This document shows positions 1-64,000 of a DNA stretch of 64,000 nucleotides, one piece after another. Numbering within the stretch: position 1 is the first letter of the stretch; each line of letters begins with the position of its first letter. Origin of the DNA: Lawsonibacter sp. GTDB lineage: Bacteria; Bacillota; Clostridia; Oscillospirales; Oscillospiraceae. Location of the stretch: positions 1,723-65,722 of the forward strand of contig JAZSAP010000092.1 of NCBI GenBank assembly GCA_045601925.1. The letters run 5' to 3'. The translations under genes were made by a program, and so were the position numbers. Under the pieces are notes generated by a model, which saw nothing but the letters and a program-made list of their open reading frames with translations, had not been told where the DNA came from and ran no database searches.

Positions 1-1
1 G

Positions 2-547
2 CTGATGGAGGTGGAACTGCCCCAGGGTCTGAACGTAAAAAACGCCGTCTTCTGCGCCATCGATGGGCAGCTGGCCGGCATCTTCGCACTGAACTACGCC
101 CTGCCCGACGTGGCCTTCCCTGCCATCGACGCCCTGCTGCAGGAGCGGCTGGCCCCCGTGCTGGCCACCCGGGACTTCAACATCATCCCCGCCATGCTGC
201 AGCAGCGGTTCCGTCTGGCGGTGGCCCGAATGGACTTCCCTCCCGTCCAGCGGCGGCGCGAGCTGTCCGACCCGGACCAGAACCACAACACAACCCTGAC
301 CGCCGTGCTGTGCCGGGAGGGCATCTTTCCCCTGTCCGAGGCGGTGGTGGGCGCCCGCCGACTGCGTCGGGCGGTGCGGCTGAATGCCGCGCTGGGCTGT
401 ATTGGCTCGGTACTGGGTACAGCGCTGGCCTGTTACCTGACCGCCGTGTCCGCCTTTGCCTCCATCAGTCCGGTCAATCTGCTGCTGTTCCTGCTTTTGT
501 GGCTGATCCCCTCCTGGTTTATTACAGGTTGGGTGGACCAGTACTGA
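2..547 (+). CDS. C-terminal part of a membrane protein resembling a degenerate P1B-type ATPase (5' end outside the window)
   Basis: Frame is open from the window edge. AVFCAIDGQLAGIFAL and ARRLRRAVRLNAALG followed by two TM helices resemble P-type ATPase C-terminal segments, but TGD and GDGxND are absent. Confidence 0.5.
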   Translation: MMEVELPQGLNVKNAVFCAIDGQLAGIFALNYALPDVAFPAIDALLQERLAPVLATRDFNIIPAMLQQRFRLAVARMDFPPVQRRRELSDPDQNHNTTLTAVLCREGIFPLSEAVVGARRLRRAVRLNAALGCIGSVLGTALACYLTAVSAFASISPVNLLLFLLLWLIPSWFITGWVDQY

Positions 548-560
548 TTTGCGTTTCAAC

Positions 561-597
561 AAAAACCGCCCCGTCCGAATGGACGGGGCGGTTTTTT
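561..597. terminator. Bidirectional intrinsic terminator
   Basis: aaaaaccgccccgtcc-gaat-ggacggggcggttttt between convergent genes. Confidence 0.85.
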
Positions 598-605
598 GCG
601 TTTTA

Positions 606-1196
606 TCAAGTCTCGGCAGGTGCGTTCTTTTCCCGCTCTGCCTTTTCCTTTTTCAGGGCGTTGACGTTGTCCCTGCCGTACAGAAAGAAGGAAATGGCGA
701 TCATCACCATGGTAGCACCAATGAAAAGCGCCGACTGGGACTCGGAGATATTCTCCCAGAAAATATGGATGACCATGGTGGCATAAAGCAACACCGTTGC
801 CGCCTTTCCGTGCCAGTCCGCGCTGATGACCACACCGGTGCGGCGAATGACCAGCAGGCCGGTGACGCTCATGAACGTCTCCTTCAGCACCATCATGGCA
901 AGGGGCAGCACCATCAGGGGAAATCGCACGAGCAGGCACACCAGCACGGTAGCCTGGGTCAGCTTGTCCGCAATGGGGTCCAGCACCTTTCCAAGGTCGC
1001 TGATCATGTGGAAGTGCCGGGCAATAAAGCCGTCCACCACGTCGGTCACGCCGGAGAAAATCAGCAAACCGCCTGCCCAGGCGTAATTTTTCTCCACGCA
1101 GTACAGCCACACGATGACGGGGATCATGGCAATGCGGATCATGGACAGGACATTTGGAACGGTCAGTATCTTTTTCTTCGTATCCATTTCGTTCAT
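606..1196 (-). CDS. CDP-alcohol phosphatidyltransferase (PgsA/cardiolipin synthase-like)
   Basis: TVPNVLSMIR and the family motif DxxDGxxARxxxxxSxxGxxLDPxADK. Confidence 0.9.
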   Translation of the reverse strand: MNEMDTKKKILTVPNVLSMIRIAMIPVIVWLYCVEKNYAWAGGLLIFSGVTDVVDGFIARHFHMISDLGKVLDPIADKLTQATVLVCLLVRFPLMVLPLAMMVLKETFMSVTGLLVIRRTGVVISADWHGKAATVLLYATMVIHIFWENISESQSALFIGATMVMIAISFFLYGRDNVNALKKEKAEREKNAPAET

Positions 1197-1220
1197 TCCT
1201 TCAAAGGCATGATTTTCTTT

Positions 1221-2558
1221 TTATCGGTTGGTGCGGCGCCAGATGCCCATCTTCTCCGCGTCGGCAATGAGCTGCTCACGGAAGTCGGGGTGGGCGATGC
1301 CGATGAGCTTCTCGGCCCGCTCCCAAACGGACAGGCCCTTCAGGTTGACCATACCGTACTCGGTGACGATGTACTGCACACAGGTTCGGGGGTCGGTGGC
1401 GATGGAGCCGGGGGTCAGGGTGGGTACGATGCGGCTTTTCAGGCTGCCATCCTTGCCGGTGACGGTGGACGACATGCAGATAAAGCTCTTGCCCCCCTTG
1501 GACAGGTAGGCGCCCAGCACGAAGTCCAGCTGACCGCCGGTGCCGGAGATATGCTTGATACCGGCAGACTCGGCGTTGACCTGACCGAACAGGTCCATGT
1601 CAATGGCGTTGTTGATGGAGATAAAGTTGTCGATCTGGCTGATGACACGCACGTCGTTGGTGTAGTCCACCGGCGCGCCCGCCACCTGGGGGTTGCTGTC
1701 CATGTAGTCGTACATCCGCTGGCTGCCGGCGGCAAAGGCGTAGACCTGGATCCCCCGGTCCACGTTCTTGTGCTTGCCGGTGATCTTGCCGGCAAGGGCC
1801 AGGTCCGCAAAACCATCCACATACATCTCCGTGTGGACGGACAGATCCTTCAGATCGGACTGGGCCAGCACCGAGCCGATGGTGCTGGGCATGGTACCAA
1901 TACCCAACTGCAGACAGGCGCCATTGGGAATTTGGGGAACCACCAAATTGGCCACGGCCCGGTCCACGTCGGTAGGTTCACCGCTGGCGGGCAGGGTGGC
2001 AACGGGGGGATCGTCCCCCTCCACCACCATATCCACGTCCCGGATGTTGACTTCGCAGCCCTTCAGGCCGTTGACCCGGGGCATATTCTTGTTGACCTCC
2101 ACGATGACGACCTTCGCCCGGTCCAGCATGTCCGCAATGTGAGAGCTGGCGAGAGAATAGCTGAAATTGCCGTGGCTGTCCATGGGGGTGACCTGGATCA
2201 TGGCCACGTCCACAGTCAGGCCGTCCCGGTAGAACCGGGGCAGTTCGGAATAGCGCATAGGGCTGAAGTAACCCATGCCGGAGGCGATGATCTTCCTGTC
2301 CACGCCGGTGCAGTGCCAGCTGTTCCAGGTGAAGTGTTCGCCGGCGTCCTCGCCCTTGCACACTTCGGGCATCCACATGGTCACGCCGCCGCGCAGCTTC
2401 ACGTCATACAGCTCACTGCGGCGGTCGGACAGGGCCTTATCAAGAGCCACGGGGTGGTTGGTACACCAGCCGTAGTCCACCCAGTCGCCGGATTTGACTA
2501 CTTTGACCGCCTGAACGGCGGTGGTGAGTTTTTGGCTGTAAAGGGCCTGATAGTCCAT
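1221..2558 (-). CDS. Butyryl-CoA:acetate CoA-transferase (acetyl-CoA hydrolase/transferase family)
   Basis: [29 protein letters not shown] and [10 protein letters not shown] motifs. GGAGG RBS before the ATG at 2558. Confidence 0.88.
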
Positions 2559-2574
2559 ATCTGTTCCTCCCAAT

Positions 2575-4494
2575 TCAATCATCCTGATTGAGGTAATAGG
2601 GTTTCATCAAGCTGGCCTGCTGGGTGGAGTCCTTGGTGCGGCTGCGCCCGGCCACATCGGGACCCCGGCGGTCACTGCGGCGGCGGTCCCGTTCCTGCTT
2701 TGGGGTCTGCTTGACGGGTTTTCCCTGTTTAGGCTGCGGCTTGGGGACAGCCGTCTTTTTTTCCGCCTTGGGCGGGGTCTGCTTCACGGGCGAGTCAAGA
2801 CTCGCCCCTACAGGCGCGGTTCCATTCTGCCCCGCCGGCTTTTTCCCCCTGCGGCGGCGGTTGCTCCGAGTCTGCTTAGGCTGCTCCTCCCGCTTGGATT
2901 GGGGCGCGGGGGCCGGGTTCACCTTCCGCGGGGCCAGCAGGCGGGCGGTGGCGTCCATGATACGGTCACCGGCCAGGGGATCGGGCCGTTCAAACTCCAC
3001 CACCGGCATCTGATTTCCGGTGTCTATACGGGTGCCGGGACGGGTCAGTTTGGGGCGGGCGGGGTGCTGGCCCATGGGAACAGGCTTACTTGCGGGCGAG
3101 TCAAGACTCGCCCCTACAACAGTCTGCTCTACCGGCTGCAGATTTACCTGCCCAGACTGGGCGGACTTTTTCTTTCTGCGGCGCTTTTTCTTGGCCGGCA
3201 CCTCGGCAGGCGGCCGGGTCGGCTGCTCCACGGTGGTGATCTTCTCCTGGGCCGCTTTGGCAGCCTGTCGGCGTTCCCGGCTGCGTTCCCGGGCGGCCTG
3301 TCGCGCCTCGGCATCCTCGGCGTTGATGATTTTGCCGTGCTTGTCCCGCACAGGCTCGGAAAAATCGGTCATGGGCCAGAGGTGGTTCTCTACCACCGGC
3401 ACCGGCTTGCCGATGAGCTTTTCAATCTCCTTCAGCAGGGGTTTCTCGCTGAACTCGCACAGGGCGATGGCCACGCCGTCACGACCCGCGCGGCCGGTGC
3501 GGCCGATGCGGTGGACGTAGGTCTCCGGCACGTCGGGCAGGTTGTAGTTGAACACGTGGCTCAACCGGTCGATGTCCAGACCCCGGGCGGCGATGTCCGT
3601 GGCCACAAGGGCGCGGATGCGGCCCGCCTTGAAGTCGGAAAGGGCTTGTTGCCGGGCGGTCTGGGACTTGTTGCCGTGGATGGCGGCGGCGGTGACACCC
3701 GCCTTTTCCAAGTCCCGGGCCACCTTGTTTGCACCATGCTTGGTGCGGGTGAAAACAAGGGCGTTTTTCGCCTGCTGCTCCTGCATGAGGTGGGCAATCA
3801 GCTTTGTCTTATTGCCCCGATCCACGAAATACACGCTCTGCCGGATGACCTCCACCGGTGAGGACACGGGGTCCACCGCCACACGGACGGGGTCATGGAG
3901 CAGGGAGTTGACCAGCTGGGTGATCTCCGGGGGCATGGTGGCGGAAAAGAAGAGGGTCTGCTTCTTCTGGGGCAGCCACTTCAAAATCTTCTTCACGTCG
4001 TGGATGAAGCCCATATCCAGCATGCGGTCCGCTTCGTCCAGCACGAAAATTTCCAGCTTGGACACGTTGATGAACCCCTGCTGATACAGGTCCTCCAGCC
4101 GACCGGGGGTGGCAACCAGCACGTCTACGCCCCGCTGCAGGGTCTGGACCTGGGGGTTCTGTCCCACGCCGCCGAAGATAACGGCGGTGCGCAGGGGTAG
4201 GAACTTGCCGTAGGCGTCAAAACTCTCGCCGATTTGGATGGCCAGCTCCCGGGTGGGGGTCAGGATCAGGGCGCGGATAGGGCGGCCGGCGGTCTTACGT
4301 CCGTCCAGCAGTTGTAAAATAGGCGTGGCAAAGGCACAGGTCTTGCCCGTACCCGTCTGGGCGCAGCCCAGCACGTCCCGCCCCGCAAGGGCGGGTGGGA
4401 TGGCCTTGGCCTGAATGGGCGAGGGGGTCTTGTACCCCTGCTGCTCCAGCGCCTTCAAAATGGGGGTGTTCAGCCCCAGTTCAGCAAATGTCAT
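2575..4494 (-). CDS. DEAD-box RNA helicase (RhlE-like) with a long basic low-complexity C-terminal tail
   Basis: Q motif, [26 protein letters not shown] and [10 protein letters not shown]. Confidence 0.95.
2787..2812 (-). repeat. GTAG-type REP-like palindrome, copy 1 (inside the helicase CDS)
   Basis: Minus strand TGTAGGGGCGAGTC-TT-GACTCGCCCG, identical to 3093-3118. Confidence 0.75.
3093..3118 (-). repeat. GTAG-type REP-like palindrome, copy 2 (inside the helicase CDS)
   Basis: 26/26 identical to 2787-2812. A 9 bp perfect stem preceded by GTAG. Confidence 0.75.
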
Positions 4495-4643
4495 TGTGTC
4501 TTCCTTATCCGTCTCGCGACAGCTGCCGCGTAATCACAAAAATACATAATATAGTGTACCATATTTTTCAAAAAAAGCAATGGATTTATGGCTGTGTGCA
4601 AATAAAAGGTGCGCAGACCGATGCTCTGCACACCTTTTGTCGT

Positions 4644-5780
4644 TTACAGCATCTCTTTTCCGCGGCAATAGGTCTGGGCCACGGAATAATCGTCCTCCAA
4701 AACCACGATGTCCGCATCCTTCCCCGCCACAAGACTGCCCTTGCGCTTTGCAAGACCAAGGCAGACGGCGGGATTGATGGTACAGGAGGCCAGGGCCTTG
4801 TGGAAGGGCACGCCCGCCTGCTCCATGCGCTGCAGCCCCCGGTTCATGGGCAGAGTGCTGCCGGCGATGATGTCCGTCCCCTTCAGGCGGGCCAGGCCGT
4901 CCTGCCCCACCTCGATATCGTAACCGCCCAGCTGATAGCTGCCGCCGGGGGGACAGTACTTCACCCGCAGGCTGTCGGTGACCATGATGGCCTTGTCCGC
5001 GTTCTTACAGCGGTAGAACAGCTGGGCCGCGGCCAAGTGGCTGTGGCAGCCGTCGGCGATGATCTCGCCGTACAGATCGCTTTGGGTCAGGGCCAGCCCC
5101 ACCAGTCCCGGCTTGCGGTGGTGCAGGGGCGTCATACCGTTATATATGTGGGTCATGCTTTTGGCCCCCTCAGCCACCGCCTGCAGACCCTGCTCATAAC
5201 TTGCCGCCGAATGGCCGATGCTGACCACCACGCCGTTGTCCCGGCAGTAGTGGGTCAGGGCAAAGTCCGTGTCATGCTCCGGGGCCAGGGTAATGTAGCG
5301 GATCAGACCCTTGGCGACGGCCTGATACCGCTTGAACTGCTCCACGCTGGGTGCTGCAATGGCCTCCGTCGGCTGGGCACCCTTGTAGTCCATGTCGAGG
5401 TAAGGCCCCTCAAAGTGGACGCCCAAAATCTCCGCGCCCTCGTACCCCTCGTCCACCACCTTTGCCACATTTGCAAGGGCGGCGGTCAGCACGTCGGGCA
5501 TTTGGGTCACGGTGGTGGGCAGGATGCCTGTGACCCCCTCCTCGGGGATACGGCGCACCCAGTCCCGCAGGCCTGCCGGCTGGGCATCGTTGGTATCGAA
5601 GCCGTATGCCCCGTGGGTATGCACGTCGATAAAGCCGGACACGATGCGCCGGTCGCCCCAGTCCGCGTCCACCTTATGTACATCGGGGGGACACAACTGA
5701 CGGATGACCCCATCCTCCATCACCAACTGGGCGGGGACGAACCCGCCGTCGATCCACACCCGACCGCTCTGTATTACCAC
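4644..5780 (-). CDS. nagA: N-acetylglucosamine-6-phosphate deacetylase
   Basis: GFIDVHTHG, HFEGPY, GHS, THIYNGM, DGCH, VTDS and IAGS motifs. Probable GTG start. Confidence 0.93.
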   Translation of the reverse strand: MVIQSGRVWIDGGFVPAQLVMEDGVIRQLCPPDVHKVDADWGDRRIVSGFIDVHTHGAYGFDTNDAQPAGLRDWVRRIPEEGVTGILPTTVTQMPDVLTAALANVAKVVDEGYEGAEILGVHFEGPYLDMDYKGAQPTEAIAAPSVEQFKRYQAVAKGLIRYITLAPEHDTDFALTHYCRDNGVVVSIGHSAASYEQGLQAVAEGAKSMTHIYNGMTPLHHRKPGLVGLALTQSDLYGEIIADGCHSHLAAAQLFYRCKNADKAIMVTDSLRVKYCPPGGSYQLGGYDIEVGQDGLARLKGTDIIAGSTLPMNRGLQRMEQAGVPFHKALASCTINPAVCLGLAKRKGSLVAGKDADIVVLEDDYSVAQTYCRGKEML

Positions 5781-5916
5781 AAAAAGCACCGCCTTTCATC
5801 GTCCCCATTCTACCACCCGCCGCTTCCTTTGTAAATCCCCGCTCCCGGCTGTAGAAATCTTTGCGTGATACGCCGTAAAAGCGCCCGCAAAATCCTTAAT
5901 CACACAATATTGTGCA

Positions 5917-5945
5917 TTGACATCCAATGTGCATTGTATTATACT
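5917..5945 (+). promoter_or_regulatory. Sigma-A promoter for the solute-binding protein gene
   Basis: TTGACA-17 nt-TATACT, overlapped by TGTGCATTG direct repeats. Confidence 0.7.
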
Positions 5946-6020
5946 TCTTTTGGAAGAACTCTTTGTAGGATTGTTCCAAAACCGGCCCCGCGCCGGAAAA
6001 TAGAAAACGGAGGTACAAGT

Positions 6021-7679
6021 ATGAAACTGACCCTGAAAAAGATCGTCAGCCTGGCTCTGGCCGTGCTGATGATCGCCGGCCTCGCCGCCTGCGGCAAGGA
6101 AGAGACCCCCACCGATCACACCGGTAAGGTCCTGACCATCGGCATTCAGCAGCGCCCTGCCGTGGATGACATGGACAACAACGACCTGACCCTGTGGTAT
6201 GAGGAGCAGCTGGGCATCGACATCCAGTTCGTCCCCTTCGCCCTCGGCTCTTCCGACTGGCGCGCCCAGGTCAACGCCATGATCGCCGCCGGCGAAGAGC
6301 TGCCCGACATTATGTGGGGCTTCGGCTGGAGTGATGGCGAGCGCTATGACTACGGCCGCGACGGCTACATCATCGACCTGACCGACCTGATGCTCAGCGA
6401 CAGCGCCGCCACCGTTGCCTGGCGCGAGCGTATGACCGAGCTGTTCGGTGAGGGCCGCCTGGAGACCGTCATGCGCAACATCGCCTCCCCCGACGGCAAG
6501 ATCTACGGCTTCCCCACTCAGGCCTACAGCGACGATTACAACACCAACACCCATACTTTCATCAACAAGGTTTGGCTTGACAAGCTGGGCCTGGAAATGC
6601 CCACCAACTGGGACGAGCTGGTTGAAGTGCTGCGCGCCTTTAAGACCGGCGACCCCAACGGTAACGGTAAGAATGACGAGATCCCCGCCATCGGCATGAT
6701 CCCCCCCACCACCACTGCCACCGGCGGCGCTACCAACGATCTGCCCGCCTGGATGCTGAACAACTTCGAGTTTGTCTGTGATGCTCGCCAGTGGAACGCC
6801 GTGGACGGCCAGCTGTACTCCCCCTACACCACCGACGCCTACCGTGAGGGCCTGAAGGCCCTGAACCAGCTGGTCAGCGAGGGTCTGCTGTCCGCCTCCA
6901 CCTGGACCATGACCTCCGGTACCGAGCTGGGCGCCGTCTGGACCCCCGCCAACGATGTGGCCATCGCCGGCGTCATCTCCGGCGCTATCACCGCCCGCGC
7001 CACCCAGGACAGCGAAGTGGCTTATGAGTACGTGGCTCTGCCCCCCTTCAACTACGCCCCCATGGTCACCTCCTACAACGTGCCCCCCTGCAACATGTTC
7101 ATCACCGAGGACTGCGAGGACGTGGAACTGGCCTTTGACTTCCTGCTGCTGGGCGCCACTGACGAGGCTTCCTATCGCGCCACCGTCGGTGTGGAGGGTG
7201 TCAACTGGGAGTGGGCCGAGGATGACTCCCCCGCCGGTAAGGGTTACCTTGTGACCAACTACCCCACCGCTCCCCACCACGTGACCTGGCACACCAATAT
7301 CGGCACTATGTCTCTGGAAAGCGTGAACACCGAGCATCACGCCCTCAGCGATCCCGCGGACGTATGGTCCAACGCCATGGATGACATCTTCCGCGACCAC
7401 GAGGTGAAGTACACCGCCATCGCCGACAAGAACAACCCCGAGGAGATCGTGGACAAGATCATCTACTCTCCCGAGGAGAGCGAGCAGCTGGGTGTGCGTC
7501 CCGCTGAGCTGCTGATCTACATCAAGGAGGCCCGCGCCAAGTTCGCCGTGGGTCAGCAGGGCTTCGACCCCAACAACGACACCGACTGGGACAACTACCT
7601 GAAGACCCTGGACAGCATGGGTATGCAGGAGTGGCTGGAGGTTTCCCAGACCGCTTACAGCCGCATGCTGGGCAAGTAA
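6021..7679 (+). CDS. Extracellular solute-binding lipoprotein (carbohydrate ABC family, LplA-like), orphan
   Basis: Lipobox LAACG, PDGKIYGFP, INKVWLDKLGLEMPTNWDEL and GDPNGNGKNDEIP. GGAGG RBS. Confidence 0.9.
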   Translation: MKLTLKKIVSLALAVLMIAGLAACGKEETPTDHTGKVLTIGIQQRPAVDDMDNNDLTLWYEEQLGIDIQFVPFALGSSDWRAQVNAMIAAGEELPDIMWGFGWSDGERYDYGRDGYIIDLTDLMLSDSAATVAWRERMTELFGEGRLETVMRNIASPDGKIYGFPTQAYSDDYNTNTHTFINKVWLDKLGLEMPTNWDELVEVLRAFKTGDPNGNGKNDEIPAIGMIPPTTTATGGATNDLPAWMLNNFEFVCDARQWNAVDGQLYSPYTTDAYREGLKALNQLVSEGLLSASTWTMTSGTELGAVWTPANDVAIAGVISGAITARATQDSEVAYEYVALPPFNYAPMVTSYNVPPCNMFITEDCEDVELAFDFLLLGATDEASYRATVGVEGVNWEWAEDDSPAGKGYLVTNYPTAPHHVTWHTNIGTMSLESVNTEHHALSDPADVWSNAMDDIFRDHEVKYTAIADKNNPEEIVDKIIYSPEESEQLGVRPAELLIYIKEARAKFAVGQQGFDPNNDTDWDNYLKTLDSMGMQEWLEVSQTAYSRMLGK

Positions 7680-7691
7680 TTCCTTACTTAA

Positions 7692-7729
7692 AAAAAGCAG
7701 GAGCAGTCGAAAGACTGCTCCTGCTTTTT
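7692..7729 (+). terminator. Intrinsic terminator after the SBP gene
   Basis: aaaaagcaggagcagtc-gaaa-gactgctcctgcttttt. Confidence 0.85.
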
Positions 7730-7734
7730 ATTCC

Positions 7735-7775
7735 AATAAAAAGGTCCCCCCGCTGCGGCAGGGGGACCTTTTATT
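7735..7775 (-). terminator. Intrinsic terminator after secA
   Basis: aaaaggtccccc...gggggacctttt hairpin with A/T tracts. Confidence 0.75.
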
Positions 7776-7778
7776 TTA

Positions 7779-10532
<2,754 letters not shown>

Positions 10533-10671
10533 ATCAAAAACACCTCACGGATATGGGTATCCACAATAAATCAATTTAGTATACCACACTTGCGCCCCAC
10601 GGAAAAGCATTATTTGTAAATAAATATATAAAAGGTGTTTTTCCCGGCCAATATTTCTTATTTTTGGGGTG

Positions 10672-10700
10672 TTGACAAAGTTCGCGCAATGTGGTACTGT
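10672..10700 (+). promoter_or_regulatory. Sigma-A promoter upstream of the glycine riboswitch
   Basis: TTGACA-17 nt-TACTGT with an extended -10 TG. Confidence 0.65.
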
Positions 10701-10754
10701 AATGCGGTAAATTGAACAGGACAGACGAAACGTGCAGAACGAAAGAACTGTGCG

Positions 10755-10845
10755 CGGATGTAACTCTGGAGAAGCTCGCAAAGCGGGGGCCGAAGGGGCA
10801 AAGCGGTGCAAGCCGTCAATCTCTCAGGCAAAAGGACAGAGATGG
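10755..10845 (+). ncRNA. Glycine riboswitch (single aptamer)
   Basis: ctctggaga...gccgaagg..caa...aatctctcaggcaaaaggacagag matches the glycine aptamer consensus. It lies upstream of an alanine/glycine symporter. Confidence 0.9.
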
Positions 10846-10878
10846 CTCGGGTTCTTTGAACCATTGTGCCAGCTTTGT

Positions 10879-10910
10879 GCCGTGGAGCGTGGGTTCCGCG
10901 GTTCTTTTTT
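10879..10910 (+). terminator. Riboswitch expression-platform terminator
   Basis: gccgtggagc-gtgg-gttccgcggt followed by a T-run, before the RBS. Confidence 0.65.
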
Positions 10911-10940
10911 GTCCTGTTTAGAAGAGAAAGGAAGTAAAAC

Positions 10941-12347
10941 ATGGAAAAATTTCTGGAAATTGTTAAGCTTGTAAACGGCAAGCTTAACGACTTCGCCTGG
11001 GGTCCCATCATGCTGTTCCTGCTCATCGGCACCGGCGTGTATCTGACCATCCGCACCCGCTGCATCCAAGTCAGCAAGTTCGGCTACATCATGAAGAACA
11101 CCATCGGCTCCCTGTTCACCAAGAAGGACAAGGGCGACGGCAAGAACCTGACCGCCTTCCAGGCCGTCAGCACCGCCATGGCCGGCACCGTGGGTACCGG
11201 CAACATCGCCGGCGTCACCGGCGCCCTGTTCGTGGGCGGCCCCGGCGCCGTGTTCTGGATGTGGGTGTCCGCTTTCTTCGGCATGTGCACCAAGTACGCC
11301 GAGATCGCCCTGTCCATGAAGTTCCGCAACAAGAAGGACGGCGTGTATTACGGCGGCCCTATGTACGCTATTGAAAAGGGTCTGGGCAAGAACTGGAAGT
11401 GGCTGGCTGTCATCTTCGCCATCCTGGGCGGCCTGACCTCCTTCGGTATCGGCAACATCGCCCAGTCCAGCGAGATCGCCGGTGCTGTCAGCAGTCTGTC
11501 CGGCGGCAAGATCTCCCTGCTGTGGGCCGGTATCATTCTGGCCGTTGTGGTTGCCATCGTCGTCCTGGGCGGTGTCAAGCGCGTGGGTCAGGTGACCTCT
11601 TACATGGTCCCCTTCATGTCCATCTTCTACATTCTGGCCGGTATCGCCGTCATCGTCCTGCGCATTACCGATGTGCCCGCCGCCTTCGCCGCCATCTTCA
11701 AGAGCGCCTTCAGCTTCAAGGCCGTCGGCGGCGGCGTCATGGGCTACGCTATCATGGTCGCCATGCGTCAGGGCTTTGCCCGCGGCGTCTTCTCCAACGA
11801 GGCCGGTATGGGTTCCGCTCCCATCGCCCACTCCGCCAGCGAGACCGAGGAGCCTGCCCAGCAGGCCATGTGGGGCGTGTTCGAGGTGTTCTTCGACACC
11901 ATCATCATCTGCTCCATCACCGCCCTGACTGTTCTTTTGTCCGGCATGGAGCTGTCTCAGACCGCGCTGGAAGGCTTTGCTTCCAAGGGCGCTGCTGCCG
12001 TGGCCGCCTTCAACTCCATCCTGCCCGGCACTCTGGGCGGCACCATCATCCAGATCAGCCTGATCTTCTTCGCCCTGTCCACCATCCTCAGCTGGAGCTA
12101 TTACGGCGAGCGCTGCTGGGGCTACCTGACCAACAACAACAAGGTCTTCGACATTTGTTACAAGGTCATCTTCGTGCTGGTCTGCGTTGTGGGTGCCACC
12201 GGTTCCGGCACCCTGATGTGGAACATCGCCGACACCCTGAACGGTCTGATGGCTCTGCCCAACCTGGTTGCTCTGCTGCTGCTGTCCGGCGTTGTGGCCA
12301 AGATCACCAAGGACTACTTCTTCTCCGGCAACAAGCTGAAAAAGTAA
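10941..12347 (+). CDS. Alanine/glycine:cation symporter (AGCS family)
   Basis: GTVGTGNIAGV, GGPGAVFWMW, GGPMY and RGVFSNEAGMGSAPIAH. Confidence 0.95.
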   Translation: MEKFLEIVKLVNGKLNDFAWGPIMLFLLIGTGVYLTIRTRCIQVSKFGYIMKNTIGSLFTKKDKGDGKNLTAFQAVSTAMAGTVGTGNIAGVTGALFVGGPGAVFWMWVSAFFGMCTKYAEIALSMKFRNKKDGVYYGGPMYAIEKGLGKNWKWLAVIFAILGGLTSFGIGNIAQSSEIAGAVSSLSGGKISLLWAGIILAVVVAIVVLGGVKRVGQVTSYMVPFMSIFYILAGIAVIVLRITDVPAAFAAIFKSAFSFKAVGGGVMGYAIMVAMRQGFARGVFSNEAGMGSAPIAHSASETEEPAQQAMWGVFEVFFDTIIICSITALTVLLSGMELSQTALEGFASKGAAAVAAFNSILPGTLGGTIIQISLIFFALSTILSWSYYGERCWGYLTNNNKVFDICYKVIFVLVCVVGATGSGTLMWNIADTLNGLMALPNLVALLLLSGVVAKITKDYFFSGNKLKK

Positions 12348-12362
12348 ATCTCCCCCTTCCTT

Positions 12363-12400
12363 TCCGCCCGGATGCTTGCCATCCGGGCGGATTTGTGTTT
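12363..12400 (+). terminator. Intrinsic terminator
   Basis: tccgcccggatg-cttgc-catccgggcgga followed by a T-rich tail. Confidence 0.7.
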
Positions 12401-12435
12401 TAATAGTGATAATCTGTCAAAAGGAGGCAACCTCT

Positions 12436-13803
12436 GTGCCACAATGGAAAAAGAATGACATCTGCACTTTGGATATCACCGGCTACACCAACGACGGCAT
12501 GGGCGTTGCCCGACTGGACGGCCTTGTGGTCTTCGTCCCCCGCACCATCCGCGGTGAGCAATGGAAGGCCCAGCTGCTGAAAGTGAACAAAAACGTGGCT
12601 TGGGGTCGCGGGGTAGAACTGCTGTCCCCCTCCCCCGCCCGCATCGAACCCGATTGTCCCCACTTCGGTCCCTGCGGCGGCTGTCAGTTCCGCCACATGG
12701 ACTACGCCGAGGAGCTCAACGCCAAACGCCAGCAGGTGGAGGACGCCCTACGCCGCATCGGCGGGGTGGACATCGCTGTATCTGCCATCCACGGAGCGAA
12801 AGAGACCTGCCGCTACCGCAACAAGGTGCAGTTCCCCGTGGCAGGTGAAGCGGGCGATGTGCGCTTGGGCCTGTTCCGCAGCCGCAGCCATCAGGTGCTG
12901 GACGTGGCCGACTGCCTGCTGCAGAGTGAGGGGGCCAACCGCCTTGGCCGGGCTTTGAAGGCGTGGCTGGAGCAGAATGACATTGCCCCCTACGATGAAG
13001 CCACCGGCCAAGGGTTGGTGCGACACCTGTTCGTGCGGTCCAACCGAGTGGGGCAGCATCTGGCCTGTGTGGTGGTCAACGGCAAAAAGCTGCCTGACGA
13101 GGGCGGTCTGGTTGCCGCTCTGCGCACTGCCGAACCGGGCCTTGTGGGCGTGGTACTGAACGTCAACCGGGAGGACACCAACGTGGTGCTGGGCGACCGC
13201 TATCGCACCCTTTGGGGTGAGGACCGACTGGAGCAGACCCTGTGCGGCAAAACCTTCCGCCTGTCCGTCCCTTCCTTCTTCCAGATCAATCCCCACCAGA
13301 CCGAGGTGCTGTACGGCAGAGCGGTGGACTTTGCCGGTCTGACCGGCCGCGAAACGGTACTGGACCTCTACTGCGGCATCGGCACCATCAGTTTGGCCCT
13401 GGCCGACCGGGCAGGCCGTGTCATCGGTGCAGAGATCGTGCCGGAGGCCATCGAGGACGCCAAAGAAAACGCCCGCCGCAACGGCGTGACCAACGCGGAG
13501 TTTTTCTGCGGTGACGCCGGTGAAATTGCCAAAAGGCTGGCCGACGAAGGTGTGCGGCCCGATGTTATCTGCGTGGACCCGCCCCGCAAGGGCCTTGCCC
13601 CCGGGGTGACCGACATTTTGGCCCATATGGCCCCGGAGCGCATCGTGTACGTGTCCTGCGACCCGGCCACTTTGGCCCGGGACGTGAAGTTGCTGACCGC
13701 TCGCGGCTATACTGTGCAGCGTGCCGAGGCGGTGGACCTGTTTCCCCGGACGCACCATGTGGAGAGTGTGGTACTGCTGGAAAGAAACGAGGTTTCCCCA
13801 TGA
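12436..13803 (+). CDS. rlmD: 23S rRNA (uracil-5)-methyltransferase RlmD/RlmCD
   Basis: TRAM domain, CPHFGPCGGC Fe-S motif, SFFQIN, LDLYCGIGT, DPPRKG, YVSC and DLFPRTHHVE. Confidence 0.93.
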   Translation: MPQWKKNDICTLDITGYTNDGMGVARLDGLVVFVPRTIRGEQWKAQLLKVNKNVAWGRGVELLSPSPARIEPDCPHFGPCGGCQFRHMDYAEELNAKRQQVEDALRRIGGVDIAVSAIHGAKETCRYRNKVQFPVAGEAGDVRLGLFRSRSHQVLDVADCLLQSEGANRLGRALKAWLEQNDIAPYDEATGQGLVRHLFVRSNRVGQHLACVVVNGKKLPDEGGLVAALRTAEPGLVGVVLNVNREDTNVVLGDRYRTLWGEDRLEQTLCGKTFRLSVPSFFQINPHQTEVLYGRAVDFAGLTGRETVLDLYCGIGTISLALADRAGRVIGAEIVPEAIEDAKENARRNGVTNAEFFCGDAGEIAKRLADEGVRPDVICVDPPRKGLAPGVTDILAHMAPERIVYVSCDPATLARDVKLLTARGYTVQRAEAVDLFPRTHHVESVVLLERNEVSP

Positions 13804-14204
13804 ATTATTCCATCCTTGAAGGAGCAGACAAACTCCCCCTTGCCAGTGTTATGGCTCTTTTGAAGCAAACCTACTGGGCCGACAAGCGCACGCCGGAGCA
13901 GGTTCAGCGTTCTATGGACAACTCCCGGTGCTATGGCGTGTACTGCAATGATGACAAAAAGCTGGTCGGCTTCGCCCGGGTGATTTCCGACTTCGCCACC
14001 ACATACTATCTGTGCGACGTGGTGATCGACAGGGACTATCAGCACAACGGTCTTGGTACCGCACTGGTTTCCCACATCGAAAATTTGCCGGAATATCAAG
14101 GTCTGCGTGGTATTTTGATCACCCGGGATGCCCATACTTTGTATGAAAAGTTCGGCTATCAGACCCTCAACGGCCGTGCTATGGTCAAGGGAATGAATTG
14201 CTGA
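13800..14204 (+). CDS. GNAT family N-acetyltransferase
   Basis: VGFARVISD, YLCDV, YQHNGLG and LYEKFGY. Confidence 0.88.
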   Translation: MNYSILEGADKLPLASVMALLKQTYWADKRTPEQVQRSMDNSRCYGVYCNDDKKLVGFARVISDFATTYYLCDVVIDRDYQHNGLGTALVSHIENLPEYQGLRGILITRDAHTLYEKFGYQTLNGRAMVKGMNC

Positions 14205-14247
14205 CACACTACCGATAACCCAATTCACAGAAAGAAGGAACAAACAA

Positions 14248-15183
14248 ATGGATATCCTGCTGCAGCTTGTATTGCTTGCCGTTGGCTTTTTGATGCTGGT
14301 CAAGGGCGCGGACTGGTTCGTGGACGGTGCCTCCGGCATCGCCGACCGCTTCGGCATCCCCCAGCTGGTCATCGGTCTGACCATCGTGGCCATGGGCACC
14401 AGCGCGCCGGAGGCCGCCGTGAGCATCACCGCCGCCCTGAAGGGCACCGCCGACATCGCCATCGGCAACGTGGTGGGCAGCAACATCATAAACGTGCTGA
14501 TCATTCTGGGCCTGGCTGCCACCATCACCCCCATCGCTGTGGCCAAGTCCACCGTCCGGTACGAGATCCCCTTTATGCTGGTCATCACCCTGCTGCTGAT
14601 GGGCCTCGGCTATATGGGCGGCACGGTCAACCTGTGGGAGGGCATCGTGCTGTGGGTGTTCTTCATTGCCTATCTGCTGTACATGCTGTGGCTGGCCAAG
14701 ACCGGTCAGGCGGAGTCGGAGCAGATCGAGGTCAAGGGTTCTGTGTGGAAGATGCTGCTTATGGTCATCGTGGGCCTTGTGCTGATCGTATGGGGCAGCG
14801 ATGTGACCGTGGATGCCGCCACCAACCTGGCCAAGGCCTTCGGTGTCAGCGACCGGTTCATCGGCCTGACCATCGTGGCCCTGGGCACCTCCCTGCCCGA
14901 GCTGTTCACCTCCGTGGCCGCCGCCCGCAAGGGCAAGGCGGACATCGCCATCGGCAACATCGTGGGCAGCAATATTTTCAACATCCTGTTCGTCATCGGC
15001 TCCTCCGCCCTCATCATCCCCATCACCTTTGTTTCCAGCTTTGTGGTGGATTGCCTTGTGGCGGTGGCCGCCGGGGTGCTGCTGTGGCTGTTTGTGTTCC
15101 GCAAGCAGAAGCTGACCCGGACGGGTGGCATCACCATGCTGGCCTGCTACGCGGCGTATTCTGTCTATCTTTTGTGTGTATGA
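14248..15183 (+). CDS. Calcium/sodium antiporter (YrbG family)
   Basis: Two alpha repeats, GTSAPE/GTSLPE and GNVVGSN/GNIVGSN. Confidence 0.93.
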   Translation: MDILLQLVLLAVGFLMLVKGADWFVDGASGIADRFGIPQLVIGLTIVAMGTSAPEAAVSITAALKGTADIAIGNVVGSNIINVLIILGLAATITPIAVAKSTVRYEIPFMLVITLLLMGLGYMGGTVNLWEGIVLWVFFIAYLLYMLWLAKTGQAESEQIEVKGSVWKMLLMVIVGLVLIVWGSDVTVDAATNLAKAFGVSDRFIGLTIVALGTSLPELFTSVAAARKGKADIAIGNIVGSNIFNILFVIGSSALIIPITFVSSFVVDCLVAVAAGVLLWLFVFRKQKLTRTGGITMLACYAAYSVYLLCV

Positions 15184-15193
15184 CAGCTTTTTG

Positions 15194-15224
15194 AAAGGGC
15201 GCGGCCTGTGGCCGCGCCCTTTTT
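15194..15224 (+). terminator. Intrinsic terminator
   Basis: aaagggcgcggcc-tgt-ggccgcgcccttttt. Confidence 0.85.
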
Positions 15225-15336
15225 CTTTGTGTTTTCGGTATTTTTCTCTTGTTATCTTGGGCGAAATATGATATTCTTTGTAACAGCGTTGCGCCGTACC
15301 GGCGCTTTGATACCAGAGAAACGGAAGGTACTGACT

Positions 15337-16686
15337 ATGAGCGAGAAAAGAAGCAGCTTTTCCGGCCGCATCGGCTTTGTGCTGGCCGCGGCAGGCAGCG
15401 CGGTGGGTCTTGGCAACCTGTGGCGCTTCCCCTACCTGGCCGCATCCCACGGCGGCGGCATTTTTATTTTGTGCTACATCATTTTGGCTCTGACCTTCGG
15501 CTTTGCCCTGATGACCACCGAAATCGCCATCGGCCGTAAGACCGGCCTGAGCTGTATCGGCGCCTATCAGACCCTCAGCCGCAAGTTCACCTTCCTTGGC
15601 TACGTGGCATGGCTGGTGCCCATCATCATCCTGCCCTATTACTCCGTCATCGGCGGCTGGGTGTGCAAGTATATCAGCGTCTATCTCACCGGCCAGGCCC
15701 AGGCCGCTGCCGCGGACGGCGGTGCCTTCTTCGGTGTCTTTATCTCCAACCCCGGCGAGCCTTTGGGTTGGTTCTTCCTGTTCCTTGCCCTGACCGCCGT
15801 GGCGGTGCTGCTGGGCGTGGAAAAGGGCGTGGAAAAGGTCAGCAAGTGGATGATGCCCATCCTGATCGTGCTGATCGTCGCCATCTGCGTGTACGTGCTG
15901 ACTATGGACGGCGCCGTGCAGGGTCTGAAGTACTACCTGGTACCCGACTTCTCCAAGTTCTCCCTGTCCACCATCACCGCCGCCATGGGCCAGCTGTTCT
16001 ACTCCATGAGTCTGGCCATGGGCATTATGATCACCTACGGCTCCTATACCCGCAAGGACGTGAATTTGGTCAAGTCTGTCAACCAGATCGAGCTGTTTGA
16101 CACCGGCGTGGCCATGCTGGCCGGTCTGATGATCATTCCCACCGTCTTTGCCTTCCAGGGCGAGGCCGGCCTGTCCGCCGCCGGCCCCGGCCTGATGTTC
16201 CAGTCCCTGCCCATGATCTTCGCCGAAATGCCCGGCGGCCAGTTCGTGGGTCTTGCCTTCTTCGTGCTGGTGCTGTTCGCCGCCCTGACCAGCTCCATCT
16301 CCCTGATGGAGACCATCGTGTCCATGTTCATGGACAAGCTGAAGCTGGGCCGCAAGACCGCCTGCCTGCTGGTTCTGGCGGTGTGCCTGGTGCTGGGTGT
16401 GCCCTCCTCCATGGGCAACGGTCTGTGGAGCCACATCACCCTGCTGGGTCGCGACTTCCTGTCTTTCTTCGACTTCATCAGCAACAACGTGATCATGCCC
16501 ATCGTGGCTCTGCTGACCTGCATCCTCATCGGCTGGGTCATCGGCACCAAGACCGTCACCGACGAGGTCACCCTCAACGGCGAGAAGTTCGGCCGCAAGC
16601 GCCTGTACGAGATCATGGTCAAGTACCTGGCCCCTCTCTTCTTGATCATCATCCTGCTGGAGGGCATCGGCATCCTCAAGGTATAA
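15337..16686 (+). CDS. Sodium-dependent transporter (NSS/SNF family)
   Basis: AGSAVGLGNLWRFPY signature, many TM helices, and AALTSSISLME. Confidence 0.93.
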   Translation: MSEKRSSFSGRIGFVLAAAGSAVGLGNLWRFPYLAASHGGGIFILCYIILALTFGFALMTTEIAIGRKTGLSCIGAYQTLSRKFTFLGYVAWLVPIIILPYYSVIGGWVCKYISVYLTGQAQAAAADGGAFFGVFISNPGEPLGWFFLFLALTAVAVLLGVEKGVEKVSKWMMPILIVLIVAICVYVLTMDGAVQGLKYYLVPDFSKFSLSTITAAMGQLFYSMSLAMGIMITYGSYTRKDVNLVKSVNQIELFDTGVAMLAGLMIIPTVFAFQGEAGLSAAGPGLMFQSLPMIFAEMPGGQFVGLAFFVLVLFAALTSSISLMETIVSMFMDKLKLGRKTACLLVLAVCLVLGVPSSMGNGLWSHITLLGRDFLSFFDFISNNVIMPIVALLTCILIGWVIGTKTVTDEVTLNGEKFGRKRLYEIMVKYLAPLFLIIILLEGIGILKV

Positions 16687-16695
16687 ACACACATC

Positions 16696-16729
16696 AAAAC
16701 CGCAGACCGTTGACTCGGTCTGCGGTTTT
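16696..16729 (+). terminator. Intrinsic terminator
   Basis: aaaaccgcagaccg-ttgact-cggtctgcggtttt. Confidence 0.75.
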
Positions 16730-16755
16730 CATCCCAAAGAAAGGTGGTGCGCCCA

Positions 16756-18114
16756 ATGGGTATCCGGCACCGTGAAGTGGATATGCTGGGCGGTTCCCTC
16801 CCCCGCAACCTGCTTCGTTTTGTTCTACCGCTGATGTTGGCGGGTATGCTGCAGCAGGCCTTTAATACCGCCGACGTCATCGTGGTGGGCAAGTTCGTGG
16901 GCGACATCGCTTTGGCCGCCGTCAGTTCCAATGGCGCGCTGATCAGCCTGCTGGTCAATGTGTTCATCTGCCTGTCCATCGGCTTGAATGCCGATGTGGC
17001 CAATGCCATCGGCCGGGGTGACCGCCAGCGGGTGAAGGAGTCCCTCCATACCGGCTTGCTGCTGGGTCTGCTTGGTGGCGTATTTTTGGCCGTGTTCGGC
17101 TGGTTTGCCGCCCCTGTGCTGCTGCGTTGGACGGGCACGCCGGACAGCGTATTTGACCAGGCGGTACTCTATCTGCGCATCTACCTGCTGGGCGCCCCGG
17201 CAGGTCTTGCGTACAACTTCGGTTCCGCCGCCCTGCGTGGCAATGGCGACACCCGCCGCCCGCTGAACTTTTTGACCATCTCCGGCCTGGTCAACGTGCT
17301 GCTGAACCTGTTCTTCGTCATCGTGCTGCACTGGGGCGTGGCCGGGGTGGCCGCCGCCACCTCCATTTCCCAGCTGGTGTCCGCCTTTTTGGTGCTGCGC
17401 TGCCTATCCCAGGAGGAGGACCTGCTGCACTTCGACCCCCACCAGCTGCGCATCGTCTCGGCCAGTTTGGGCCGCATCTGCGCCGTGGGCATCCCCGCCG
17501 CCTGCCAGGGCGTCGTGGTTTCCCTGTCCAACACGGTCATCCAGTCCTCCGTCAACTCCCTGGGTGAGGTATTTATGGCCGCCTCCGGCGCCGCTGCCAA
17601 CATCGAGAACTTTGTCTGGATCGCCATGAACACCTTCCATCAGGCCTCTATAACCTTTGTCAGCGCCGCACGCGGTGCCGGTCAGCTGCGTCGCACGGAC
17701 AAAATCGCAGGCTGGAATCTCCTGCTGGTCACCATGTTCGGCCTCGCCCTCGGCGCACTGGTCACCCTGTTCGGCCCGTGGCTGCTGGCCCTGTTTACCG
17801 ACACACCCGCGGCGTTGTCACAGGGTCATGTCCGTCTTGCCATTGTGTGTCTGCCCTACTTCATTTACGGCATGACCGATGTGATCACCGGCGCTTTGCG
17901 CGGTCTGGGCAGTTCCATTTCCCCCATGCTGGTCACTATTTTTGGCATGTGCGGTCTGCGCTTTGTGTGGTGCACTGCCATTTTCCCCCTGTATCGCACC
18001 GGCCCCATGCTGATGATCTGCTACCCCATTACTTGGTGCATCGTCTTGATCGCACTGCTGGTTTGCTTCTTCCTGGTCCGCCATCGAGTCTACAAGCGAA
18101 ACGGCTTGCTGTAA
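16756..18114 (+). CDS. MATE family efflux transporter
   Basis: About 12 TM segments, LRGNGDTRRPL, GVAGVAAAT and LRGLG motifs. Confidence 0.9.
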   Translation: MGIRHREVDMLGGSLPRNLLRFVLPLMLAGMLQQAFNTADVIVVGKFVGDIALAAVSSNGALISLLVNVFICLSIGLNADVANAIGRGDRQRVKESLHTGLLLGLLGGVFLAVFGWFAAPVLLRWTGTPDSVFDQAVLYLRIYLLGAPAGLAYNFGSAALRGNGDTRRPLNFLTISGLVNVLLNLFFVIVLHWGVAGVAAATSISQLVSAFLVLRCLSQEEDLLHFDPHQLRIVSASLGRICAVGIPAACQGVVVSLSNTVIQSSVNSLGEVFMAASGAAANIENFVWIAMNTFHQASITFVSAARGAGQLRRTDKIAGWNLLLVTMFGLALGALVTLFGPWLLALFTDTPAALSQGHVRLAIVCLPYFIYGMTDVITGALRGLGSSISPMLVTIFGMCGLRFVWCTAIFPLYRTGPMLMICYPITWCIVLIALLVCFFLVRHRVYKRNGLL

Positions 18115-18119
18115 ATACA

Positions 18120-18158
18120 AAAACACCCTGTGCAGTACAGTTCTGCACAGGGTGTTTT
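18120..18158. terminator. Bidirectional terminator
   Basis: aaaacaccctgtgcag...ctgcacagggtgtttt between convergent genes. Confidence 0.85.
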
Positions 18159-18171
18159 ATTGTTTGCGGAA

Positions 18172-18609
18172 TTACTCCTCCAGGGCGGCGATGCCGTCCA
18201 CGCGGCGCTGATGGCGGCCGCCTTCAAACTCGGTGGTCAGGAACACGTCCACCAGTCGCTCGGCCATGTTGGGGCCAATCATACCCGCGCCCATTGCCAG
18301 CATATTGGCATTGTTGTGGCGGCGGGTCATCTCGGCAGACAGGGGCTCGGAACACAGGGCGCAGCGGATCCCCTTGATTTTGTTGGCGCTGATGGAAATA
18401 CCGATGCCGCTGGTGCAGATGACGATGCCCCGCTCACATTCACCGCTGGCCACGGCCCGGGCGGCGGCGCCGCCGAACTCGGGGTAGTCGCAGCTGTCCA
18501 GGCTGTTGCAGCCGCAGTCCACGATCTCGTGGCCCTTGTCAGTCAGGTACTTCTTGACGTGCTCCTTCAGCAGGTAGCCGCCGTGGTCACACCCCATAGA
18601 AATCTTCAT
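18172..18609 (-). CDS. rpiB: Ribose-5-phosphate isomerase B
   Basis: GCDHGG, DYP, CTSGIG, ANK, RHNNAN and FEGGRHQRR. Confidence 0.95.
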   Translation of the reverse strand: MKISMGCDHGGYLLKEHVKKYLTDKGHEIVDCGCNSLDSCDYPEFGGAAARAVASGECERGIVICTSGIGISISANKIKGIRCALCSEPLSAEMTRRHNNANMLAMGAGMIGPNMAERLVDVFLTTEFEGGRHQRRVDGIAALEE

Positions 18610-18630
18610 TTTTATTTTCCTCCTTCAAAT

Positions 18631-19434
18631 TCAAATCGGTATGAATTCCGGCCTGCGCCGGCGATACACAGTATAATAGCGAAAGCCCAGTTCCTTCAAA
18701 AACAGCGCCGCGCCCTCAATGCCCTTGCCGATATCCGACCGCACGTGGGCATCAGACCCCAGGGTGACGATCTCGCCCCCCAGACGGCGATACATCTGCA
18801 AAATGGGACGATACACCTCCAGCGTCTTGCCCCGGTTGGTGTTGACCTCGATGCCCGCGCCCCGGTGAATGAGGTTGGTCAGGATAACCTCCAGCCGGTC
18901 GCGGTACCGGTCCAAAGTAACGTGGTTGCGGTCCCGGTCGTTCATGTAGCGCAGGGTGTAGGGAATGTGGGCCAATATGTCAATAAACTCCAGCTTGGAC
19001 AGGGCCAGCAGCGCATCGAAATAGTCATCCAGCGCCCGGTGACAGGTGTCCTCATCCTCATAGTGCCACAAGGCAAAGTCCTGCCGGTCGTAGCGCTGGC
19101 TCATATTATGGGCCGAACCCACCACCAAGTCGAGGGGCGCCTGACTGAGCAGGTTGCGGACCCGCTGGGGAAACTGATGGGCCACGTTTATCTCACCGCC
19201 CAGCCGCAGCTCCACATCCTTGGGGCCATGCTCCTGCCAGTAGCGGTGCTGGGCCAACAAAGGCGCCCAGTCCCAGTCCGGCCACAGCACGCCGTCCCGG
19301 CTGACGAGGTCCAAGTGGTCGGTGGTACACACCATGGACAGGCCCACCCGGGCCGCCTGAACCAAAATCTGCCCTAAATCGGCGTCGCTATCCGGGGAGC
19401 AGCCTGTGTGGTTGTGGCAATCTGCCAGGTACAT
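18631..19434 (-). CDS. PHP-domain phosphatase, histidinol-phosphatase HisJ family
   Basis: DCHNHT, TTDH, GSAH, LAH, EVNT and LGSDAH. Confidence 0.85.
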   Translation of the reverse strand: MYLADCHNHTGCSPDSDADLGQILVQAARVGLSMVCTTDHLDLVSRDGVLWPDWDWAPLLAQHRYWQEHGPKDVELRLGGEINVAHQFPQRVRNLLSQAPLDLVVGSAHNMSQRYDRQDFALWHYEDEDTCHRALDDYFDALLALSKLEFIDILAHIPYTLRYMNDRDRNHVTLDRYRDRLEVILTNLIHRGAGIEVNTNRGKTLEVYRPILQMYRRLGGEIVTLGSDAHVRSDIGKGIEGAALFLKELGFRYYTVYRRRRPEFIPI

Positions 19435-19503
19435 GGTTCATACGCCTCCAAACTTCCTGCACCATTGTAGGCGATTTTCCCGTTCTTTGCAAGGGAAAAA
19501 TAC

Positions 19504-19540
19504 AAAAAACGGGGCAGACCTGCGGTCTGCCCCATTTTTT
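19504..19540 (-). terminator. Intrinsic terminator after glgP
   Basis: aaaaaacggggcagacc-tgc-ggtctgccccatttttt. Confidence 0.8.
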
Positions 19541-19543
19541 CGT

Positions 19544-21961
19544 TTACCCGCGGGTGGGCACGTGCCAAATATCCTTGGCATAGTCCCGGATGGAACGGTC
19601 GGCGGCAAAGATGCCGGACCGGGCGATGTTGGTCAGGGCCATTTGGTTCCACAGGGTGCGGTCGTTGTAGGTCAGACCCGCCCGCTCCTGGGCCTGGCGA
19701 TAGCTTTCAAAGTCGGCCAGCAGCATATACTCGTCGCCGCCGAACAGCAGCCGGTTGGTCAGGCTGTCATAGGCCACACCGTCGTCAAAGCCCCGGGCAA
19801 TGCGGTCGATGACCTCCTTCAGGGCGGGGTTATTGTTGTAGTACTCATAGGCCTGATAGCCCATGCGCTTCTTCTCCGCCACCTCGTCGGCGGTCAGGCC
19901 GAACAAGAAAATGTTCTCGTCGCCCACCTGCTGGTGCATCTCCACGTTGGCACCGTCCAGGGTACCGATGGTCAGGGCGCCGTTCATCATGAACTTCATG
20001 TTGCCGGTGCCGCTGGCCTCCTTGCCGGCGGTGGAAATCTGCTCGGACAGCTCGCTGGCGGGCATCAGCCGCTCGGCCAGGGATACGCGGTAGTTCTCCA
20101 AAAACACCACCTGCAGTCGGTCCTTGCACACGGGGTCGGCGTTGATGGTGGCCGCCAGGGAGTTGATCAGGTGGATGATTTCCTTGGCCACGTAGTAGCC
20201 GGGGGCGGCCTTCGCGCCGAACAGGAACACCCGGGGGGTCATGTTGAAGTTGGGGTTGCTCTTGAGCTGCTGATAGAGGTACACAATGTGCAGCACATTC
20301 AGCAGCTGGCGCTTATACTCATGCAGGCGCTTGACCTGCACGTCGAACATGGCGTCGGTGTTCAGGATAATACCGGTCTGGCTGACCACATAGCCGGCAA
20401 ACCGGCGCTTGTTCTCCTGCTTGATGGCGTCCAGCTCGGCCAGCACCGCCTTGTCATCGCGGTACTTTTCCAAGCCAAGCAGGGCATTGGGTCGCAGCAG
20501 ATAGTCCTTGCCGCCGGTGCAGCTGCAAATCAGCTTATCCAGTCGGGGGTTGATCTCGGATAGCCAGCGGCGGTGGTCGATGCCGTTGGTCACATTCTTG
20601 AACTTATCCGGCTCAATCGCGCAGGCATCCCGGAACACCTCACGGCGCAGGATATCGGAGTGGAGGGCGGACACGCCGTTGACCGCCTGGCAGGCGCAGA
20701 TGCACAGGTTTGCCATGCGCACCTGACCGTCCCAAATGATGGCCATGTGGGCCACCTTGCCCGGATCGTTGGGGAATTTCTGCTCCAGTTCAAACTGGTA
20801 GCGACCGGCGATCTCCACCAAAATCATCCAAATGCGGGGCAGCAGCGTCTCGATCAGCTGCTGGGGCCAGCGCTCCAGCGCCTCGGCCAGCACGGTGTGG
20901 TTGGTGTAGCACACGCAGTTGGTCACAATGTGCCAGGACTCCTCCCAGCCGTAACCCTCCTCGTCAATGAGGATGCGCATCAGCTCGGGAATGACCAGGG
21001 TTGGGTGGGTGTCGTTGATCTGAATGACGTGCTTTTGATGGAAGTTGCGCAAAGTGCCGTACTGTGCCTTGTGCTGGCGGCAAATGGACTGGACCGTGGC
21101 AGACACGAAGAAATACTGCTGCTTCAGGCGCAGGGACTTGCCCTCGTAGTGGTCGTCGGCGGGGTTCAGCATCTTGTCTATGACCTCGGCCATGGCCTTT
21201 TTCTCCACCGCCTTGAGATACTCGCCGGAGGAGTAGTACTGCATATCCACAGGAACAGGGCTCTTGGCGTCCCACAGGCGCAGGGTGTTGGTGTGGTCGG
21301 TACCGTAACCGGCAATGATCATGTCGCGGGGCACGGCCAGCACCTCGGTGCCGCCGGTGTGGGTCACGGTGGCATGGTCATTTTCCCACTGCACGTCCAC
21401 GTGGCCTCCAAAGCGGACGGTCTGTACCTCGTCCATCTTGTTGATCAGCCAGGCCTCGCCGGGTTCCAGCCAGTTGTCGGGCAGCTCCACCTGCTGGCCG
21501 TCGATGATCTTCTGCTTGAAGATGCCCAGTTCGTAGCAGATGGAATAACCGGTGGCGGGGATCTCCAGGGTGGTCATGGAGTCCAAATAACAGGCCGCCA
21601 AACGGCCCAGACCGCCGTTGCCAAGACCCGCATCAGGTTCCAGCTCAAAGATGTCGGCGGCGGCAAAGCCCATGTCGTCCAGGGCGCCGGTCAGCTCCTC
21701 CATCAGACCCAGGTTGTAGGCGTTCTTCATCAGAGAGCGGCCCATCAAGAACTCCAGTGACAGATAATGCACCTGCCGCTGGCCCTCCTTGCGGACGCGG
21801 CGGACCGTCTCGCCCTGACGGGTGTTCATAATGTCACGCAGCACCAGCGCGCAGCACTTGAACACCTGAGTGGGAGACGCAGTCTCCACGCTGCGGCCAA
21901 AGTGGCGGCTCAATTTACCGATAATCAGCTCTTTGAGCTGTTTTTTTGTGTATCCGGGCAT
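19544..21961 (-). CDS. glgP: Glycogen/starch/alpha-glucan phosphorylase
   Basis: GLGNGGLGRLAAC, INDTHP, KRLHEYKRQ and the PLP site EASGTGNMKFM. Confidence 0.97.
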   Translation of the reverse strand: MPGYTKKQLKELIIGKLSRHFGRSVETASPTQVFKCCALVLRDIMNTRQGETVRRVRKEGQRQVHYLSLEFLMGRSLMKNAYNLGLMEELTGALDDMGFAAADIFELEPDAGLGNGGLGRLAACYLDSMTTLEIPATGYSICYELGIFKQKIIDGQQVELPDNWLEPGEAWLINKMDEVQTVRFGGHVDVQWENDHATVTHTGGTEVLAVPRDMIIAGYGTDHTNTLRLWDAKSPVPVDMQYYSSGEYLKAVEKKAMAEVIDKMLNPADDHYEGKSLRLKQQYFFVSATVQSICRQHKAQYGTLRNFHQKHVIQINDTHPTLVIPELMRILIDEEGYGWEESWHIVTNCVCYTNHTVLAEALERWPQQLIETLLPRIWMILVEIAGRYQFELEQKFPNDPGKVAHMAIIWDGQVRMANLCICACQAVNGVSALHSDILRREVFRDACAIEPDKFKNVTNGIDHRRWLSEINPRLDKLICSCTGGKDYLLRPNALLGLEKYRDDKAVLAELDAIKQENKRRFAGYVVSQTGIILNTDAMFDVQVKRLHEYKRQLLNVLHIVYLYQQLKSNPNFNMTPRVFLFGAKAAPGYYVAKEIIHLINSLAATINADPVCKDRLQVVFLENYRVSLAERLMPASELSEQISTAGKEASGTGNMKFMMNGALTIGTLDGANVEMHQQVGDENIFLFGLTADEVAEKKRMGYQAYEYYNNNPALKEVIDRIARGFDDGVAYDSLTNRLLFGGDEYMLLADFESYRQAQERAGLTYNDRTLWNQMALTNIARSGIFAADRSIRDYAKDIWHVPTRG

Positions 21962-22064
21962 AAATTTGACCTCCTGTGGGATTTCTCCCATCCCGCCGAA
22001 ACGGGAAAATAATTAAAATATATTATACCAACTTTTGTATTCTGCGTCAATAAAAGGCTTTTAT

Positions 22065-22961
22065 TCACTCCACCAAAAAAGTCATGTCTTGGGGCATATT
22101 TTTCTCAAAAAACATCCGCTCGCCTGTAATCGGATGACAAAATGTCAGCCGGTATGCGTGCAGCGCTGTTCTCCTGATCCGTTCCGGACACTCTTTTCCG
22201 TACAGAAAATCCCCCACCAGCGGGTGTCCGATATGCGCCATATGCACCCGAATTTGGTGGGTTCGGCCTGTTCCCAGTACTAGACGCACCAAACTGCGCC
22301 CGTTGATACTTCGCAAAACTTCATAGTGGGTTTTGGCCGGTTTTCCGTCAGGACGCACCTGCTGCGCCATCAGCGACCCGTCCACGGGTCCAATCGGGGC
22401 ATCAACCGTCCCCAGCGCGGGCTCCGGAACCCCCTCACACACCGCAAGATAGGTGCGCACAAAGTCCGGTGTGTGCAGCTGCAGCTTCAGCCGCTCCTGG
22501 GCGTGGGCGTGCTTGGCACACACCAGCAGCCCGGAGGTCCCCCGATCCAGCCGATGCACCGGGTGAAAATCCGCCTGCTGCCCGGTTTTGATAAAATGCT
22601 GCACCAAAAAATTCCCCAGCGTATCATCGTAATGCCCCGGCCCCGGGTGGACGGACACCCCGGCAACCTTGTTGACCACCACAATATCCTCGTCCTCATA
22701 CATAATATCCACGTCACCCGGCACAGGTACAACGCCGCTTCGCCGCACGGGGTCGGAAAGTCGCACGGACAGCACCTGCCCCACTTGGGGAATAAATCGG
22801 GTGTTCACCCGCTGTCCATCCACCAAAATGCCATCGTCCAGCCACTTGATGCGCTTGATCACCGTGCCGGACAGATGCAGACGGCTGCGCAGCAGGGTGT
22901 CCACGCGCACACCCGCGCAGTCTTGCGTCACTGTAAATTCGATCCTGCGTTCCCGCTCCAA
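22065..22961 (-). CDS. RluA-family pseudouridine synthase
   Basis: S4-like N-terminus, VHRLDRGTSG, GRTHQIRVH and GHPLVGDFLYG. Probable TTG start after GGAGG. Confidence 0.92.
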   Translation of the reverse strand: MERERRIEFTVTQDCAGVRVDTLLRSRLHLSGTVIKRIKWLDDGILVDGQRVNTRFIPQVGQVLSVRLSDPVRRSGVVPVPGDVDIMYEDEDIVVVNKVAGVSVHPGPGHYDDTLGNFLVQHFIKTGQQADFHPVHRLDRGTSGLLVCAKHAHAQERLKLQLHTPDFVRTYLAVCEGVPEPALGTVDAPIGPVDGSLMAQQVRPDGKPAKTHYEVLRSINGRSLVRLVLGTGRTHQIRVHMAHIGHPLVGDFLYGKECPERIRRTALHAYRLTFCHPITGERMFFEKNMPQDMTFLVE

Positions 22962-23083
22962 GCCGCCGCACCTCCCTGCAAAAGTCATACCTCAAGAATA
23001 ACACGGCCCGCCCCCGGTTTCAATTGCATTTTTCCCGCTTTTTCTGTATAATTGTGCCACCAAGCCACAAAGGAAGTGTCCCC

Positions 23084-24286
23084 ATGGCCGACCAACTCGG
23101 TATCTATATTCATATCCCCTTCTGCCGTAGCAAATGCGACTACTGTGACTTCTACTCCCTGTCCGGCCGCGAAGCGGACATGGACCGCTATCAAAAGGCC
23201 CTGCTGGCCCACATCAAGGAGTCCGCCCCCCACGCAAAAGGTACGGAGGTGGACACCATCTACTTCGGCGGCGGCACCCCCAGCTATTACGGCGCCCCCC
23301 GGCTCAAAACTCTGCTGACCGCCCTGCGCAAGCAGTTTCGCGTGTGTAAGGATGCCGAGATCACGCTGGAAGCCAACCCCGACAGCGTAGACCTGCGTTC
23401 CCTGAAACAGCTGCGCCGGGCAGGTTTCAACCGCCTGTCCCTCGGCGTCCAGTCCACCTGCGACGCCCATTTGCAGGCCCTGCACCGCCCTCATAATTTT
23501 CAACAGACCCGGAATGCGGTCGAAGCCGCCCGCGAAGCAGGCTTCGACAATTTGAGCCTGGACCTCATCTACGGTCTGCCCGGACAGGACATGGCCGCCT
23601 GGCAGGACACGCTGGAGCAGACTCTGGCCCTGGAACCCAACCACCTGTCCTGCTACGGCCTGAAGGTAGAGGACGGCACCCCCCTCTCCCTCCGGGTGGC
23701 CCAGGGTTTGGTCCTCCCCGACGACGACCTGCAGGCCGATATGTACCTGCACACCGTAGAGCGGCTGGCCCAGGCCGGCTATCAGCAATATGAGATCTCC
23801 AACTTCGCCCAGCCGGGCAGAGAGTCCTGCCACAACCTGCGCTACTGGCTCACCCGCCCCTACATCGGCTTCGGTCCCGGTGCCCACTCCGACTTCGGCG
23901 GTCGGCGGTACAGCTTCGTCCGGGATCTGGACGGCTATATCCACGGCGTGTTGAACGGCTCCAATATCATCGACTCCTCCGACCTCGTCCCCGACCGTGA
24001 TCGGGGCGGCGAATACCTGATGCTCCGCTTGCGTACCACCCTCGGCATTGAGGAATGGGAATACCGCCGCACCTACTTCATGAACTTCGCGCCCTTGGAG
24101 GAATTGCTTCTGTCTTATGAGCGTCTCGGTTTCGCCACCCGGATAGAAGGCCGCTGGCGCCTGACCCCAAAGGGCTTCCTTCTGTCCAACCAGCTCATCG
24201 GCCTGCTCATGGAGCGTCAGGAGCGATCCAGTCTGGAAACCCTCCTGCCCCGTCTGCAGCGCGAACCACTCTCCAACAAAGAATAA
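23084..24286 (+). CDS. hemW: Radical SAM heme chaperone HemW
   Basis: YIHIPFCRSKCDYCDF, YFGGGTPS, YEISNF and the HNxxYW motif. Confidence 0.93.
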   Translation: MADQLGIYIHIPFCRSKCDYCDFYSLSGREADMDRYQKALLAHIKESAPHAKGTEVDTIYFGGGTPSYYGAPRLKTLLTALRKQFRVCKDAEITLEANPDSVDLRSLKQLRRAGFNRLSLGVQSTCDAHLQALHRPHNFQQTRNAVEAAREAGFDNLSLDLIYGLPGQDMAAWQDTLEQTLALEPNHLSCYGLKVEDGTPLSLRVAQGLVLPDDDLQADMYLHTVERLAQAGYQQYEISNFAQPGRESCHNLRYWLTRPYIGFGPGAHSDFGGRRYSFVRDLDGYIHGVLNGSNIIDSSDLVPDRDRGGEYLMLRLRTTLGIEEWEYRRTYFMNFAPLEELLLSYERLGFATRIEGRWRLTPKGFLLSNQLIGLLMERQERSSLETLLPRLQREPLSNKE

Positions 24287-24326
24287 ACAGAACCCCGGGC
24301 CCCTCGGCCCGGGGTTCTGTTTATTC
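24281..24326. terminator. Bidirectional terminator whose arms contain both convergent stop codons
   Basis: Perfect 20 bp inverted repeat gaataaacagaaccccgggc / gcccggggttctgtttattc. Confidence 0.85.
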
Positions 24327-24881
24327 CACCATTTTTTCAAGGTCGTCCCAGTTCAGCGCCTGCAGCTCGCGCCAGGTCATCTGCCGCTCCTCCATCTGCC
24401 GCCATGTCTGATACCAGAACAAATACCGCACCAGCAGGTGGGCCGGCAGAATGTCCTCCACCAGCATCCGGATGCGCTCAAACTCCTCTGGAATACCCGG
24501 CACATCAGGAAAGTGTACCTCTACCGTGTTGATCTGTCCCGTTTCCTGTACCACAGCATTCAGGCCGCAGCCCGCCAGCGTGCTGTTCAGCGCTTGACAG
24601 GTAAAACTACCCTCTCCGATGCGGTTCAGCGCCGTCAGCGCCTGTGCCAGCTGCTCGGGCTGCCGAGTGGCCGGCCTGCGGGCAAACAGCTTTGCCGCCT
24701 GCTCCAAACCTTCCTCCCGCGCCGTGATCAGGCACATCTCCCGCTGGATCCGTTCCAATTCCGCCTCCAAACGGTCCATGGCCGCACCCACGCACTCCAG
24801 TTCTGCCCCCAGGTAAGAGTCCTCCAACCGGTATACCCCAAGCGGCTGCAGCAGTGCCTTCATATTCGCCGCGTAGCTCAC
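24321..24881 (-). CDS. Baseplate protein, YmfQ/XkdU (DUF2313)-like
   Basis: Follows baseplate J with a GTGA overlap. EDILPAHL motif and a C-terminal TW repeat. Confidence 0.7.
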   Translation of the reverse strand: MSYAANMKALLQPLGVYRLEDSYLGAELECVGAAMDRLEAELERIQREMCLITAREEGLEQAAKLFARRPATRQPEQLAQALTALNRIGEGSFTCQALNSTLAGCGLNAVVQETGQINTVEVHFPDVPGIPEEFERIRMLVEDILPAHLLVRYLFWYQTWRQMEERQMTWRELQALNWDDLEKMVE

Positions 24882-25924
24882 ACCATCGCCTCCACCGTCA
24901 GCCGACCCAGAACAGGCAGCTGTCCGCACTCTATGACCACATCCTGTTCCGGCAGCACCAATTCATAATTTTCAACCCCATCGACCCCGTAAGTCAGGCT
25001 GCCCAGCTTGGCGCGCAGCACGTTTTTACCCAGTAGTTCACCTGAAAACCAGTTGTTTACCTCCTGCTTCACCTGCTGGGAAACCGTCTGAACGTCCTGC
25101 GCCGCAATGCGGATCGTCACATCCACCGGCACCGTTTTCGGCCCACTCACTGCCACGTCCACCGCAATCTCTCGGTTTTGCTCCATCTGTCGGCTAATGG
25201 CATCCAAAAGTGCCTGCTCCGGGATACCCTCCCGGGTGGCAACCACCACGTCCACCGTACCAACGCCACGTCTTTTGGGAATAGCCACCGCCGCCGCCAC
25301 CTGGTCAAAGGACATGGCCACCTGCTCATAATAGGCGCAGTTTGCCCCGTTTGGCAGCCGCGCAAAGCTATCCAAAATCCTCCGGCGCAGCTGCTCGTCA
25401 CTCTCCTGATCCGCGCCCAGACTCATGGCCACGGGGTTGCTGCAGCCTGTGATCCCCACCGGAGCCGTCGCCAGCACGTTCACACTGCCCGCACTCACGT
25501 TGCCTGCCGCTCCCGCCTGCACCGCCTGCACGGGAACGTCCACATATTTCTCCCCCGCAGCCAGCACGCCGTCCTGCAATGTCGCAAACCGCACGTAACC
25601 CTGTGTCATGCACACCGTCCCGGCGGGAACGACCCTGTCGCTCTCCCCGGCGCCGTCCGCGTAAAAGCGCACCACACCCCGGGCGTATTCCGCACCCTTG
25701 CGTTCCAGCGCCCGTAGCTGAGCGTGGCGATCCAAATATTCCCCTGCAGCGGTCTGGGGAAAACACTGTCTGTTCACCCAGTCCGCCTGTGCGTACAGCG
25801 CATAAACCTGTGCTGCTGCCGCGTACAGGCGGGCCGCAAGGTCTGCCCCTTCCGCGATCTCCATTCCGGTCCGGGCCGAGAAGTCCGCCCGCATTTCACC
25901 GTAAAGTTCCTCAATCGTCTTCAT
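24878..25924 (-). CDS. Baseplate J/gp47 (XkdT-like) protein
   Basis: QTAAGEYLDRHA, GAAGNV, GADQESDEQLRRRI and RGVGTVDV. Confidence 0.9.
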   Translation of the reverse strand: MKTIEELYGEMRADFSARTGMEIAEGADLAARLYAAAAQVYALYAQADWVNRQCFPQTAAGEYLDRHAQLRALERKGAEYARGVVRFYADGAGESDRVVPAGTVCMTQGYVRFATLQDGVLAAGEKYVDVPVQAVQAGAAGNVSAGSVNVLATAPVGITGCSNPVAMSLGADQESDEQLRRRILDSFARLPNGANCAYYEQVAMSFDQVAAAVAIPKRRGVGTVDVVVATREGIPEQALLDAISRQMEQNREIAVDVAVSGPKTVPVDVTIRIAAQDVQTVSQQVKQEVNNWFSGELLGKNVLRAKLGSLTYGVDGVENYELVLPEQDVVIECGQLPVLGRLTVEAMV

Positions 25925-26279
25925 CTGTCACCCCTCCAAGCTGCGCCGTGACCGCCGCACTCCCGTTCTCCCACTTGAGATGCACCGTCACCTGCGCTCG
26001 GCCCGCCTTCTCTGCGTATGCAACCTCCGTCACCGTAACGTCCTCACCTTCCAGTGCCTGGGCCACGTACTGCGCACACAAACCCTGCCGCGCGCTGGCT
26101 TTCTCCCGACACAGCGTATGCAGCTTGCTGCCCAGCTCCGGCAGAAAGGGAAACGCTCCCCGCCGCGCCTGCAGCTTAAACAGCACCCGCTGCAGCATCG
26201 CCTGCTCCCCCTGCACTGTCGCAAAGCCACCCGCACCATTGGGGATCAGGTCACCGTCTTTCATCTTCCATTCTGTCAT
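25911..26279 (-). CDS. Baseplate wedge/sheath initiator (gp25/XkdS-like)
   Basis: Position before baseplate J. RGAFPFLPELGS motif typical of gp25/gp46-like proteins. Confidence 0.7.
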   Translation of the reverse strand: MTEWKMKDGDLIPNGAGGFATVQGEQAMLQRVLFKLQARRGAFPFLPELGSKLHTLCREKASARQGLCAQYVAQALEGEDVTVTEVAYAEKAGRAQVTVHLKWENGSAAVTAQLGGVTDEDD

Positions 26280-26690
26280 TTAGGTTCCCTCCTGCCGGGC
26301 CAGCGCCCGTTCCACTGCCAACTCGACCAGCGCTTCCAGCTCCACGCCGTTGACCAGCACCGCCCCCTGCAGCCGCACTCGCCCCTCTGCATCCAGCCTG
26401 ACAGAACACCCCCGGCCATACAGTTCCACCTCACCGGGATTCAAGTCGTTTGGCCCCGTATCCATTCCGGCCATAATGCAGGCCGCCTCCGCATCCGCAC
26501 CGGTCTTGATGACCAGCACCTGCTGTCCGTTTTCAGGCTTCCATCGATACCCGCCCGGGGCCGCCACCGGCAGCAGCCGCTGATGTCCGTCCGCATACAC
26601 TCCGGTCTGTTCTCCCTGGGCCGTCACCACCCCCATGCGCGCATCGTGTTCCTGCCTTCCCATGCACCTGCTCTGTTGTGAAATCCACAT
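26280..26690 (-). CDS. Putative baseplate spike (Mu gp45/gpV-like), short
   Basis: Synteny between hub and wedge genes. APGGYRWKP and LNPGEVELY followed by short beta strands. Confidence 0.6.
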   Translation of the reverse strand: MWISQQSRCMGRQEHDARMGVVTAQGEQTGVYADGHQRLLPVAAPGGYRWKPENGQQVLVIKTGADAEAACIMAGMDTGPNDLNPGEVELYGRGCSVRLDAEGRVRLQGAVLVNGVELEALVELAVERALARQEGT

Positions 26691-26700
26691 TCCGCTCACC

Positions 26701-27654
26701 TCACAGCATAACGTCCGGAGGCAGCAGTTCCAGTCTGGTCCTGTACCCGCCGCCGTCCATACGCACCACGGCTCGGGCCACCCGCCATCGCCCGTCAAAA
26801 GTTGGGTTCCACCCCTCCACCTGTACCAGCTCTCCGGGCCAGGCGGCAAAGGCGACCGACAGTTCCATCTCCAGTTCCAACTGCCGCTGCCGGGACTTCT
26901 CCAGCTGATACTGTCCCTGATACCGCATGGCCTGGTAGTTGCTCTTCTCCGGCATGGTAAACATTCTTCGGCTCTGTCCGCCACCATCCTTAAAGCTTTG
27001 GTTGACCACTTTTTCCACCTTTGCCGACGTGCCGCGGTCCCGTACCCATACCTCGCTGAGCACGCCGTATCTGCGGTATCTGCCCGTAAGCGCCGTCACC
27101 GCGCTCCTGCGGTCGATCCTGCGCACCGTGCTGTCATCCCAGCCGGCCAGTATCAGCTTCCCCTCCCGGTCAAACCGCGGTGTGACCCCGCCGTAAAACC
27201 GCGCAAACTGATACAGCACCGACCACTCGCTGCTCCCCGCCGAAACCGAAAGCCCTCGCACCGCCGGCAGCGATTCCCGCCTCACCACCTCAATGCCATA
27301 GGGCAGCACGTGGTTGCACAGAATATCCTCCGCTGTCGCCAGCGTATACTCCGCGCTCTGTGCCTCGTTATCCAGCAGCAGGGCCGCAAGACCCCGCCCG
27401 CTGACTTCCAGCCTGCTGCCTGCCCCGGACCGGGTGACCACGCACTCGTCCACCACACCCGCGAACACAGTCTGTTCCCCTTCCCGGGCCTCAAAGCGAA
27501 CCGCCTCGGCCAGCACCTGCTCCTGCCCCGCATCCCACATGCATACCACCCGAAAGCTGTCGCAGGGCGTGGCGCAGCCGTAATCCAGTTCCCATTCCAG
27601 CATGGCGGGCAGCGCCCAGCGTCGCCCATCTGCTGTCAGCAGCCAGCCTTTCAT
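26701..27654 (-). CDS. Baseplate hub/late control protein (XkdQ/Mu gp44-like)
   Basis: VFAGVVDE, VSGRG..LLD and GSSEW motifs, size and position. Confidence 0.7.
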   Translation of the reverse strand: MKGWLLTADGRRWALPAMLEWELDYGCATPCDSFRVVCMWDAGQEQVLAEAVRFEAREGEQTVFAGVVDECVVTRSGAGSRLEVSGRGLAALLLDNEAQSAEYTLATAEDILCNHVLPYGIEVVRRESLPAVRGLSVSAGSSEWSVLYQFARFYGGVTPRFDREGKLILAGWDDSTVRRIDRRSAVTALTGRYRRYGVLSEVWVRDRGTSAKVEKVVNQSFKDGGGQSRRMFTMPEKSNYQAMRYQGQYQLEKSRQRQLELEMELSVAFAAWPGELVQVEGWNPTFDGRWRVARAVVRMDGGGYRTRLELLPPDVML

Positions 27655-28220
27655 TTGACCACCACTTCCTGCCCCACCCGGATAAGGTTGGGGTTTTTAA
27701 TGTTGGGATTTCGCTCAAGGAGCTGTTCCAGCGTCACCCCATAGCGGCGGGCAATGGCCCACAGGGTGTCCCCTTTCACCACCGTGTGAACCGTCCCGCC
27801 GACCTGTACCGGCCGCCCACTCTGCTCCACCGTTTCCTGCTTCAGCTTGCCGTCATAGCAGTCCAGCTCCTCCCAAAATGTAAAGCTGTAACTGACGTAA
27901 TCCGGTCTTGGCTCCTGCTTCAGCGTCAATTCCACAAAATAGGCGTTGGCCGCCTGCCACAGAGGGTGGATCAGCGGACCCGCCCCCTCCTTGTAAAACA
28001 CGTTTGCCAACGCGCCAAACTGTGCGTAAGCATCCTGCCCCACAAATTCGCCTTCCCCGCGCATCACCCGCCGGGTCCGGCCCAGATCCTGCAGCCGGTA
28101 CTGCCCAAAAGGCACCTTGTCCACCGCGACCTGCCGCTCGTAGTCAATGGTGTATACCTTGGGGTTGTGCGGCCAAACGTAATCCTTATATCTCATCGGG
28201 TTCAATTTCATGTCTGTCAC
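27651..28220 (-). CDS. LysM-domain tail tube initiator (XkdP-like)
   Basis: C-terminal LysM HTVVKGDTLWAIARRYG...NPNIKNPNLIRVGQ and a tube-like N-terminus (WPHNP). Confidence 0.85.
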   Translation of the reverse strand: MTDMKLNPMRYKDYVWPHNPKVYTIDYERQVAVDKVPFGQYRLQDLGRTRRVMRGEGEFVGQDAYAQFGALANVFYKEGAGPLIHPLWQAANAYFVELTLKQEPRPDYVSYSFTFWEELDCYDGKLKQETVEQSGRPVQVGGTVHTVVKGDTLWAIARRYGVTLEQLLERNPNIKNPNLIRVGQEVVVK

Positions 28221-28238
28221 CTCTGCCCCGTCAACTCA

Positions 28239-28691
28239 TCAAAACAGCCCCAGGGGGCCATCATACCGCCGGGCATCACGCTGGAATTCCGCGTCCAGCA
28301 AACCGGCCAGTCCGCGCTGCACCCCCGGCGCGGCAGCGTTCAGTCTTCGCGCATCCTGTCCATAGACCGTCCCCGCCTGCTCTGCCGCCTGCCGTTTCCA
28401 CACCTGCGCCGCCTGCTGTACTTTCCCTCGGGCCACCGCCCGTTCCAACATCAGCAGCTGCTCCTGCAATCCCGCTCTCCCGGCTGCTTCAGCCTGCACT
28501 TGCACCCGTCGGCCCTGTCCGCCTTCCTGTGGGCCGGGCCGCTGCCCTGCGGCCTGCGGACCATCGACAGTCCCGTGCATACCGGTCGCACCTTCCGGCC
28601 CGCGATAGCCCGCCGTCCGCCTCCACGTGAACGCTTCGCGTTCTTCCTCATCCTGCTGTTCATCCAGCAGCAGCTCCAAATAGTCGGTCAT
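28239..28691 (-). CDS. Hypothetical Ala/Gln-rich protein in the tape-measure position (putative mini tape measure)
   Basis: 150 aa ORF between the chaperone pair and the LysM gene, with an ATGA overlap. Function inferred from synteny only. Confidence 0.5.
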   Translation of the reverse strand: MTDYLELLLDEQQDEEEREAFTWRRTAGYRGPEGATGMHGTVDGPQAAGQRPGPQEGGQGRRVQVQAEAAGRAGLQEQLLMLERAVARGKVQQAAQVWKRQAAEQAGTVYGQDARRLNAAAPGVQRGLAGLLDAEFQRDARRYDGPLGLF

Positions 28692-28990
28692 TCCTGCAGC
28701 CCCCGTTTCATCCGTTCAAATCGTGCCATGTCAAAGCCTTGGTTGACCGACCCCTCACACAGCGCCAGCGGCGCACCGCAGCTGATGCACCGTTCCTCCA
28801 TGGCCCTGTCCCGGCAAGCGGGGCATAACCCCGCCAGTTCCTCTTCTTCATCCAGCATCAAATTCAATGCGCACCACAGAAAATCCCGGTCCTTCATCCT
28901 GTGGACCCGTTCCTCCGTGGGCAGGGCTGAAAATGCTCGCAGCACGCGCCAGTACAGCCGCTCCTCCCGGGCGTGCTCCAGACTTTTTTT
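28688..28990 (-). CDS. Tail assembly chaperone -1 frameshift extension (gpT-like) with two CxxC motifs
   Basis: The -1 frame is open from the A7 slippery run at 28984-28990 to the stop at 28688. Confidence 0.65.
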   Translation of the reverse strand, partial: KKSLEHAREERLYWRVLRAFSALPTEERVHRMKDRDFLWCALNLMLDEEEELAGLCPACRDRAMEERCISCGAPLALCEGSVNQGFDMARFERMKRGLQE

Positions 28991-29322
28991 AGCTTGTCCG
29001 CCCCCGCGTCATCCACATTCGGTCCGGGGTTGGCCTGGCGGTTGAATTCGGCCCACCGTCCGGCCAGCTGCCCGATTTCCTCCACCGTCAGCTCCGCCAG
29101 CACCTGCGCCCCATCCTGAAACTGTGGCTCATCGCCCCGCATCACCACCTTGGCCAGCAGACAGGCATTGGCGCACAGCGCCATCTCCCGTTCCTCACCG
29201 GCCAGTTGGCGGGCCTGCGCCCTGGCCTGCAGCACCTCAAAGGCACTCAGCAGCCGCAGCTGCCGGCCATCCTCCAGTTCCAACCATTCCGGGCCACTCA
29301 AAAGTCCCCACTTCATGCTCAC
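28894..29322 (-). CDS. Tail assembly chaperone (gpG/XkdN-like)
   Basis: Directly follows the tail tube gene and carries an LKK slippery site near its end. Confidence 0.7.
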   Translation of the reverse strand: MSMKWGLLSGPEWLELEDGRQLRLLSAFEVLQARAQARQLAGEEREMALCANACLLAKVVMRGDEPQFQDGAQVLAELTVEEIGQLAGRWAEFNRQANPGPNVDDAGADKLKKVWSTPGRSGCTGACCEHFQPCPRRNGSTG

Positions 29323-29708
29323 AGTTCCATCTCAATGCGCTTGGATGCCACCACTTTTACCTTTTCCAGCACCATATCGCCCAAGCCCGCCTCTTCGCTG
29401 ATGCTGCTCCACTGACAATCGGAGTAAATGATCCGTCTGTCCGGCTTGGAGATGACCAGCGAAAATCCCTCCAGCCTGTAAAAATCAATGCCGTCCCGAA
29501 TGGCTTCGTCGGTGGCATACAGCCGGGTCAGCTCCAGCTCATGCTTCACCGGACCTGCCACCGTAGCCACAGGCTGTTTCTCGCCGAAGGCCTCCACCGT
29601 ACTGCTGGTCTTGGTGGCCTTGGCGCTGTAGCTCTGCACCACAGCCACCTTGGTGCCGTCCACCTCCAAATAGATGTCGCTGCTGGTAGGAAAACCAGTT
29701 ACCGTCAT
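29319..29708 (-). CDS. Tail tube protein
   Basis: 129 aa beta-rich ORF directly after the sheath, with a strong GGAGG RBS. Confidence 0.7.
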   Translation of the reverse strand: MTVTGFPTSSDIYLEVDGTKVAVVQSYSAKATKTSSTVEAFGEKQPVATVAGPVKHELELTRLYATDEAIRDGIDFYRLEGFSLVISKPDRRIIYSDCQWSSISEEAGLGDMVLEKVKVVASKRIEMEL

Positions 29709-29719
29709 GTTCTCCCTCC

Positions 29720-30772
29720 TTAAACCGTAATGTGAGCGCTGAGCCAGATCTGGTTAATGCCGTGGGTCACCGTAAAGGCAAAGTCCACCAGACACCGGGT
29801 GGGCTCCTCACTGTCCTGAACCACGCGCACCCCGTCGTAAGCCGTGATGATCTCCCGATCCAACTTGTTCTCCAGCTCCAGCACCACCTGGGAGCGGATC
29901 GCCCCACGGCTCTGGGCCGTGTTCTTCGCTCTGCGGAATCGACTCTTGAGCGCATTGCGAATGGCGGGGATCACGTCATCCACCACCAGAATGGCCGACA
30001 GATCTCTCCACGTGCTGTCTGCCGCACCTGCCGTGGTGGTGCGGGTGGTCACACCGCGCACCACGCTGACCGTGCCGGCCACGCTTTCCGCCGCCGTCAC
30101 ACCGCCGCGGATCAGCACATCCAGTTCGCTGTCATCGTAAGCCGCAGCCAGTCCGTGCAGACCCATCAGCTGCGCACCGCCAAGGGGGACCGCCGGATCT
30201 GCGAGGCCCGCCACCGCACCGGCCATGGCCGCCGCCAGTTCCACGCCGGACAGCGCCTTGCCCTCACCGTCCACACAGCCGGGAGCCGCCAGCACCACGC
30301 GCTCGCTGTTCAACGCCGCCGCCCGCTCCACCAGCGCATCCACGTCTTCGTCCGCACCGCCAGCCACCACGGCGATGCGTTCTCTCTGGGCGGCAGAAGC
30401 AGTGTTTACACTGTCCCGCAACGCCTGCTGCACCGACAGCTCCACACTGTCGCACACCACCACCGCCAAATTCTCCGCTGCCGCCATGGCGGCAAATGCC
30501 GCGGCGTAGTCCTCCCCCTTCACGGGGAACACGCTCACCTGGGCCGCGCCGTTCTGCAGCAGCAGACGCACCAGGGCGGTAACCCCCTCCGCCTGCTCCG
30601 GGCCAAAGGCCTCCACCGCCTGCTCATAGCGGGTAATGTTCCACATCGTCTTGGCCGGCTCGGTCATCTTCGCCGCCAGACCTGCGTTCTTTCGCCCCGC
30701 AGATGCACTCACCGCCGCAGACGCCTCGTAACCGGTATATACGCCCGGTCTTTCATGGGCTGTAATGCTCAT
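29720..30772 (-). CDS. Contractile tail sheath protein (minimal, 350 aa)
   Basis: N-terminal RPGVY and a sheath C-terminal domain (LIRGGVT, VVRGVTT, ILVVDDV, KNT). Confidence 0.85.
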   Translation of the reverse strand: MSITAHERPGVYTGYEASAAVSASAGRKNAGLAAKMTEPAKTMWNITRYEQAVEAFGPEQAEGVTALVRLLLQNGAAQVSVFPVKGEDYAAAFAAMAAAENLAVVVCDSVELSVQQALRDSVNTASAAQRERIAVVAGGADEDVDALVERAAALNSERVVLAAPGCVDGEGKALSGVELAAAMAGAVAGLADPAVPLGGAQLMGLHGLAAAYDDSELDVLIRGGVTAAESVAGTVSVVRGVTTRTTTAGAADSTWRDLSAILVVDDVIPAIRNALKSRFRRAKNTAQSRGAIRSQVVLELENKLDREIITAYDGVRVVQDSEEPTRCLVDFAFTVTHGINQIWLSAHITV

Positions 30773-31269
30773 ACCTTCCTATCCCCTCTCAAGGTAAAAT
30801 CAAGGATGTCCGCCGCCTCTTCGCCGGTTGCCCACAGCCAGCCGTCGCAGCTGACCGTGCAGCCCAGCCGCAGCAGACCTTCCTTCTGGTCAAATTTGAT
30901 TTCCTCACCGGTCAGCTTCCGCACCGTCAACCCACAGGGGCGCTTTCCCTGAAGCACCTCCACAAGCTTTTGAAACAGCCGCCTGCACGCCCCGGCCCCC
31001 ATCTCCGCGGATGCCAGTATATCCAGGGAAAACTCCAGTTTAGCCTTCCTTCCGTACCATTCCACGACCTGACCGCTGGCCTCATCCAACCGCTGCCCCA
31101 GATAATTCTGCAGCCCCACCGGCTCGCAATTCATCTTGGCCAAAGCCACCAGTACCAGCGCCTGCTGCAGCCGCTCCCTGCGCCCCTCGGGCCAGCAGGC
31201 CGCCGCCGGAATTTCATTCTCCCGCAGGAACTGTGCCATCTCCTCCTGCAGCTTCTCCAGTTCCATCAC
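30769..31269 (-). CDS. Putative tail terminator/completion protein
   Basis: Synteny immediately before the sheath, with an overlapping start/stop. Confidence 0.5.
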   Translation of the reverse strand: MMELEKLQEEMAQFLRENEIPAAACWPEGRRERLQQALVLVALAKMNCEPVGLQNYLGQRLDEASGQVVEWYGRKAKLEFSLDILASAEMGAGACRRLFQKLVEVLQGKRPCGLTVRKLTGEEIKFDQKEGLLRLGCTVSCDGWLWATGEEAADILDFTLRGDRKV

Positions 31270-31601
31270 GGCACCTCCCGCTCTCTGCGATCAAACACCG
31301 CCCACCAGTGGGTCAACTGACCGCCGGCATACACCGGCTGCGCCGTGCGCATGCGATAGCAAATGCCGTCGGCCTCCAACCGGCAGTTGCCGCCTTCCAG
31401 GCTCACCTGCGCCGGTCCAATGTAAGTAAATTTATCCTGTATGGCCCAACCCAGCGGGGTGGGGACGGCCTTGGCCGTCCCCCTGTCCCGCACAGGCTGA
31501 AAACATGCTTTCACCGTCACGCCCTCCGGGTGCTGCCCGGTGTAAAGGGTCACCGTGCGGCCAAACCGCTCCAGTTCCCTTCCGATTTTCTCCTGCATCA
31601 T
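31266..31601 (-). CDS. Putative head-closure/stopper protein
   Basis: 111 aa beta-rich ORF (FGRTVTL) after the adaptor. Confidence 0.5.
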   Translation of the reverse strand: MMQEKIGRELERFGRTVTLYTGQHPEGVTVKACFQPVRDRGTAKAVPTPLGWAIQDKFTYIGPAQVSLEGGNCRLEADGICYRMRTAQPVYAGGQLTHWWAVFDRREREVP

Positions 31602-31957
31602 CAGCCATCCACTCCACAGAACATAAAGCTAGTGTCCCGCAGCCAGCCTGCCATCAGCTCTCCGGCCTGTCTGCGCAGCAACTTCGCCCGCTGCCCGGCA
31701 TCGCCGCTTTGCACGCTCACGTCGCCGGCCGTAAACCGTTCAGCCTGCCCCACCGCCCGGCTCACTTCCAGTCCGGCCAGGGCCATCCACGCCCCGGCCA
31801 GCACAAAGCACTGCCCACAGTCCTCCGGCTTCACCCCGTCCCGCAGCCGCTCCTGCAGCTGTCGGAACGCCGCCTCGCACAGACCGTCCAGCGCACCGTA
31901 CTCCTGCTCTTCCACCCGGCCCAAAGACCGGGCCAGCTCCGCCATCTGCCGGACCAT
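31601..31957 (-). CDS. Putative head-tail adaptor protein
   Basis: 118 aa helical ORF after the capsid gene with an FTAGDVSV beta hairpin, as in gp6/gp15-type adaptors. Confidence 0.55.
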   Translation of the reverse strand: MVRQMAELARSLGRVEEQEYGALDGLCEAAFRQLQERLRDGVKPEDCGQCFVLAGAWMALAGLEVSRAVGQAERFTAGDVSVQSGDAGQRAKLLRRQAGELMAGWLRDTSFMFCGVDG

Positions 31958-32970
31958 TACACGCTCAGCACCTTGGCCGCGTCACCAAACAACTTGGCAA
32001 AACCGCTGATGCTGGTAATGGCGGCACGCTCCAGCTGACGGTCGATGAGCTTGTCGTACTCGATCATCACGTCACTGCCCTGCACCATCTCCAGCGCATA
32101 GTTGCGGTCCAAACCAATGATGGTGTTGGCGGGCAGGGCGCTGGTGCGCAGTAGGGTGGCACCCAGAGGGGTGGTCAGCTTGCCGGTGCCCTGGAAATTC
32201 AGGCCGGTGGCAGGATTCTGGAATTCAGGCAGCTTGAGCATCTTGACCATCATGTCGTTGCTCACCAGCAGGGTGTTCATCTCATAGGGATCAAACTTGG
32301 CCCAAAAATCCACCAGATCCTCGTAAGTCAGCACGCCCTCACCGGCAGCCTGATACACCTGGGCGGGATTGTTGTTGCCGTCGCCGTTCATCAGCACGTC
32401 AATGGCATCCTCCATGTGCATGCGGTTGATGTGTGCGCCGATCTGACGCAGGGTAACGGAAAACAGATCCAGCTTCTGGTGACGAATGGCCTCGTAGGAA
32501 GCCACCAGCATGCGGCCGCGCTTGTGCAGCTGCACCAGATTGTCCTGCACCTTCACCGTGGTGCTGGGAATGGCCGCACCCTCCTCCACACGGCGCAGCT
32601 TCTTGGCATCATCGCCAGTCTGGGTGGTGATGGAGCGGTAATCCATGCCGTCAAAACGGGTCACCGCGGCAGTAATGGCGGGCAGCATGTTCTGCTCCTC
32701 CATGCCCTGTCGCACCGCACGGGCAATGTACTCGGGGAACAGCACGGCAGAGTCGGCGCTGCGGAAAAACTTCTCCACCACGTCGCTACCCGCGCCCTTC
32801 ACCTTAATGTCAAAACGCTTGAGCTGGCGCTGGAAGGCGTCCATACCCTCCATGGCCGTGCCCTTGTACTGCTGGTCGGGGTCCATGCTCTCCAGCACCT
32901 GGGTAAAACTCTTGCCCGCCTCATGATACATGCCCTTGTCCAGCTTCAGATTGTCAAACTGATAAGCCAT
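31957..32970 (-). CDS. Major capsid protein (HK97-like)
   Basis: About 337 aa, VLFPEYI, VEEGAAIP, LHKRGRML.ASYEAIR and LMNGDG. Alternative start at 32979. Confidence 0.85.
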   Translation of the reverse strand: MAYQFDNLKLDKGMYHEAGKSFTQVLESMDPDQQYKGTAMEGMDAFQRQLKRFDIKVKGAGSDVVEKFFRSADSAVLFPEYIARAVRQGMEEQNMLPAITAAVTRFDGMDYRSITTQTGDDAKKLRRVEEGAAIPSTTVKVQDNLVQLHKRGRMLVASYEAIRHQKLDLFSVTLRQIGAHINRMHMEDAIDVLMNGDGNNNPAQVYQAAGEGVLTYEDLVDFWAKFDPYEMNTLLVSNDMMVKMLKLPEFQNPATGLNFQGTGKLTTPLGATLLRTSALPANTIIGLDRNYALEMVQGSDVMIEYDKLIDRQLERAAITSISGFAKLFGDAAKVLSV

Positions 32971-32990
32971 CTTTACCATTCCTTCCTTTC

Positions 32991-33329
32991 TTACAGGCAG
33001 ATAACGGCCTTGCCGTCCTGCTCCACCTGAACCACCAGTGCCTGCACGCCGTCCTCGGCAGCCTGTACGCCGCCCTTGCCGTCGGCAGCCAGCTTCACAT
33101 GGCCCAGACCCACCTGACCGGTGATATTCACCTGCATAAAGCCGCCCACCTGCACCGCCACGGCGCCCTTTCGTACCTGACCGGCCACACCGCAGAAGGC
33201 GTCACCCTGCTCGCAGGGGCCCACCGTGCCGTTGGCGGTCATCTTGACCACCTGACCATCCTCCACGCCCTGGTCGGCGTAAAAGGTGGCCATCACATTG
33301 CCAATGTCGTCAAACGAGATTTTGTTCAT
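32991..33329 (-). CDS. Putative capsid decoration/cement protein
   Basis: 112 aa Gly/Val-rich beta protein between the protease and the capsid gene. Confidence 0.55.
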   Translation of the reverse strand: MNKISFDDIGNVMATFYADQGVEDGQVVKMTANGTVGPCEQGDAFCGVAGQVRKGAVAVQVGGFMQVNITGQVGLGHVKLAADGKGGVQAAEDGVQALVVQVEQDGKAVICL

Positions 33330-33385
33330 CCTTGCTCCTCCTGAATGTTATTTATCCAAAAGCGGTCGTCCCGCCGGGATACGAA

Positions 33386-34306
33386 TCAAATCAGAAACGC
33401 CCCGTCACCTTCAGGCTGTTCCTGTCCCTTTACGCTGTGGTCCAGCTGTGTCATCAGCGGGAAGCGCTTTGCCGCCTTGTCCGCATAAACGCGCCGCAGT
33501 TCCAGCAGTTCCGCCTCACCCAGCTTCTCGGCAATGCGCTCCATCGTCCCATGGTCCACACCCTCGCCGGTCAAACCGTTCAAGCGAACGACCTCATTGC
33601 GCAGTGCCGACAGATACCGTCTGCCCAGCTCCGCCTGCTTTTCCAGCAGTTCCACCTCATGACCCCAGCCTTCCTGCCCGGCCAGTTCCTTCATGGCGTG
33701 GTAACCCTTGTGCTTCAATACTCCCGCCTTGGGCTGGGCCGGCACCGCCACAAAGGACCACTCAAAGGCATCCGCCGCCCCCTGCAGGCTGGTGTAACAC
33801 AGCTTGCCATCGTAAACCTCGCCCTTTCGGTGGGCGCAGCTGCTCGCCTGCTTTCCGCACACGGAGCATACCGCCTTCTTGACCGCGCAGCCAACGCTGA
33901 CTTCCCGCAGAATGCCGCCCTCCAGCTGGGCGATCAATTCCTCGTTGCCCGATGTGCGCAGTATATAGGCATACCCCTTCACAAAGCAGCCCGCATCCCC
34001 CGCCGCTGTCACCACACCGGGTTCCTCCACCACCTCGGTGCGGTACAGCCGGGCCGTCTGACCTGCCGCCGTCCACTGGTGGTCAAAAATGCCCGTCTTG
34101 CCCACAAACAGCTGGGCCAGTTCCTCCAGCGTGCCTCGTTCAAACCGCTCGCCATCCCGGTCGATCTCGTTGTCACACAGCCGCACCGCAAAGGTATACA
34201 CCTCCTGGGCCGTCAGCTGTTTTCTGCTGAACCGGTTGATCAGTTCCAGCTCCCCGCTGTCCGGCTCAACCTGCGCCGTACAGCCAACCTGCTTTTTGAC
34301 GTTCAT
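33386..34306 (-). CDS. Prohead protease/scaffold protein
   Basis: DNEIDRDGERF, IFDH, EVSVG, EWSFVAVPAQP, and a helical C-terminal scaffold region. Confidence 0.75.
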   Translation of the reverse strand: MNVKKQVGCTAQVEPDSGELELINRFSRKQLTAQEVYTFAVRLCDNEIDRDGERFERGTLEELAQLFVGKTGIFDHQWTAAGQTARLYRTEVVEEPGVVTAAGDAGCFVKGYAYILRTSGNEELIAQLEGGILREVSVGCAVKKAVCSVCGKQASSCAHRKGEVYDGKLCYTSLQGAADAFEWSFVAVPAQPKAGVLKHKGYHAMKELAGQEGWGHEVELLEKQAELGRRYLSALRNEVVRLNGLTGEGVDHGTMERIAEKLGEAELLELRRVYADKAAKRFPLMTQLDHSVKGQEQPEGDGAFLI

Positions 34307-35448
34307 ACTTCCTCCACGTCCCCTTTCAGATTTTCAGCCTGCCGGCGGTACAGCTCCGCCCTGGCCTGCTCTACCTCATCCTGCAGCTTGATCTGGCTCC
34401 AGTTGACCTTCACACTGCCGCCAAAGCCGTTCAGCCGCAGCCAAATCTCGCAAATGCGCTCCACCACCGGTTCCAGACTTCTTCGAATGGCCCCGATCTC
34501 GCTGGTCATCAGATCCGCCTGCTGGCTGCTCATGCGCTCGGTGCTGGACCAGGAAAGGCCCAGCATAAAGGGCGGAATACCGGTCCGCGCGATCAGCTGC
34601 TCCAAAATCTGCCGCACTGGCACCTCACTGTCCAGCACCTGATTGTCCGCACCGATCACCCGGATGTCCACATCGCCCATAGCCACAAAATCCCGCACAC
34701 TGCCCTGGCTGGTGGCCTGCATGGCCCGGCTCCACTCCTGGGCCACCTGCTGGCACCGCTCCCGGGCGTACAGCTCGTCCCCCTCACCGTTTTTGCACAC
34801 CACGGCAAAGCGCACGTTGCCCACCCGCTCCCAGTTCAACCCAATGGCCTGATAAATTTTCATCAAAATCTCGGTCATAAAGGGCATAGACCGCAGCAGT
34901 GACACGCCATAGGGGTTGCCCACCTCAGGCTGGAACGGGGTAAACAGCAGCAGGTCCTGACAGGGGAACGGCTCCGGCTTCCCCGTACCCGAAGCGCACA
35001 GTTCAAAGTCCAACGGCGACTGCCCCTGACGAATGACCACCGCCGCCGGGTCGCACCATAAAAGGGCGGCCACATCCCGTCCCTGCCGGTCGGGCACGAT
35101 CTCGCCCACCGCTCTGCCGCAAGTGAGCATGCTGTCTAAATACCCGTCCAGGAACGCCTGCAGGCCGCGCTGTCCCCGCCCTGCGGGCACCGTCTTCAAG
35201 AACTGTTCCAGCCCCTCTTGGGCCCGGGCATCCTCGGTCTCCACCTCCACGCCGCCGCACAGGCGGATCAGCTTCAGGATGGCCGCATCCACAATGGGCA
35301 CCGCCTCCCGGATGGCTCGATACAGTCTGCTGTCCGCCTCCTGCAGGGGCACATAACGTTCCAACGCACCAAATGGATGATGCGGGTTGCTCCGAACCTG
35401 CACCGCCGTCCCCTGCACCTGAGGCTGTTTCTTCTGAAATAATTTCAT
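34303..35448 (-). CDS. Phage portal protein
   Basis: Follows the terminase. LYRAIREAVPIVDAAI, PYGVSLL and TGIPPFMLG. Confidence 0.85.
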   Translation of the reverse strand: MKLFQKKQPQVQGTAVQVRSNPHHPFGALERYVPLQEADSRLYRAIREAVPIVDAAILKLIRLCGGVEVETEDARAQEGLEQFLKTVPAGRGQRGLQAFLDGYLDSMLTCGRAVGEIVPDRQGRDVAALLWCDPAAVVIRQGQSPLDFELCASGTGKPEPFPCQDLLLFTPFQPEVGNPYGVSLLRSMPFMTEILMKIYQAIGLNWERVGNVRFAVVCKNGEGDELYARERCQQVAQEWSRAMQATSQGSVRDFVAMGDVDIRVIGADNQVLDSEVPVRQILEQLIARTGIPPFMLGLSWSSTERMSSQQADLMTSEIGAIRRSLEPVVERICEIWLRLNGFGGSVKVNWSQIKLQDEVEQARAELYRRQAENLKGDVEEV

Positions 35449-35462
35449 CCGCTCGCTCCTTT

Positions 35463-36761
35463 TCACATTCTGCTTCGCCGGCTCACACTTCCGGCAAATA
35501 CAGGCGGCTGCGCCCCCTGTCCCTCAACGATCGTGGCTGCAAAATACCGGATGTCGTCCATGGCGTGGTCGTCCTGCTTGCGCACCCGGTCCCCCGTCCC
35601 ATCCTCTTCCCAGCGGTAAAGTCCAAACTCCCGTATGGCATCATCACACCCCCGGCAGATGACCAGTTTTCCGCACCGAAGCAGCTCCGCCGTGATCCGC
35701 ACGCCGCTGAGCACATCATTTTTTGCTTTCATTACCCGCCATCCGGCCCGGCGCAGCACTTCAATAAAGCTGGCCGCCGACGGATCCACAACCACCCGCC
35801 AGATAGCCCGGCCTGCTGCCAACGCCGCCAGCTTTTGGGCATACTCCCCGTCGGTCATCTGCCGCCCGACCAGCTTGGAGTCGTAGTAATATTCCTTCAC
35901 CCGATACCACACCCCATCCCGCAGGCCCCACAGCCCGAAAGACGCCGGATTCACCGTGCCGTAGTCGCAGGAGATACACCATCGCTCCATCTCCCCCTCC
36001 GGCGGTTCAGGGCAGCTCTCTTCTCGGAAAAAGTCGTAGACCAGCCCCTCCGCCGCAACCCATTCGCCCAGCACGAACCTGCGGTAAAAGGTTCCTTTGA
36101 ACATCTGCTCATACCGCTTGCGCACCTTGTCGGACAGGGATGGATTGTCCTTCATCGTAAAATGCAGATACAGGGCATTTCGCTCCTGCGCCCTGCAGAT
36201 CCACTCCTTGTAAAACCAGTGCTGGGGACCCTCCGGATTGCAGGAAAACCACACCTTCGCCCCCTCTACCGAGCAACGGGCGCAGGCCTGCTCCACGAAG
36301 GAGCGCGGCATCAGCACCACCTCGTCCAGCAGCACCCCCGCCAGGGTCAAACCCTGTATCAGGTCGGCGCTGCTCTCGTCCTTGCCGCCAAACAGATAAA
36401 AGATGTTCTGTCTCTCCCCAAGCGACACGTTCAGCTGATTTCGGCTGAGCAGCTGTTCGCACTCAAATCCCCTCTGCCGCAGGACCGGCAGCAGCTCCCG
36501 CAGCAGATTGCGCCGCACCGACTCAATGGTCTTGCCGCACAGGGCAAATGCCTGCCCGTCAAACCGCGCCATGGCCCAGTCAAAAAAGGACAACCCCATA
36601 CAAATGGTCTTTCCGCTTCGCACCGCACCGTCACAGATCAGCGCGTCCCAACCCCGCCGGCTTCTCCACCAGCTCATCACCCGCTTCTGCTTTGGGGAAA
36701 GCTCGCTGAATTTCCCGCCCTGGGTCTGTTCGCGATTTAAGCCCTTCGCGCCCTTTCCCAT
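35463..36761 (-). CDS. Terminase large subunit (PBSX XtmB family)
   Basis: Walker A DGAVRSGKT, Walker B VLLDE, CNPEGPQHW, and nuclease motifs SCDYG and DDHAMDDIRY. Confidence 0.93.
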   Translation of the reverse strand: MGKGAKGLNREQTQGGKFSELSPKQKRVMSWWRSRRGWDALICDGAVRSGKTICMGLSFFDWAMARFDGQAFALCGKTIESVRRNLLRELLPVLRQRGFECEQLLSRNQLNVSLGERQNIFYLFGGKDESSADLIQGLTLAGVLLDEVVLMPRSFVEQACARCSVEGAKVWFSCNPEGPQHWFYKEWICRAQERNALYLHFTMKDNPSLSDKVRKRYEQMFKGTFYRRFVLGEWVAAEGLVYDFFREESCPEPPEGEMERWCISCDYGTVNPASFGLWGLRDGVWYRVKEYYYDSKLVGRQMTDGEYAQKLAALAAGRAIWRVVVDPSAASFIEVLRRAGWRVMKAKNDVLSGVRITAELLRCGKLVICRGCDDAIREFGLYRWEEDGTGDRVRKQDDHAMDDIRYFAATIVEGQGAQPPVFAGSVSRRSRM

Positions 36762-36860
36762 AAATTCACCTCACACAAGTGGTAAAATCTCGGCAAAAGT
36801 TGTACGTTCGCGTCCCCATAAGCAAAAAGTTTTTCAAAAAATTTTTCCTCCGCCCTCTGC

Positions 36861-36890
36861 GTATAGTCCGTCTGCACCATTCACATCCTT
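36861..36890 (+). promoter_or_regulatory. Possible forespore sigma-G/F type promoter of dacF
   Basis: GTATA-18 nt-CATCCTT resembles the sigma-G consensus GHATA-N18-CATAHTA. Confidence 0.4.
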
Positions 36891-36922
36891 TCAGCAGAAT
36901 AAAATCGTTTGGAGGAACACCC

Positions 36923-38047
36923 ATGAAACGCATCCTGTCCGCCCTTTTGCTTCTTGCCCTGCTCATCTCCCCGGCCTCTGCCGCCCCAAAGATCGACGCC
37001 CCCGCCGCTCTGCTCATGGAAAAGCAGACCGGCACCGTGCTGCACGAAACCAACTCCCACGACCGCCGCTCCCCGGCCAGCGTCACCAAAGTCATGACCC
37101 TCCTGCTCATCATGGAGGCGCTGGAGCAGGGCCGCATCGCCCCGGAAACCCTGGTGTCCGTCTCCGCCACCGCCGCCAGTATGGGCGGCTCACAGGTCTA
37201 CCTTGCCGAGGGGGAGCAACTGTCCGTCCACGAAATGCTCAAATCCATCGCCGTTTCCTCTGCCAATGACGCCTGCGTCGCCATGGCCGAGCATCTCTGC
37301 GGCAGCGAGGAAAGCTTCGTAGAACAAATGAACACCCGGGCGTCCCAGCTCGGCATGACAGATACCCACTTTTCAAACTGCACCGGTCTGCCCGCAGACG
37401 ACCACTACTCCAGCGCCCACGACATCGCCCTCATGTCCCGTCAGCTCATCCTGAACCACCCGGACATCCGCACCTATACCACCATCTGGATGGACTCCAT
37501 CCGTGACGGCGCCTTCGGCCTTTCCAACACCAACCGCCTCATCCGCTTTTACCCCGGCGCCACCGGTCTGAAAACCGGCTTCACCGACACCGCCCTGTAC
37601 TGCCTGTCCGCCACCGCCGAGCGGGATGGCATGGAGCTCATCGCCGTGGTGCTGGGCGCCGCCACTTCCGAGGCCCGCTTCGAAACCGCCAAATCCCTGC
37701 TGGATCACGGGTTTTCCAACTACGCCCTCACCGACGTCTATCCGGACTCCCCTCTGTCTCCCATCCCCGTCCTGCTGGGTCAAAGCGACCACGTCCAGCC
37801 CCAGCTGGCGCGGGACTGCCGCCTGCTCCTGCCCCGAAGCAGCACCGGAACCGTCACCACCGAACTGACTCTAGCGCAGGACGTTCAGGCCCCTGTGGAG
37901 GCCGGCCAGCAACTTGGCTCCATGCGCGTGCTGGTGGACGGCCAGCTCCTGGACACCGTCCCCATCGTGGCCTCCGCCGCCGTGGACCGTCTCACCTTTT
38001 CCTCCATCCTCTCACAACTACTCCACCGTCTTTTCATGGCCGGTTAA
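36923..38047 (+). CDS. dacF: D-alanyl-D-alanine carboxypeptidase (DacF-like)
   Basis: Signal peptide, PASVTK (SxxK), SAN, LKTGFT, NCTGL, and a PBP5 C-terminal domain. Confidence 0.8.
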   Translation: MKRILSALLLLALLISPASAAPKIDAPAALLMEKQTGTVLHETNSHDRRSPASVTKVMTLLLIMEALEQGRIAPETLVSVSATAASMGGSQVYLAEGEQLSVHEMLKSIAVSSANDACVAMAEHLCGSEESFVEQMNTRASQLGMTDTHFSNCTGLPADDHYSSAHDIALMSRQLILNHPDIRTYTTIWMDSIRDGAFGLSNTNRLIRFYPGATGLKTGFTDTALYCLSATAERDGMELIAVVLGAATSEARFETAKSLLDHGFSNYALTDVYPDSPLSPIPVLLGQSDHVQPQLARDCRLLLPRSSTGTVTTELTLAQDVQAPVEAGQQLGSMRVLVDGQLLDTVPIVASAAVDRLTFSSILSQLLHRLFMAG

Positions 38048-38054
38048 ACGTAAC

Positions 38055-38327
38055 AGCGGCCGGGTCCACCCCGGCCGCCCGTCTTGTCAGAAAATCTCCC
38101 CTTACCGAACGCAGTACAGCGTGGGCGAGGGAGCTTGAGGGGGCGGCAGCCCACCTCAAATTGAATCAAATGCCCCGCAGCACCTTGCCCGTCAAGGCGC
38201 TGCGGCGCGCCAAGCAAGGACTTTCCCGCCCTTTGGTGGCGGGAAAGTAACGGCATTGCTCAGGCTTTCAAAGTAGTTCGGCCCGGACTATTTTGAAAGC
38301 CTGAGCGGCCGGGTCCCCCCCGGCCGC
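38055..38327. repeat. MITE-like palindromic element bounded by 24 bp direct repeats
   Basis: agcggccgggtcc(a/c)ccccggccgc at 38055 and 38304 (23/24 identical). Internal hairpins actttcccgcc/ggcgggaaagt and gctcaggctttcaaa/tttgaaagcctgagc. Confidence 0.6.
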
Positions 38328-38382
38328 TGCCCGCTTATTTCTCAAAATCAGTAAATACTTATAAAAACTTATAAATCTGCAC

Positions 38383-38411
38383 TTGACGGCGCTCCACCGC
38401 GGTTGTATAAT
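38383..38411 (+). promoter_or_regulatory. Sigma-A promoter of glgBCDA
   Basis: TTGACG-17 nt-TATAAT. Confidence 0.75.
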
Positions 38412-38502
38412 TTATATAAATTGGAGTCGTATTTTTCGACACAATATTGTAATTTCTAACAGTACCATTTTCAAACACTTTTCCCGTCTTTTAGGAGTAT
38501 TT

Positions 38503-40431
38503 ATGGCAAAATCAAAGGATAAAATGACATCATACGACCTCTACCTGGGTTTGGAGGCTTTTTCCGAGGGCCGGGCCACCCGGGCCTGGCGCTATTTTGG
38601 CGCTCATCCACACACACAGTCGGGGCAGGCCGGGTTCTTTTTCCGTGTTTGGGCCCCCAATGCGCGACAGGTATCCGTCTTCGGCCCCTTCAACGGCTGG
38701 GACCCCCGCTCCCACCCCCTGACGCGGGTGGAGGGCGGCATTTGGGAGGGGTTCCTCCCGGGCCTTGTCCCCGGGGACGCCTATCAGTACGCTGTTTGGT
38801 CCTCCGATGACCATTACATCGGTAAGGCGGACCCCTATGCCTTCCGCTCCGCCCTCCGGCCGGACACTGCCAGCGTCCTGTGTGACCTCTCCGGCTACCA
38901 ATGGGGGGATGGGGCCTGGCTCCGGCACCGCAAAAAGAACCCGCCCTACCACCGCCCTGTGAATATTTATGAGGTCCATTTGGGTTCCTGGCGCCGCACC
39001 GGCGAGGGCGACTTTTTAACCTACCGTGACATCGCCCACTATCTCGTCCCGTACGTGAAAGAGATGGGCTATACCCACGTGGAATTTCTCCCGGTCATGG
39101 AGCATCCGCTGGATATGTCCTGGGGTTACCAATGTACCGGCTACTTTTCCGCCACCAGCCGGTTCGGCACCCCCCACGATCTGATGTACCTCATCGACCA
39201 GCTTCATCAGGCCGGCGTGGGTGTCATCCTGGACTGGGTCCCGGCCCACTTCCCCCGGGACGCCTTCGGCCTTTACCACTTCGACGGCACTCCCACCTAC
39301 GAATATGCCGACGTGCGGAAAGGCGAACACCCGGAATGGGGCACCAACTGCTTCGACCTTGGCCGCAACGAGGTGCGCTCCTTCCTCTTCTCCTCCGCCA
39401 TGTTCTGGCTGGAGCAGTACCACGCCGACGGCCTGCGCGTAGACGCCGTGTCCTCCATGCTCTATCTGGACTACGGACGGCAGGACGGCCAGTGGATGCC
39501 CAACGTCCACGGCGGCCACGAAAATCTAGAGGCTGTGGACTTCCTCCAAAAGCTAAACACCGCCATCTTCGCCGACCACCCGGACGTGCTCATGATCGCG
39601 GAGGAGGCCACTGCCTGGCCCAAAGTGACCCACCCCGTGGACCAGGGCGGCCTGGGCTTTAACTTCAAGTGGAATATGGGCTGGATGAACGATGCCTGCC
39701 ACTACCTGAAGATGGACCCAATCTACCGCCAATACCACCACACGGACCTGACCTTCTCCCTGATGTACGCCTTCTCGGAAAACTATATCCTGCCCATCTC
39801 CCATGACGAGGTGGTGCATATGAAAGGCTCTCTCATTGGCAAAATGCCCGGGGACGACTGGCTGAAATTCGCCGGCGTGCGCGCTTTCTACTCCTATATG
39901 CTCGCCCACCCGGGCAAAAAACTCATGATCATGGGTAGCGAGCTGGGCCAGTTCAACGAATGGCACTACGAGTATTCTTTGGACTGGCACCTGCTGGACT
40001 ACGAACCCCACCAAAAAATCCACGAATTTTTCAAATCCGCCAACCAGCTGTACCTGGAGCAGCCCGCCTTGTGGCAGCGGGACCAGGACTGGGCCGGCTT
40101 TGAATGGCTGGAAGCGGACGACGCCCCCGGCAACATCGTGTCCTTCCTCCGCCGGGATAAGGCCGGCAATGCCCTGGTGGTGGTGTGTAACTTCTCCCCC
40201 GTCCCCCGCCCGGGCTACCGCGTGGGCCTGCCCTACCCGGGCACCTACGGCCTGCTGTTCAACTCCAACTGGTCCCAGTTCGGCGGCAGCGACCCCGGCA
40301 ACGGGATCACCCTCCCTTCTCAACCGATCCCCTGGCAGAATCAAGCCCAGTCCCTTCAGTTCGACCTGCCTGCCATGTCCTGCATGATCTTCCGCTGTAC
40401 CCGTAAAGCCCCCGTAAAAAAGAAAGCTTGA
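38503..40431 (+). CDS. glgB: 1,4-alpha-glucan branching enzyme
   Basis: [35 protein letters not shown] and SHDEVVH. Confidence 0.97.
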
Positions 40432-40441
40432 GGTGACCGAA

Positions 40442-41650
40442 ATGAAAAAAGAATGTGTCGCTATGCTGTTGGCCGGCGGTCAGGGCAGCCGTCTGTACGC
40501 CCTGACCAGCCACGTGGCCAAACCCGCCGTCCCCTTCGGCGGTAAGTACCGCATCATCGACTTCCCCCTGTCCAACTGCATCAACTCGGGCATTGATACC
40601 GTGGGTGTCCTCACCCAGTACCGCCCCCTGGAGCTCAACAGCTACATCGGCTCCGGTCAGCCCTGGGACCTTGACCGGTCCGACGGCGGCGTACATATCC
40701 TGCCCCCTTATATGCGTGAGGGGGACCAGGGCACCTGGTACAAGGGCACCGCCAACGCCATCTACCAAAACAACGGTTTCCTCGATATGTACGACCCGGA
40801 GTACGTGGTCATCCTCTCCGGCGACCACATCTATAAGATGGACTACTCCAAAATGGTGGACCACCACAAAAAAGTCGGCGCCGCCTGTACCATCTCCGTG
40901 CTGGAAGTCACCATGGAAGAGGCCACCCGCTTCGGCATCATGAACGTGGACGCCGAGGACCGCATCTTCGAGTTCGAGGAAAAACCCGCCCACCCCCAGG
41001 GCAACCTGGCCTCCATGGGCATCTATGTCTTCACCTGGTCCAAGCTGCGCCAGTACCTCATCGCGGACGAGGCGGACCCCGCCTCCGCCAACGACTTCGG
41101 CAAAAACATCATCCCCAATATGCTTGCCGCCGGCGAAATTATGTCCGCCTATCGCTTCCGCGGCTACTGGAAGGACGTGGGCACCATCGACTCCCTGTGG
41201 GATGCCAACATGGATATGCTGGCCCCCCGCACCAGTATCGACCTGAAGGACCCCACCTTCCCCATCTACGCCCGCACCCCCATCCGCCCCCCTCACTTCA
41301 CCGGTCCCAACGCCGTCATCTCCCACAGTCTGGTCACCGAGGGGTCGGAGGTTTACGGTACCGTTGAAAACTCCGTCCTGTTCCACTCCGTCACCGTGGA
41401 GGAGGGAGCCTGCATCCGCTATTCCATCCTCATGCCCGGCGCCACCGTCAAGGCAGGGGCAACGGTTGAATACGCCATCATCGCGGAAAACGCCGTCATC
41501 GAACCCGGCGCCACCGTGGGAACTCCCCCGGATGCCAGCCCCGATTGGGGCGTGGCCGTGGTGGCCTCCGGTATCACCATCGGGGAAAACGCCACCGTTT
41601 CTGCCAATGCCATGATTCGTGAAGACGTGAAAGGAGGCGAGCACGCATGA
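40442..41650 (+). CDS. glgC: Glucose-1-phosphate adenylyltransferase
   Basis: [38 protein letters not shown] and FEEKP. Confidence 0.97.
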
Positions 41651-42762
41651 CCAACCTGCACGGCATCATCTTCGCCTACCACTCCAATAATTCCCTGGGG
41701 GAGCTAGCCAAACCCCGCAACACCTGCTCCCTCCCCTACGGCGGTCGCTACCGCCTGATTGACTTCATGCTGTCCAACATGGTCAACGCCGGCATCAGTG
41801 ACATCGGTCTCATCGTCCACGAAAACTATCAATCCCTGCTGGACCATGTGGGTTCCGGTAAGGACTGGGACCTGAGCCGTAAGCGCGGCGGTCTGCGCAT
41901 CCTCCCCCCCTTCAGTACCGAGGAAAGCGCCCACCGCGTCTACTCCGGCACCCTGGACGCCCTGACCGGCGTGTCCTCCTACCTCTCCGGCATCAAACAG
42001 GAGCACGTGGTACTGGCTTGGGGCGACATGGCCATCAATATCCCCCTAGAAGAGGTGTACCGCCAGCATATGGAGCGGGGCAGCGACGTCACCATGGTCT
42101 GTTCCGACCGCCACTACGGCATCCCCTCCGCCACCCAGTATCTGACCACCACCAGTGACGGCCGGGTCCTGGACGTGCTCACCTACCCCTCCACAGCCCC
42201 CGAGGCGGCGGAATTCCTCAGCATCTGCATCCTGTCCAAATCCCTCCTGCTGGAACTGATTGAGGATTGCACCACTCACGACGTACATACCTTCACCCGC
42301 GGCGCCCTTCTGCCCCGTTTGGGCGAGCTGGCCATCCATACTTACACCCACACCGGCTATGTGGCCCGTTTCGACAGCGTCCGCGATTATTACGACCGCT
42401 CCATGGACCTGCTGAACCCCGATGTCCGCCGTCAGCTCTTCCTGCCTGACGCCCCCATCCGCACCAAGGACCGCTCCGACCCCTCCACCTACTACAGCCC
42501 CGACTCCAAGGTGACCAACTCCCTCATCGCCGACGGCTGCGTTATCGAGGGTGAGGTAGAAAACTCCATCATCTTCCGCGGTGTCGTGGTGGAAAAGGGT
42601 GCCCGGATCCGCAACTGCGTCCTCATGCAGGGTACCACCGTCCATGCCGGCGCGGACCTTGCCTGCGCCATCGCGGATAAAAACGTAAAAATCGGTGCCG
42701 GTCACCGTCTGATCGGCAACGCCGCCTTCCCCATCGCCATCGGCAAAAACTCCATCGTATAA
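41647..42762 (+). CDS. glgD: Glucose-1-phosphate adenylyltransferase subunit GlgD
   Basis: GGRYRLIDF and [14 protein letters not shown]. Follows glgC with an ATGA overlap. Confidence 0.93.
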
Positions 42763-42763
42763 A

Positions 42764-42812
42764 GCCTTCCCCTGGGGGAAGGTGACCGAGCGCAGCGAGG
42801 TCGGATGAGGGG
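42764..42812. repeat. Short intergenic palindromic repeat (CIR/RIME-like)
   Basis: gccttcccctgggggaaggtgaccgagcgcagcgaggtcggatgagggg, a double-hairpin motif. Confidence 0.55.
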
Positions 42813-42874
42813 AACACCATCACCACTCAACCACCTCCCGCGCTCCCCCAATCCCACAAAAGCGAGGTAACTCT

Positions 42875-44311
42875 ATGAACATTCTTTTCGCCGCATCAGA
42901 AGTAGCCCCTTTCATCAAAACCGGTGGCCTTGCCGACGTTGCCGGCTCCCTGCCCCCCGCCCTGGCCCGAGCGGGCCACGATGTCCACGTCATCCTCCCC
43001 CTGTATGAGGGCATCGGTGACGATTGGCGCAGCCAAATGACTTTCCTTAAATATTTCAACGTCCCTCTGGCCTGGCGCAGCGCCTACTGCGGTGTGTTTG
43101 AACTGGTTCGGGACGGCGTCACTTACTGGTTTGTGGATAACGAAGGGTATTTCAAGCGTTCCACCCTCTACGGTCACTTTGACGACTGCGAGCGGTTCGC
43201 CTTTTTCTCCCGCGCGGTGCTGGAAACCGCCGGTCAGCTCAACTGGCCCGTAGACATCATCCACTGCAACGACTGGCAGACTGCCCTCATCCCCGTCTAC
43301 CTGCTGGAGGACCGCTACCGCATCCCCCAGCTGTCCCACGCCAAAACCGTCTTCACCATCCATAATATCGAATACCAGGGTCGTTTCTGCAAACAGGTCA
43401 TGGACGATGTGCTGGGTCTGGACTGGAGCTATTACAACGACGGAACCCTGGCCTGCTACGAGGATATCAACCTCATGCGGGGCGCCATCATCGCCGCCGA
43501 CTACATCACCACCGTCTCTCCCACCTACGCCGACCAGCTCCGCGACCCCTACTATGCCCACGGCATGGAAGGCATCATCGCAGAGAACAGTCACAAGATG
43601 CAGGGCATCCTCAACGGTATCGACACCGACCTTTATAACCCCGCCACCATGCCCGCCATCGCCCAAAACTTCTCCCCTCGGGCCCCCGTCACCGGCAAAC
43701 GAGCCTGCAAGGCCGCCCTGCAGAACGCCGTGGGCCTGAACCCCGACCCCAACATCCCCGTCATCGCCTGCGTGTCCCGCCTTGTGGGCCATAAGGGGTT
43801 CCATTTGGTGACCGAAGCACTGGACCGAATCATGTCCCTGAACGTGCAGATGGTGGCCCTCGGCACCGGCGAGTGGGAGTACGAGCAGGCCTTCCGGGAT
43901 GCCCAGTCCCGCTACCCCGGCCGCTTCTCCGCCCAAATCATGTACTCCGCATCCCTGTCCAACGTTATCTATGCCGGCGCGGACTTGTTCCTCATGCCTT
44001 CTGTATCCGAACCCTGCGGTCTGTCCCAAATGATCGCCATGCGGTTCGGCACCGTCCCCGTGGTGCGGGAAACCGGCGGCCTGCGTGACAGCGTGCCACC
44101 CTATAATAAGTACACCGGCGAGGGTCGCGGTTTCTCCTTCGCCAACGTAGACAGTGGTGACCTGTTCCACGTCCTGTCCCAGGCCGTGGAGCTATACCAC
44201 ACCGACACCAAAGCCTGGCGCAAGCTTCAAAAGGCCGGCATGACCGCCGATTTCACCTGGAAAAACTCCGCCAACCTTTATTTGGATATCTACCGTCAAC
44301 TTCTCGGTTAA
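42875..44311 (+). CDS. glgA: Glycogen synthase
   Basis: KTGGLADV, HCNDWQT, TIHNIEYQG, EPCGLSQM and ETGGL. Confidence 0.97.
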   Translation: MNILFAASEVAPFIKTGGLADVAGSLPPALARAGHDVHVILPLYEGIGDDWRSQMTFLKYFNVPLAWRSAYCGVFELVRDGVTYWFVDNEGYFKRSTLYGHFDDCERFAFFSRAVLETAGQLNWPVDIIHCNDWQTALIPVYLLEDRYRIPQLSHAKTVFTIHNIEYQGRFCKQVMDDVLGLDWSYYNDGTLACYEDINLMRGAIIAADYITTVSPTYADQLRDPYYAHGMEGIIAENSHKMQGILNGIDTDLYNPATMPAIAQNFSPRAPVTGKRACKAALQNAVGLNPDPNIPVIACVSRLVGHKGFHLVTEALDRIMSLNVQMVALGTGEWEYEQAFRDAQSRYPGRFSAQIMYSASLSNVIYAGADLFLMPSVSEPCGLSQMIAMRFGTVPVVRETGGLRDSVPPYNKYTGEGRGFSFANVDSGDLFHVLSQAVELYHTDTKAWRKLQKAGMTADFTWKNSANLYLDIYRQLLG

Positions 44312-44319
44312 CTCCAAGC

Positions 44320-44418
44320 AAAAACCCGGACAGCAATTTGTGCTGTCCGGGTTTTTCCTTTCCCCTTACAACTAACAATGCCCCCGCAGTCCAAATAGAC
44401 TGCGGGGGCATTGTTTTG
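44320..44418. terminator. Pair of intrinsic terminators between convergent genes
   Basis: aaaaacccggacagca/tgctgtccgggttttt and aacaatgcccccgcagtc/gactgcgggggcattgtt. Confidence 0.8.
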
Positions 44419-44440
44419 AAAAAACAGGAGGAAAACAAAT

Positions 44441-44650
44441 TTAGTTGGCGGTAAAGGTCAGTTCAAAGCCCTTGGCGCTCAAATTGGCAATGGCCACCCC
44501 CATGCACACACCGGTTTCGGTCATAGTGCCGGTCTTGATGTTGATACCCCCCTCAGCCTGGACGGCCATATCCGTACCGGGCAGCAGAGACACTACTGTC
44601 ACAAGCGCAAGCAGGAACGATGTGACTTTCTTCCGGTTTATTTCCTCCGT
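44441..44650 (-). pseudogene. Fragment of a secreted/surface protein gene (signal peptide plus a short stub)
   Basis: RKKVTSFLLALVTVVSLLPG signal-like stretch after GGAGG, with no clear start codon, ending about 50 aa later. Confidence 0.35.
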
Positions 44651-44925
44651 TCGTTTATCCGCTGCAAGGCGGGCCGGAACGCCCGCCCCTTTCGCAATTG
44701 AAACAAATCGTTTTTGTTGTATCAAGACACCCCCGTCAGGTCAATGAAATTTTGGCGCACTTTCCTCGTTTTTCACTCTTTTGGCACCTTTGGGAAAATC
44801 TGCCCTTTTCTTGCAAATGCCGCTTGTTTTTCCGCGCCCAAGCCTATATAATATACTGGACGGAGAATAGGAACGCGGTCGCTGATGCGGCTGCCTCCAC
44901 ACCAAAAGAAAAGAAGGTATGCAAT

Positions 44926-45729
44926 ATGAAAAATCTGCGCGATCTTTACGACCTGACCGGCAAGGTGGCCATCGTCACCGGCGGCCGCGGCCTGTACGGC
45001 GCTTCCATCTCCACCGGCCTGTGTGAAATGGGCGCCACGGTGATTATCGCCTCCCGCAACGTGGAAAAGTGCGAGGAGCTGGCCGGCGAACTGCGCGAGC
45101 AGGGCTACAGCGCCTGCGGCATGGCGCTGGACCTGAGCGATGACGCGTCCATCAAGGCACTGGTCAAGAACGTTGTGGAGAAATTCGGCAAAATCGACGT
45201 TCTGGTCAACAACGCCGTGGACCGCCGCAACATCGTCGGCATGAGCGTGGCCACCCGTGAGAAGCTGCGCGACTCTGCCGAGACCAACCTGAACGGCCAG
45301 CTGCTGCTGAGCCAGGCGGTGCTGGAGTACATGGTCCCCGCCAAAAGCGGCAATATCATCAACATCAGCTCCATGCGCGGCCTTGACTGCCCCCACTTCC
45401 CCTTCTACCCCGAGGGCTTTGGCGAGCAGCCCGTCAACTACACCACCGAAAAGTGGGCCATGATCGGCATGACCAAGTATATGGCCGGCCGCTACGGCAA
45501 GGACGGCATCCGCGTCAATGCCGTGGCCCCCGGCGGCTTCACCACCATGGGTAAGAATCCCACCCCCGCCCAGGCCCAGTTCCTGAAAAACTATGAGGAG
45601 CACTGCCCCCTGGGTCGCTTTGCCAACGATGACGACATCAAGGGTCCCGTGGCCTTCCTGGCCAGCGACGCGGCCGCCTATATCACCGGCGCCACCCTGG
45701 TCATGGACGGTGGCTGGACCATCTGGTAA
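44926..45729 (+). CDS. SDR family oxidoreductase
   Basis: TGGRGLYG, DVLVNNA, NISS, YTTEK (YxxxK), IRVNAVAPGG and ITGATLVMDGG. Confidence 0.92.
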   Translation: MKNLRDLYDLTGKVAIVTGGRGLYGASISTGLCEMGATVIIASRNVEKCEELAGELREQGYSACGMALDLSDDASIKALVKNVVEKFGKIDVLVNNAVDRRNIVGMSVATREKLRDSAETNLNGQLLLSQAVLEYMVPAKSGNIINISSMRGLDCPHFPFYPEGFGEQPVNYTTEKWAMIGMTKYMAGRYGKDGIRVNAVAPGGFTTMGKNPTPAQAQFLKNYEEHCPLGRFANDDDIKGPVAFLASDAAAYITGATLVMDGGWTIW

Positions 45730-45746
45730 ATTAGGAGGAATTTGAC

Positions 45747-46682
45747 ATGATTTCCTGTACCGAATTTATCCCCGCCTACAGCGAGCTGTTCCATTACCTG
45801 GACGAGACCTTTGGCCGGGAGGAGATCGACCGCTACTGGGCCACCCTCTTCAAGCCCGACGGCAAGGGCGGCACCCTGATCAACACCCTGCTGGCCGAGG
45901 GCATCCACGGCTGCTGGACCCACTGGACCCACAGCCTGAATGAAGAGGCCGCCGACTTCGCCATGTACCTGAACGAAAAGCGCGGTTTCTTCTACAACGA
46001 GATGTTCTGGTGCCCCTCCAAGGGCAAGCTGCTCAAGCTGCAGGACGAGATCGGCCTGAAGCCCTATCCCGACTACTGCCTGCACTGCGACGGTTACCGT
46101 CTAGCTGTGGAAAAGGCCGGTCTGAAGTACATCTACAACTTCATCGGCACCGACAAGGCCGCCTGCTCCATGCTCATTTACGACCCCGAGGTTTTTGACG
46201 GCCGCGTCATTCTAGACGAGGATACTCTAGTCATGCGCCGCAACGCCGCCGACAACGAGTACTTCCACCCCAGTTTCCACTTCAGCCTCAGCCGCTGCAT
46301 CCACTACATCGGCGAGAACTACGGCCTTGATCACGTCCGCGCCGCCATGACCCGCTACACCAAGAACGCCCTGTGCAAGACCATCGAAGCCATCCCCACC
46401 AAGGGTCTGGCCGCCATCCGGGACAAGATCGTGGAGAGTTACGAGCTGGACAAGGCTCCCGACGCCGTCAAGTGCGAGTTGACTGACAACTCCCTGACCG
46501 TCAACGTGTCCTACTGCCCCGCCATCAAGTGGCTGGTGGACAACGGCAAGTGGCTGTCCCCCTGGTTCCGCTACACCACCGAGTGCGTCATGGAGGTGCT
46601 GGCCGCCGAGGTCGGTGCCAAGTTCGAGATGGAACACTATGACGAGCAGACCGGTGCCTGCACCTATCGCTTTACCAAGTAA
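45747..46682 (+). CDS. Hypothetical protein with two tandem Cys-containing domains (V4R/ATC-hydrolase-like)
   Basis: Strong AGGAGG RBS and host-like codon use. Internal similarity between halves (HYL..TFG/HYI..NYG and WCPS/YCPA). Confidence 0.6.
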   Translation: MISCTEFIPAYSELFHYLDETFGREEIDRYWATLFKPDGKGGTLINTLLAEGIHGCWTHWTHSLNEEAADFAMYLNEKRGFFYNEMFWCPSKGKLLKLQDEIGLKPYPDYCLHCDGYRLAVEKAGLKYIYNFIGTDKAACSMLIYDPEVFDGRVILDEDTLVMRRNAADNEYFHPSFHFSLSRCIHYIGENYGLDHVRAAMTRYTKNALCKTIEAIPTKGLAAIRDKIVESYELDKAPDAVKCELTDNSLTVNVSYCPAIKWLVDNGKWLSPWFRYTTECVMEVLAAEVGAKFEMEHYDEQTGACTYRFTK

Positions 46683-46722
46683 TTTTACTGCCCACGCTTC
46701 AGGGTGCGGGGAAACAGTACAT

Positions 46723-46758
46723 AAAAATACCCGACCCTATGCGGGCCGGGTATTTTTG
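46723..46758. terminator. Bidirectional terminator
   Basis: aaaaatacccg...cgggtattttt between convergent genes. Confidence 0.7.
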
Positions 46759-46765
46759 CATCGTT

Positions 46766-47389
46766 TCACTTGGTCCGGGGGCAATGCCTCTTCAGATAGT
46801 CCAGCACCACCGGAATCTGCTGCGGCTCGGCAAAAACTGCCGGGGCTTTTTTCGGCCCGCGCAGCCGGATGCAGTTTCGGTCCGGGTCGGCTGCAATTTC
46901 CTTCACGCAGTCCAGCCGAGCCGTGCGCATCCCACAGACCCGCAGGGACGGCTGGCTCTGTCCACCCACCCACTCCGCGAAGGCGTGAGTCACCTTTTCC
47001 TTATCCGTCTTCCCCTTCACCTGCTGGCAGGACAGGGTGTTCTCATCCATGGTAAACAGCAGACACACAATGGGACCGTTCTCCACCAGGCGAAGTCCGA
47101 ACACCACCAGTGCCGCCACGGCCGCCACCCCAATCAGCGCCAATACGACCAGCAGGGAGTCCAGCAGCGCCCCGATCCCATTGATGCCGACCTGCACCAG
47201 CAGTACCAGCAGACCAACGGCGGCACACAGCCACACATAGTTCCAAAACAGCGCCAACAGGACCGTAGGCTTTTTGCGCTGATCAAATTCATAGGCCCAG
47301 CGCAGCTTTCCGTCCGTGCCGTAGATGATACCCTTGGGACTGACGTAAGCTCTGCCGCCGGGGCGCACAAAACCGGGAACGTTGTTCAT
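46766..47389 (-). CDS. Hypothetical membrane protein (2 TM plus a soluble C-terminal domain)
   Basis: GGAGG RBS before the ATG at 47389 and two hydrophobic helices. Confidence 0.6.
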   Translation of the reverse strand: MNNVPGFVRPGGRAYVSPKGIIYGTDGKLRWAYEFDQRKKPTVLLALFWNYVWLCAAVGLLVLLVQVGINGIGALLDSLLVVLALIGVAAVAALVVFGLRLVENGPIVCLLFTMDENTLSCQQVKGKTDKEKVTHAFAEWVGGQSQPSLRVCGMRTARLDCVKEIAADPDRNCIRLRGPKKAPAVFAEPQQIPVVLDYLKRHCPRTK

Positions 47390-47735
47390 AGGGGTGTCCT
47401 CCGTTTCATGGGATGTCACCGATCATTATACCCCTCGGTGCACACAAGTGCAAGCACCGGCCCCCCGCACCGCACCACCAGCGGGTCCAAATTTATGTGC
47501 AAAACGTGCGTTTGGTGCAAACGGCCGATTTCCTATATGCCTTTTTAAGGGTATCCACTCAAAATCTCAAATAGATATTCTGAGCCGAAACCCTTGTATT
47601 TTCAAAGGCTCTGTGCTATACTCCAAGCAAGAAAACCCTAAAGATTGGTGCGTTTCTTCCGTTTTTCAGGACTTTATGGACAATCTGATGCTTTTTATGG
47701 ATTTTTTGATGTACTTAAAATGAGGAGGAGCTTTT

Positions 47736-50700
47736 ATGGACCCGAAAACCCACTATACCCCAACCGAAAATGGCTATGCCATCAACGGCAGCTGTGAGCT
47801 GTTCAACCGCACTCTCTACGGCTCCCACAAAAATGACCATGAGACCGCCCGCTTCTTCACCTTCGCGGGTGATGCCCCCCAGTTCATGGGCACCGTCACC
47901 GACTGGGCCGTCAACCCCGTCACCTATCAGGAAAAGTGCGGCGTGCTGGTCAGCGGCCTTGCCATCACTCCCGGCCGCCGCTCCGGCTTCTACTACACCG
48001 ACGACATTGACCAGACCTCCCGCTGGTTCCACAATTCCGAAGACGTTCTGGCCGAGTTCAAAAACGGCTGGATGGAGTACGAGCTGAGCCAGATCTCCTC
48101 CTGGTTCCCCAACGTCAGCGTCAAGATGGAGGCATACCCCCTCCTGCCCGAGGACGGCTATTTGGTCCACTACCACATCACCACCAACCAGCGATGCTTC
48201 TTCGCCGCCGGCTTCGGCGGTATCACCGAAATGCAGGGCCGGTTCGAGATGAAGGGTGAGCCCCGCCGCTACTTCACCGCCGACAATGCCAAGGGCAACA
48301 AGGTGGAAATCGGCACCAACCGCGCCCACGTCACCCACACCGACGGCAAGCATATGTGGGTGGCCACCAGCTTCCCCGCCCAGTTCGCCGTCGGCTCTGC
48401 CAAGGCCATGGCCGACATCTACCCCAGCACCTTCCTAGGCAACGACCCCGAGAACGAGGACGATCAGGTGGTCAAAATTTCCGCCGTCATCGAGCCGGGT
48501 CAGGCGCTGGACGGTTTCATCATCGCCCTGCGCAACGAGGATGAGGCCACTTTGGACAAGTGGCTGTCCATGAAGGACCCCATTGGCTACATCAAGCAGC
48601 AGATCTATGCCAAGTTCGCCTGCATCGACGTGTCCACCCCCGACCATCCCCTGGACCTGACCGTGGTGCCCAACGTCATCGCCCTGGATGCCTCCTGGCA
48701 CAAGGACGCCTTTAACCACGGTGCCTTCGCTTTCCACAACCCCTATTTGGGCTGGCGCAACTGGTACGCCCCCACCGCCATGCACTGGAACGAGCGTGTG
48801 GAAAAGACCATCGACATGTGGATGAGCTACATCACCCGCGGCGACATCGCCGACGAGCAGGTCATCTACGACGAAAGTCCCGTGCCCGAGGGCCGCACCG
48901 GCCACATTGGCAACCGCTCCGAGATCAAGGGCGGTGCCGGCCGTCTGCCCGCCTACTTCAAGCCTGACCACAGCCCCATCTACGGTCCCTACAACATGCA
49001 GGAATGCGCCATGGACATGATGCTGCACTACATCGAGTGGTCGGGCAACTTCGAGTTTGCCGCCAAGCACTTTGACGATATGTGCGCCATGGCCGATTGG
49101 GACGCTCGCATCTTTGACCCCGACAACGACGGTCTGTATCAGAGCATGCTAAACACTTGGATCTCCGACGGCCACCAATATAACGGCGCCGGCTGCACCC
49201 AGGCCACCGCCTACAACTACCGTGCCAACCTGGTGCTGGCCAAAATCGCCGAGAAGATCGGCCGGGACGGTACGCGCCTTGCCCAGCGGGCCGAGAAGAT
49301 CAAAAAGGCCATGGAGGAAAAGCTGTGGATGCCCAACGTGGGTGTGTATGCCGAAAGCTTGGACACCATCGGCAACCGTCTGCTCCACCCCGAGGTGGAG
49401 CTGCCCACCGTCTACCACCCCATCGACTCCTTCATGGTGGACCACCGCAAGGCATACCGCACCCTGCGCTACACCGAAAAGCACCTCAAGAGCATTTCCA
49501 CCCCCGGTCGTGGCGGCCGTTTGACCTACTCCTCCAACTGGCTGCCCAAGCAGTACTCCAACTGCGGCCTGTTCCCCTCCGAGAACTCTCACCTGGCCCT
49601 GGCCTACTTCCAGGTCGGCCTGAAGGAAGAGGGCAAAAAGCTGCTGGACGGCATCACCGACTGCTTCTTTACCGGCCGCAACCCCGGTATGGCCCCCCAC
49701 ATCCAGTCCAACCGCTGCACCTCTGACTTCGGCGACTCCGACTTTACCGATACCTCCAGCATGTACCTGCGCATGGTGATGGAAGGTCTGTTTGGCATTC
49801 GCATCAACTCCGTGGACGGCTTCGTGCATATCCAGCCCGGCCTGCCCGAGGATTGGGAACATGCCAGTCTGACCCTGCAGGACATCGGCCTGCACTACCA
49901 CCGCCGCGGCAACGAAGAGACCTTCAACGTCCATTGCGACCGCACCGAGACCAAGCGCTTCCGTATCCCCATGCGCGCGGCCAACGTGGAGCTGGTCCTG
50001 CTGGACGGCGAGGCCGTGTCCTATGAGATCGAGGCCGGTGTCAACAACAGCTTCCTCATCGTCAAGACCGATAAGGTGGGCAAGTTCCAGCTGCGTGTCA
50101 TCCACGGCAAGACCCCCGTCCCCACCGTGGCCGTGGCTGAAACCGTGCTGGCCGGCAACAAGCTGTCCTTCCAGGTCAAGGGCGGCACCCTGACCGAGGT
50201 CTACGACGTGTCCGAGACGTTGGAGGACATCTCCATCGTGGGCAACAAGGTCTACGCCCGCGCCAAGGATATCGCCGGCGACCACACCCTGTTCCTGCGT
50301 GTGCAGGCCGGGGAATACGACGCCTGGCTGGCCGCCGATTACGACATCGAGGCCGAGGATGTGGCGGTAGAGCCTCTGGAGGAAAAGCCCTTCCAGCCGG
50401 TTGACATCTCCTGCTTCTTCAACTGCAGCACCACCGAGCTGCATAAGCAGTCCTATATCCACCCCCTGCCCAAGGGCTTTACTATGCGCCTGTTCAAGAA
50501 TGGCCGCGCCGCCCACAACTGGAATCAGTGGGGCTACCGCGGTCTGCACGTGGACGACACCGGCCTGCGCAACTGCGGCGGCACTGTGGTCTCCCGTTCC
50601 GGCATCCCCTTCGCCACCCCCGCCGAAGGCAACAACCTTGCCTGCGTGTCCATCTACGACGTGTTCCCCACCGCCACCACCTTCCCCCTGAGCGGTAAGG

Positions 50701-51011
50701 GTCAGGAGATTGCCATTTGCTTCATCGGCAGCACTTACTGGATGCACACCGGTGTGGAGAATGTCCGCTTCACCGTCACCTATGCCGACGGCACGACGGA
50801 GGACACCCCCCTGGTCTATCCCACCAGCATCGATGACTGGATGACCTCCGCCCTGACCACCGAGGCGGAGAACCTCTACATCAGCAACTTCAACCACGCC
50901 ACCGTCAAGCGCATCCGCATCAATCCGGATAAGGAGCTGGCCTCCATCAAGGTGGAAGCCATCGCCAACGAGGTCATCTTGGGCGTGGTTGGCATCAGCG
51001 TCAGCCGATAA
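47736..51011 (+). CDS. Large putative glycoside hydrolase, DUF4450-like N-terminus with a six-hairpin (alpha/alpha)6-type core
   Basis: FNRTLYG, YLGWRNWY, DPDNDGLY, NTWISDG and EGLFGI. Strong RBS, no signal peptide. Confidence 0.6.
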   Translation: MDPKTHYTPTENGYAINGSCELFNRTLYGSHKNDHETARFFTFAGDAPQFMGTVTDWAVNPVTYQEKCGVLVSGLAITPGRRSGFYYTDDIDQTSRWFHNSEDVLAEFKNGWMEYELSQISSWFPNVSVKMEAYPLLPEDGYLVHYHITTNQRCFFAAGFGGITEMQGRFEMKGEPRRYFTADNAKGNKVEIGTNRAHVTHTDGKHMWVATSFPAQFAVGSAKAMADIYPSTFLGNDPENEDDQVVKISAVIEPGQALDGFIIALRNEDEATLDKWLSMKDPIGYIKQQIYAKFACIDVSTPDHPLDLTVVPNVIALDASWHKDAFNHGAFAFHNPYLGWRNWYAPTAMHWNERVEKTIDMWMSYITRGDIADEQVIYDESPVPEGRTGHIGNRSEIKGGAGRLPAYFKPDHSPIYGPYNMQECAMDMMLHYIEWSGNFEFAAKHFDDMCAMADWDARIFDPDNDGLYQSMLNTWISDGHQYNGAGCTQATAYNYRANLVLAKIAEKIGRDGTRLAQRAEKIKKAMEEKLWMPNVGVYAESLDTIGNRLLHPEVELPTVYHPIDSFMVDHRKAYRTLRYTEKHLKSISTPGRGGRLTYSSNWLPKQYSNCGLFPSENSHLALAYFQVGLKEEGKKLLDGITDCFFTGRNPGMAPHIQSNRCTSDFGDSDFTDTSSMYLRMVMEGLFGIRINSVDGFVHIQPGLPEDWEHASLTLQDIGLHYHRRGNEETFNVHCDRTETKRFRIPMRAANVELVLLDGEAVSYEIEAGVNNSFLIVKTDKVGKFQLRVIHGKTPVPTVAVAETVLAGNKLSFQVKGGTLTEVYDVSETLEDISIVGNKVYARAKDIAGDHTLFLRVQAGEYDAWLAADYDIEAEDVAVEPLEEKPFQPVDISCFFNCSTTELHKQSYIHPLPKGFTMRLFKNGRAAHNWNQWGYRGLHVDDTGLRNCGGTVVSRSGIPFATPAEGNNLACVSIYDVFPTATTFPLSGKGQEIAICFIGSTYWMHTGVENVRFTVTYADGTTEDTPLVYPTSIDDWMTSALTTEAENLYISNFNHATVKRIRINPDKELASIKVEAIANEVILGVVGISVSR

Positions 51012-51027
51012 TTCGATCTGACCAACA

Positions 51028-51063
51028 AAAAAGGGAACGAGTCTATGACTCGTTCCCTTTTCT
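51028..51063. terminator. Intrinsic terminator
   Basis: aaaaaagggaacgagtc-tat-gactcgttccctttt. Confidence 0.8.
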
Positions 51064-51164
51064 TATTGTTTGTTTACCGCAGCCAAAAGAACCGTTCAGA
51101 GGCCAGCCGTTCCTGCTGGCCGTGGAGGAGAAAGCAAATTAAGTTCAGCCGCGCAGGTAGTTGG

Positions 51165-51637
51165 TCAGCATCTGTGCGGTCTGGGCCCAGGGGCCTTCTC
51201 GGTGGCGTTGGTGAAGGGCAGATTTTCAAGCAGGCCCTTCTCAACCGCCCAGCGCGGGGCGTTGGCCGCCCAATCGCTGTGGCTGCCCACATTGGCAAGG
51301 TCGCCGTAGCCGGCAGGGGTGTTGGAGTAGTTCCACAAGATGACCGCCACTTGCTCGATTGTCACGGTATCCTCGGGCTTGAATACGCCGCCGCCAAAGC
51401 CGGACACCACGCCGCAATTGGAATCCCAGGTGACCGCGTTGTTGAACCACTGGGACGCAGGCACATCGGAGAAGCTATGCTTCAGGCCGTTCAGGGCGGG
51501 CTGGCCCTCCTTGTTGTACACCACCATGGCCCGGTTAGGGTGTCGTTTGGGCCAAAGCTGATGGCATCCACATTCATCACCGTATTGCGGGAGCAGTCGA
51601 TCTGCGTGCCAAAACACTTAAACGTCAACTCGCTCAT
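51165..51637 (-). pseudogene. Chimeric pseudogene: 5' stub of a GH20-like gene fused to a frameshifted S-layer homology (SLH) fragment
   Basis: MSELTFKCFGTQIDCSRNTV resembles the neighbouring hexosaminidase N-terminus. It continues into SFGPNDTL/RAMVV and FSDVPASQWF...VSGFGGGVFKPEDTVT SLH motifs in a shifted frame. Confidence 0.7.
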
Positions 51638-51715
51638 AATATTTCTCCTTTTCCGCCTGATTTCAAGGGGTTTCTCCTGCCGCAATTATAATCGCCCCTC
51701 ATAAAACACAAGCAG

Positions 51716-51755
51716 AAAAATACCGCACCGGTCCAAAAACCGATGCGGTATTTTC
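51716..51755 (-). terminator. Intrinsic terminator after the hexosaminidase gene
   Basis: aaaataccgcaccgg...ccgatgcggtatttt. Confidence 0.7.
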
Positions 51756-51773
51756 ACTCCATTTTTCAGCCGA

Positions 51774-53456
51774 TCAGAACCCCTTGCCCACCCAGTTGGC
51801 GGACACGATTTCGGTGTAGTAACGGCTGTTGCGGTCCCAGTAGTTGAGGTACTTGCGCTTGCCGTAGTCGGGGCTGAGGGGGGTGCGCACGTCCAGCAGC
51901 GTTTCCTCCAGCTCCTCAATGCGGTCCACGTCGCCGCGGACGTACTCGTCCAGCCGCTCGGCGCAGTGGGCAAGGCGGGTCATCACGCCGCCGATACGCA
52001 CGTCGGACGCATCAAAGCCGTGGGGTTTATTCTCAATCATCCACTGCTTGCGGAAGGAGCGGTAGAACTTCTCCACCAAATCTCGGATGCGGCGCAGTTC
52101 CTTCGCCAGCTTCTTCAACTGCTTCATGTCCCCGGCATCGTAGGCCGCGCGGATGCGAGTGCCGATGTCGCATTTTTCAGCGGTGACGGCGCACAGGTCG
52201 TGCATGGTCTGGAACAGATAACCCCACTCCTTGTTCTTGCACAGGGGGGCCAGCAGCTCCACCAGTTCCTCGTGGTCGGCACGGGTATGCTCGGGCAGAG
52301 TCATGTCCATCAGGCCGATAAAGGGATCGTTGTACAGGATGTACCGGGTGGGATGGACGCAGTACTCCTCGGTCTCATTGCGCTGGGTGAGGTCCAGCAG
52401 CAGGAACTGGTCATAGGGGATGCCAAACTCCTTCTCGAAATTGGCTTTGATGGTGGCCTCATCGTCGATGCCCTTGGCAATCTGGCTGGCGTAGAACAGG
52501 CCGGGCAGACCGGCAAAGCGGGCGCACTCGCCGCCGTCGTCACCGAAGAAGCACACGTTGATGTTCTCCACACCGTTCTCCATGGCGGCCTGCAGGCTGT
52601 TGCGGATGGCGCCGGTGCTGTAGTTGTTCTCGGGCGAGAAGGCGCACCAGGTCCACACGCCGCACTGATACCACAGGCCCTCGCGCTTAATCTGCTGGTG
52701 TACCTTGGTCAAGGCGGTGTAGTCCTCCTTGCTGCGCTTGTAGTAGTCCCAGTACTTCAAAACAGCGCCCTCGGGGATCAGGTCGGACACATCCTCTTGC
52801 ACCACGGCCTCAGTGTTGCTGTAGCTGTCGCTGTGAGTGGCCAGCCGGAAGGACATATCGCCGGAAATCATGATCATCTCAAAGCCGTACTTGCGGGCGA
52901 TCTCGCACACCTTATTCATGTGGCGCTTGAGGATCTCGATGCGCTTGTCGGGGCCGTGCTTGGCATAGTACTTGCCCCGGCCCAGCATGTCCGCCTCGTC
53001 CATATTGATGTCGATGACCCGGGAGTCAAAGCACTCGGCGGCAGTGGCGATCATCTTTTCGATCAGGGCGTAGGTGCGCTCGTCCTCGCACAGCAGGATG
53101 TCGGCGGTGTCGTTGATCTCGGCGTAGTGCTCCCAGCGGAAAATGCTGCCCAGATGGGCCAGGGTGTTGGTGCCGGGGATCATCTCCACCTCACGCTCGC
53201 GGGCGTAGGCGTTGATTTCCTTCAGCTCCGCCTTGGTAAAGCGGCCCCGGCCATAGCCGAAATAGGGTTCACCCTCGATTTCGTAAGTATCCTCGCAGTA
53301 GAGGGTCAGGGTGTTATAACCCAGCTTGGAAATAATGTCGATCCACTTCTTCAGGGCGGGGATGGACCACACCGCGTTGCGGCTGCAGTCGGTCCGCACG
53401 CCGAAGCGCTTGAAAGGGATGCCGGTATCTCGCTTGAAAGGCAGGTTGCTCATCAT
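51774..53456 (-). CDS. Beta-N-acetylhexosaminidase (GH20-like, cytoplasmic)
   Basis: DCSRNAV, GYNTLTLYCEDTY, EPYFGYGRGR, NTLAH, MDEA catalytic pair, YWDYY and ENKPHGF. Confidence 0.85.
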   Translation of the reverse strand: MMSNLPFKRDTGIPFKRFGVRTDCSRNAVWSIPALKKWIDIISKLGYNTLTLYCEDTYEIEGEPYFGYGRGRFTKAELKEINAYAREREVEMIPGTNTLAHLGSIFRWEHYAEINDTADILLCEDERTYALIEKMIATAAECFDSRVIDINMDEADMLGRGKYYAKHGPDKRIEILKRHMNKVCEIARKYGFEMIMISGDMSFRLATHSDSYSNTEAVVQEDVSDLIPEGAVLKYWDYYKRSKEDYTALTKVHQQIKREGLWYQCGVWTWCAFSPENNYSTGAIRNSLQAAMENGVENINVCFFGDDGGECARFAGLPGLFYASQIAKGIDDEATIKANFEKEFGIPYDQFLLLDLTQRNETEEYCVHPTRYILYNDPFIGLMDMTLPEHTRADHEELVELLAPLCKNKEWGYLFQTMHDLCAVTAEKCDIGTRIRAAYDAGDMKQLKKLAKELRRIRDLVEKFYRSFRKQWMIENKPHGFDASDVRIGGVMTRLAHCAERLDEYVRGDVDRIEELEETLLDVRTPLSPDYGKRKYLNYWDRNSRYYTEIVSANWVGKGF

Positions 53457-53619
53457 GATTCTCCTCTCTCAATTACGGCGCTTCGCGCCACACACTCTCA
53501 CCATAATTATAGCATCCCCATGTCCCATTTCAATAGCCTAACAGGACATAATGCCCTCGAAAACGGCCCATTAGAACAGTCGCGTCTTTTATCAACTGTG
53601 TTAAAATCATCTTGTCAGC

Positions 53620-53792
53620 CGCCCTGCGGCCAGGCGACCTTCGCCACCGTGGATGTGCGCCCCTTTGTGGACACGCTGCTGGAGTACATTCTAAAAGAAC
53701 CCACCGTCTACACCGACGTGTCCGCTCCCAAATGGTTTCAGTAGATGTTGGACGTGGATAACTACAAGATGACCACCTGGCCCAAAAAGTAA
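53620..53792 (+). pseudogene. Possible 3' gene remnant with an internal stop
   Basis: Coding-like stretch ATFATVDVRPFVDTLLEYILKEPTVYTDVSAPKWFQ*MLDVDNYKMTTWPKK* ending just before a terminator. No start codon or RBS. Confidence 0.35.
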
Positions 53793-53803
53793 TCTAAACA
53801 AGA

Positions 53804-53837
53804 CAAAACGACCGTTCATTCTGAACGGTCGTTTTTC
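53804..53837. terminator. Bidirectional terminator
   Basis: aaaacgaccgttca-ttc-tgaacggtcgttttt. Confidence 0.8.
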
Positions 53838-53843
53838 ATTTAA

Positions 53844-54539
53844 TTAACCGAGGTAAGCTTTCTTCACAGCCTCGTTGTGCAGCAGTTCGTTTCCGGTGCC
53901 CGTCATGGTCAGCCGGCCGGTCTCCAGCACGTAGGCGGTGTCGGCAGTGCGCAGGGCCATGTTGGCATTCTGCTCGATGAGCAGGATGGTCACGCCCTGC
54001 TTGTTGATTTCCTTGATGATGTCGAAGATACCCTTGACCACCAGAGGAGCAAGCCCCAGAGAAGGTTCGTCCATCATCATGATCTTGGGGCGGCTCATCA
54101 GGGCGCGGCCCACGGCCAGCATCTGCTGCTCGCCACCGGACAGGGTGCCTGACGCCTGCCAGGAGCGCTCCTTCAGGCGGGGGAACAGGTCATACACCCA
54201 CTTCAGGTCATCCTCCAGGCTGTCACGGCGCAGATATGCGCCGATCTTCAGGTTTTCCAGCACGGTCAGGTCGGGGAACACCCGGCGGCCCTCCGGCACC
54301 AGGGTGATGCCCTTGGACACGATGCGGTCGGGAGACAGGCCGGTGATGTCCTCCCCCTGCAGGTGGATGCGGCCGGCAGCAGGCTTGACCAGGCCGGCGA
54401 TGGCACGCAGGGTGGTGGACTTGCCTGCGCCGTTGGCGCCGATCAGGGTGACGATCTGCCGCTCGGGCACCACGATGGAAATACCCTTGACGGCCTCAAT
54501 GCCGCCGTAGTTGACTTTCAGGCCATCAATTTTCAGCAT
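53844..54539 (-). CDS. livF: Branched-chain amino acid ABC transporter ATP-binding protein
   Basis: GANGAGKST, VPEGRRVF, LSGGEQQML and DEPSLGLAP. Confidence 0.93.
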   Translation of the reverse strand: MLKIDGLKVNYGGIEAVKGISIVVPERQIVTLIGANGAGKSTTLRAIAGLVKPAAGRIHLQGEDITGLSPDRIVSKGITLVPEGRRVFPDLTVLENLKIGAYLRRDSLEDDLKWVYDLFPRLKERSWQASGTLSGGEQQMLAVGRALMSRPKIMMMDEPSLGLAPLVVKGIFDIIKEINKQGVTILLIEQNANMALRTADTAYVLETGRLTMTGTGNELLHNEAVKKAYLG

Positions 54540-55374
54540 CGTCAGCCACCCCCAAGTAAGCCTCGATCACGCGAGGATTGTTCTGAATTTCCCCCGGCGT
54601 ACCCTGTGCGATCAGCTTGCCGAAGTCCAACACATAGATGCGGTCGGAGATCTTCATAACCAGGTCCATGTGATGCTCGATCATCAGCACGGTCAGGTCA
54701 TAGCGCTGACGAATCTCTTTGATGAACTCGGTCAGCTCGTGAGTCTCCTGCGGGTTCATGCCGGCAGCCGGCTCGTCCAACAGCAGCAGGGACGGGTTGG
54801 TGGCCAGGGCGCGGGCGATCTCCAGCCGGCGCTGCAGGCCGTAGGGCAGGGACCCTGCCACCTCGTCCTTCAGGTGGGCCAAATTCTGCTCCTCCAGCAG
54901 GGCCATGGCCTCTTCCCGCATGCGTTTTTCCTCCGCGGCGTTGAACCGGAAGGTAGCGGACAGGAAGTTCTGCTTGGCGCGCATATGCTTGGCGATCAGC
55001 ACATTGTCAAACACGCTCAAGGCGGAGAACAGACGGATATTCTGGAAGGTGCGGGCAATACCCAGCTGGGTGATCTTGTCGGGAGTGGGGCTGATAACGG
55101 CGGTGAAATCGCCGTTATGCTCGCCGGCGTACAGCTTTTTCATCTTGCCCTGGGGATGGTTCTCCACCATGGGCACACCGTTGAAGCTGACGCGGCCGTT
55201 GGTAGGCTCGTACACACCGGTGATGCAGTTAAAGGCGGTGGTCTTACCGGCGCCGTTGGGGCCGATGAGGGCCACGATCTCGCCCTTGTTCACTTCCATG
55301 GACAGGTCGTTGACGGCCACCACGCCGCCAAACTGCATGGTAATGTTTTCAAGACGCAGCACATTCTCGCTCAT
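54526..55374 (-). CDS. livG: Branched-chain amino acid ABC transporter ATP-binding protein
   Basis: GPNGAGKTT, ARTFQNIRLF, LPYGLQRRLEIARALA and DEPAAGMN. Confidence 0.93.
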   Translation of the reverse strand: MSENVLRLENITMQFGGVVAVNDLSMEVNKGEIVALIGPNGAGKTTAFNCITGVYEPTNGRVSFNGVPMVENHPQGKMKKLYAGEHNGDFTAVISPTPDKITQLGIARTFQNIRLFSALSVFDNVLIAKHMRAKQNFLSATFRFNAAEEKRMREEAMALLEEQNLAHLKDEVAGSLPYGLQRRLEIARALATNPSLLLLDEPAAGMNPQETHELTEFIKEIRQRYDLTVLMIEHHMDLVMKISDRIYVLDFGKLIAQGTPGEIQNNPRVIEAYLGVADDAEN

Positions 55375-56546
55375 TTCGCCGCCTCCTTTCTCTTGCGCTT
55401 AAAGAGGTCGGGTAATTCCTTGTTGCCCATGATGCCGCGGCGGAAGAACAGCACCACCACCATGATGACGATGGAGAACACCACCATGCGGAAGCCGGGA
55501 CGCAGCAGGGGCACCTTGAACCCATTGACCACCGTCTCCGTATCCAGGAAGCGCAGCCACCACTCGGAGCAGGCCACGTACAGGAACGTGGCAATGCAGG
55601 AGCCGGACAGAGAGCCGATACCGCCGATGACCACGATGAGCAGGATCTCATAGGTCAGGTTGGTGGTAAAGGGCTTGGCCTGGGCGTTGTTGACGAACAT
55701 GGCGAACATAGCGCCGCTGATGCCGGCGAAGAAAGAGGAAATGCAGAAGGACATCCGCTTGTGCTTGGCTAGGTTGATGCCCATGGCCTCGGCAGCGATC
55801 TCGTCCTCACGGATGGCCTTGAAGGCCCGGCCGTAGGAGGAGTTGATGAGCAGCACGATGATGGCGATGCACACGATGGCCAGCAGGAAGGGCACGAAAG
55901 TGGACAGCCGCAGCACGACCTTGCCGGCGGCATCCTTGATGTTGAAGCTGGCATAGGTGGGGATCTTGTTGATCATGTTGGCGCCGTTGGTAACGGGGCC
56001 CAGCTTCTGCCACTGGAAGATGGCGCGCATGATCTCGGCAAAGCCCAGGGTGGCAATGGCCAGATAGTCGCTCTTCAAACGCAGCACGGGCAGACCGATG
56101 AACCAGGCGAAGATGGCCGCCACGATACCGGCCAAAATGACGGCCAGCAGCACGCCCAAAATCAGGCCCGCAGCCGTATCGGCGCCGCCAAACAGGTCAG
56201 GCAGGGAGAACTTCACCGCAGAACCCTGGAAGGCGTAATAGACCTGCTCCTTGGCCTCCATGGGGACGGTGAGGATGGCGTAGGTGTAGGCACCCAGCAG
56301 CATAAAGCCGGCCTGGCCCAGAGAAAACAGGCCCGTAAAGCCGGTCAGCAAGTTCATGGACACAGCAGCCAAGGCGTAAACGGCGGTCTTTTTCAGCACC
56401 GTAAACAGCTGGCTGGTGGGCTTGAACACCGCAGGTGCGCCGGGGACCAGCGCGGTCAGGTTTTCCAACAGAACGATCAAAGCCAGAAACAGGATGACAC
56501 AGCCCAGGGCAATAAAGGTGCCCTTTTTGCTCTTTTTCTGAATCAT
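55371..56546 (-). CDS. livM: Branched-chain amino acid ABC transporter permease
   Basis: SLGQAGF, LRLKSDYLAIATLGFAEI and AIREDEIAAEAMGI. Confidence 0.92.
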   Translation of the reverse strand: MIQKKSKKGTFIALGCVILFLALIVLLENLTALVPGAPAVFKPTSQLFTVLKKTAVYALAAVSMNLLTGFTGLFSLGQAGFMLLGAYTYAILTVPMEAKEQVYYAFQGSAVKFSLPDLFGGADTAAGLILGVLLAVILAGIVAAIFAWFIGLPVLRLKSDYLAIATLGFAEIMRAIFQWQKLGPVTNGANMINKIPTYASFNIKDAAGKVVLRLSTFVPFLLAIVCIAIIVLLINSSYGRAFKAIREDEIAAEAMGINLAKHKRMSFCISSFFAGISGAMFAMFVNNAQAKPFTTNLTYEILLIVVIGGIGSLSGSCIATFLYVACSEWWLRFLDTETVVNGFKVPLLRPGFRMVVFSIVIMVVVLFFRRGIMGNKELPDLFKRKRKEAAK

Positions 56547-56558
56547 TGGGGCACCTCC

Positions 56559-57446
56559 TTAAACCTTGTCCGTGGCCTTCTCGCCAAACAGGCCGGTGGG
56601 CTTGAACACCAGCACGACGACAAGCAGGGCAAAGGTGAACGCATCAGAGAACACGGACACATCCCAGGCAGAGGGCAGACCCTTGATAATGGTCTCGCAG
56701 ATGCCGATGATAAACGCACCGATCACCGCGCCGGGGATGGAACCGATACCGCCGAACACGGCAGCCACGAAGGCCTTCAGACCGGGCAGAGCGCCGATGG
56801 TAGGGGTAACGGCAGAGTAGTTGGTGAAGTACAGGATAGAACCCACCGCCGCCAGCACCGAGCCGATGACAAAGGTGACGGAGATGACGGTGTTGATCTT
56901 GATGCCCATGAGCTGGGCGGTCTCAAAGTCCTTGGACACCGCACGCATGGCCATGCCCACCTTGGTCTTGTTGATCAGCATGGTCAGGGCGACCACCAGC
57001 ACCGCCACCAGCACGGGGGTCAGCAGCACCGCCCACTTGGTGGGCGTGCCGGCGATCTGCACCGTATCGGACAGGCCGGGAATGGTGGGATAGGTCATGG
57101 GCTGAGCGCCGGTGATGTAGGTGGCCACATTCTGCAGCAGATAACTCACGCCGATGGCGGAGATCATGACCGACATACGGGGGGCGCTGCGCAGGGGCTT
57201 ATAGGCCGCGCGCTCGATGAAGAACGCCAAAATCGCCGTCATCACGATAACCAGGGGCATGGCCACATACAGGGGCATGCTGGCCGACAGGTAGACACCC
57301 ATCAGACCCGCCACCATGAACACGTCGCCGTGGGCAAAGTTGATCAGGCGCAGGATGCCGTACACCATGGTGTAACCGATGGCGATCAGGGCATATTGTC
57401 CGCCCACCGAAATACCGGAGAGCAGGATGGAAATAATATATTCCAT
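56559..57446 (-). CDS. livH: Branched-chain amino acid ABC transporter permease
   Basis: YALIAIGYTMVYGILRLINFAHG and KAFVAAVFGGIGS. GGAGG RBS. Confidence 0.93.
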   Translation of the reverse strand: MEYIISILLSGISVGGQYALIAIGYTMVYGILRLINFAHGDVFMVAGLMGVYLSASMPLYVAMPLVIVMTAILAFFIERAAYKPLRSAPRMSVMISAIGVSYLLQNVATYITGAQPMTYPTIPGLSDTVQIAGTPTKWAVLLTPVLVAVLVVALTMLINKTKVGMAMRAVSKDFETAQLMGIKINTVISVTFVIGSVLAAVGSILYFTNYSAVTPTIGALPGLKAFVAAVFGGIGSIPGAVIGAFIIGICETIIKGLPSAWDVSVFSDAFTFALLVVVLVFKPTGLFGEKATDKV

Positions 57447-57480
57447 AAGTTCCTCCTTAAAACAGATTGCGAAAGACAGA

Positions 57481-57570
57481 TTGGGCTGTCTCGAAACCTG
57501 CCGAAAAATCAGCCTTTTTCGAGGCAGCCCAAGACACAGCGCTTGGCGGGGGCGCAGGCCCCCGCCAAGC
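57481..57570. repeat. Two strong intergenic hairpins between the SBP gene and livH
   Basis: ttgggctgtctcgaaa...tttcgaggcagcccaa and gcttggcggggg-cgcagg-cccccgccaagc. Confidence 0.6.
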
Positions 57571-57590
57571 AGCACTGTATCCGTTGGTTA

Positions 57591-58772
57591 TCAGTTGGCC
57601 TTCTGGACAGTCTCCAGCGCCCAGGTACCGTCAGCAGTGTTGGCGGTCTTGATGTAAGCGGTGTCGCGGATGGCGTCGCCGATCTCGTCGAAGGCGATCT
57701 CGCCGGACACGCCGGTGTAGGTCACGCCGCCCAGAGCAGCCTTGATGGCCTCGGGCTCGACGCTGCCGGCGGCCTTCATGGCCTCCAGAGCCACATAGTA
57801 GGCATCATAGCCCATGGCGGTCACAGCGGAGATGGTGTCGTTGCCGCCGTTGGCGTCCTTGGCCACGGAGTTGGTGTTGATGTAGTTCTTGATGCCGGCA
57901 TCGAACTCGGGGTTACCGCCCTCCTGATAGAAGGTGGAAACGAACAGCTGGATGTCGGTGCCCTTGGCAGCTTCCAGAACCATGTTGTCGTCCAGAGTGT
58001 CGGAGCCCAGGAAGGGGATCTCAATGCCCAGAGAGCTGGCCTGAGTGATGATCTGAGTGGCGTAAGCGATGGACACGGGGGTGAAGATAACGTCGGCGCC
58101 CTCGCTCTTGGCCTTGTTCAGGTAAGAGGTGAAGTCAGAGTTGTTGGTGGGGAAGGAGTCCTTGATGACCTTGCCGCCGGCGGCGGTGAAGGCCTGCTCA
58201 AAGAAGGTGACCAGACCCTGGTCATACTCGTTGCCGATCTCGCCCAGGCAGTAGGCAGTCTTGGCCTCAAACTTGTCCATGCCGAAGTTGGCCAGGACGG
58301 TGCCCTGGAAGGGATCCAGGAAGCAAATGCGGTAGTAGTAGTCGTTGCCGGCAGTGACGTTGGGGTTGGTGCAGGTCACGCCCAGGGCAGCCAGACCGGC
58401 ATCGTCAAAGATGGGGCCGCCGGCCATGGACACGCCGGAACCGTAGGAACCCAGGACGATAGCCACGTCCTTGGCCACCAGGTCAGCAGCGGCGGTGGGA
58501 GCCTTGTCGGTGGAGGAGCCATTGTCAGCGGGGACCAGCTCGACCTTATAGGTCTCGCCGTTGATCTCAACGGTGGGGGTCTCCACGTTGGCGTACTGCA
58601 TGCCCAGGGTCTCCTTCTTGCCGCCGGAGGCGGAGTCGCCGGAGGCGGGCTCGAACACACCGATCTTGACGACCTTGTCGCCGGTCTCGTTGCCGGAGGT
58701 GGTACCGCCGCCGCAGGCAACCAGACCCAGAGCCATAACCAGGGCCAGGGACAGGGAAATGATCTTCTTCAT
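57591..58772 (-). CDS. Branched-chain amino acid ABC transporter substrate-binding lipoprotein (LivJ/LivK-like)
   Basis: Lipobox LVACG, VVKIGVFEPASG, RICFLDPFQG and YTGVSGEIAFD. First gene of the liv operon. Confidence 0.92.
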   Translation of the reverse strand: MKKIISLSLALVMALGLVACGGGTTSGNETGDKVVKIGVFEPASGDSASGGKKETLGMQYANVETPTVEINGETYKVELVPADNGSSTDKAPTAAADLVAKDVAIVLGSYGSGVSMAGGPIFDDAGLAALGVTCTNPNVTAGNDYYYRICFLDPFQGTVLANFGMDKFEAKTAYCLGEIGNEYDQGLVTFFEQAFTAAGGKVIKDSFPTNNSDFTSYLNKAKSEGADVIFTPVSIAYATQIITQASSLGIEIPFLGSDTLDDNMVLEAAKGTDIQLFVSTFYQEGGNPEFDAGIKNYINTNSVAKDANGGNDTISAVTAMGYDAYYVALEAMKAAGSVEPEAIKAALGGVTYTGVSGEIAFDEIGDAIRDTAYIKTANTADGTWALETVQKAN

Positions 58773-58861
58773 AACTTGTTTTCTCCTTTTTGATTGGATT
58801 TGCGTATCTTTTTATCGGCGGTGTCCGCCGTTAAAAGACACTTGTGCGTGGATATACGGTG

Positions 58862-58890
58862 ATTATACTATCCTAAAACTAAAATTGCAA
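58862..58890 (-). promoter_or_regulatory. Sigma-A promoter of the liv operon
   Basis: Minus strand TTGCAA-17 nt-TATAAT. Confidence 0.7.
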
Positions 58891-58953
58891 GTTTTTCCTG
58901 ACGAAATTTCAATTTTTCTGTTCCACGCCGTTTTACCCCCCCAAAAAAGCAAC

Positions 58954-58984
58954 AGCCGGGGCGCGGTTTTCCGCGCCCCGGCTT
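58954..58984 (-). terminator. Terminator hairpin after hpf/raiA
   Basis: agccggggcgcgg-tttt-ccgcgccccggct. Confidence 0.7.
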
Positions 58985-58995
58985 GCAGGTTTTGA

Positions 58996-59535
58996 TCAGG
59001 TTTCGTCTTCGATCAGGCCGTAGCCGCCGTCGTTGCGGCGGTAGACCACAGCGAACGCGCCGCCGGCCGCCTCATCCTTAAAGGCATAGAAGCTGTGGCT
59101 GAGCAGGTTCATCTGCAAAATCGCTTCGTCCCGGGTCATAGGCTTGATGGGGAAGGTCTTGGTGCGGACGATGTCGTACTCGCCCTCCTCCGCCACGGGG
59201 ACGAAGGTGCTTTCCTCATCCACGGTGCGCTCAAAAGCACCCTGACGCAGGCGTCTTTCCAAACGGGTCTTGTTCTTGCGAATCTGCCGCTCCAGCAGGG
59301 TCACAGCGGAATCGATGGAGGCCAGCATATCGCTGGTACTCTCGGACACGCGCAGGATGGTGCTGCCGGAGCGCACGGTGATCTCCACCTTGTTGCGGTC
59401 CTTTTCCACACTGAATGTGACAGATGCAGCGGCATCCTCCTTGAAGTAGCGATCCAGCTTGCCCACCTTTTTCTCGGCATAGTTGTGGATGTAGTTGGGC
59501 AGGTTGATCTTCTTGTCTGTGAACGTAAACTTCAT
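58996..59535 (-). CDS. raiA: Ribosome hibernation promoting factor (long HPF/RaiA)
   Basis: YAEKKVGKLDRYF, LERQIRKNKTRL, KPMTRDEAILQMNLL and VVYRRNDGGYGLIE. Confidence 0.93.
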   Translation of the reverse strand: MKFTFTDKKINLPNYIHNYAEKKVGKLDRYFKEDAAASVTFSVEKDRNKVEITVRSGSTILRVSESTSDMLASIDSAVTLLERQIRKNKTRLERRLRQGAFERTVDEESTFVPVAEEGEYDIVRTKTFPIKPMTRDEAILQMNLLSHSFYAFKDEAAGGAFAVVYRRNDGGYGLIEDET

Positions 59536-59709
59536 GCGTGTCAGCTCCTTTCACCCCAAAGGGCGGTGTGTTCCCGGATGCCCGGCACGGATGCCTCACA
59601 TCCTTGTCAGTATTATACCATACAGCGCGGGAATTTCCACATTTTTTTGTAAAATTTTTGAAAGGTTTGGGGAAAATATCCTTTTGACACCCTTCGACGG
59701 CCCTCCCGA

Positions 59710-59739
59710 TTGACATTTATTGGTAATCTCTGCTACACT
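59710..59739 (+). promoter_or_regulatory. Sigma-A promoter of the candidate sRNA
   Basis: TTGACA-18 nt-TACACT with an extended TG. No downstream + strand ORF with an RBS. Confidence 0.6.
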
Positions 59740-59744
59740 ATGTG

Positions 59745-59838
59745 TGCAGCTCAACCAAGCGCAGACGGATCTGCGCACGTTCATTCTCAACTCCGGTTTG
59801 CGGCGTCCCCTGTTTTGGCAGGCGGGCGCCGCTTTTTT
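59745..59838 (+). ncRNA. Candidate small regulatory RNA (~95 nt)
   Basis: Own promoter, 5' hairpin gcgcaga-cgga-tctgcgc, C/U-rich single-stranded linker, and a GC terminator with T6. Confidence 0.55.
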
Positions 59839-59850
59839 GCCCGCAGACAT

Positions 59851-59886
59851 AAAAACGCACCGCAATCGGGTGACTGCGGTGCGTTG
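59851..59886 (-). terminator. Terminator after the S1-domain gene
   Basis: Minus strand aacgcaccgcag...ttgcggtgcgttttt. Confidence 0.75.
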
Positions 59887-59891
59887 GTTTG

Positions 59892-60353
59892 TTATCTGCG
59901 GCCGTTTCCGCGGCGTGAAGAACCCTTCTTCTCGATGTAGCGCAGCTCGGAGAGCTTGCTGTCAGAGGCCTGCATAAACTGCTTGAGTCGATCCTCGAAG
60001 TCCACAGGCTCCTTGTTGGCGGCGGGACGGGGATTGAAGGACGCAGCGCGGTTGCCGTCGTTGCGGGGTCCCGCGGGGCGGGGCGGGCGCTGGGCGGGGG
60101 CCGCCGGACGGGCCGGGGGCGGGGCCGCCTGCTTGATGGACAGATTGATGCGGTTGGCGTCATCAATGTTGATGACCTTTACCTTGACCTCCTGCCCCTC
60201 TTTCAGGTGCTCGCTGACCTCGCTGACGTAGGAATAGGCGATCTCGGAAATATGTACCAGGCCGGACTTGCCCCCGGGCAGGGAGACGAACGCGCCGAAC
60301 TTGGTAATACCGGTGACCTTTCCTTCAACAACAGAACCTACTTCAAACTCCAT
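59892..60353 (-). CDS. S1 RNA-binding domain protein (YabR-like)
   Basis: GKVTGITKFGAFV, GLVHISEI and INLSIK. C-terminal FEDRLKQFMQASD. Confidence 0.9.
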   Translation of the reverse strand: MEFEVGSVVEGKVTGITKFGAFVSLPGGKSGLVHISEIAYSYVSEVSEHLKEGQEVKVKVINIDDANRINLSIKQAAPPPARPAAPAQRPPRPAGPRNDGNRAASFNPRPAANKEPVDFEDRLKQFMQASDSKLSELRYIEKKGSSRRGNGRR

Positions 60354-60395
60354 AATCGACCTAAAACCCTCTCTGTGATGTATGTTGGGACGCAC

Positions 60396-60671
60396 TTAAT
60401 TGGTCACGTCGACAAACGGTCTTTCGCCGGGTTTAAGGAATCCCTTGTCACGGGCCACCTGCTCCAGCACATCCGGATCGTCTTTGTTGTCAAGGAAGTA
60501 CTGCTTTTCGGCGTTTTCCTGCTGCGCCTGCGCGACCTGGTCGGAAAGGGCAGCCTGCTCGGCCCGGTAGTCCTGCAGCTGACTGCGCAGGTCCAGCAGT
60601 GCCGTGGCCATGTAAATCAGCAGTGCCAGCACCACAATTTTGGTCAAAAGCCCCGCTTTCTTCACCTGCAT
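60396..60671 (-). CDS. Septum formation initiator (DivIC/FtsB family)
   Basis: One TM helix plus a coiled coil, EQVARDKGFLKPGE. Follows yabQ. Confidence 0.8.
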   Translation of the reverse strand: MQVKKAGLLTKIVVLALLIYMATALLDLRSQLQDYRAEQAALSDQVAQAQQENAEKQYFLDNKDDPDVLEQVARDKGFLKPGERPFVDVTN

Positions 60672-61164
60672 GACTGCCACCTCCGTGCCTGCGGCCCGCC
60701 TTACGGCGGCGCGCCCGTTTCCGTTTCCAATTCAGTTGCCTTATTTTATACCATTTGCAGCCATAAGAAAAGCTATTTTTTGCAAAAATTTCGATTTTTT
60801 TTAGCAGGAAAAAGGCCCCTTTCATGGGCAGAAGTACCAAACGGACCAGCAATTGCACCAAATCCGCCACCCGGTAGGCCACCCACAGCAGCCACGGACT
60901 GAGGATGCGAAAGTAGATCACCCCGCCCACAAGCACCCCCACCGCGCCGTACAGACGCACCCAGCCGCCCCACGCCTCCAGCGACCACAAAAACAGCGCC
61001 GCAGTCAAACCAAGCCAGAACAGCAGGTCCAGCAGTGCGCCAAGTCCCCGCAGCCGCACCCTCACCCGCAGCACTCGCCCAAGGTCGTAGGCCACCCCCG
61101 CACCAAGGCCCAGCAGCACCGACTGGGCCATGGCCCAGCCCTGCCGGGCAACATCGATCTCCAT
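60490..61164 (-). CDS. yabQ: Spore cortex biosynthesis protein YabQ
   Basis: LLGLGAGVAYD, DLLFW and GWVRLY motifs. Follows yabP. Confidence 0.8.
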   Translation of the reverse strand: MEIDVARQGWAMAQSVLLGLGAGVAYDLGRVLRVRVRLRGLGALLDLLFWLGLTAALFLWSLEAWGGWVRLYGAVGVLVGGVIYFRILSPWLLWVAYRVADLVQLLVRLVLLPMKGAFFLLKKIEIFAKNSFSYGCKWYKIRQLNWKRKRARRRKAGRRHGGGSHAGEESGAFDQNCGAGTADLHGHGTAGPAQSAAGLPGRAGCPFRPGRAGAAGKRRKAVLP

Positions 61165-61452
61165 TTACCGCAGCAGGCGGCTGAAAAATCCGCCGCCTCC
61201 CCGGCTGCCCATGTCCTCATAGGTCAGGCTATCCACCTGTCCCTCCACCCGCAGCTGTCCGCCGTCCACGCTGAGCTGCTCAATGTGCAGACCGCTGCCC
61301 CGCACCACCAGCCTCCCCTGTCCGGTAACCATGGTGATGCCGCTGTCGTCAAAGCTCTCCACCTCCTCCACCCCGCTGACCGTCAGCTGCTGGCGGTCCT
61401 CCAGAGTCAGGCGGTGGGTCTGCTCCTGCAAATGCTGGGTATCGTATGCCAT
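61165..61452 (-). CDS. yabP: Sporulation protein YabP
   Basis: HRLTLEDRQQLTVSGVEEVESFD, G.GLHI..L and GFFSRLL. Confidence 0.9.
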   Translation of the reverse strand: MAYDTQHLQEQTHRLTLEDRQQLTVSGVEEVESFDDSGITMVTGQGRLVVRGSGLHIEQLSVDGGQLRVEGQVDSLTYEDMGSRGGGGFFSRLLR

Positions 61453-61473
61453 TTCCCTCACTCCTTTCCTTTC

Positions 61474-61503
61474 ACTTTATGGGACAGGACCTTTGAATAT
61501 ACC
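61474..61503 (-). promoter_or_regulatory. Probable sigma-E promoter of yabPQ
   Basis: Minus strand ATA-16 nt-CATAAAGT fits the sigma-E consensus. yabPQ is sigma-E-dependent in Bacillus subtilis. Confidence 0.5.
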
Positions 61504-61561
61504 GCTGGACGGCGAAGGAGAAATCGATTATAATGAGAGCAGTTTGATGGGAGGTGACGCC

Positions 61562-62332
61562 ATGGCCCAGCGTATCATCGGCCGGGAGATCATCCGGCTG
61601 GACAGCATTGATTCCACCAACACATATCTGATGTCCCTGGCCGCACAGGGCGCCGAAGAGGGCCTGGTTGTCATTGCCGACCAGCAGACCGCCGGGCGTG
61701 GCCGCCGTGGTCGCAGCTTTCAGTCCACCGGGGGCCTTGGCCTGTATATGTCCGTACTGGTGCAGCCCAATATCCCCGCCGCGGAGGCCCCGGAGCTGAC
61801 CGCCTGGACGGCAGTTGCCGTGTGCAACGGCATCCAGGCCGCCTGCGGCAAACGTCCCCAGGTCAAGTGGATCAACGACCTGATCGCCGACGGGCGCAAG
61901 CTGGGCGGTATCCTGACAGAACTGGCCCTGAATCCTAATGGCACTTTGTCCCACGTGGTCATCGGCATCGGCATCAACGCAAACCACCGGCGGGAAGATT
62001 TTGACCCGGAGCTGCAGGATATGGCCACCTCTCTGTCCCAATGGATGGACCGCGAGGTTGACCGGAACGAACTGGCCGATCACATCATCACCGCCCTGGA
62101 CGAGATGTACTGCCACTTCCCCCACGATCGGCAGGACTACCTGTCCCGCTACCGCTCCGACTGCGTGACCTTAGGTCAAAACGTGCGGGTTTTGTCTGCC
62201 GACCGCGCCACCCCCGCCGTGGCGGAAGATATCGACGAACACTTCCGCCTGCAGGTGCGGTATGAGGATAGTTCCACCGCCGTGCTGAACGCCGGCGAGG
62301 TGTCTGTCCGGGGCATGTGGGATTACGTATGA
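61562..62332 (+). CDS. birA: Biotin--[acetyl-CoA-carboxylase] ligase without an N-terminal HTH
   Basis: DSTN, QTAGRGRRGR, KWIND, KLGGILTE and GIGIN. Confidence 0.9.
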   Translation: MAQRIIGREIIRLDSIDSTNTYLMSLAAQGAEEGLVVIADQQTAGRGRRGRSFQSTGGLGLYMSVLVQPNIPAAEAPELTAWTAVAVCNGIQAACGKRPQVKWINDLIADGRKLGGILTELALNPNGTLSHVVIGIGINANHRREDFDPELQDMATSLSQWMDREVDRNELADHIITALDEMYCHFPHDRQDYLSRYRSDCVTLGQNVRVLSADRATPAVAEDIDEHFRLQVRYEDSSTAVLNAGEVSVRGMWDYV

Positions 62333-62464
62333 CCCTTTTGGGTATCATCACCCATCCTCCCGCGCAAATTCCCCCGCATTTTTCCGTTCCAACCGCTTGT
62401 CAGAATGGCATTTTTATTATAAAATAAAGGTTGACTTTGAAAATGATCGTTGGGAGGGCCTGCC

Positions 62465-63277
62465 TTGTCCGTTATTCTTGACTCGACCCACCCCGTTCCC
62501 CACCTGTCCAGCACCCTGCTGACCGGGTCCGGCGGCATCGCCCACGGGTTTTCCACCCGGCTTGGCGGTGTCAGCGCCGCCCCCTTTGATAGTTTGGATC
62601 TGGGCTATAACCGCGGGGACCGCCCCGCCCATGTGGTGGAGAATTACCGCCGGTTCTGCGCCGCCATCGGCGCCGACCACACCCGGGTGATCAAAAGCCG
62701 CCAAGTCCATACCGACAGCATCCGCGTTGTGACCGCGGCTGACCTGGACGTTGATTTGTGCAAGCCCGCCCCTTACGAGGCGGACGGCCTTGTGACCAAC
62801 GTTCCCGGTCTTTGCCTGACCGTCTTCACCGCCGACTGCGTGCCGGTGCTGCTGTACGACCCGGCGGCCCGCTGCGTGGCCGCGGTCCACTCCGGCTGGC
62901 GGTCCACCTCCATGGCCATCGTGCCAAAGGCCGTGGACGTGATGGGCAAGCAATTCGGCTGTCAACCGGGCAGCATCATCGCCGCCATCGGGCCGGCCAT
63001 CGGCGGCTGCTGCTTCCAAACCCAAACGGAAGTCCCCGACGCCATGCTGGAAACTTACGGCCGCATGGCCGGCCCCTTCATCCGGCCCGACGGGTCCAAC
63101 CACTTCCGGGTGGATCTGCGGGGCATCATCGCCCAAAGCCTGCAGGACGCAGGCCTGTCCCCCGACCACATTGACGTATCCGACCACTGCACTGCCTGCC
63201 ACCCCGACCTTTTCTGGTCCCACCGACTGGTCGGCAACGCCCGGGGCAGCATGGCCGCTATGATACAGCTGCTTTAA
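62465..63277 (+). CDS. pgeF: PgeF/YfiH family protein (peptidoglycan editing factor/purine nucleoside phosphorylase)
   Basis: FSTRLGGVS, QVH, ADG, TADCVPV, HSGWR, GPAIG and CTAC..FWSHR. Confidence 0.9.
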   Translation: MSVILDSTHPVPHLSSTLLTGSGGIAHGFSTRLGGVSAAPFDSLDLGYNRGDRPAHVVENYRRFCAAIGADHTRVIKSRQVHTDSIRVVTAADLDVDLCKPAPYEADGLVTNVPGLCLTVFTADCVPVLLYDPAARCVAAVHSGWRSTSMAIVPKAVDVMGKQFGCQPGSIIAAIGPAIGGCCFQTQTEVPDAMLETYGRMAGPFIRPDGSNHFRVDLRGIIAQSLQDAGLSPDHIDVSDHCTACHPDLFWSHRLVGNARGSMAAMIQLL

Positions 63278-63317
63278 GAGAAAACAAACAGATTTAGAGA
63301 TATTTGGAGGAATGGAC

Positions 63318-64000
63318 ATGAGTGTTTTTCGCTGCTACTCCCAAAAGCGCCCCGGCTTCGACGTAGAGGCCCAGGGTCTGTGCCGCCAGCTGCGCGAGCA
63401 GTTGGGTGTCACCGCTCTGAAGCGGGTGGACATCCTCAACCGCTATGACGCCGACCACATTGACCCCGCCGTGTACGAGCAGGCCAAGGGCATCGTATTT
63501 TCCGAGCCGCAGGTGGACAGTGTTTATGAGGAACAGTTCCCCGTCCCCGCCGTGGCCCACACCCTGCTGGCGGTGGAGGCGCTGCCCGGTCAATTCGACC
63601 AGCGGGCCGACTCCTGCGCCCAGTGTATCCAGCTCATGGCCGGCGTGGACCGCCCCCTGATCGCCTTCGCCCGTGTCTACGTGCTGGAGGGTGAGCTGTC
63701 CGCTGCCGACATGGATAAGATCCGCGGCTACCTCATCAACCCCGTGGAGTGCCGCGAAGCTTCCATGGACAAGCCCGACACGCTGGAGCGCACTTACGAC
63801 ATCCCCTCCTCCGTTGCCACCGTGGACGGCTTTGTTTCTCTGAACGAGGCCGGCCTTTCCGACCTGTTGAACAAGCTGGGCCTTGCCATGGACCTGGACG
63901 ATCTAAAGTTCCTGCAGGCCTACTTCCGTGACGAGGAGAAACGCGACCCCACCATTACCGAGGTGCGCCTGGTGGACACCTACTGGTCCGACCACTGCCG
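63318..64000 (+). CDS. purL: Phosphoribosylformylglycinamidine synthase (3' end outside the window)
   Basis: Translated by hand: MSVFRCYSQKRPGFDVEA...LPGQFDQRADS...INPVE...RDPTITEVRLVDTYWSDHC. GGAGG RBS. Missing from the ORF track because it has no stop in the window. Confidence 0.92.
   Translation, partial: MSVFRCYSQKRPGFDVEAQGLCRQLREQLGVTALKRVDILNRYDADHIDPAVYEQAKGIVFSEPQVDSVYEEQFPVPAVAHTLLAVEALPGQFDQRADSCAQCIQLMAGVDRPLIAFARVYVLEGELSAADMDKIRGYLINPVECREASMDKPDTLERTYDIPSSVATVDGFVSLNEAGLSDLLNKLGLAMDLDDLKFLQAYFRDEEKRDPTITEVRLVDTYWSDHC

Follow-up and report, generated by a model that had tools for sequence, protein, structure and literature searches.

Does a phage head and contractile-tail operon that stands alone in a clostridial chromosome represent the remains of a prophage or a particle maintained by its host? 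Such a block, 12.4 kb long and intact, occupies positions 24321-36761 of a 64,000-nt stretch of a Lawsonibacter sp. genome (contig JAZSAP010000092.1; here, the window). It comprises 19 open reading frames (ORFs), all open, on the minus strand and largely coupled, running from terminase to a YmfQ-like gene; a preliminary description had correctly noted co-oriented ORFs without premature stops and had counted about 18. The block adjoins hemW (23084-24286, plus strand), with which it shares a bidirectional intrinsic terminator called at 24281..24326, and dacF (36923-38047, plus strand), and its GC content equals that of the host. The dacF-glgB flank is constant within the genus, and other genera have different host genes as neighbors. 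In agreement with the preliminary description, family matches and comparison of relatives revealed no integrase or replication genes in the block, and the 20 largest repeat families included no att-like repeats at its ends; no tRNA was found at the locus. A prophage or capsid-forming satellite was rejected as a classification, as integrase, att sites, and replication module were not found. A small terminase, a fiber gene, and a lysis gene are also absent from the block.

The large terminase (TerL; 35463..36761, minus strand, as are all block genes) scored 175 bits against TIGR01547 (cut-off, 105) and matched PDB 5OE8 with an E value of 4e-130. Walker A (GAVRSGKT), Walker B (VLLDE), SCNPEG, and the nuclease motifs SCDYG/DPSA/DDHAMDD all aligned with that structure, confirming that the ATPase and nuclease motifs are intact. 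Family matches also identified the portal (34303..35448), the 350-aa contractile tail sheath (29720..30772), a tube initiator with a LysM domain (27651..28211; LysM/DNA_circ_N), a gp44-like baseplate hub (26701..27654), a gp25-like sheath initiator or wedge (25911..26279), Baseplate J (24878..25924; Baseplate_J), and a YmfQ/Mu gp48-like wedge protein (24321..24881). The major capsid protein (31957..32970) matched PF25209 and phrog_3922, a decoration-like virion protein (32991..33329) matched phrog_4588, and the prohead protease/scaffold (33386..34306) was assigned from a weak XkdF match in a homolog only. The remaining structural names come from position and not from a named family: head-tail adaptor (31601..31957) and stopper (31266..31601), both by synteny; tail terminator (30769..31266; phrog_25177, unknown function); tail tube (29319..29708; phrog_27038); short spike (26280..26690; phrog_25991), whose start we moved from 26987 to near 26690; and a tail-assembly chaperone pair, G/GT, in overlapping frames (28688..29316). 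The chaperone pair contains a conserved −1 slippery A7 run at 28984-28990, and G and GT are fused in some relatives. Because capsid, portal, and terminase are all present and under selection, an R-type tailocin or eCIS was ruled out.

Between the chaperones and the tube initiator lies a 150-aa ORF (28239..28691), previously listed simply as a short ORF, which is indeed present and which we now assign to the tape-measure slot. Its ends are conserved and its middle is variable, and it is likely a miniature tape measure. A relevant comparison is G641, a complete temperate myophage from outside the order, whose capsid is 48% identical and whose portal-to-YmfQ gene order is the same, but which has an integrase, replication genes, an amidase, a portal-MuF fusion, a 641-aa ORF at the fiber position, and a 791-aa tape measure, which the motif of the miniature version matched only at an E value of 0.12. 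G641 likely represents the ancestral type.

To evaluate how the block is inherited, we searched for its capsid gene across the Oscillospiraceae. The capsid was present in 22 of 24 congeners and in 153 of 350 family genomes (59 of 101 genera), nearly always in single copy; closely related genomes in these counts are not independent of each other, and false short gene calls in relatives were controlled by HMM. For 41 genomes, the head tree shared 22 of 38 splits with the SecA tree (random maximum, 3), and the head and SecA distances were strongly correlated (Mantel rho, 0.86). Across the block genes, dN/dS in the window's clade was 0.05-0.23 (host flanks, 0.10-0.17), with TerL at 0.13 and the portal at 0.06; the miniature tape measure gave 0.53. 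Since the capsid tree tracks SecA and dN/dS is low in the window's clade, we conclude that the block is a domesticated, vertically inherited element under selection and not a decaying prophage. The ortholog search, tree comparison, and dN/dS estimates thus bear out the host-maintained element posited by the preliminary description. They also leave very little room for what it had named as the main alternative, a cleanly trimmed cryptic prophage, which would be decaying neutrally. Related complete prophages such as G641 do exist outside the order, a strong capsid match is missing from 197 of the 350 family genomes, and a few copies (G254, L050, L055, and L075) appear damaged. Nevertheless, the host-congruent tree, dN/dS well below 1, single copy number, conserved frameshift signal, and conserved unlinked genes described below largely refute neutral decay already.

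The head is the best-conserved portion of this domesticated element. Sheath, tube, baseplate, or the whole tail has been lost repeatedly in several lineages, with head and terminase retained. Conservation of the head would suit a satellite-like, antiphage role in which related phages entering the cell have their assembly or DNA diverted by head proteins that the host encodes, and a preprint likens similar integrase-free clusters of gut Clostridia to capsid-forming satellites (10.64898/2026.07.08.737213, accessible portion). We regard interference of this kind as very improbable, however, given that integrase and primase are absent and that the element has its own tail, fibers, lysis-like gene, and phage-type switch.

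The preliminary description had overlooked that the partner of TerL is missing, namely the small terminase (TerS), which RcGTA, the gene transfer agent (GTA) of Rhodobacter capsulatus, needs (PMC6854486). Most relatives at the order level keep a TerS with the full PF03592 helix-turn-helix (HTH), while in most Oscillospiraceae TerS is about 100 aa and the HTH is missing. In the window's clade the gene has been deleted in frame, such that TerL begins at the ribosome-binding site and ATG of the TerS gene; TerS was not found in this genome (81% complete) or in four sister genomes, and it is present in the sister clade. An HTH-less TerS has been proposed as the GTA type, and RcGTA lacking its essential TerS gives no transfer (both from the accessible text of PMC6854486). 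Particles of the TerS-less clade might package no DNA and act as decoy or delivery devices that are empty or hold protein only. This is improbable, since TerL retains all of its catalytic motifs, TerL and portal are under purifying selection, and T4 TerL packages linear DNA in vitro without TerS, as the same source reports (PMC6854486). The series of full, eroded, HTH-less, and deleted TerS forms offers a natural test of whether a GTA arises when TerS loses its DNA-binding domain.

A conserved quasi-palindrome, TTGYAC-N6-GTRCAA, lies at 36799..36818 (minus strand), preceding the first gene of the block by 37 nt, and is likely an activator-binding site common to unlinked genes. A position weight matrix trained only on operon-upstream DNA placed its top three sites in this genome at the operon, a fiber-like gene, and an XhlA-like gene. 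In relatives, unlinked short trimeric fiber genes and the XhlA-like gene also have the motif upstream, as do MuF toxin genes in some strains. Raw counts of the motif do not exceed those of controls: in five complete genomes a strict palindrome pattern gave no more matches than the control and missed the operon sites, and a looser pattern gave 29 matches against 31 in the control. The informative part is solely the identity of the downstream genes. The motif preceded 24 of 52 fiber copies and 15 of 399 control genes, only about half of the fiber copies passing the motif threshold. Together with gene position in relatives and co-occurrence, the motif appears to link the core cluster to accessory genes at other loci.

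Each genome carries 1 to 14 divergent fiber copies, and in seven operons at the order level a fiber gene follows YmfQ. Structure prediction modeled the fiber as a homotrimer (0.87; best control, 0.01), with a pLDDT of 81-85 and agreement between runs in at least 79% of contacts; 20 of 30 solved pairs reach the mark used, as does 1 of 23 single chains. A fold search returned nothing at an E value of ≤0.001, and fold matches were weak (best Z, 5.3). With the query used, only 2 of 40 congeners yielded the XhlA-like gene. MuF genes bearing the motif (6 of 50 capsid-positive genomes) encode RNase, Ntox44, or other variable C termini, the RNase forms being followed by barstar genes; no MuF gene was found in this 81%-complete genome. 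These genes share with the polymorphic MuF toxins a MuF domain, a variable toxin C terminus, and a small gene that follows (a barstar gene in two cases). In the accessible part of the report on those toxins, they were found only in temperate phages (PMC5576092); here, the MuF genes stand alone and carry the motif of a domesticated element.

The candidate activator, a sigma70-region-4 protein, is the last gene of a three-gene operon lying opposite an XRE repressor and occurs in 147 of 153 capsid-positive and 42 of 197 capsid-negative genomes. The regions preceding 10 activator modules and 70 operon starts contained no LexA boxes. Searches of this genome, which is 81% complete, recovered no activator, repressor, repressor operators, holin, endolysin, M15 lysin, or GH25. 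A sporulation-linked structure or mother-cell lysis device would accord with the divergence of the block from dacF in this genus and with the presence of capsid in 149 of 322 spoIVA-positive genomes and 4 of 28 spoIVA-negative genomes. We consider it highly improbable: the dacF neighbor is limited to the genus, the capsid is missing from more than half of the spoIVA-positive genomes, the spoIVA-negative set consists of a few related or fragmented genomes, and the motif is not known to fit a sporulation-sigma consensus.

In light of these data, we favor, at somewhat better than even chances, the interpretation that the block supplies the structural core of an ancient, selection-maintained, phage-derived system of the Oscillospiraceae that likely forms a GTA-like particle, with a head predicted to hold nonspecific host DNA and a contractile tail predicted to be very short. 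Its virion genes are host encoded without integration or replication genes, inheritance is vertical with purifying selection, and a core cluster appears to be joined by accessory genes elsewhere. From sequence, we infer the following cascade. The XRE repressor would keep the three-gene operon silent; once released, the sigma70-region-4 protein would bind the palindrome and turn on the head-tail operon and scattered genes together. With TerS lacking its HTH, or gone as here, TerL would be freed from pac-site recognition and would package host DNA. Short trimeric fibers, encoded by a single unlinked gene or by several, would decide which neighbors are hit, the XhlA-like protein would aid release, and, in strains with MuF-domain toxins, these may ride in the head and harm recipients without the immunity gene. 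A fuller version is possible yet doubtful: a GTA with a contractile mini-tail, wired into its hosts across the order, that would carry both random host DNA and polymorphic MuF toxins in its head, would be aimed by scattered interchangeable fibers under one activator, and in this clade would package DNA without TerS. If true, one machine would serve gene transfer and kin discrimination.

The motif-bearing toxin-immunity genes of some relatives fit a killer role as well as they fit transfer. PBSX of Bacillus subtilis packages about 13 kb of host DNA and kills related strains. The block resembles PBSX in its host-fixed head and contractile tail, PBSX-family TerL (TIGR01547), absence of integrase, gene order through Baseplate J and the gp48/XkdU-like gene, and, in relatives, XRE repressor, sigma-like activator (compare xre/xpf), and XhlA-like gene. 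It differs in that the tape measure is 150 aa rather than full length, TerS is eroded or deleted, and multiple fiber genes and switch, lysis-like, and toxin genes are scattered rather than contiguous in one locus. A PBSX-like weapon would use sheath contraction and MuF toxin injection to kill or poison related strains, with DNA as filler and divergent fibers widening the targets. The selected sheath and full baseplate and the toxin C termini are consistent with this, as is the packaging of host DNA by PBSX with no injection (PMC12946183, in part). We nonetheless judge a weapon unlikely, though a serious contender, because tails are repeatedly lost while head and terminase stay, the tape measure has shrunk from about 790 aa in the related prophage, and motif-bearing MuF genes are infrequent and were not found here.

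Among GTAs, RcGTA shares with the favored GTA-like particle a head-tail core supplemented by accessory genes at unlinked loci (PMC11841831, in part), vertical inheritance, and an HTH-less TerS, here in relatives (PMC6854486, in part). It differs in phylum and in its noncontractile tail; the present clade lacks TerS, and some strains carry MuF toxins. The preliminary description had known of no characterized GTA in a Clostridia lineage, but FpGTA of Faecalibacterium has been described (PMC12946183). According to the accessible portion of that report, FpGTA belongs to the same order of gut Clostridia, is multilocus, and has no replication genes and a TerS without an obvious DNA-binding domain, but it is a different, podovirus-like cluster of ten ORFs. 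The 19-gene, myovirus-type block, with sheath, tube, and baseplate, does not belong to that class. A 12.7-kb Butyricicoccaceae cluster (10.64898/2026.07.08.737213, in part) might be a relative. In the literature searched, which extended to nonsubscription papers, we found no description of this cluster; relative to that literature, the palindrome apparently shared by operon, fibers, XhlA-like gene, and MuF toxins, the loss of the TerS DNA-binding end in most relatives and the deletion of TerS in this clade, and the candidate activator's co-occurrence with the capsid appear to be new.

Oscillospiraceae are abundant in the gut. They rank with the leading contributors of host DNA to fecal virus-like particles, to which the accessible text of two sources ties no operon (PMC12946183; 10.64898/2026.07.08.737213); GTA-like packaging of 5.9 kb is reported in Onthomonas, again with no operon identified in that text (PMC12946183). 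The block provides a candidate operon, to which the published packaging signal is not tied. Lawsonibacter asaccharolyticus is a cultured carrier (capsid cluster, 80% identical), the candidate one-gene switch may offer a way to induce the element, and shared control of fibers and toxins would make "transfer or kill" testable for Gram-positive GTA-like particles. The locus is filed as "phage" in IMG/VR and GenBank and thus inflates virome catalogs: the 14 IMG/VR matches are each 14 kb or less, and a 46.7-kb "phage" match is host chromosome.

The window lies on contig C92 of an 81%-complete genome, and MAGs of Lawsonibacter / Oscillospiraceae are its closest named relatives. The interval between hemW and dacF holds 19 open genes, all on the minus strand. 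In order, they encode the large terminase (TerL), portal, protease, decoration, capsid, three neck proteins, sheath, tube, two chaperones, a 150-aa ORF, a LysM tube initiator, hub, spike, sheath initiator, baseplate J, and a gp48-like protein; the neck, tube, spike, and chaperone genes are named from position, and family matches back the other names, that of the protease only through a weak XkdF match in a homologue. Aligned to PDB 5OE8, the ATPase and nuclease motifs of TerL are all in place, bearing out the preliminary description of an intact operon with an intact terminase. Its statement that the block has no att-like direct repeats also stands, and neither a tRNA nor a GC shift was detected at the element. 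No small terminase (TerS), fibre, or lysis gene lies inside the block (24321 to 36761). Glycogen genes (glgP, 19544 to 21991, and glgB-glgC-glgD-glgA, 38383 to 44311) bracket the element and its flanking genes. dacF diverges from the operon with ∼160 bp between them, and in this region (36820 to 36925) we see by eye a possible sigma-G/F-type promoter. We regard a sporulation-linked role of the element as very improbable.

The block had been proposed to encode a host-maintained particle, and an ortholog search, tree comparison, and dN/dS were each in line with host maintenance. Capsid was present in 22 of 24 congeners and matched in 156 of 350 Oscillospiraceae genomes (≥90% complete), spanning 59 of 101 genera; dropping three weak matches left 153 capsid-positive genomes, and genomes with two matches mostly have split genes. 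Across the order, 35 of 250 genomes matched (5 weakly), concentrated in three families, and a class-level survey of 300 genomes (one not scored) yielded only two matches outside the order. Among congeners gene order is constant, and dacF-glgB adjoins wherever the contig extends far enough. Of 40 loci selected from other genera, a contig edge cuts 3, sheath and baseplate are missing from 3, another 3 appear damaged, and 1 is reordered; host genes flank these loci, and the 107 proteins scanned included no integrase. In genome G221, a rearranged but apparently intact operon (L060) has decoration and capsid genes ahead of portal and protease. A broken copy in G254 (L257, contig C4) consists of TerS, a truncated TerL, and then YmfQ, the middle deleted and the activator retained.

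The head tree shared 22 of 38 splits with an unlinked SecA tree (41 genomes; at most 3 with shuffled labels; Mantel rho 0.86), with three supported conflicts, and the tail tree shared 18 of 34 (rho 0.89). Pairwise dN/dS, from pairs that are not independent, was 0.05 to 0.23 in the window's clade (0.53 for the 150-aa ORF), 0.10 to 0.17 for flanking host genes, and up to 0.44 in other clades. Alongside these values, a prophage in decay seems to us scarcely credible. All 14 IMG/VR matches were ≤14 kb, and a 46.7-kb GenBank "phage" is chromosome with a ribosomal operon. The GenBank "Bacteriophage sp." scaffold MT835508.1 (L098) is host chromosome bearing a head-only version of the operon.

A complete prophage in genome G641 has the operon's gene order and a capsid 48% identical, and also encodes an integrase, a tape measure of 791 aa, and a fusion of portal and MuF; it is likely a surviving ancestral type of the element. 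HicAB, Abi_alpha, and TIR/SLATT defence-like genes lie within its structural region (L250 to L252). In the operon, the chaperone genes are either fused or share an overlap at a conserved A7 slippery run. The ORF that follows is conserved at both ends and variable in between; its C terminus, RD[AS]RRY, resembles the sequence ESRRYG that closes the G641 tape measure (weakly; E 0.12), and in loci without sheath the ORF in this slot is only ∼50 to 60 aa. We read the 150-aa ORF as a putative miniature tape measure. At the usual 0.15 nm of tail per residue, the tail would be ∼20 nm long. Because several lineages keep the head while the sheath or whole tail is gone (head plus baseplate, or head alone), the head is the conserved core. 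In some genera, holin (PF05105), CBM5/12, or M15 lysin genes lie directly behind YmfQ (L047, L051, L083, L057, L082), likely the ancestral place of lysis genes.

In relatives, TerS (PF03592) precedes TerL. Its N-terminal HTH is present in most order-level relatives; within Oscillospiraceae it is degenerate in ∼8 loci and absent in the rest. The window and four close relatives share an in-frame TerS deletion, with TerL reusing the TerS RBS and start, and TerS was absent elsewhere in these five genomes by a search that detected it in a sister clade. The available sections of one report (PMC6854486) propose loss of the TerS DNA-binding domain as a hallmark of gene transfer agents (GTAs), describe TerS as essential in RcGTA, and state that T4 TerL alone packages linear DNA in vitro. 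TerL and portal are still constrained in the TerS-less clade (dN/dS 0.13 and 0.06; pairs not independent), and therefore packaging probably continues there; that this clade makes empty particles is unlikely.

The quasi-palindrome TTGYAC-N6-GTRCAA (36799 to 36818 in the window) lies 35 to 40 nt ahead of the first operon gene in most loci. With a matrix trained on operon-upstream sites only, the top three sites in the window's genome (G000) were the operon (22.3), a 156-aa gene on contig C75 (17.5), and a 96-aa gene on contig C76 (16.9); raw pattern counts in genomes showed no enrichment over controls. We take the C76 gene to be XhlA-like; phrog_1863 matches it and, in L053, the gene immediately after YmfQ. 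The C75 family, a putative fibre, sits behind YmfQ within 7 order-level operons but lies at dispersed positions in Lawsonibacter (33 of 40 genomes, 1 to 14 matches each). Structure prediction (pLDDT 88) gives it an anchor, a helix, and a beta-sandwich, and fold comparison matched phage fibre domains only weakly. Modelled as a homotrimer (three copies, purpose-built alignment), it scored 0.87 versus 0.01 for the best control; 20 of 30 solved pairs attained the score mark, as did 1 of 23 single chains. The motif lay within 250 nt of 24 of 52 fibre starts versus 15 of 399 control genes, although some fibre copies counted may belong to prophages. In G185 the tip domain also ends a longer phage-type fibre, beside a stretch of rearranged alternative tips. 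Beyond that fibre gene lie an assembly gap and a resolvase-like gene (L221, 1081 to 3370), and two 1-kb contigs (L224, L226) carry alternative tips in differing order, consistent with a shufflon.

Five near relatives have the motif ahead of the operon and of the fibre, XhlA-like, and MuF-ribonuclease genes, with barstar 3' of the last, and two further congeners show the same; paralogous lipoprotein RNases have no site. A set of 50 capsid-positive genomes gave 23 MuF matches, of which 6 have a site (one start uncertain) and variable C termini, Ntox44 among them; the other 17 have none and are mostly prophage-type. No MuF gene was found in the 81%-complete G000. The accessible part of PMC5576092 reports that MuF proteins bind portal in SPP1 and proposes MuF toxins as injected. 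A PBSX-like killer particle would account for the toxins and fibre diversity but leaves repeated tail loss with the head kept unexplained, and we consider it a tentative possibility.

Behind the operon in L059, L066, and L067 is a module of three genes, the last encoding a sigma70-region-4 protein (the candidate activator); L113 has a weak activator match, and in five complete genomes the module adjoins tRNA-Thr/Tyr. The activator occurs in 147 of 153 capsid-positive versus 42 of 197 capsid-negative genomes, some of the 42 holding broken element copies or being weak matches; it was not found in the incomplete G000. In the four TerS-less relatives, the module stands opposite an XRE-type repressor with two or three palindromic operators between. 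Ahead of 10 activator modules and 70 operon starts, no LexA boxes were found. On balance we lean toward a mechanism whose functional steps we infer throughout: release of repressor would free the activator, which would jointly express the operon and scattered motif genes; DNA would be packaged non-specifically into the head; and fibres would direct attachment, with injection through the short tail and MuF toxins as optional cargo. Phage interference is quite improbable.

The element would work similarly to RcGTA or PBSX; we call it GTA-like and do not file it as a GTA. Assignment to FpGTA, tailocins, or prophages was rejected. We found no published description of this cluster in the literature searched, including the available portions of PMC11841831, PMC10538166, and PMC13673991. 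The portions at hand of two other reports describe GTA-like packaging in Oscillospiraceae, naming no operon (PMC12946183), and no strong cluster in Pelethomonas (bioRxiv 10.64898/2026.07.08.737213). Elsewhere, the motif precedes an ORF (≥483 aa) that has no Pfam match (G913, L285, 1 to 1449), a possible further cargo protein, and a minus-strand resolvase-like gene (G916, L288; score 19.9). A weak palindrome also lies near position 5060 of G000 contig C57, where small XRE-like and ribbon-helix-helix-like ORFs diverge on either side of it.
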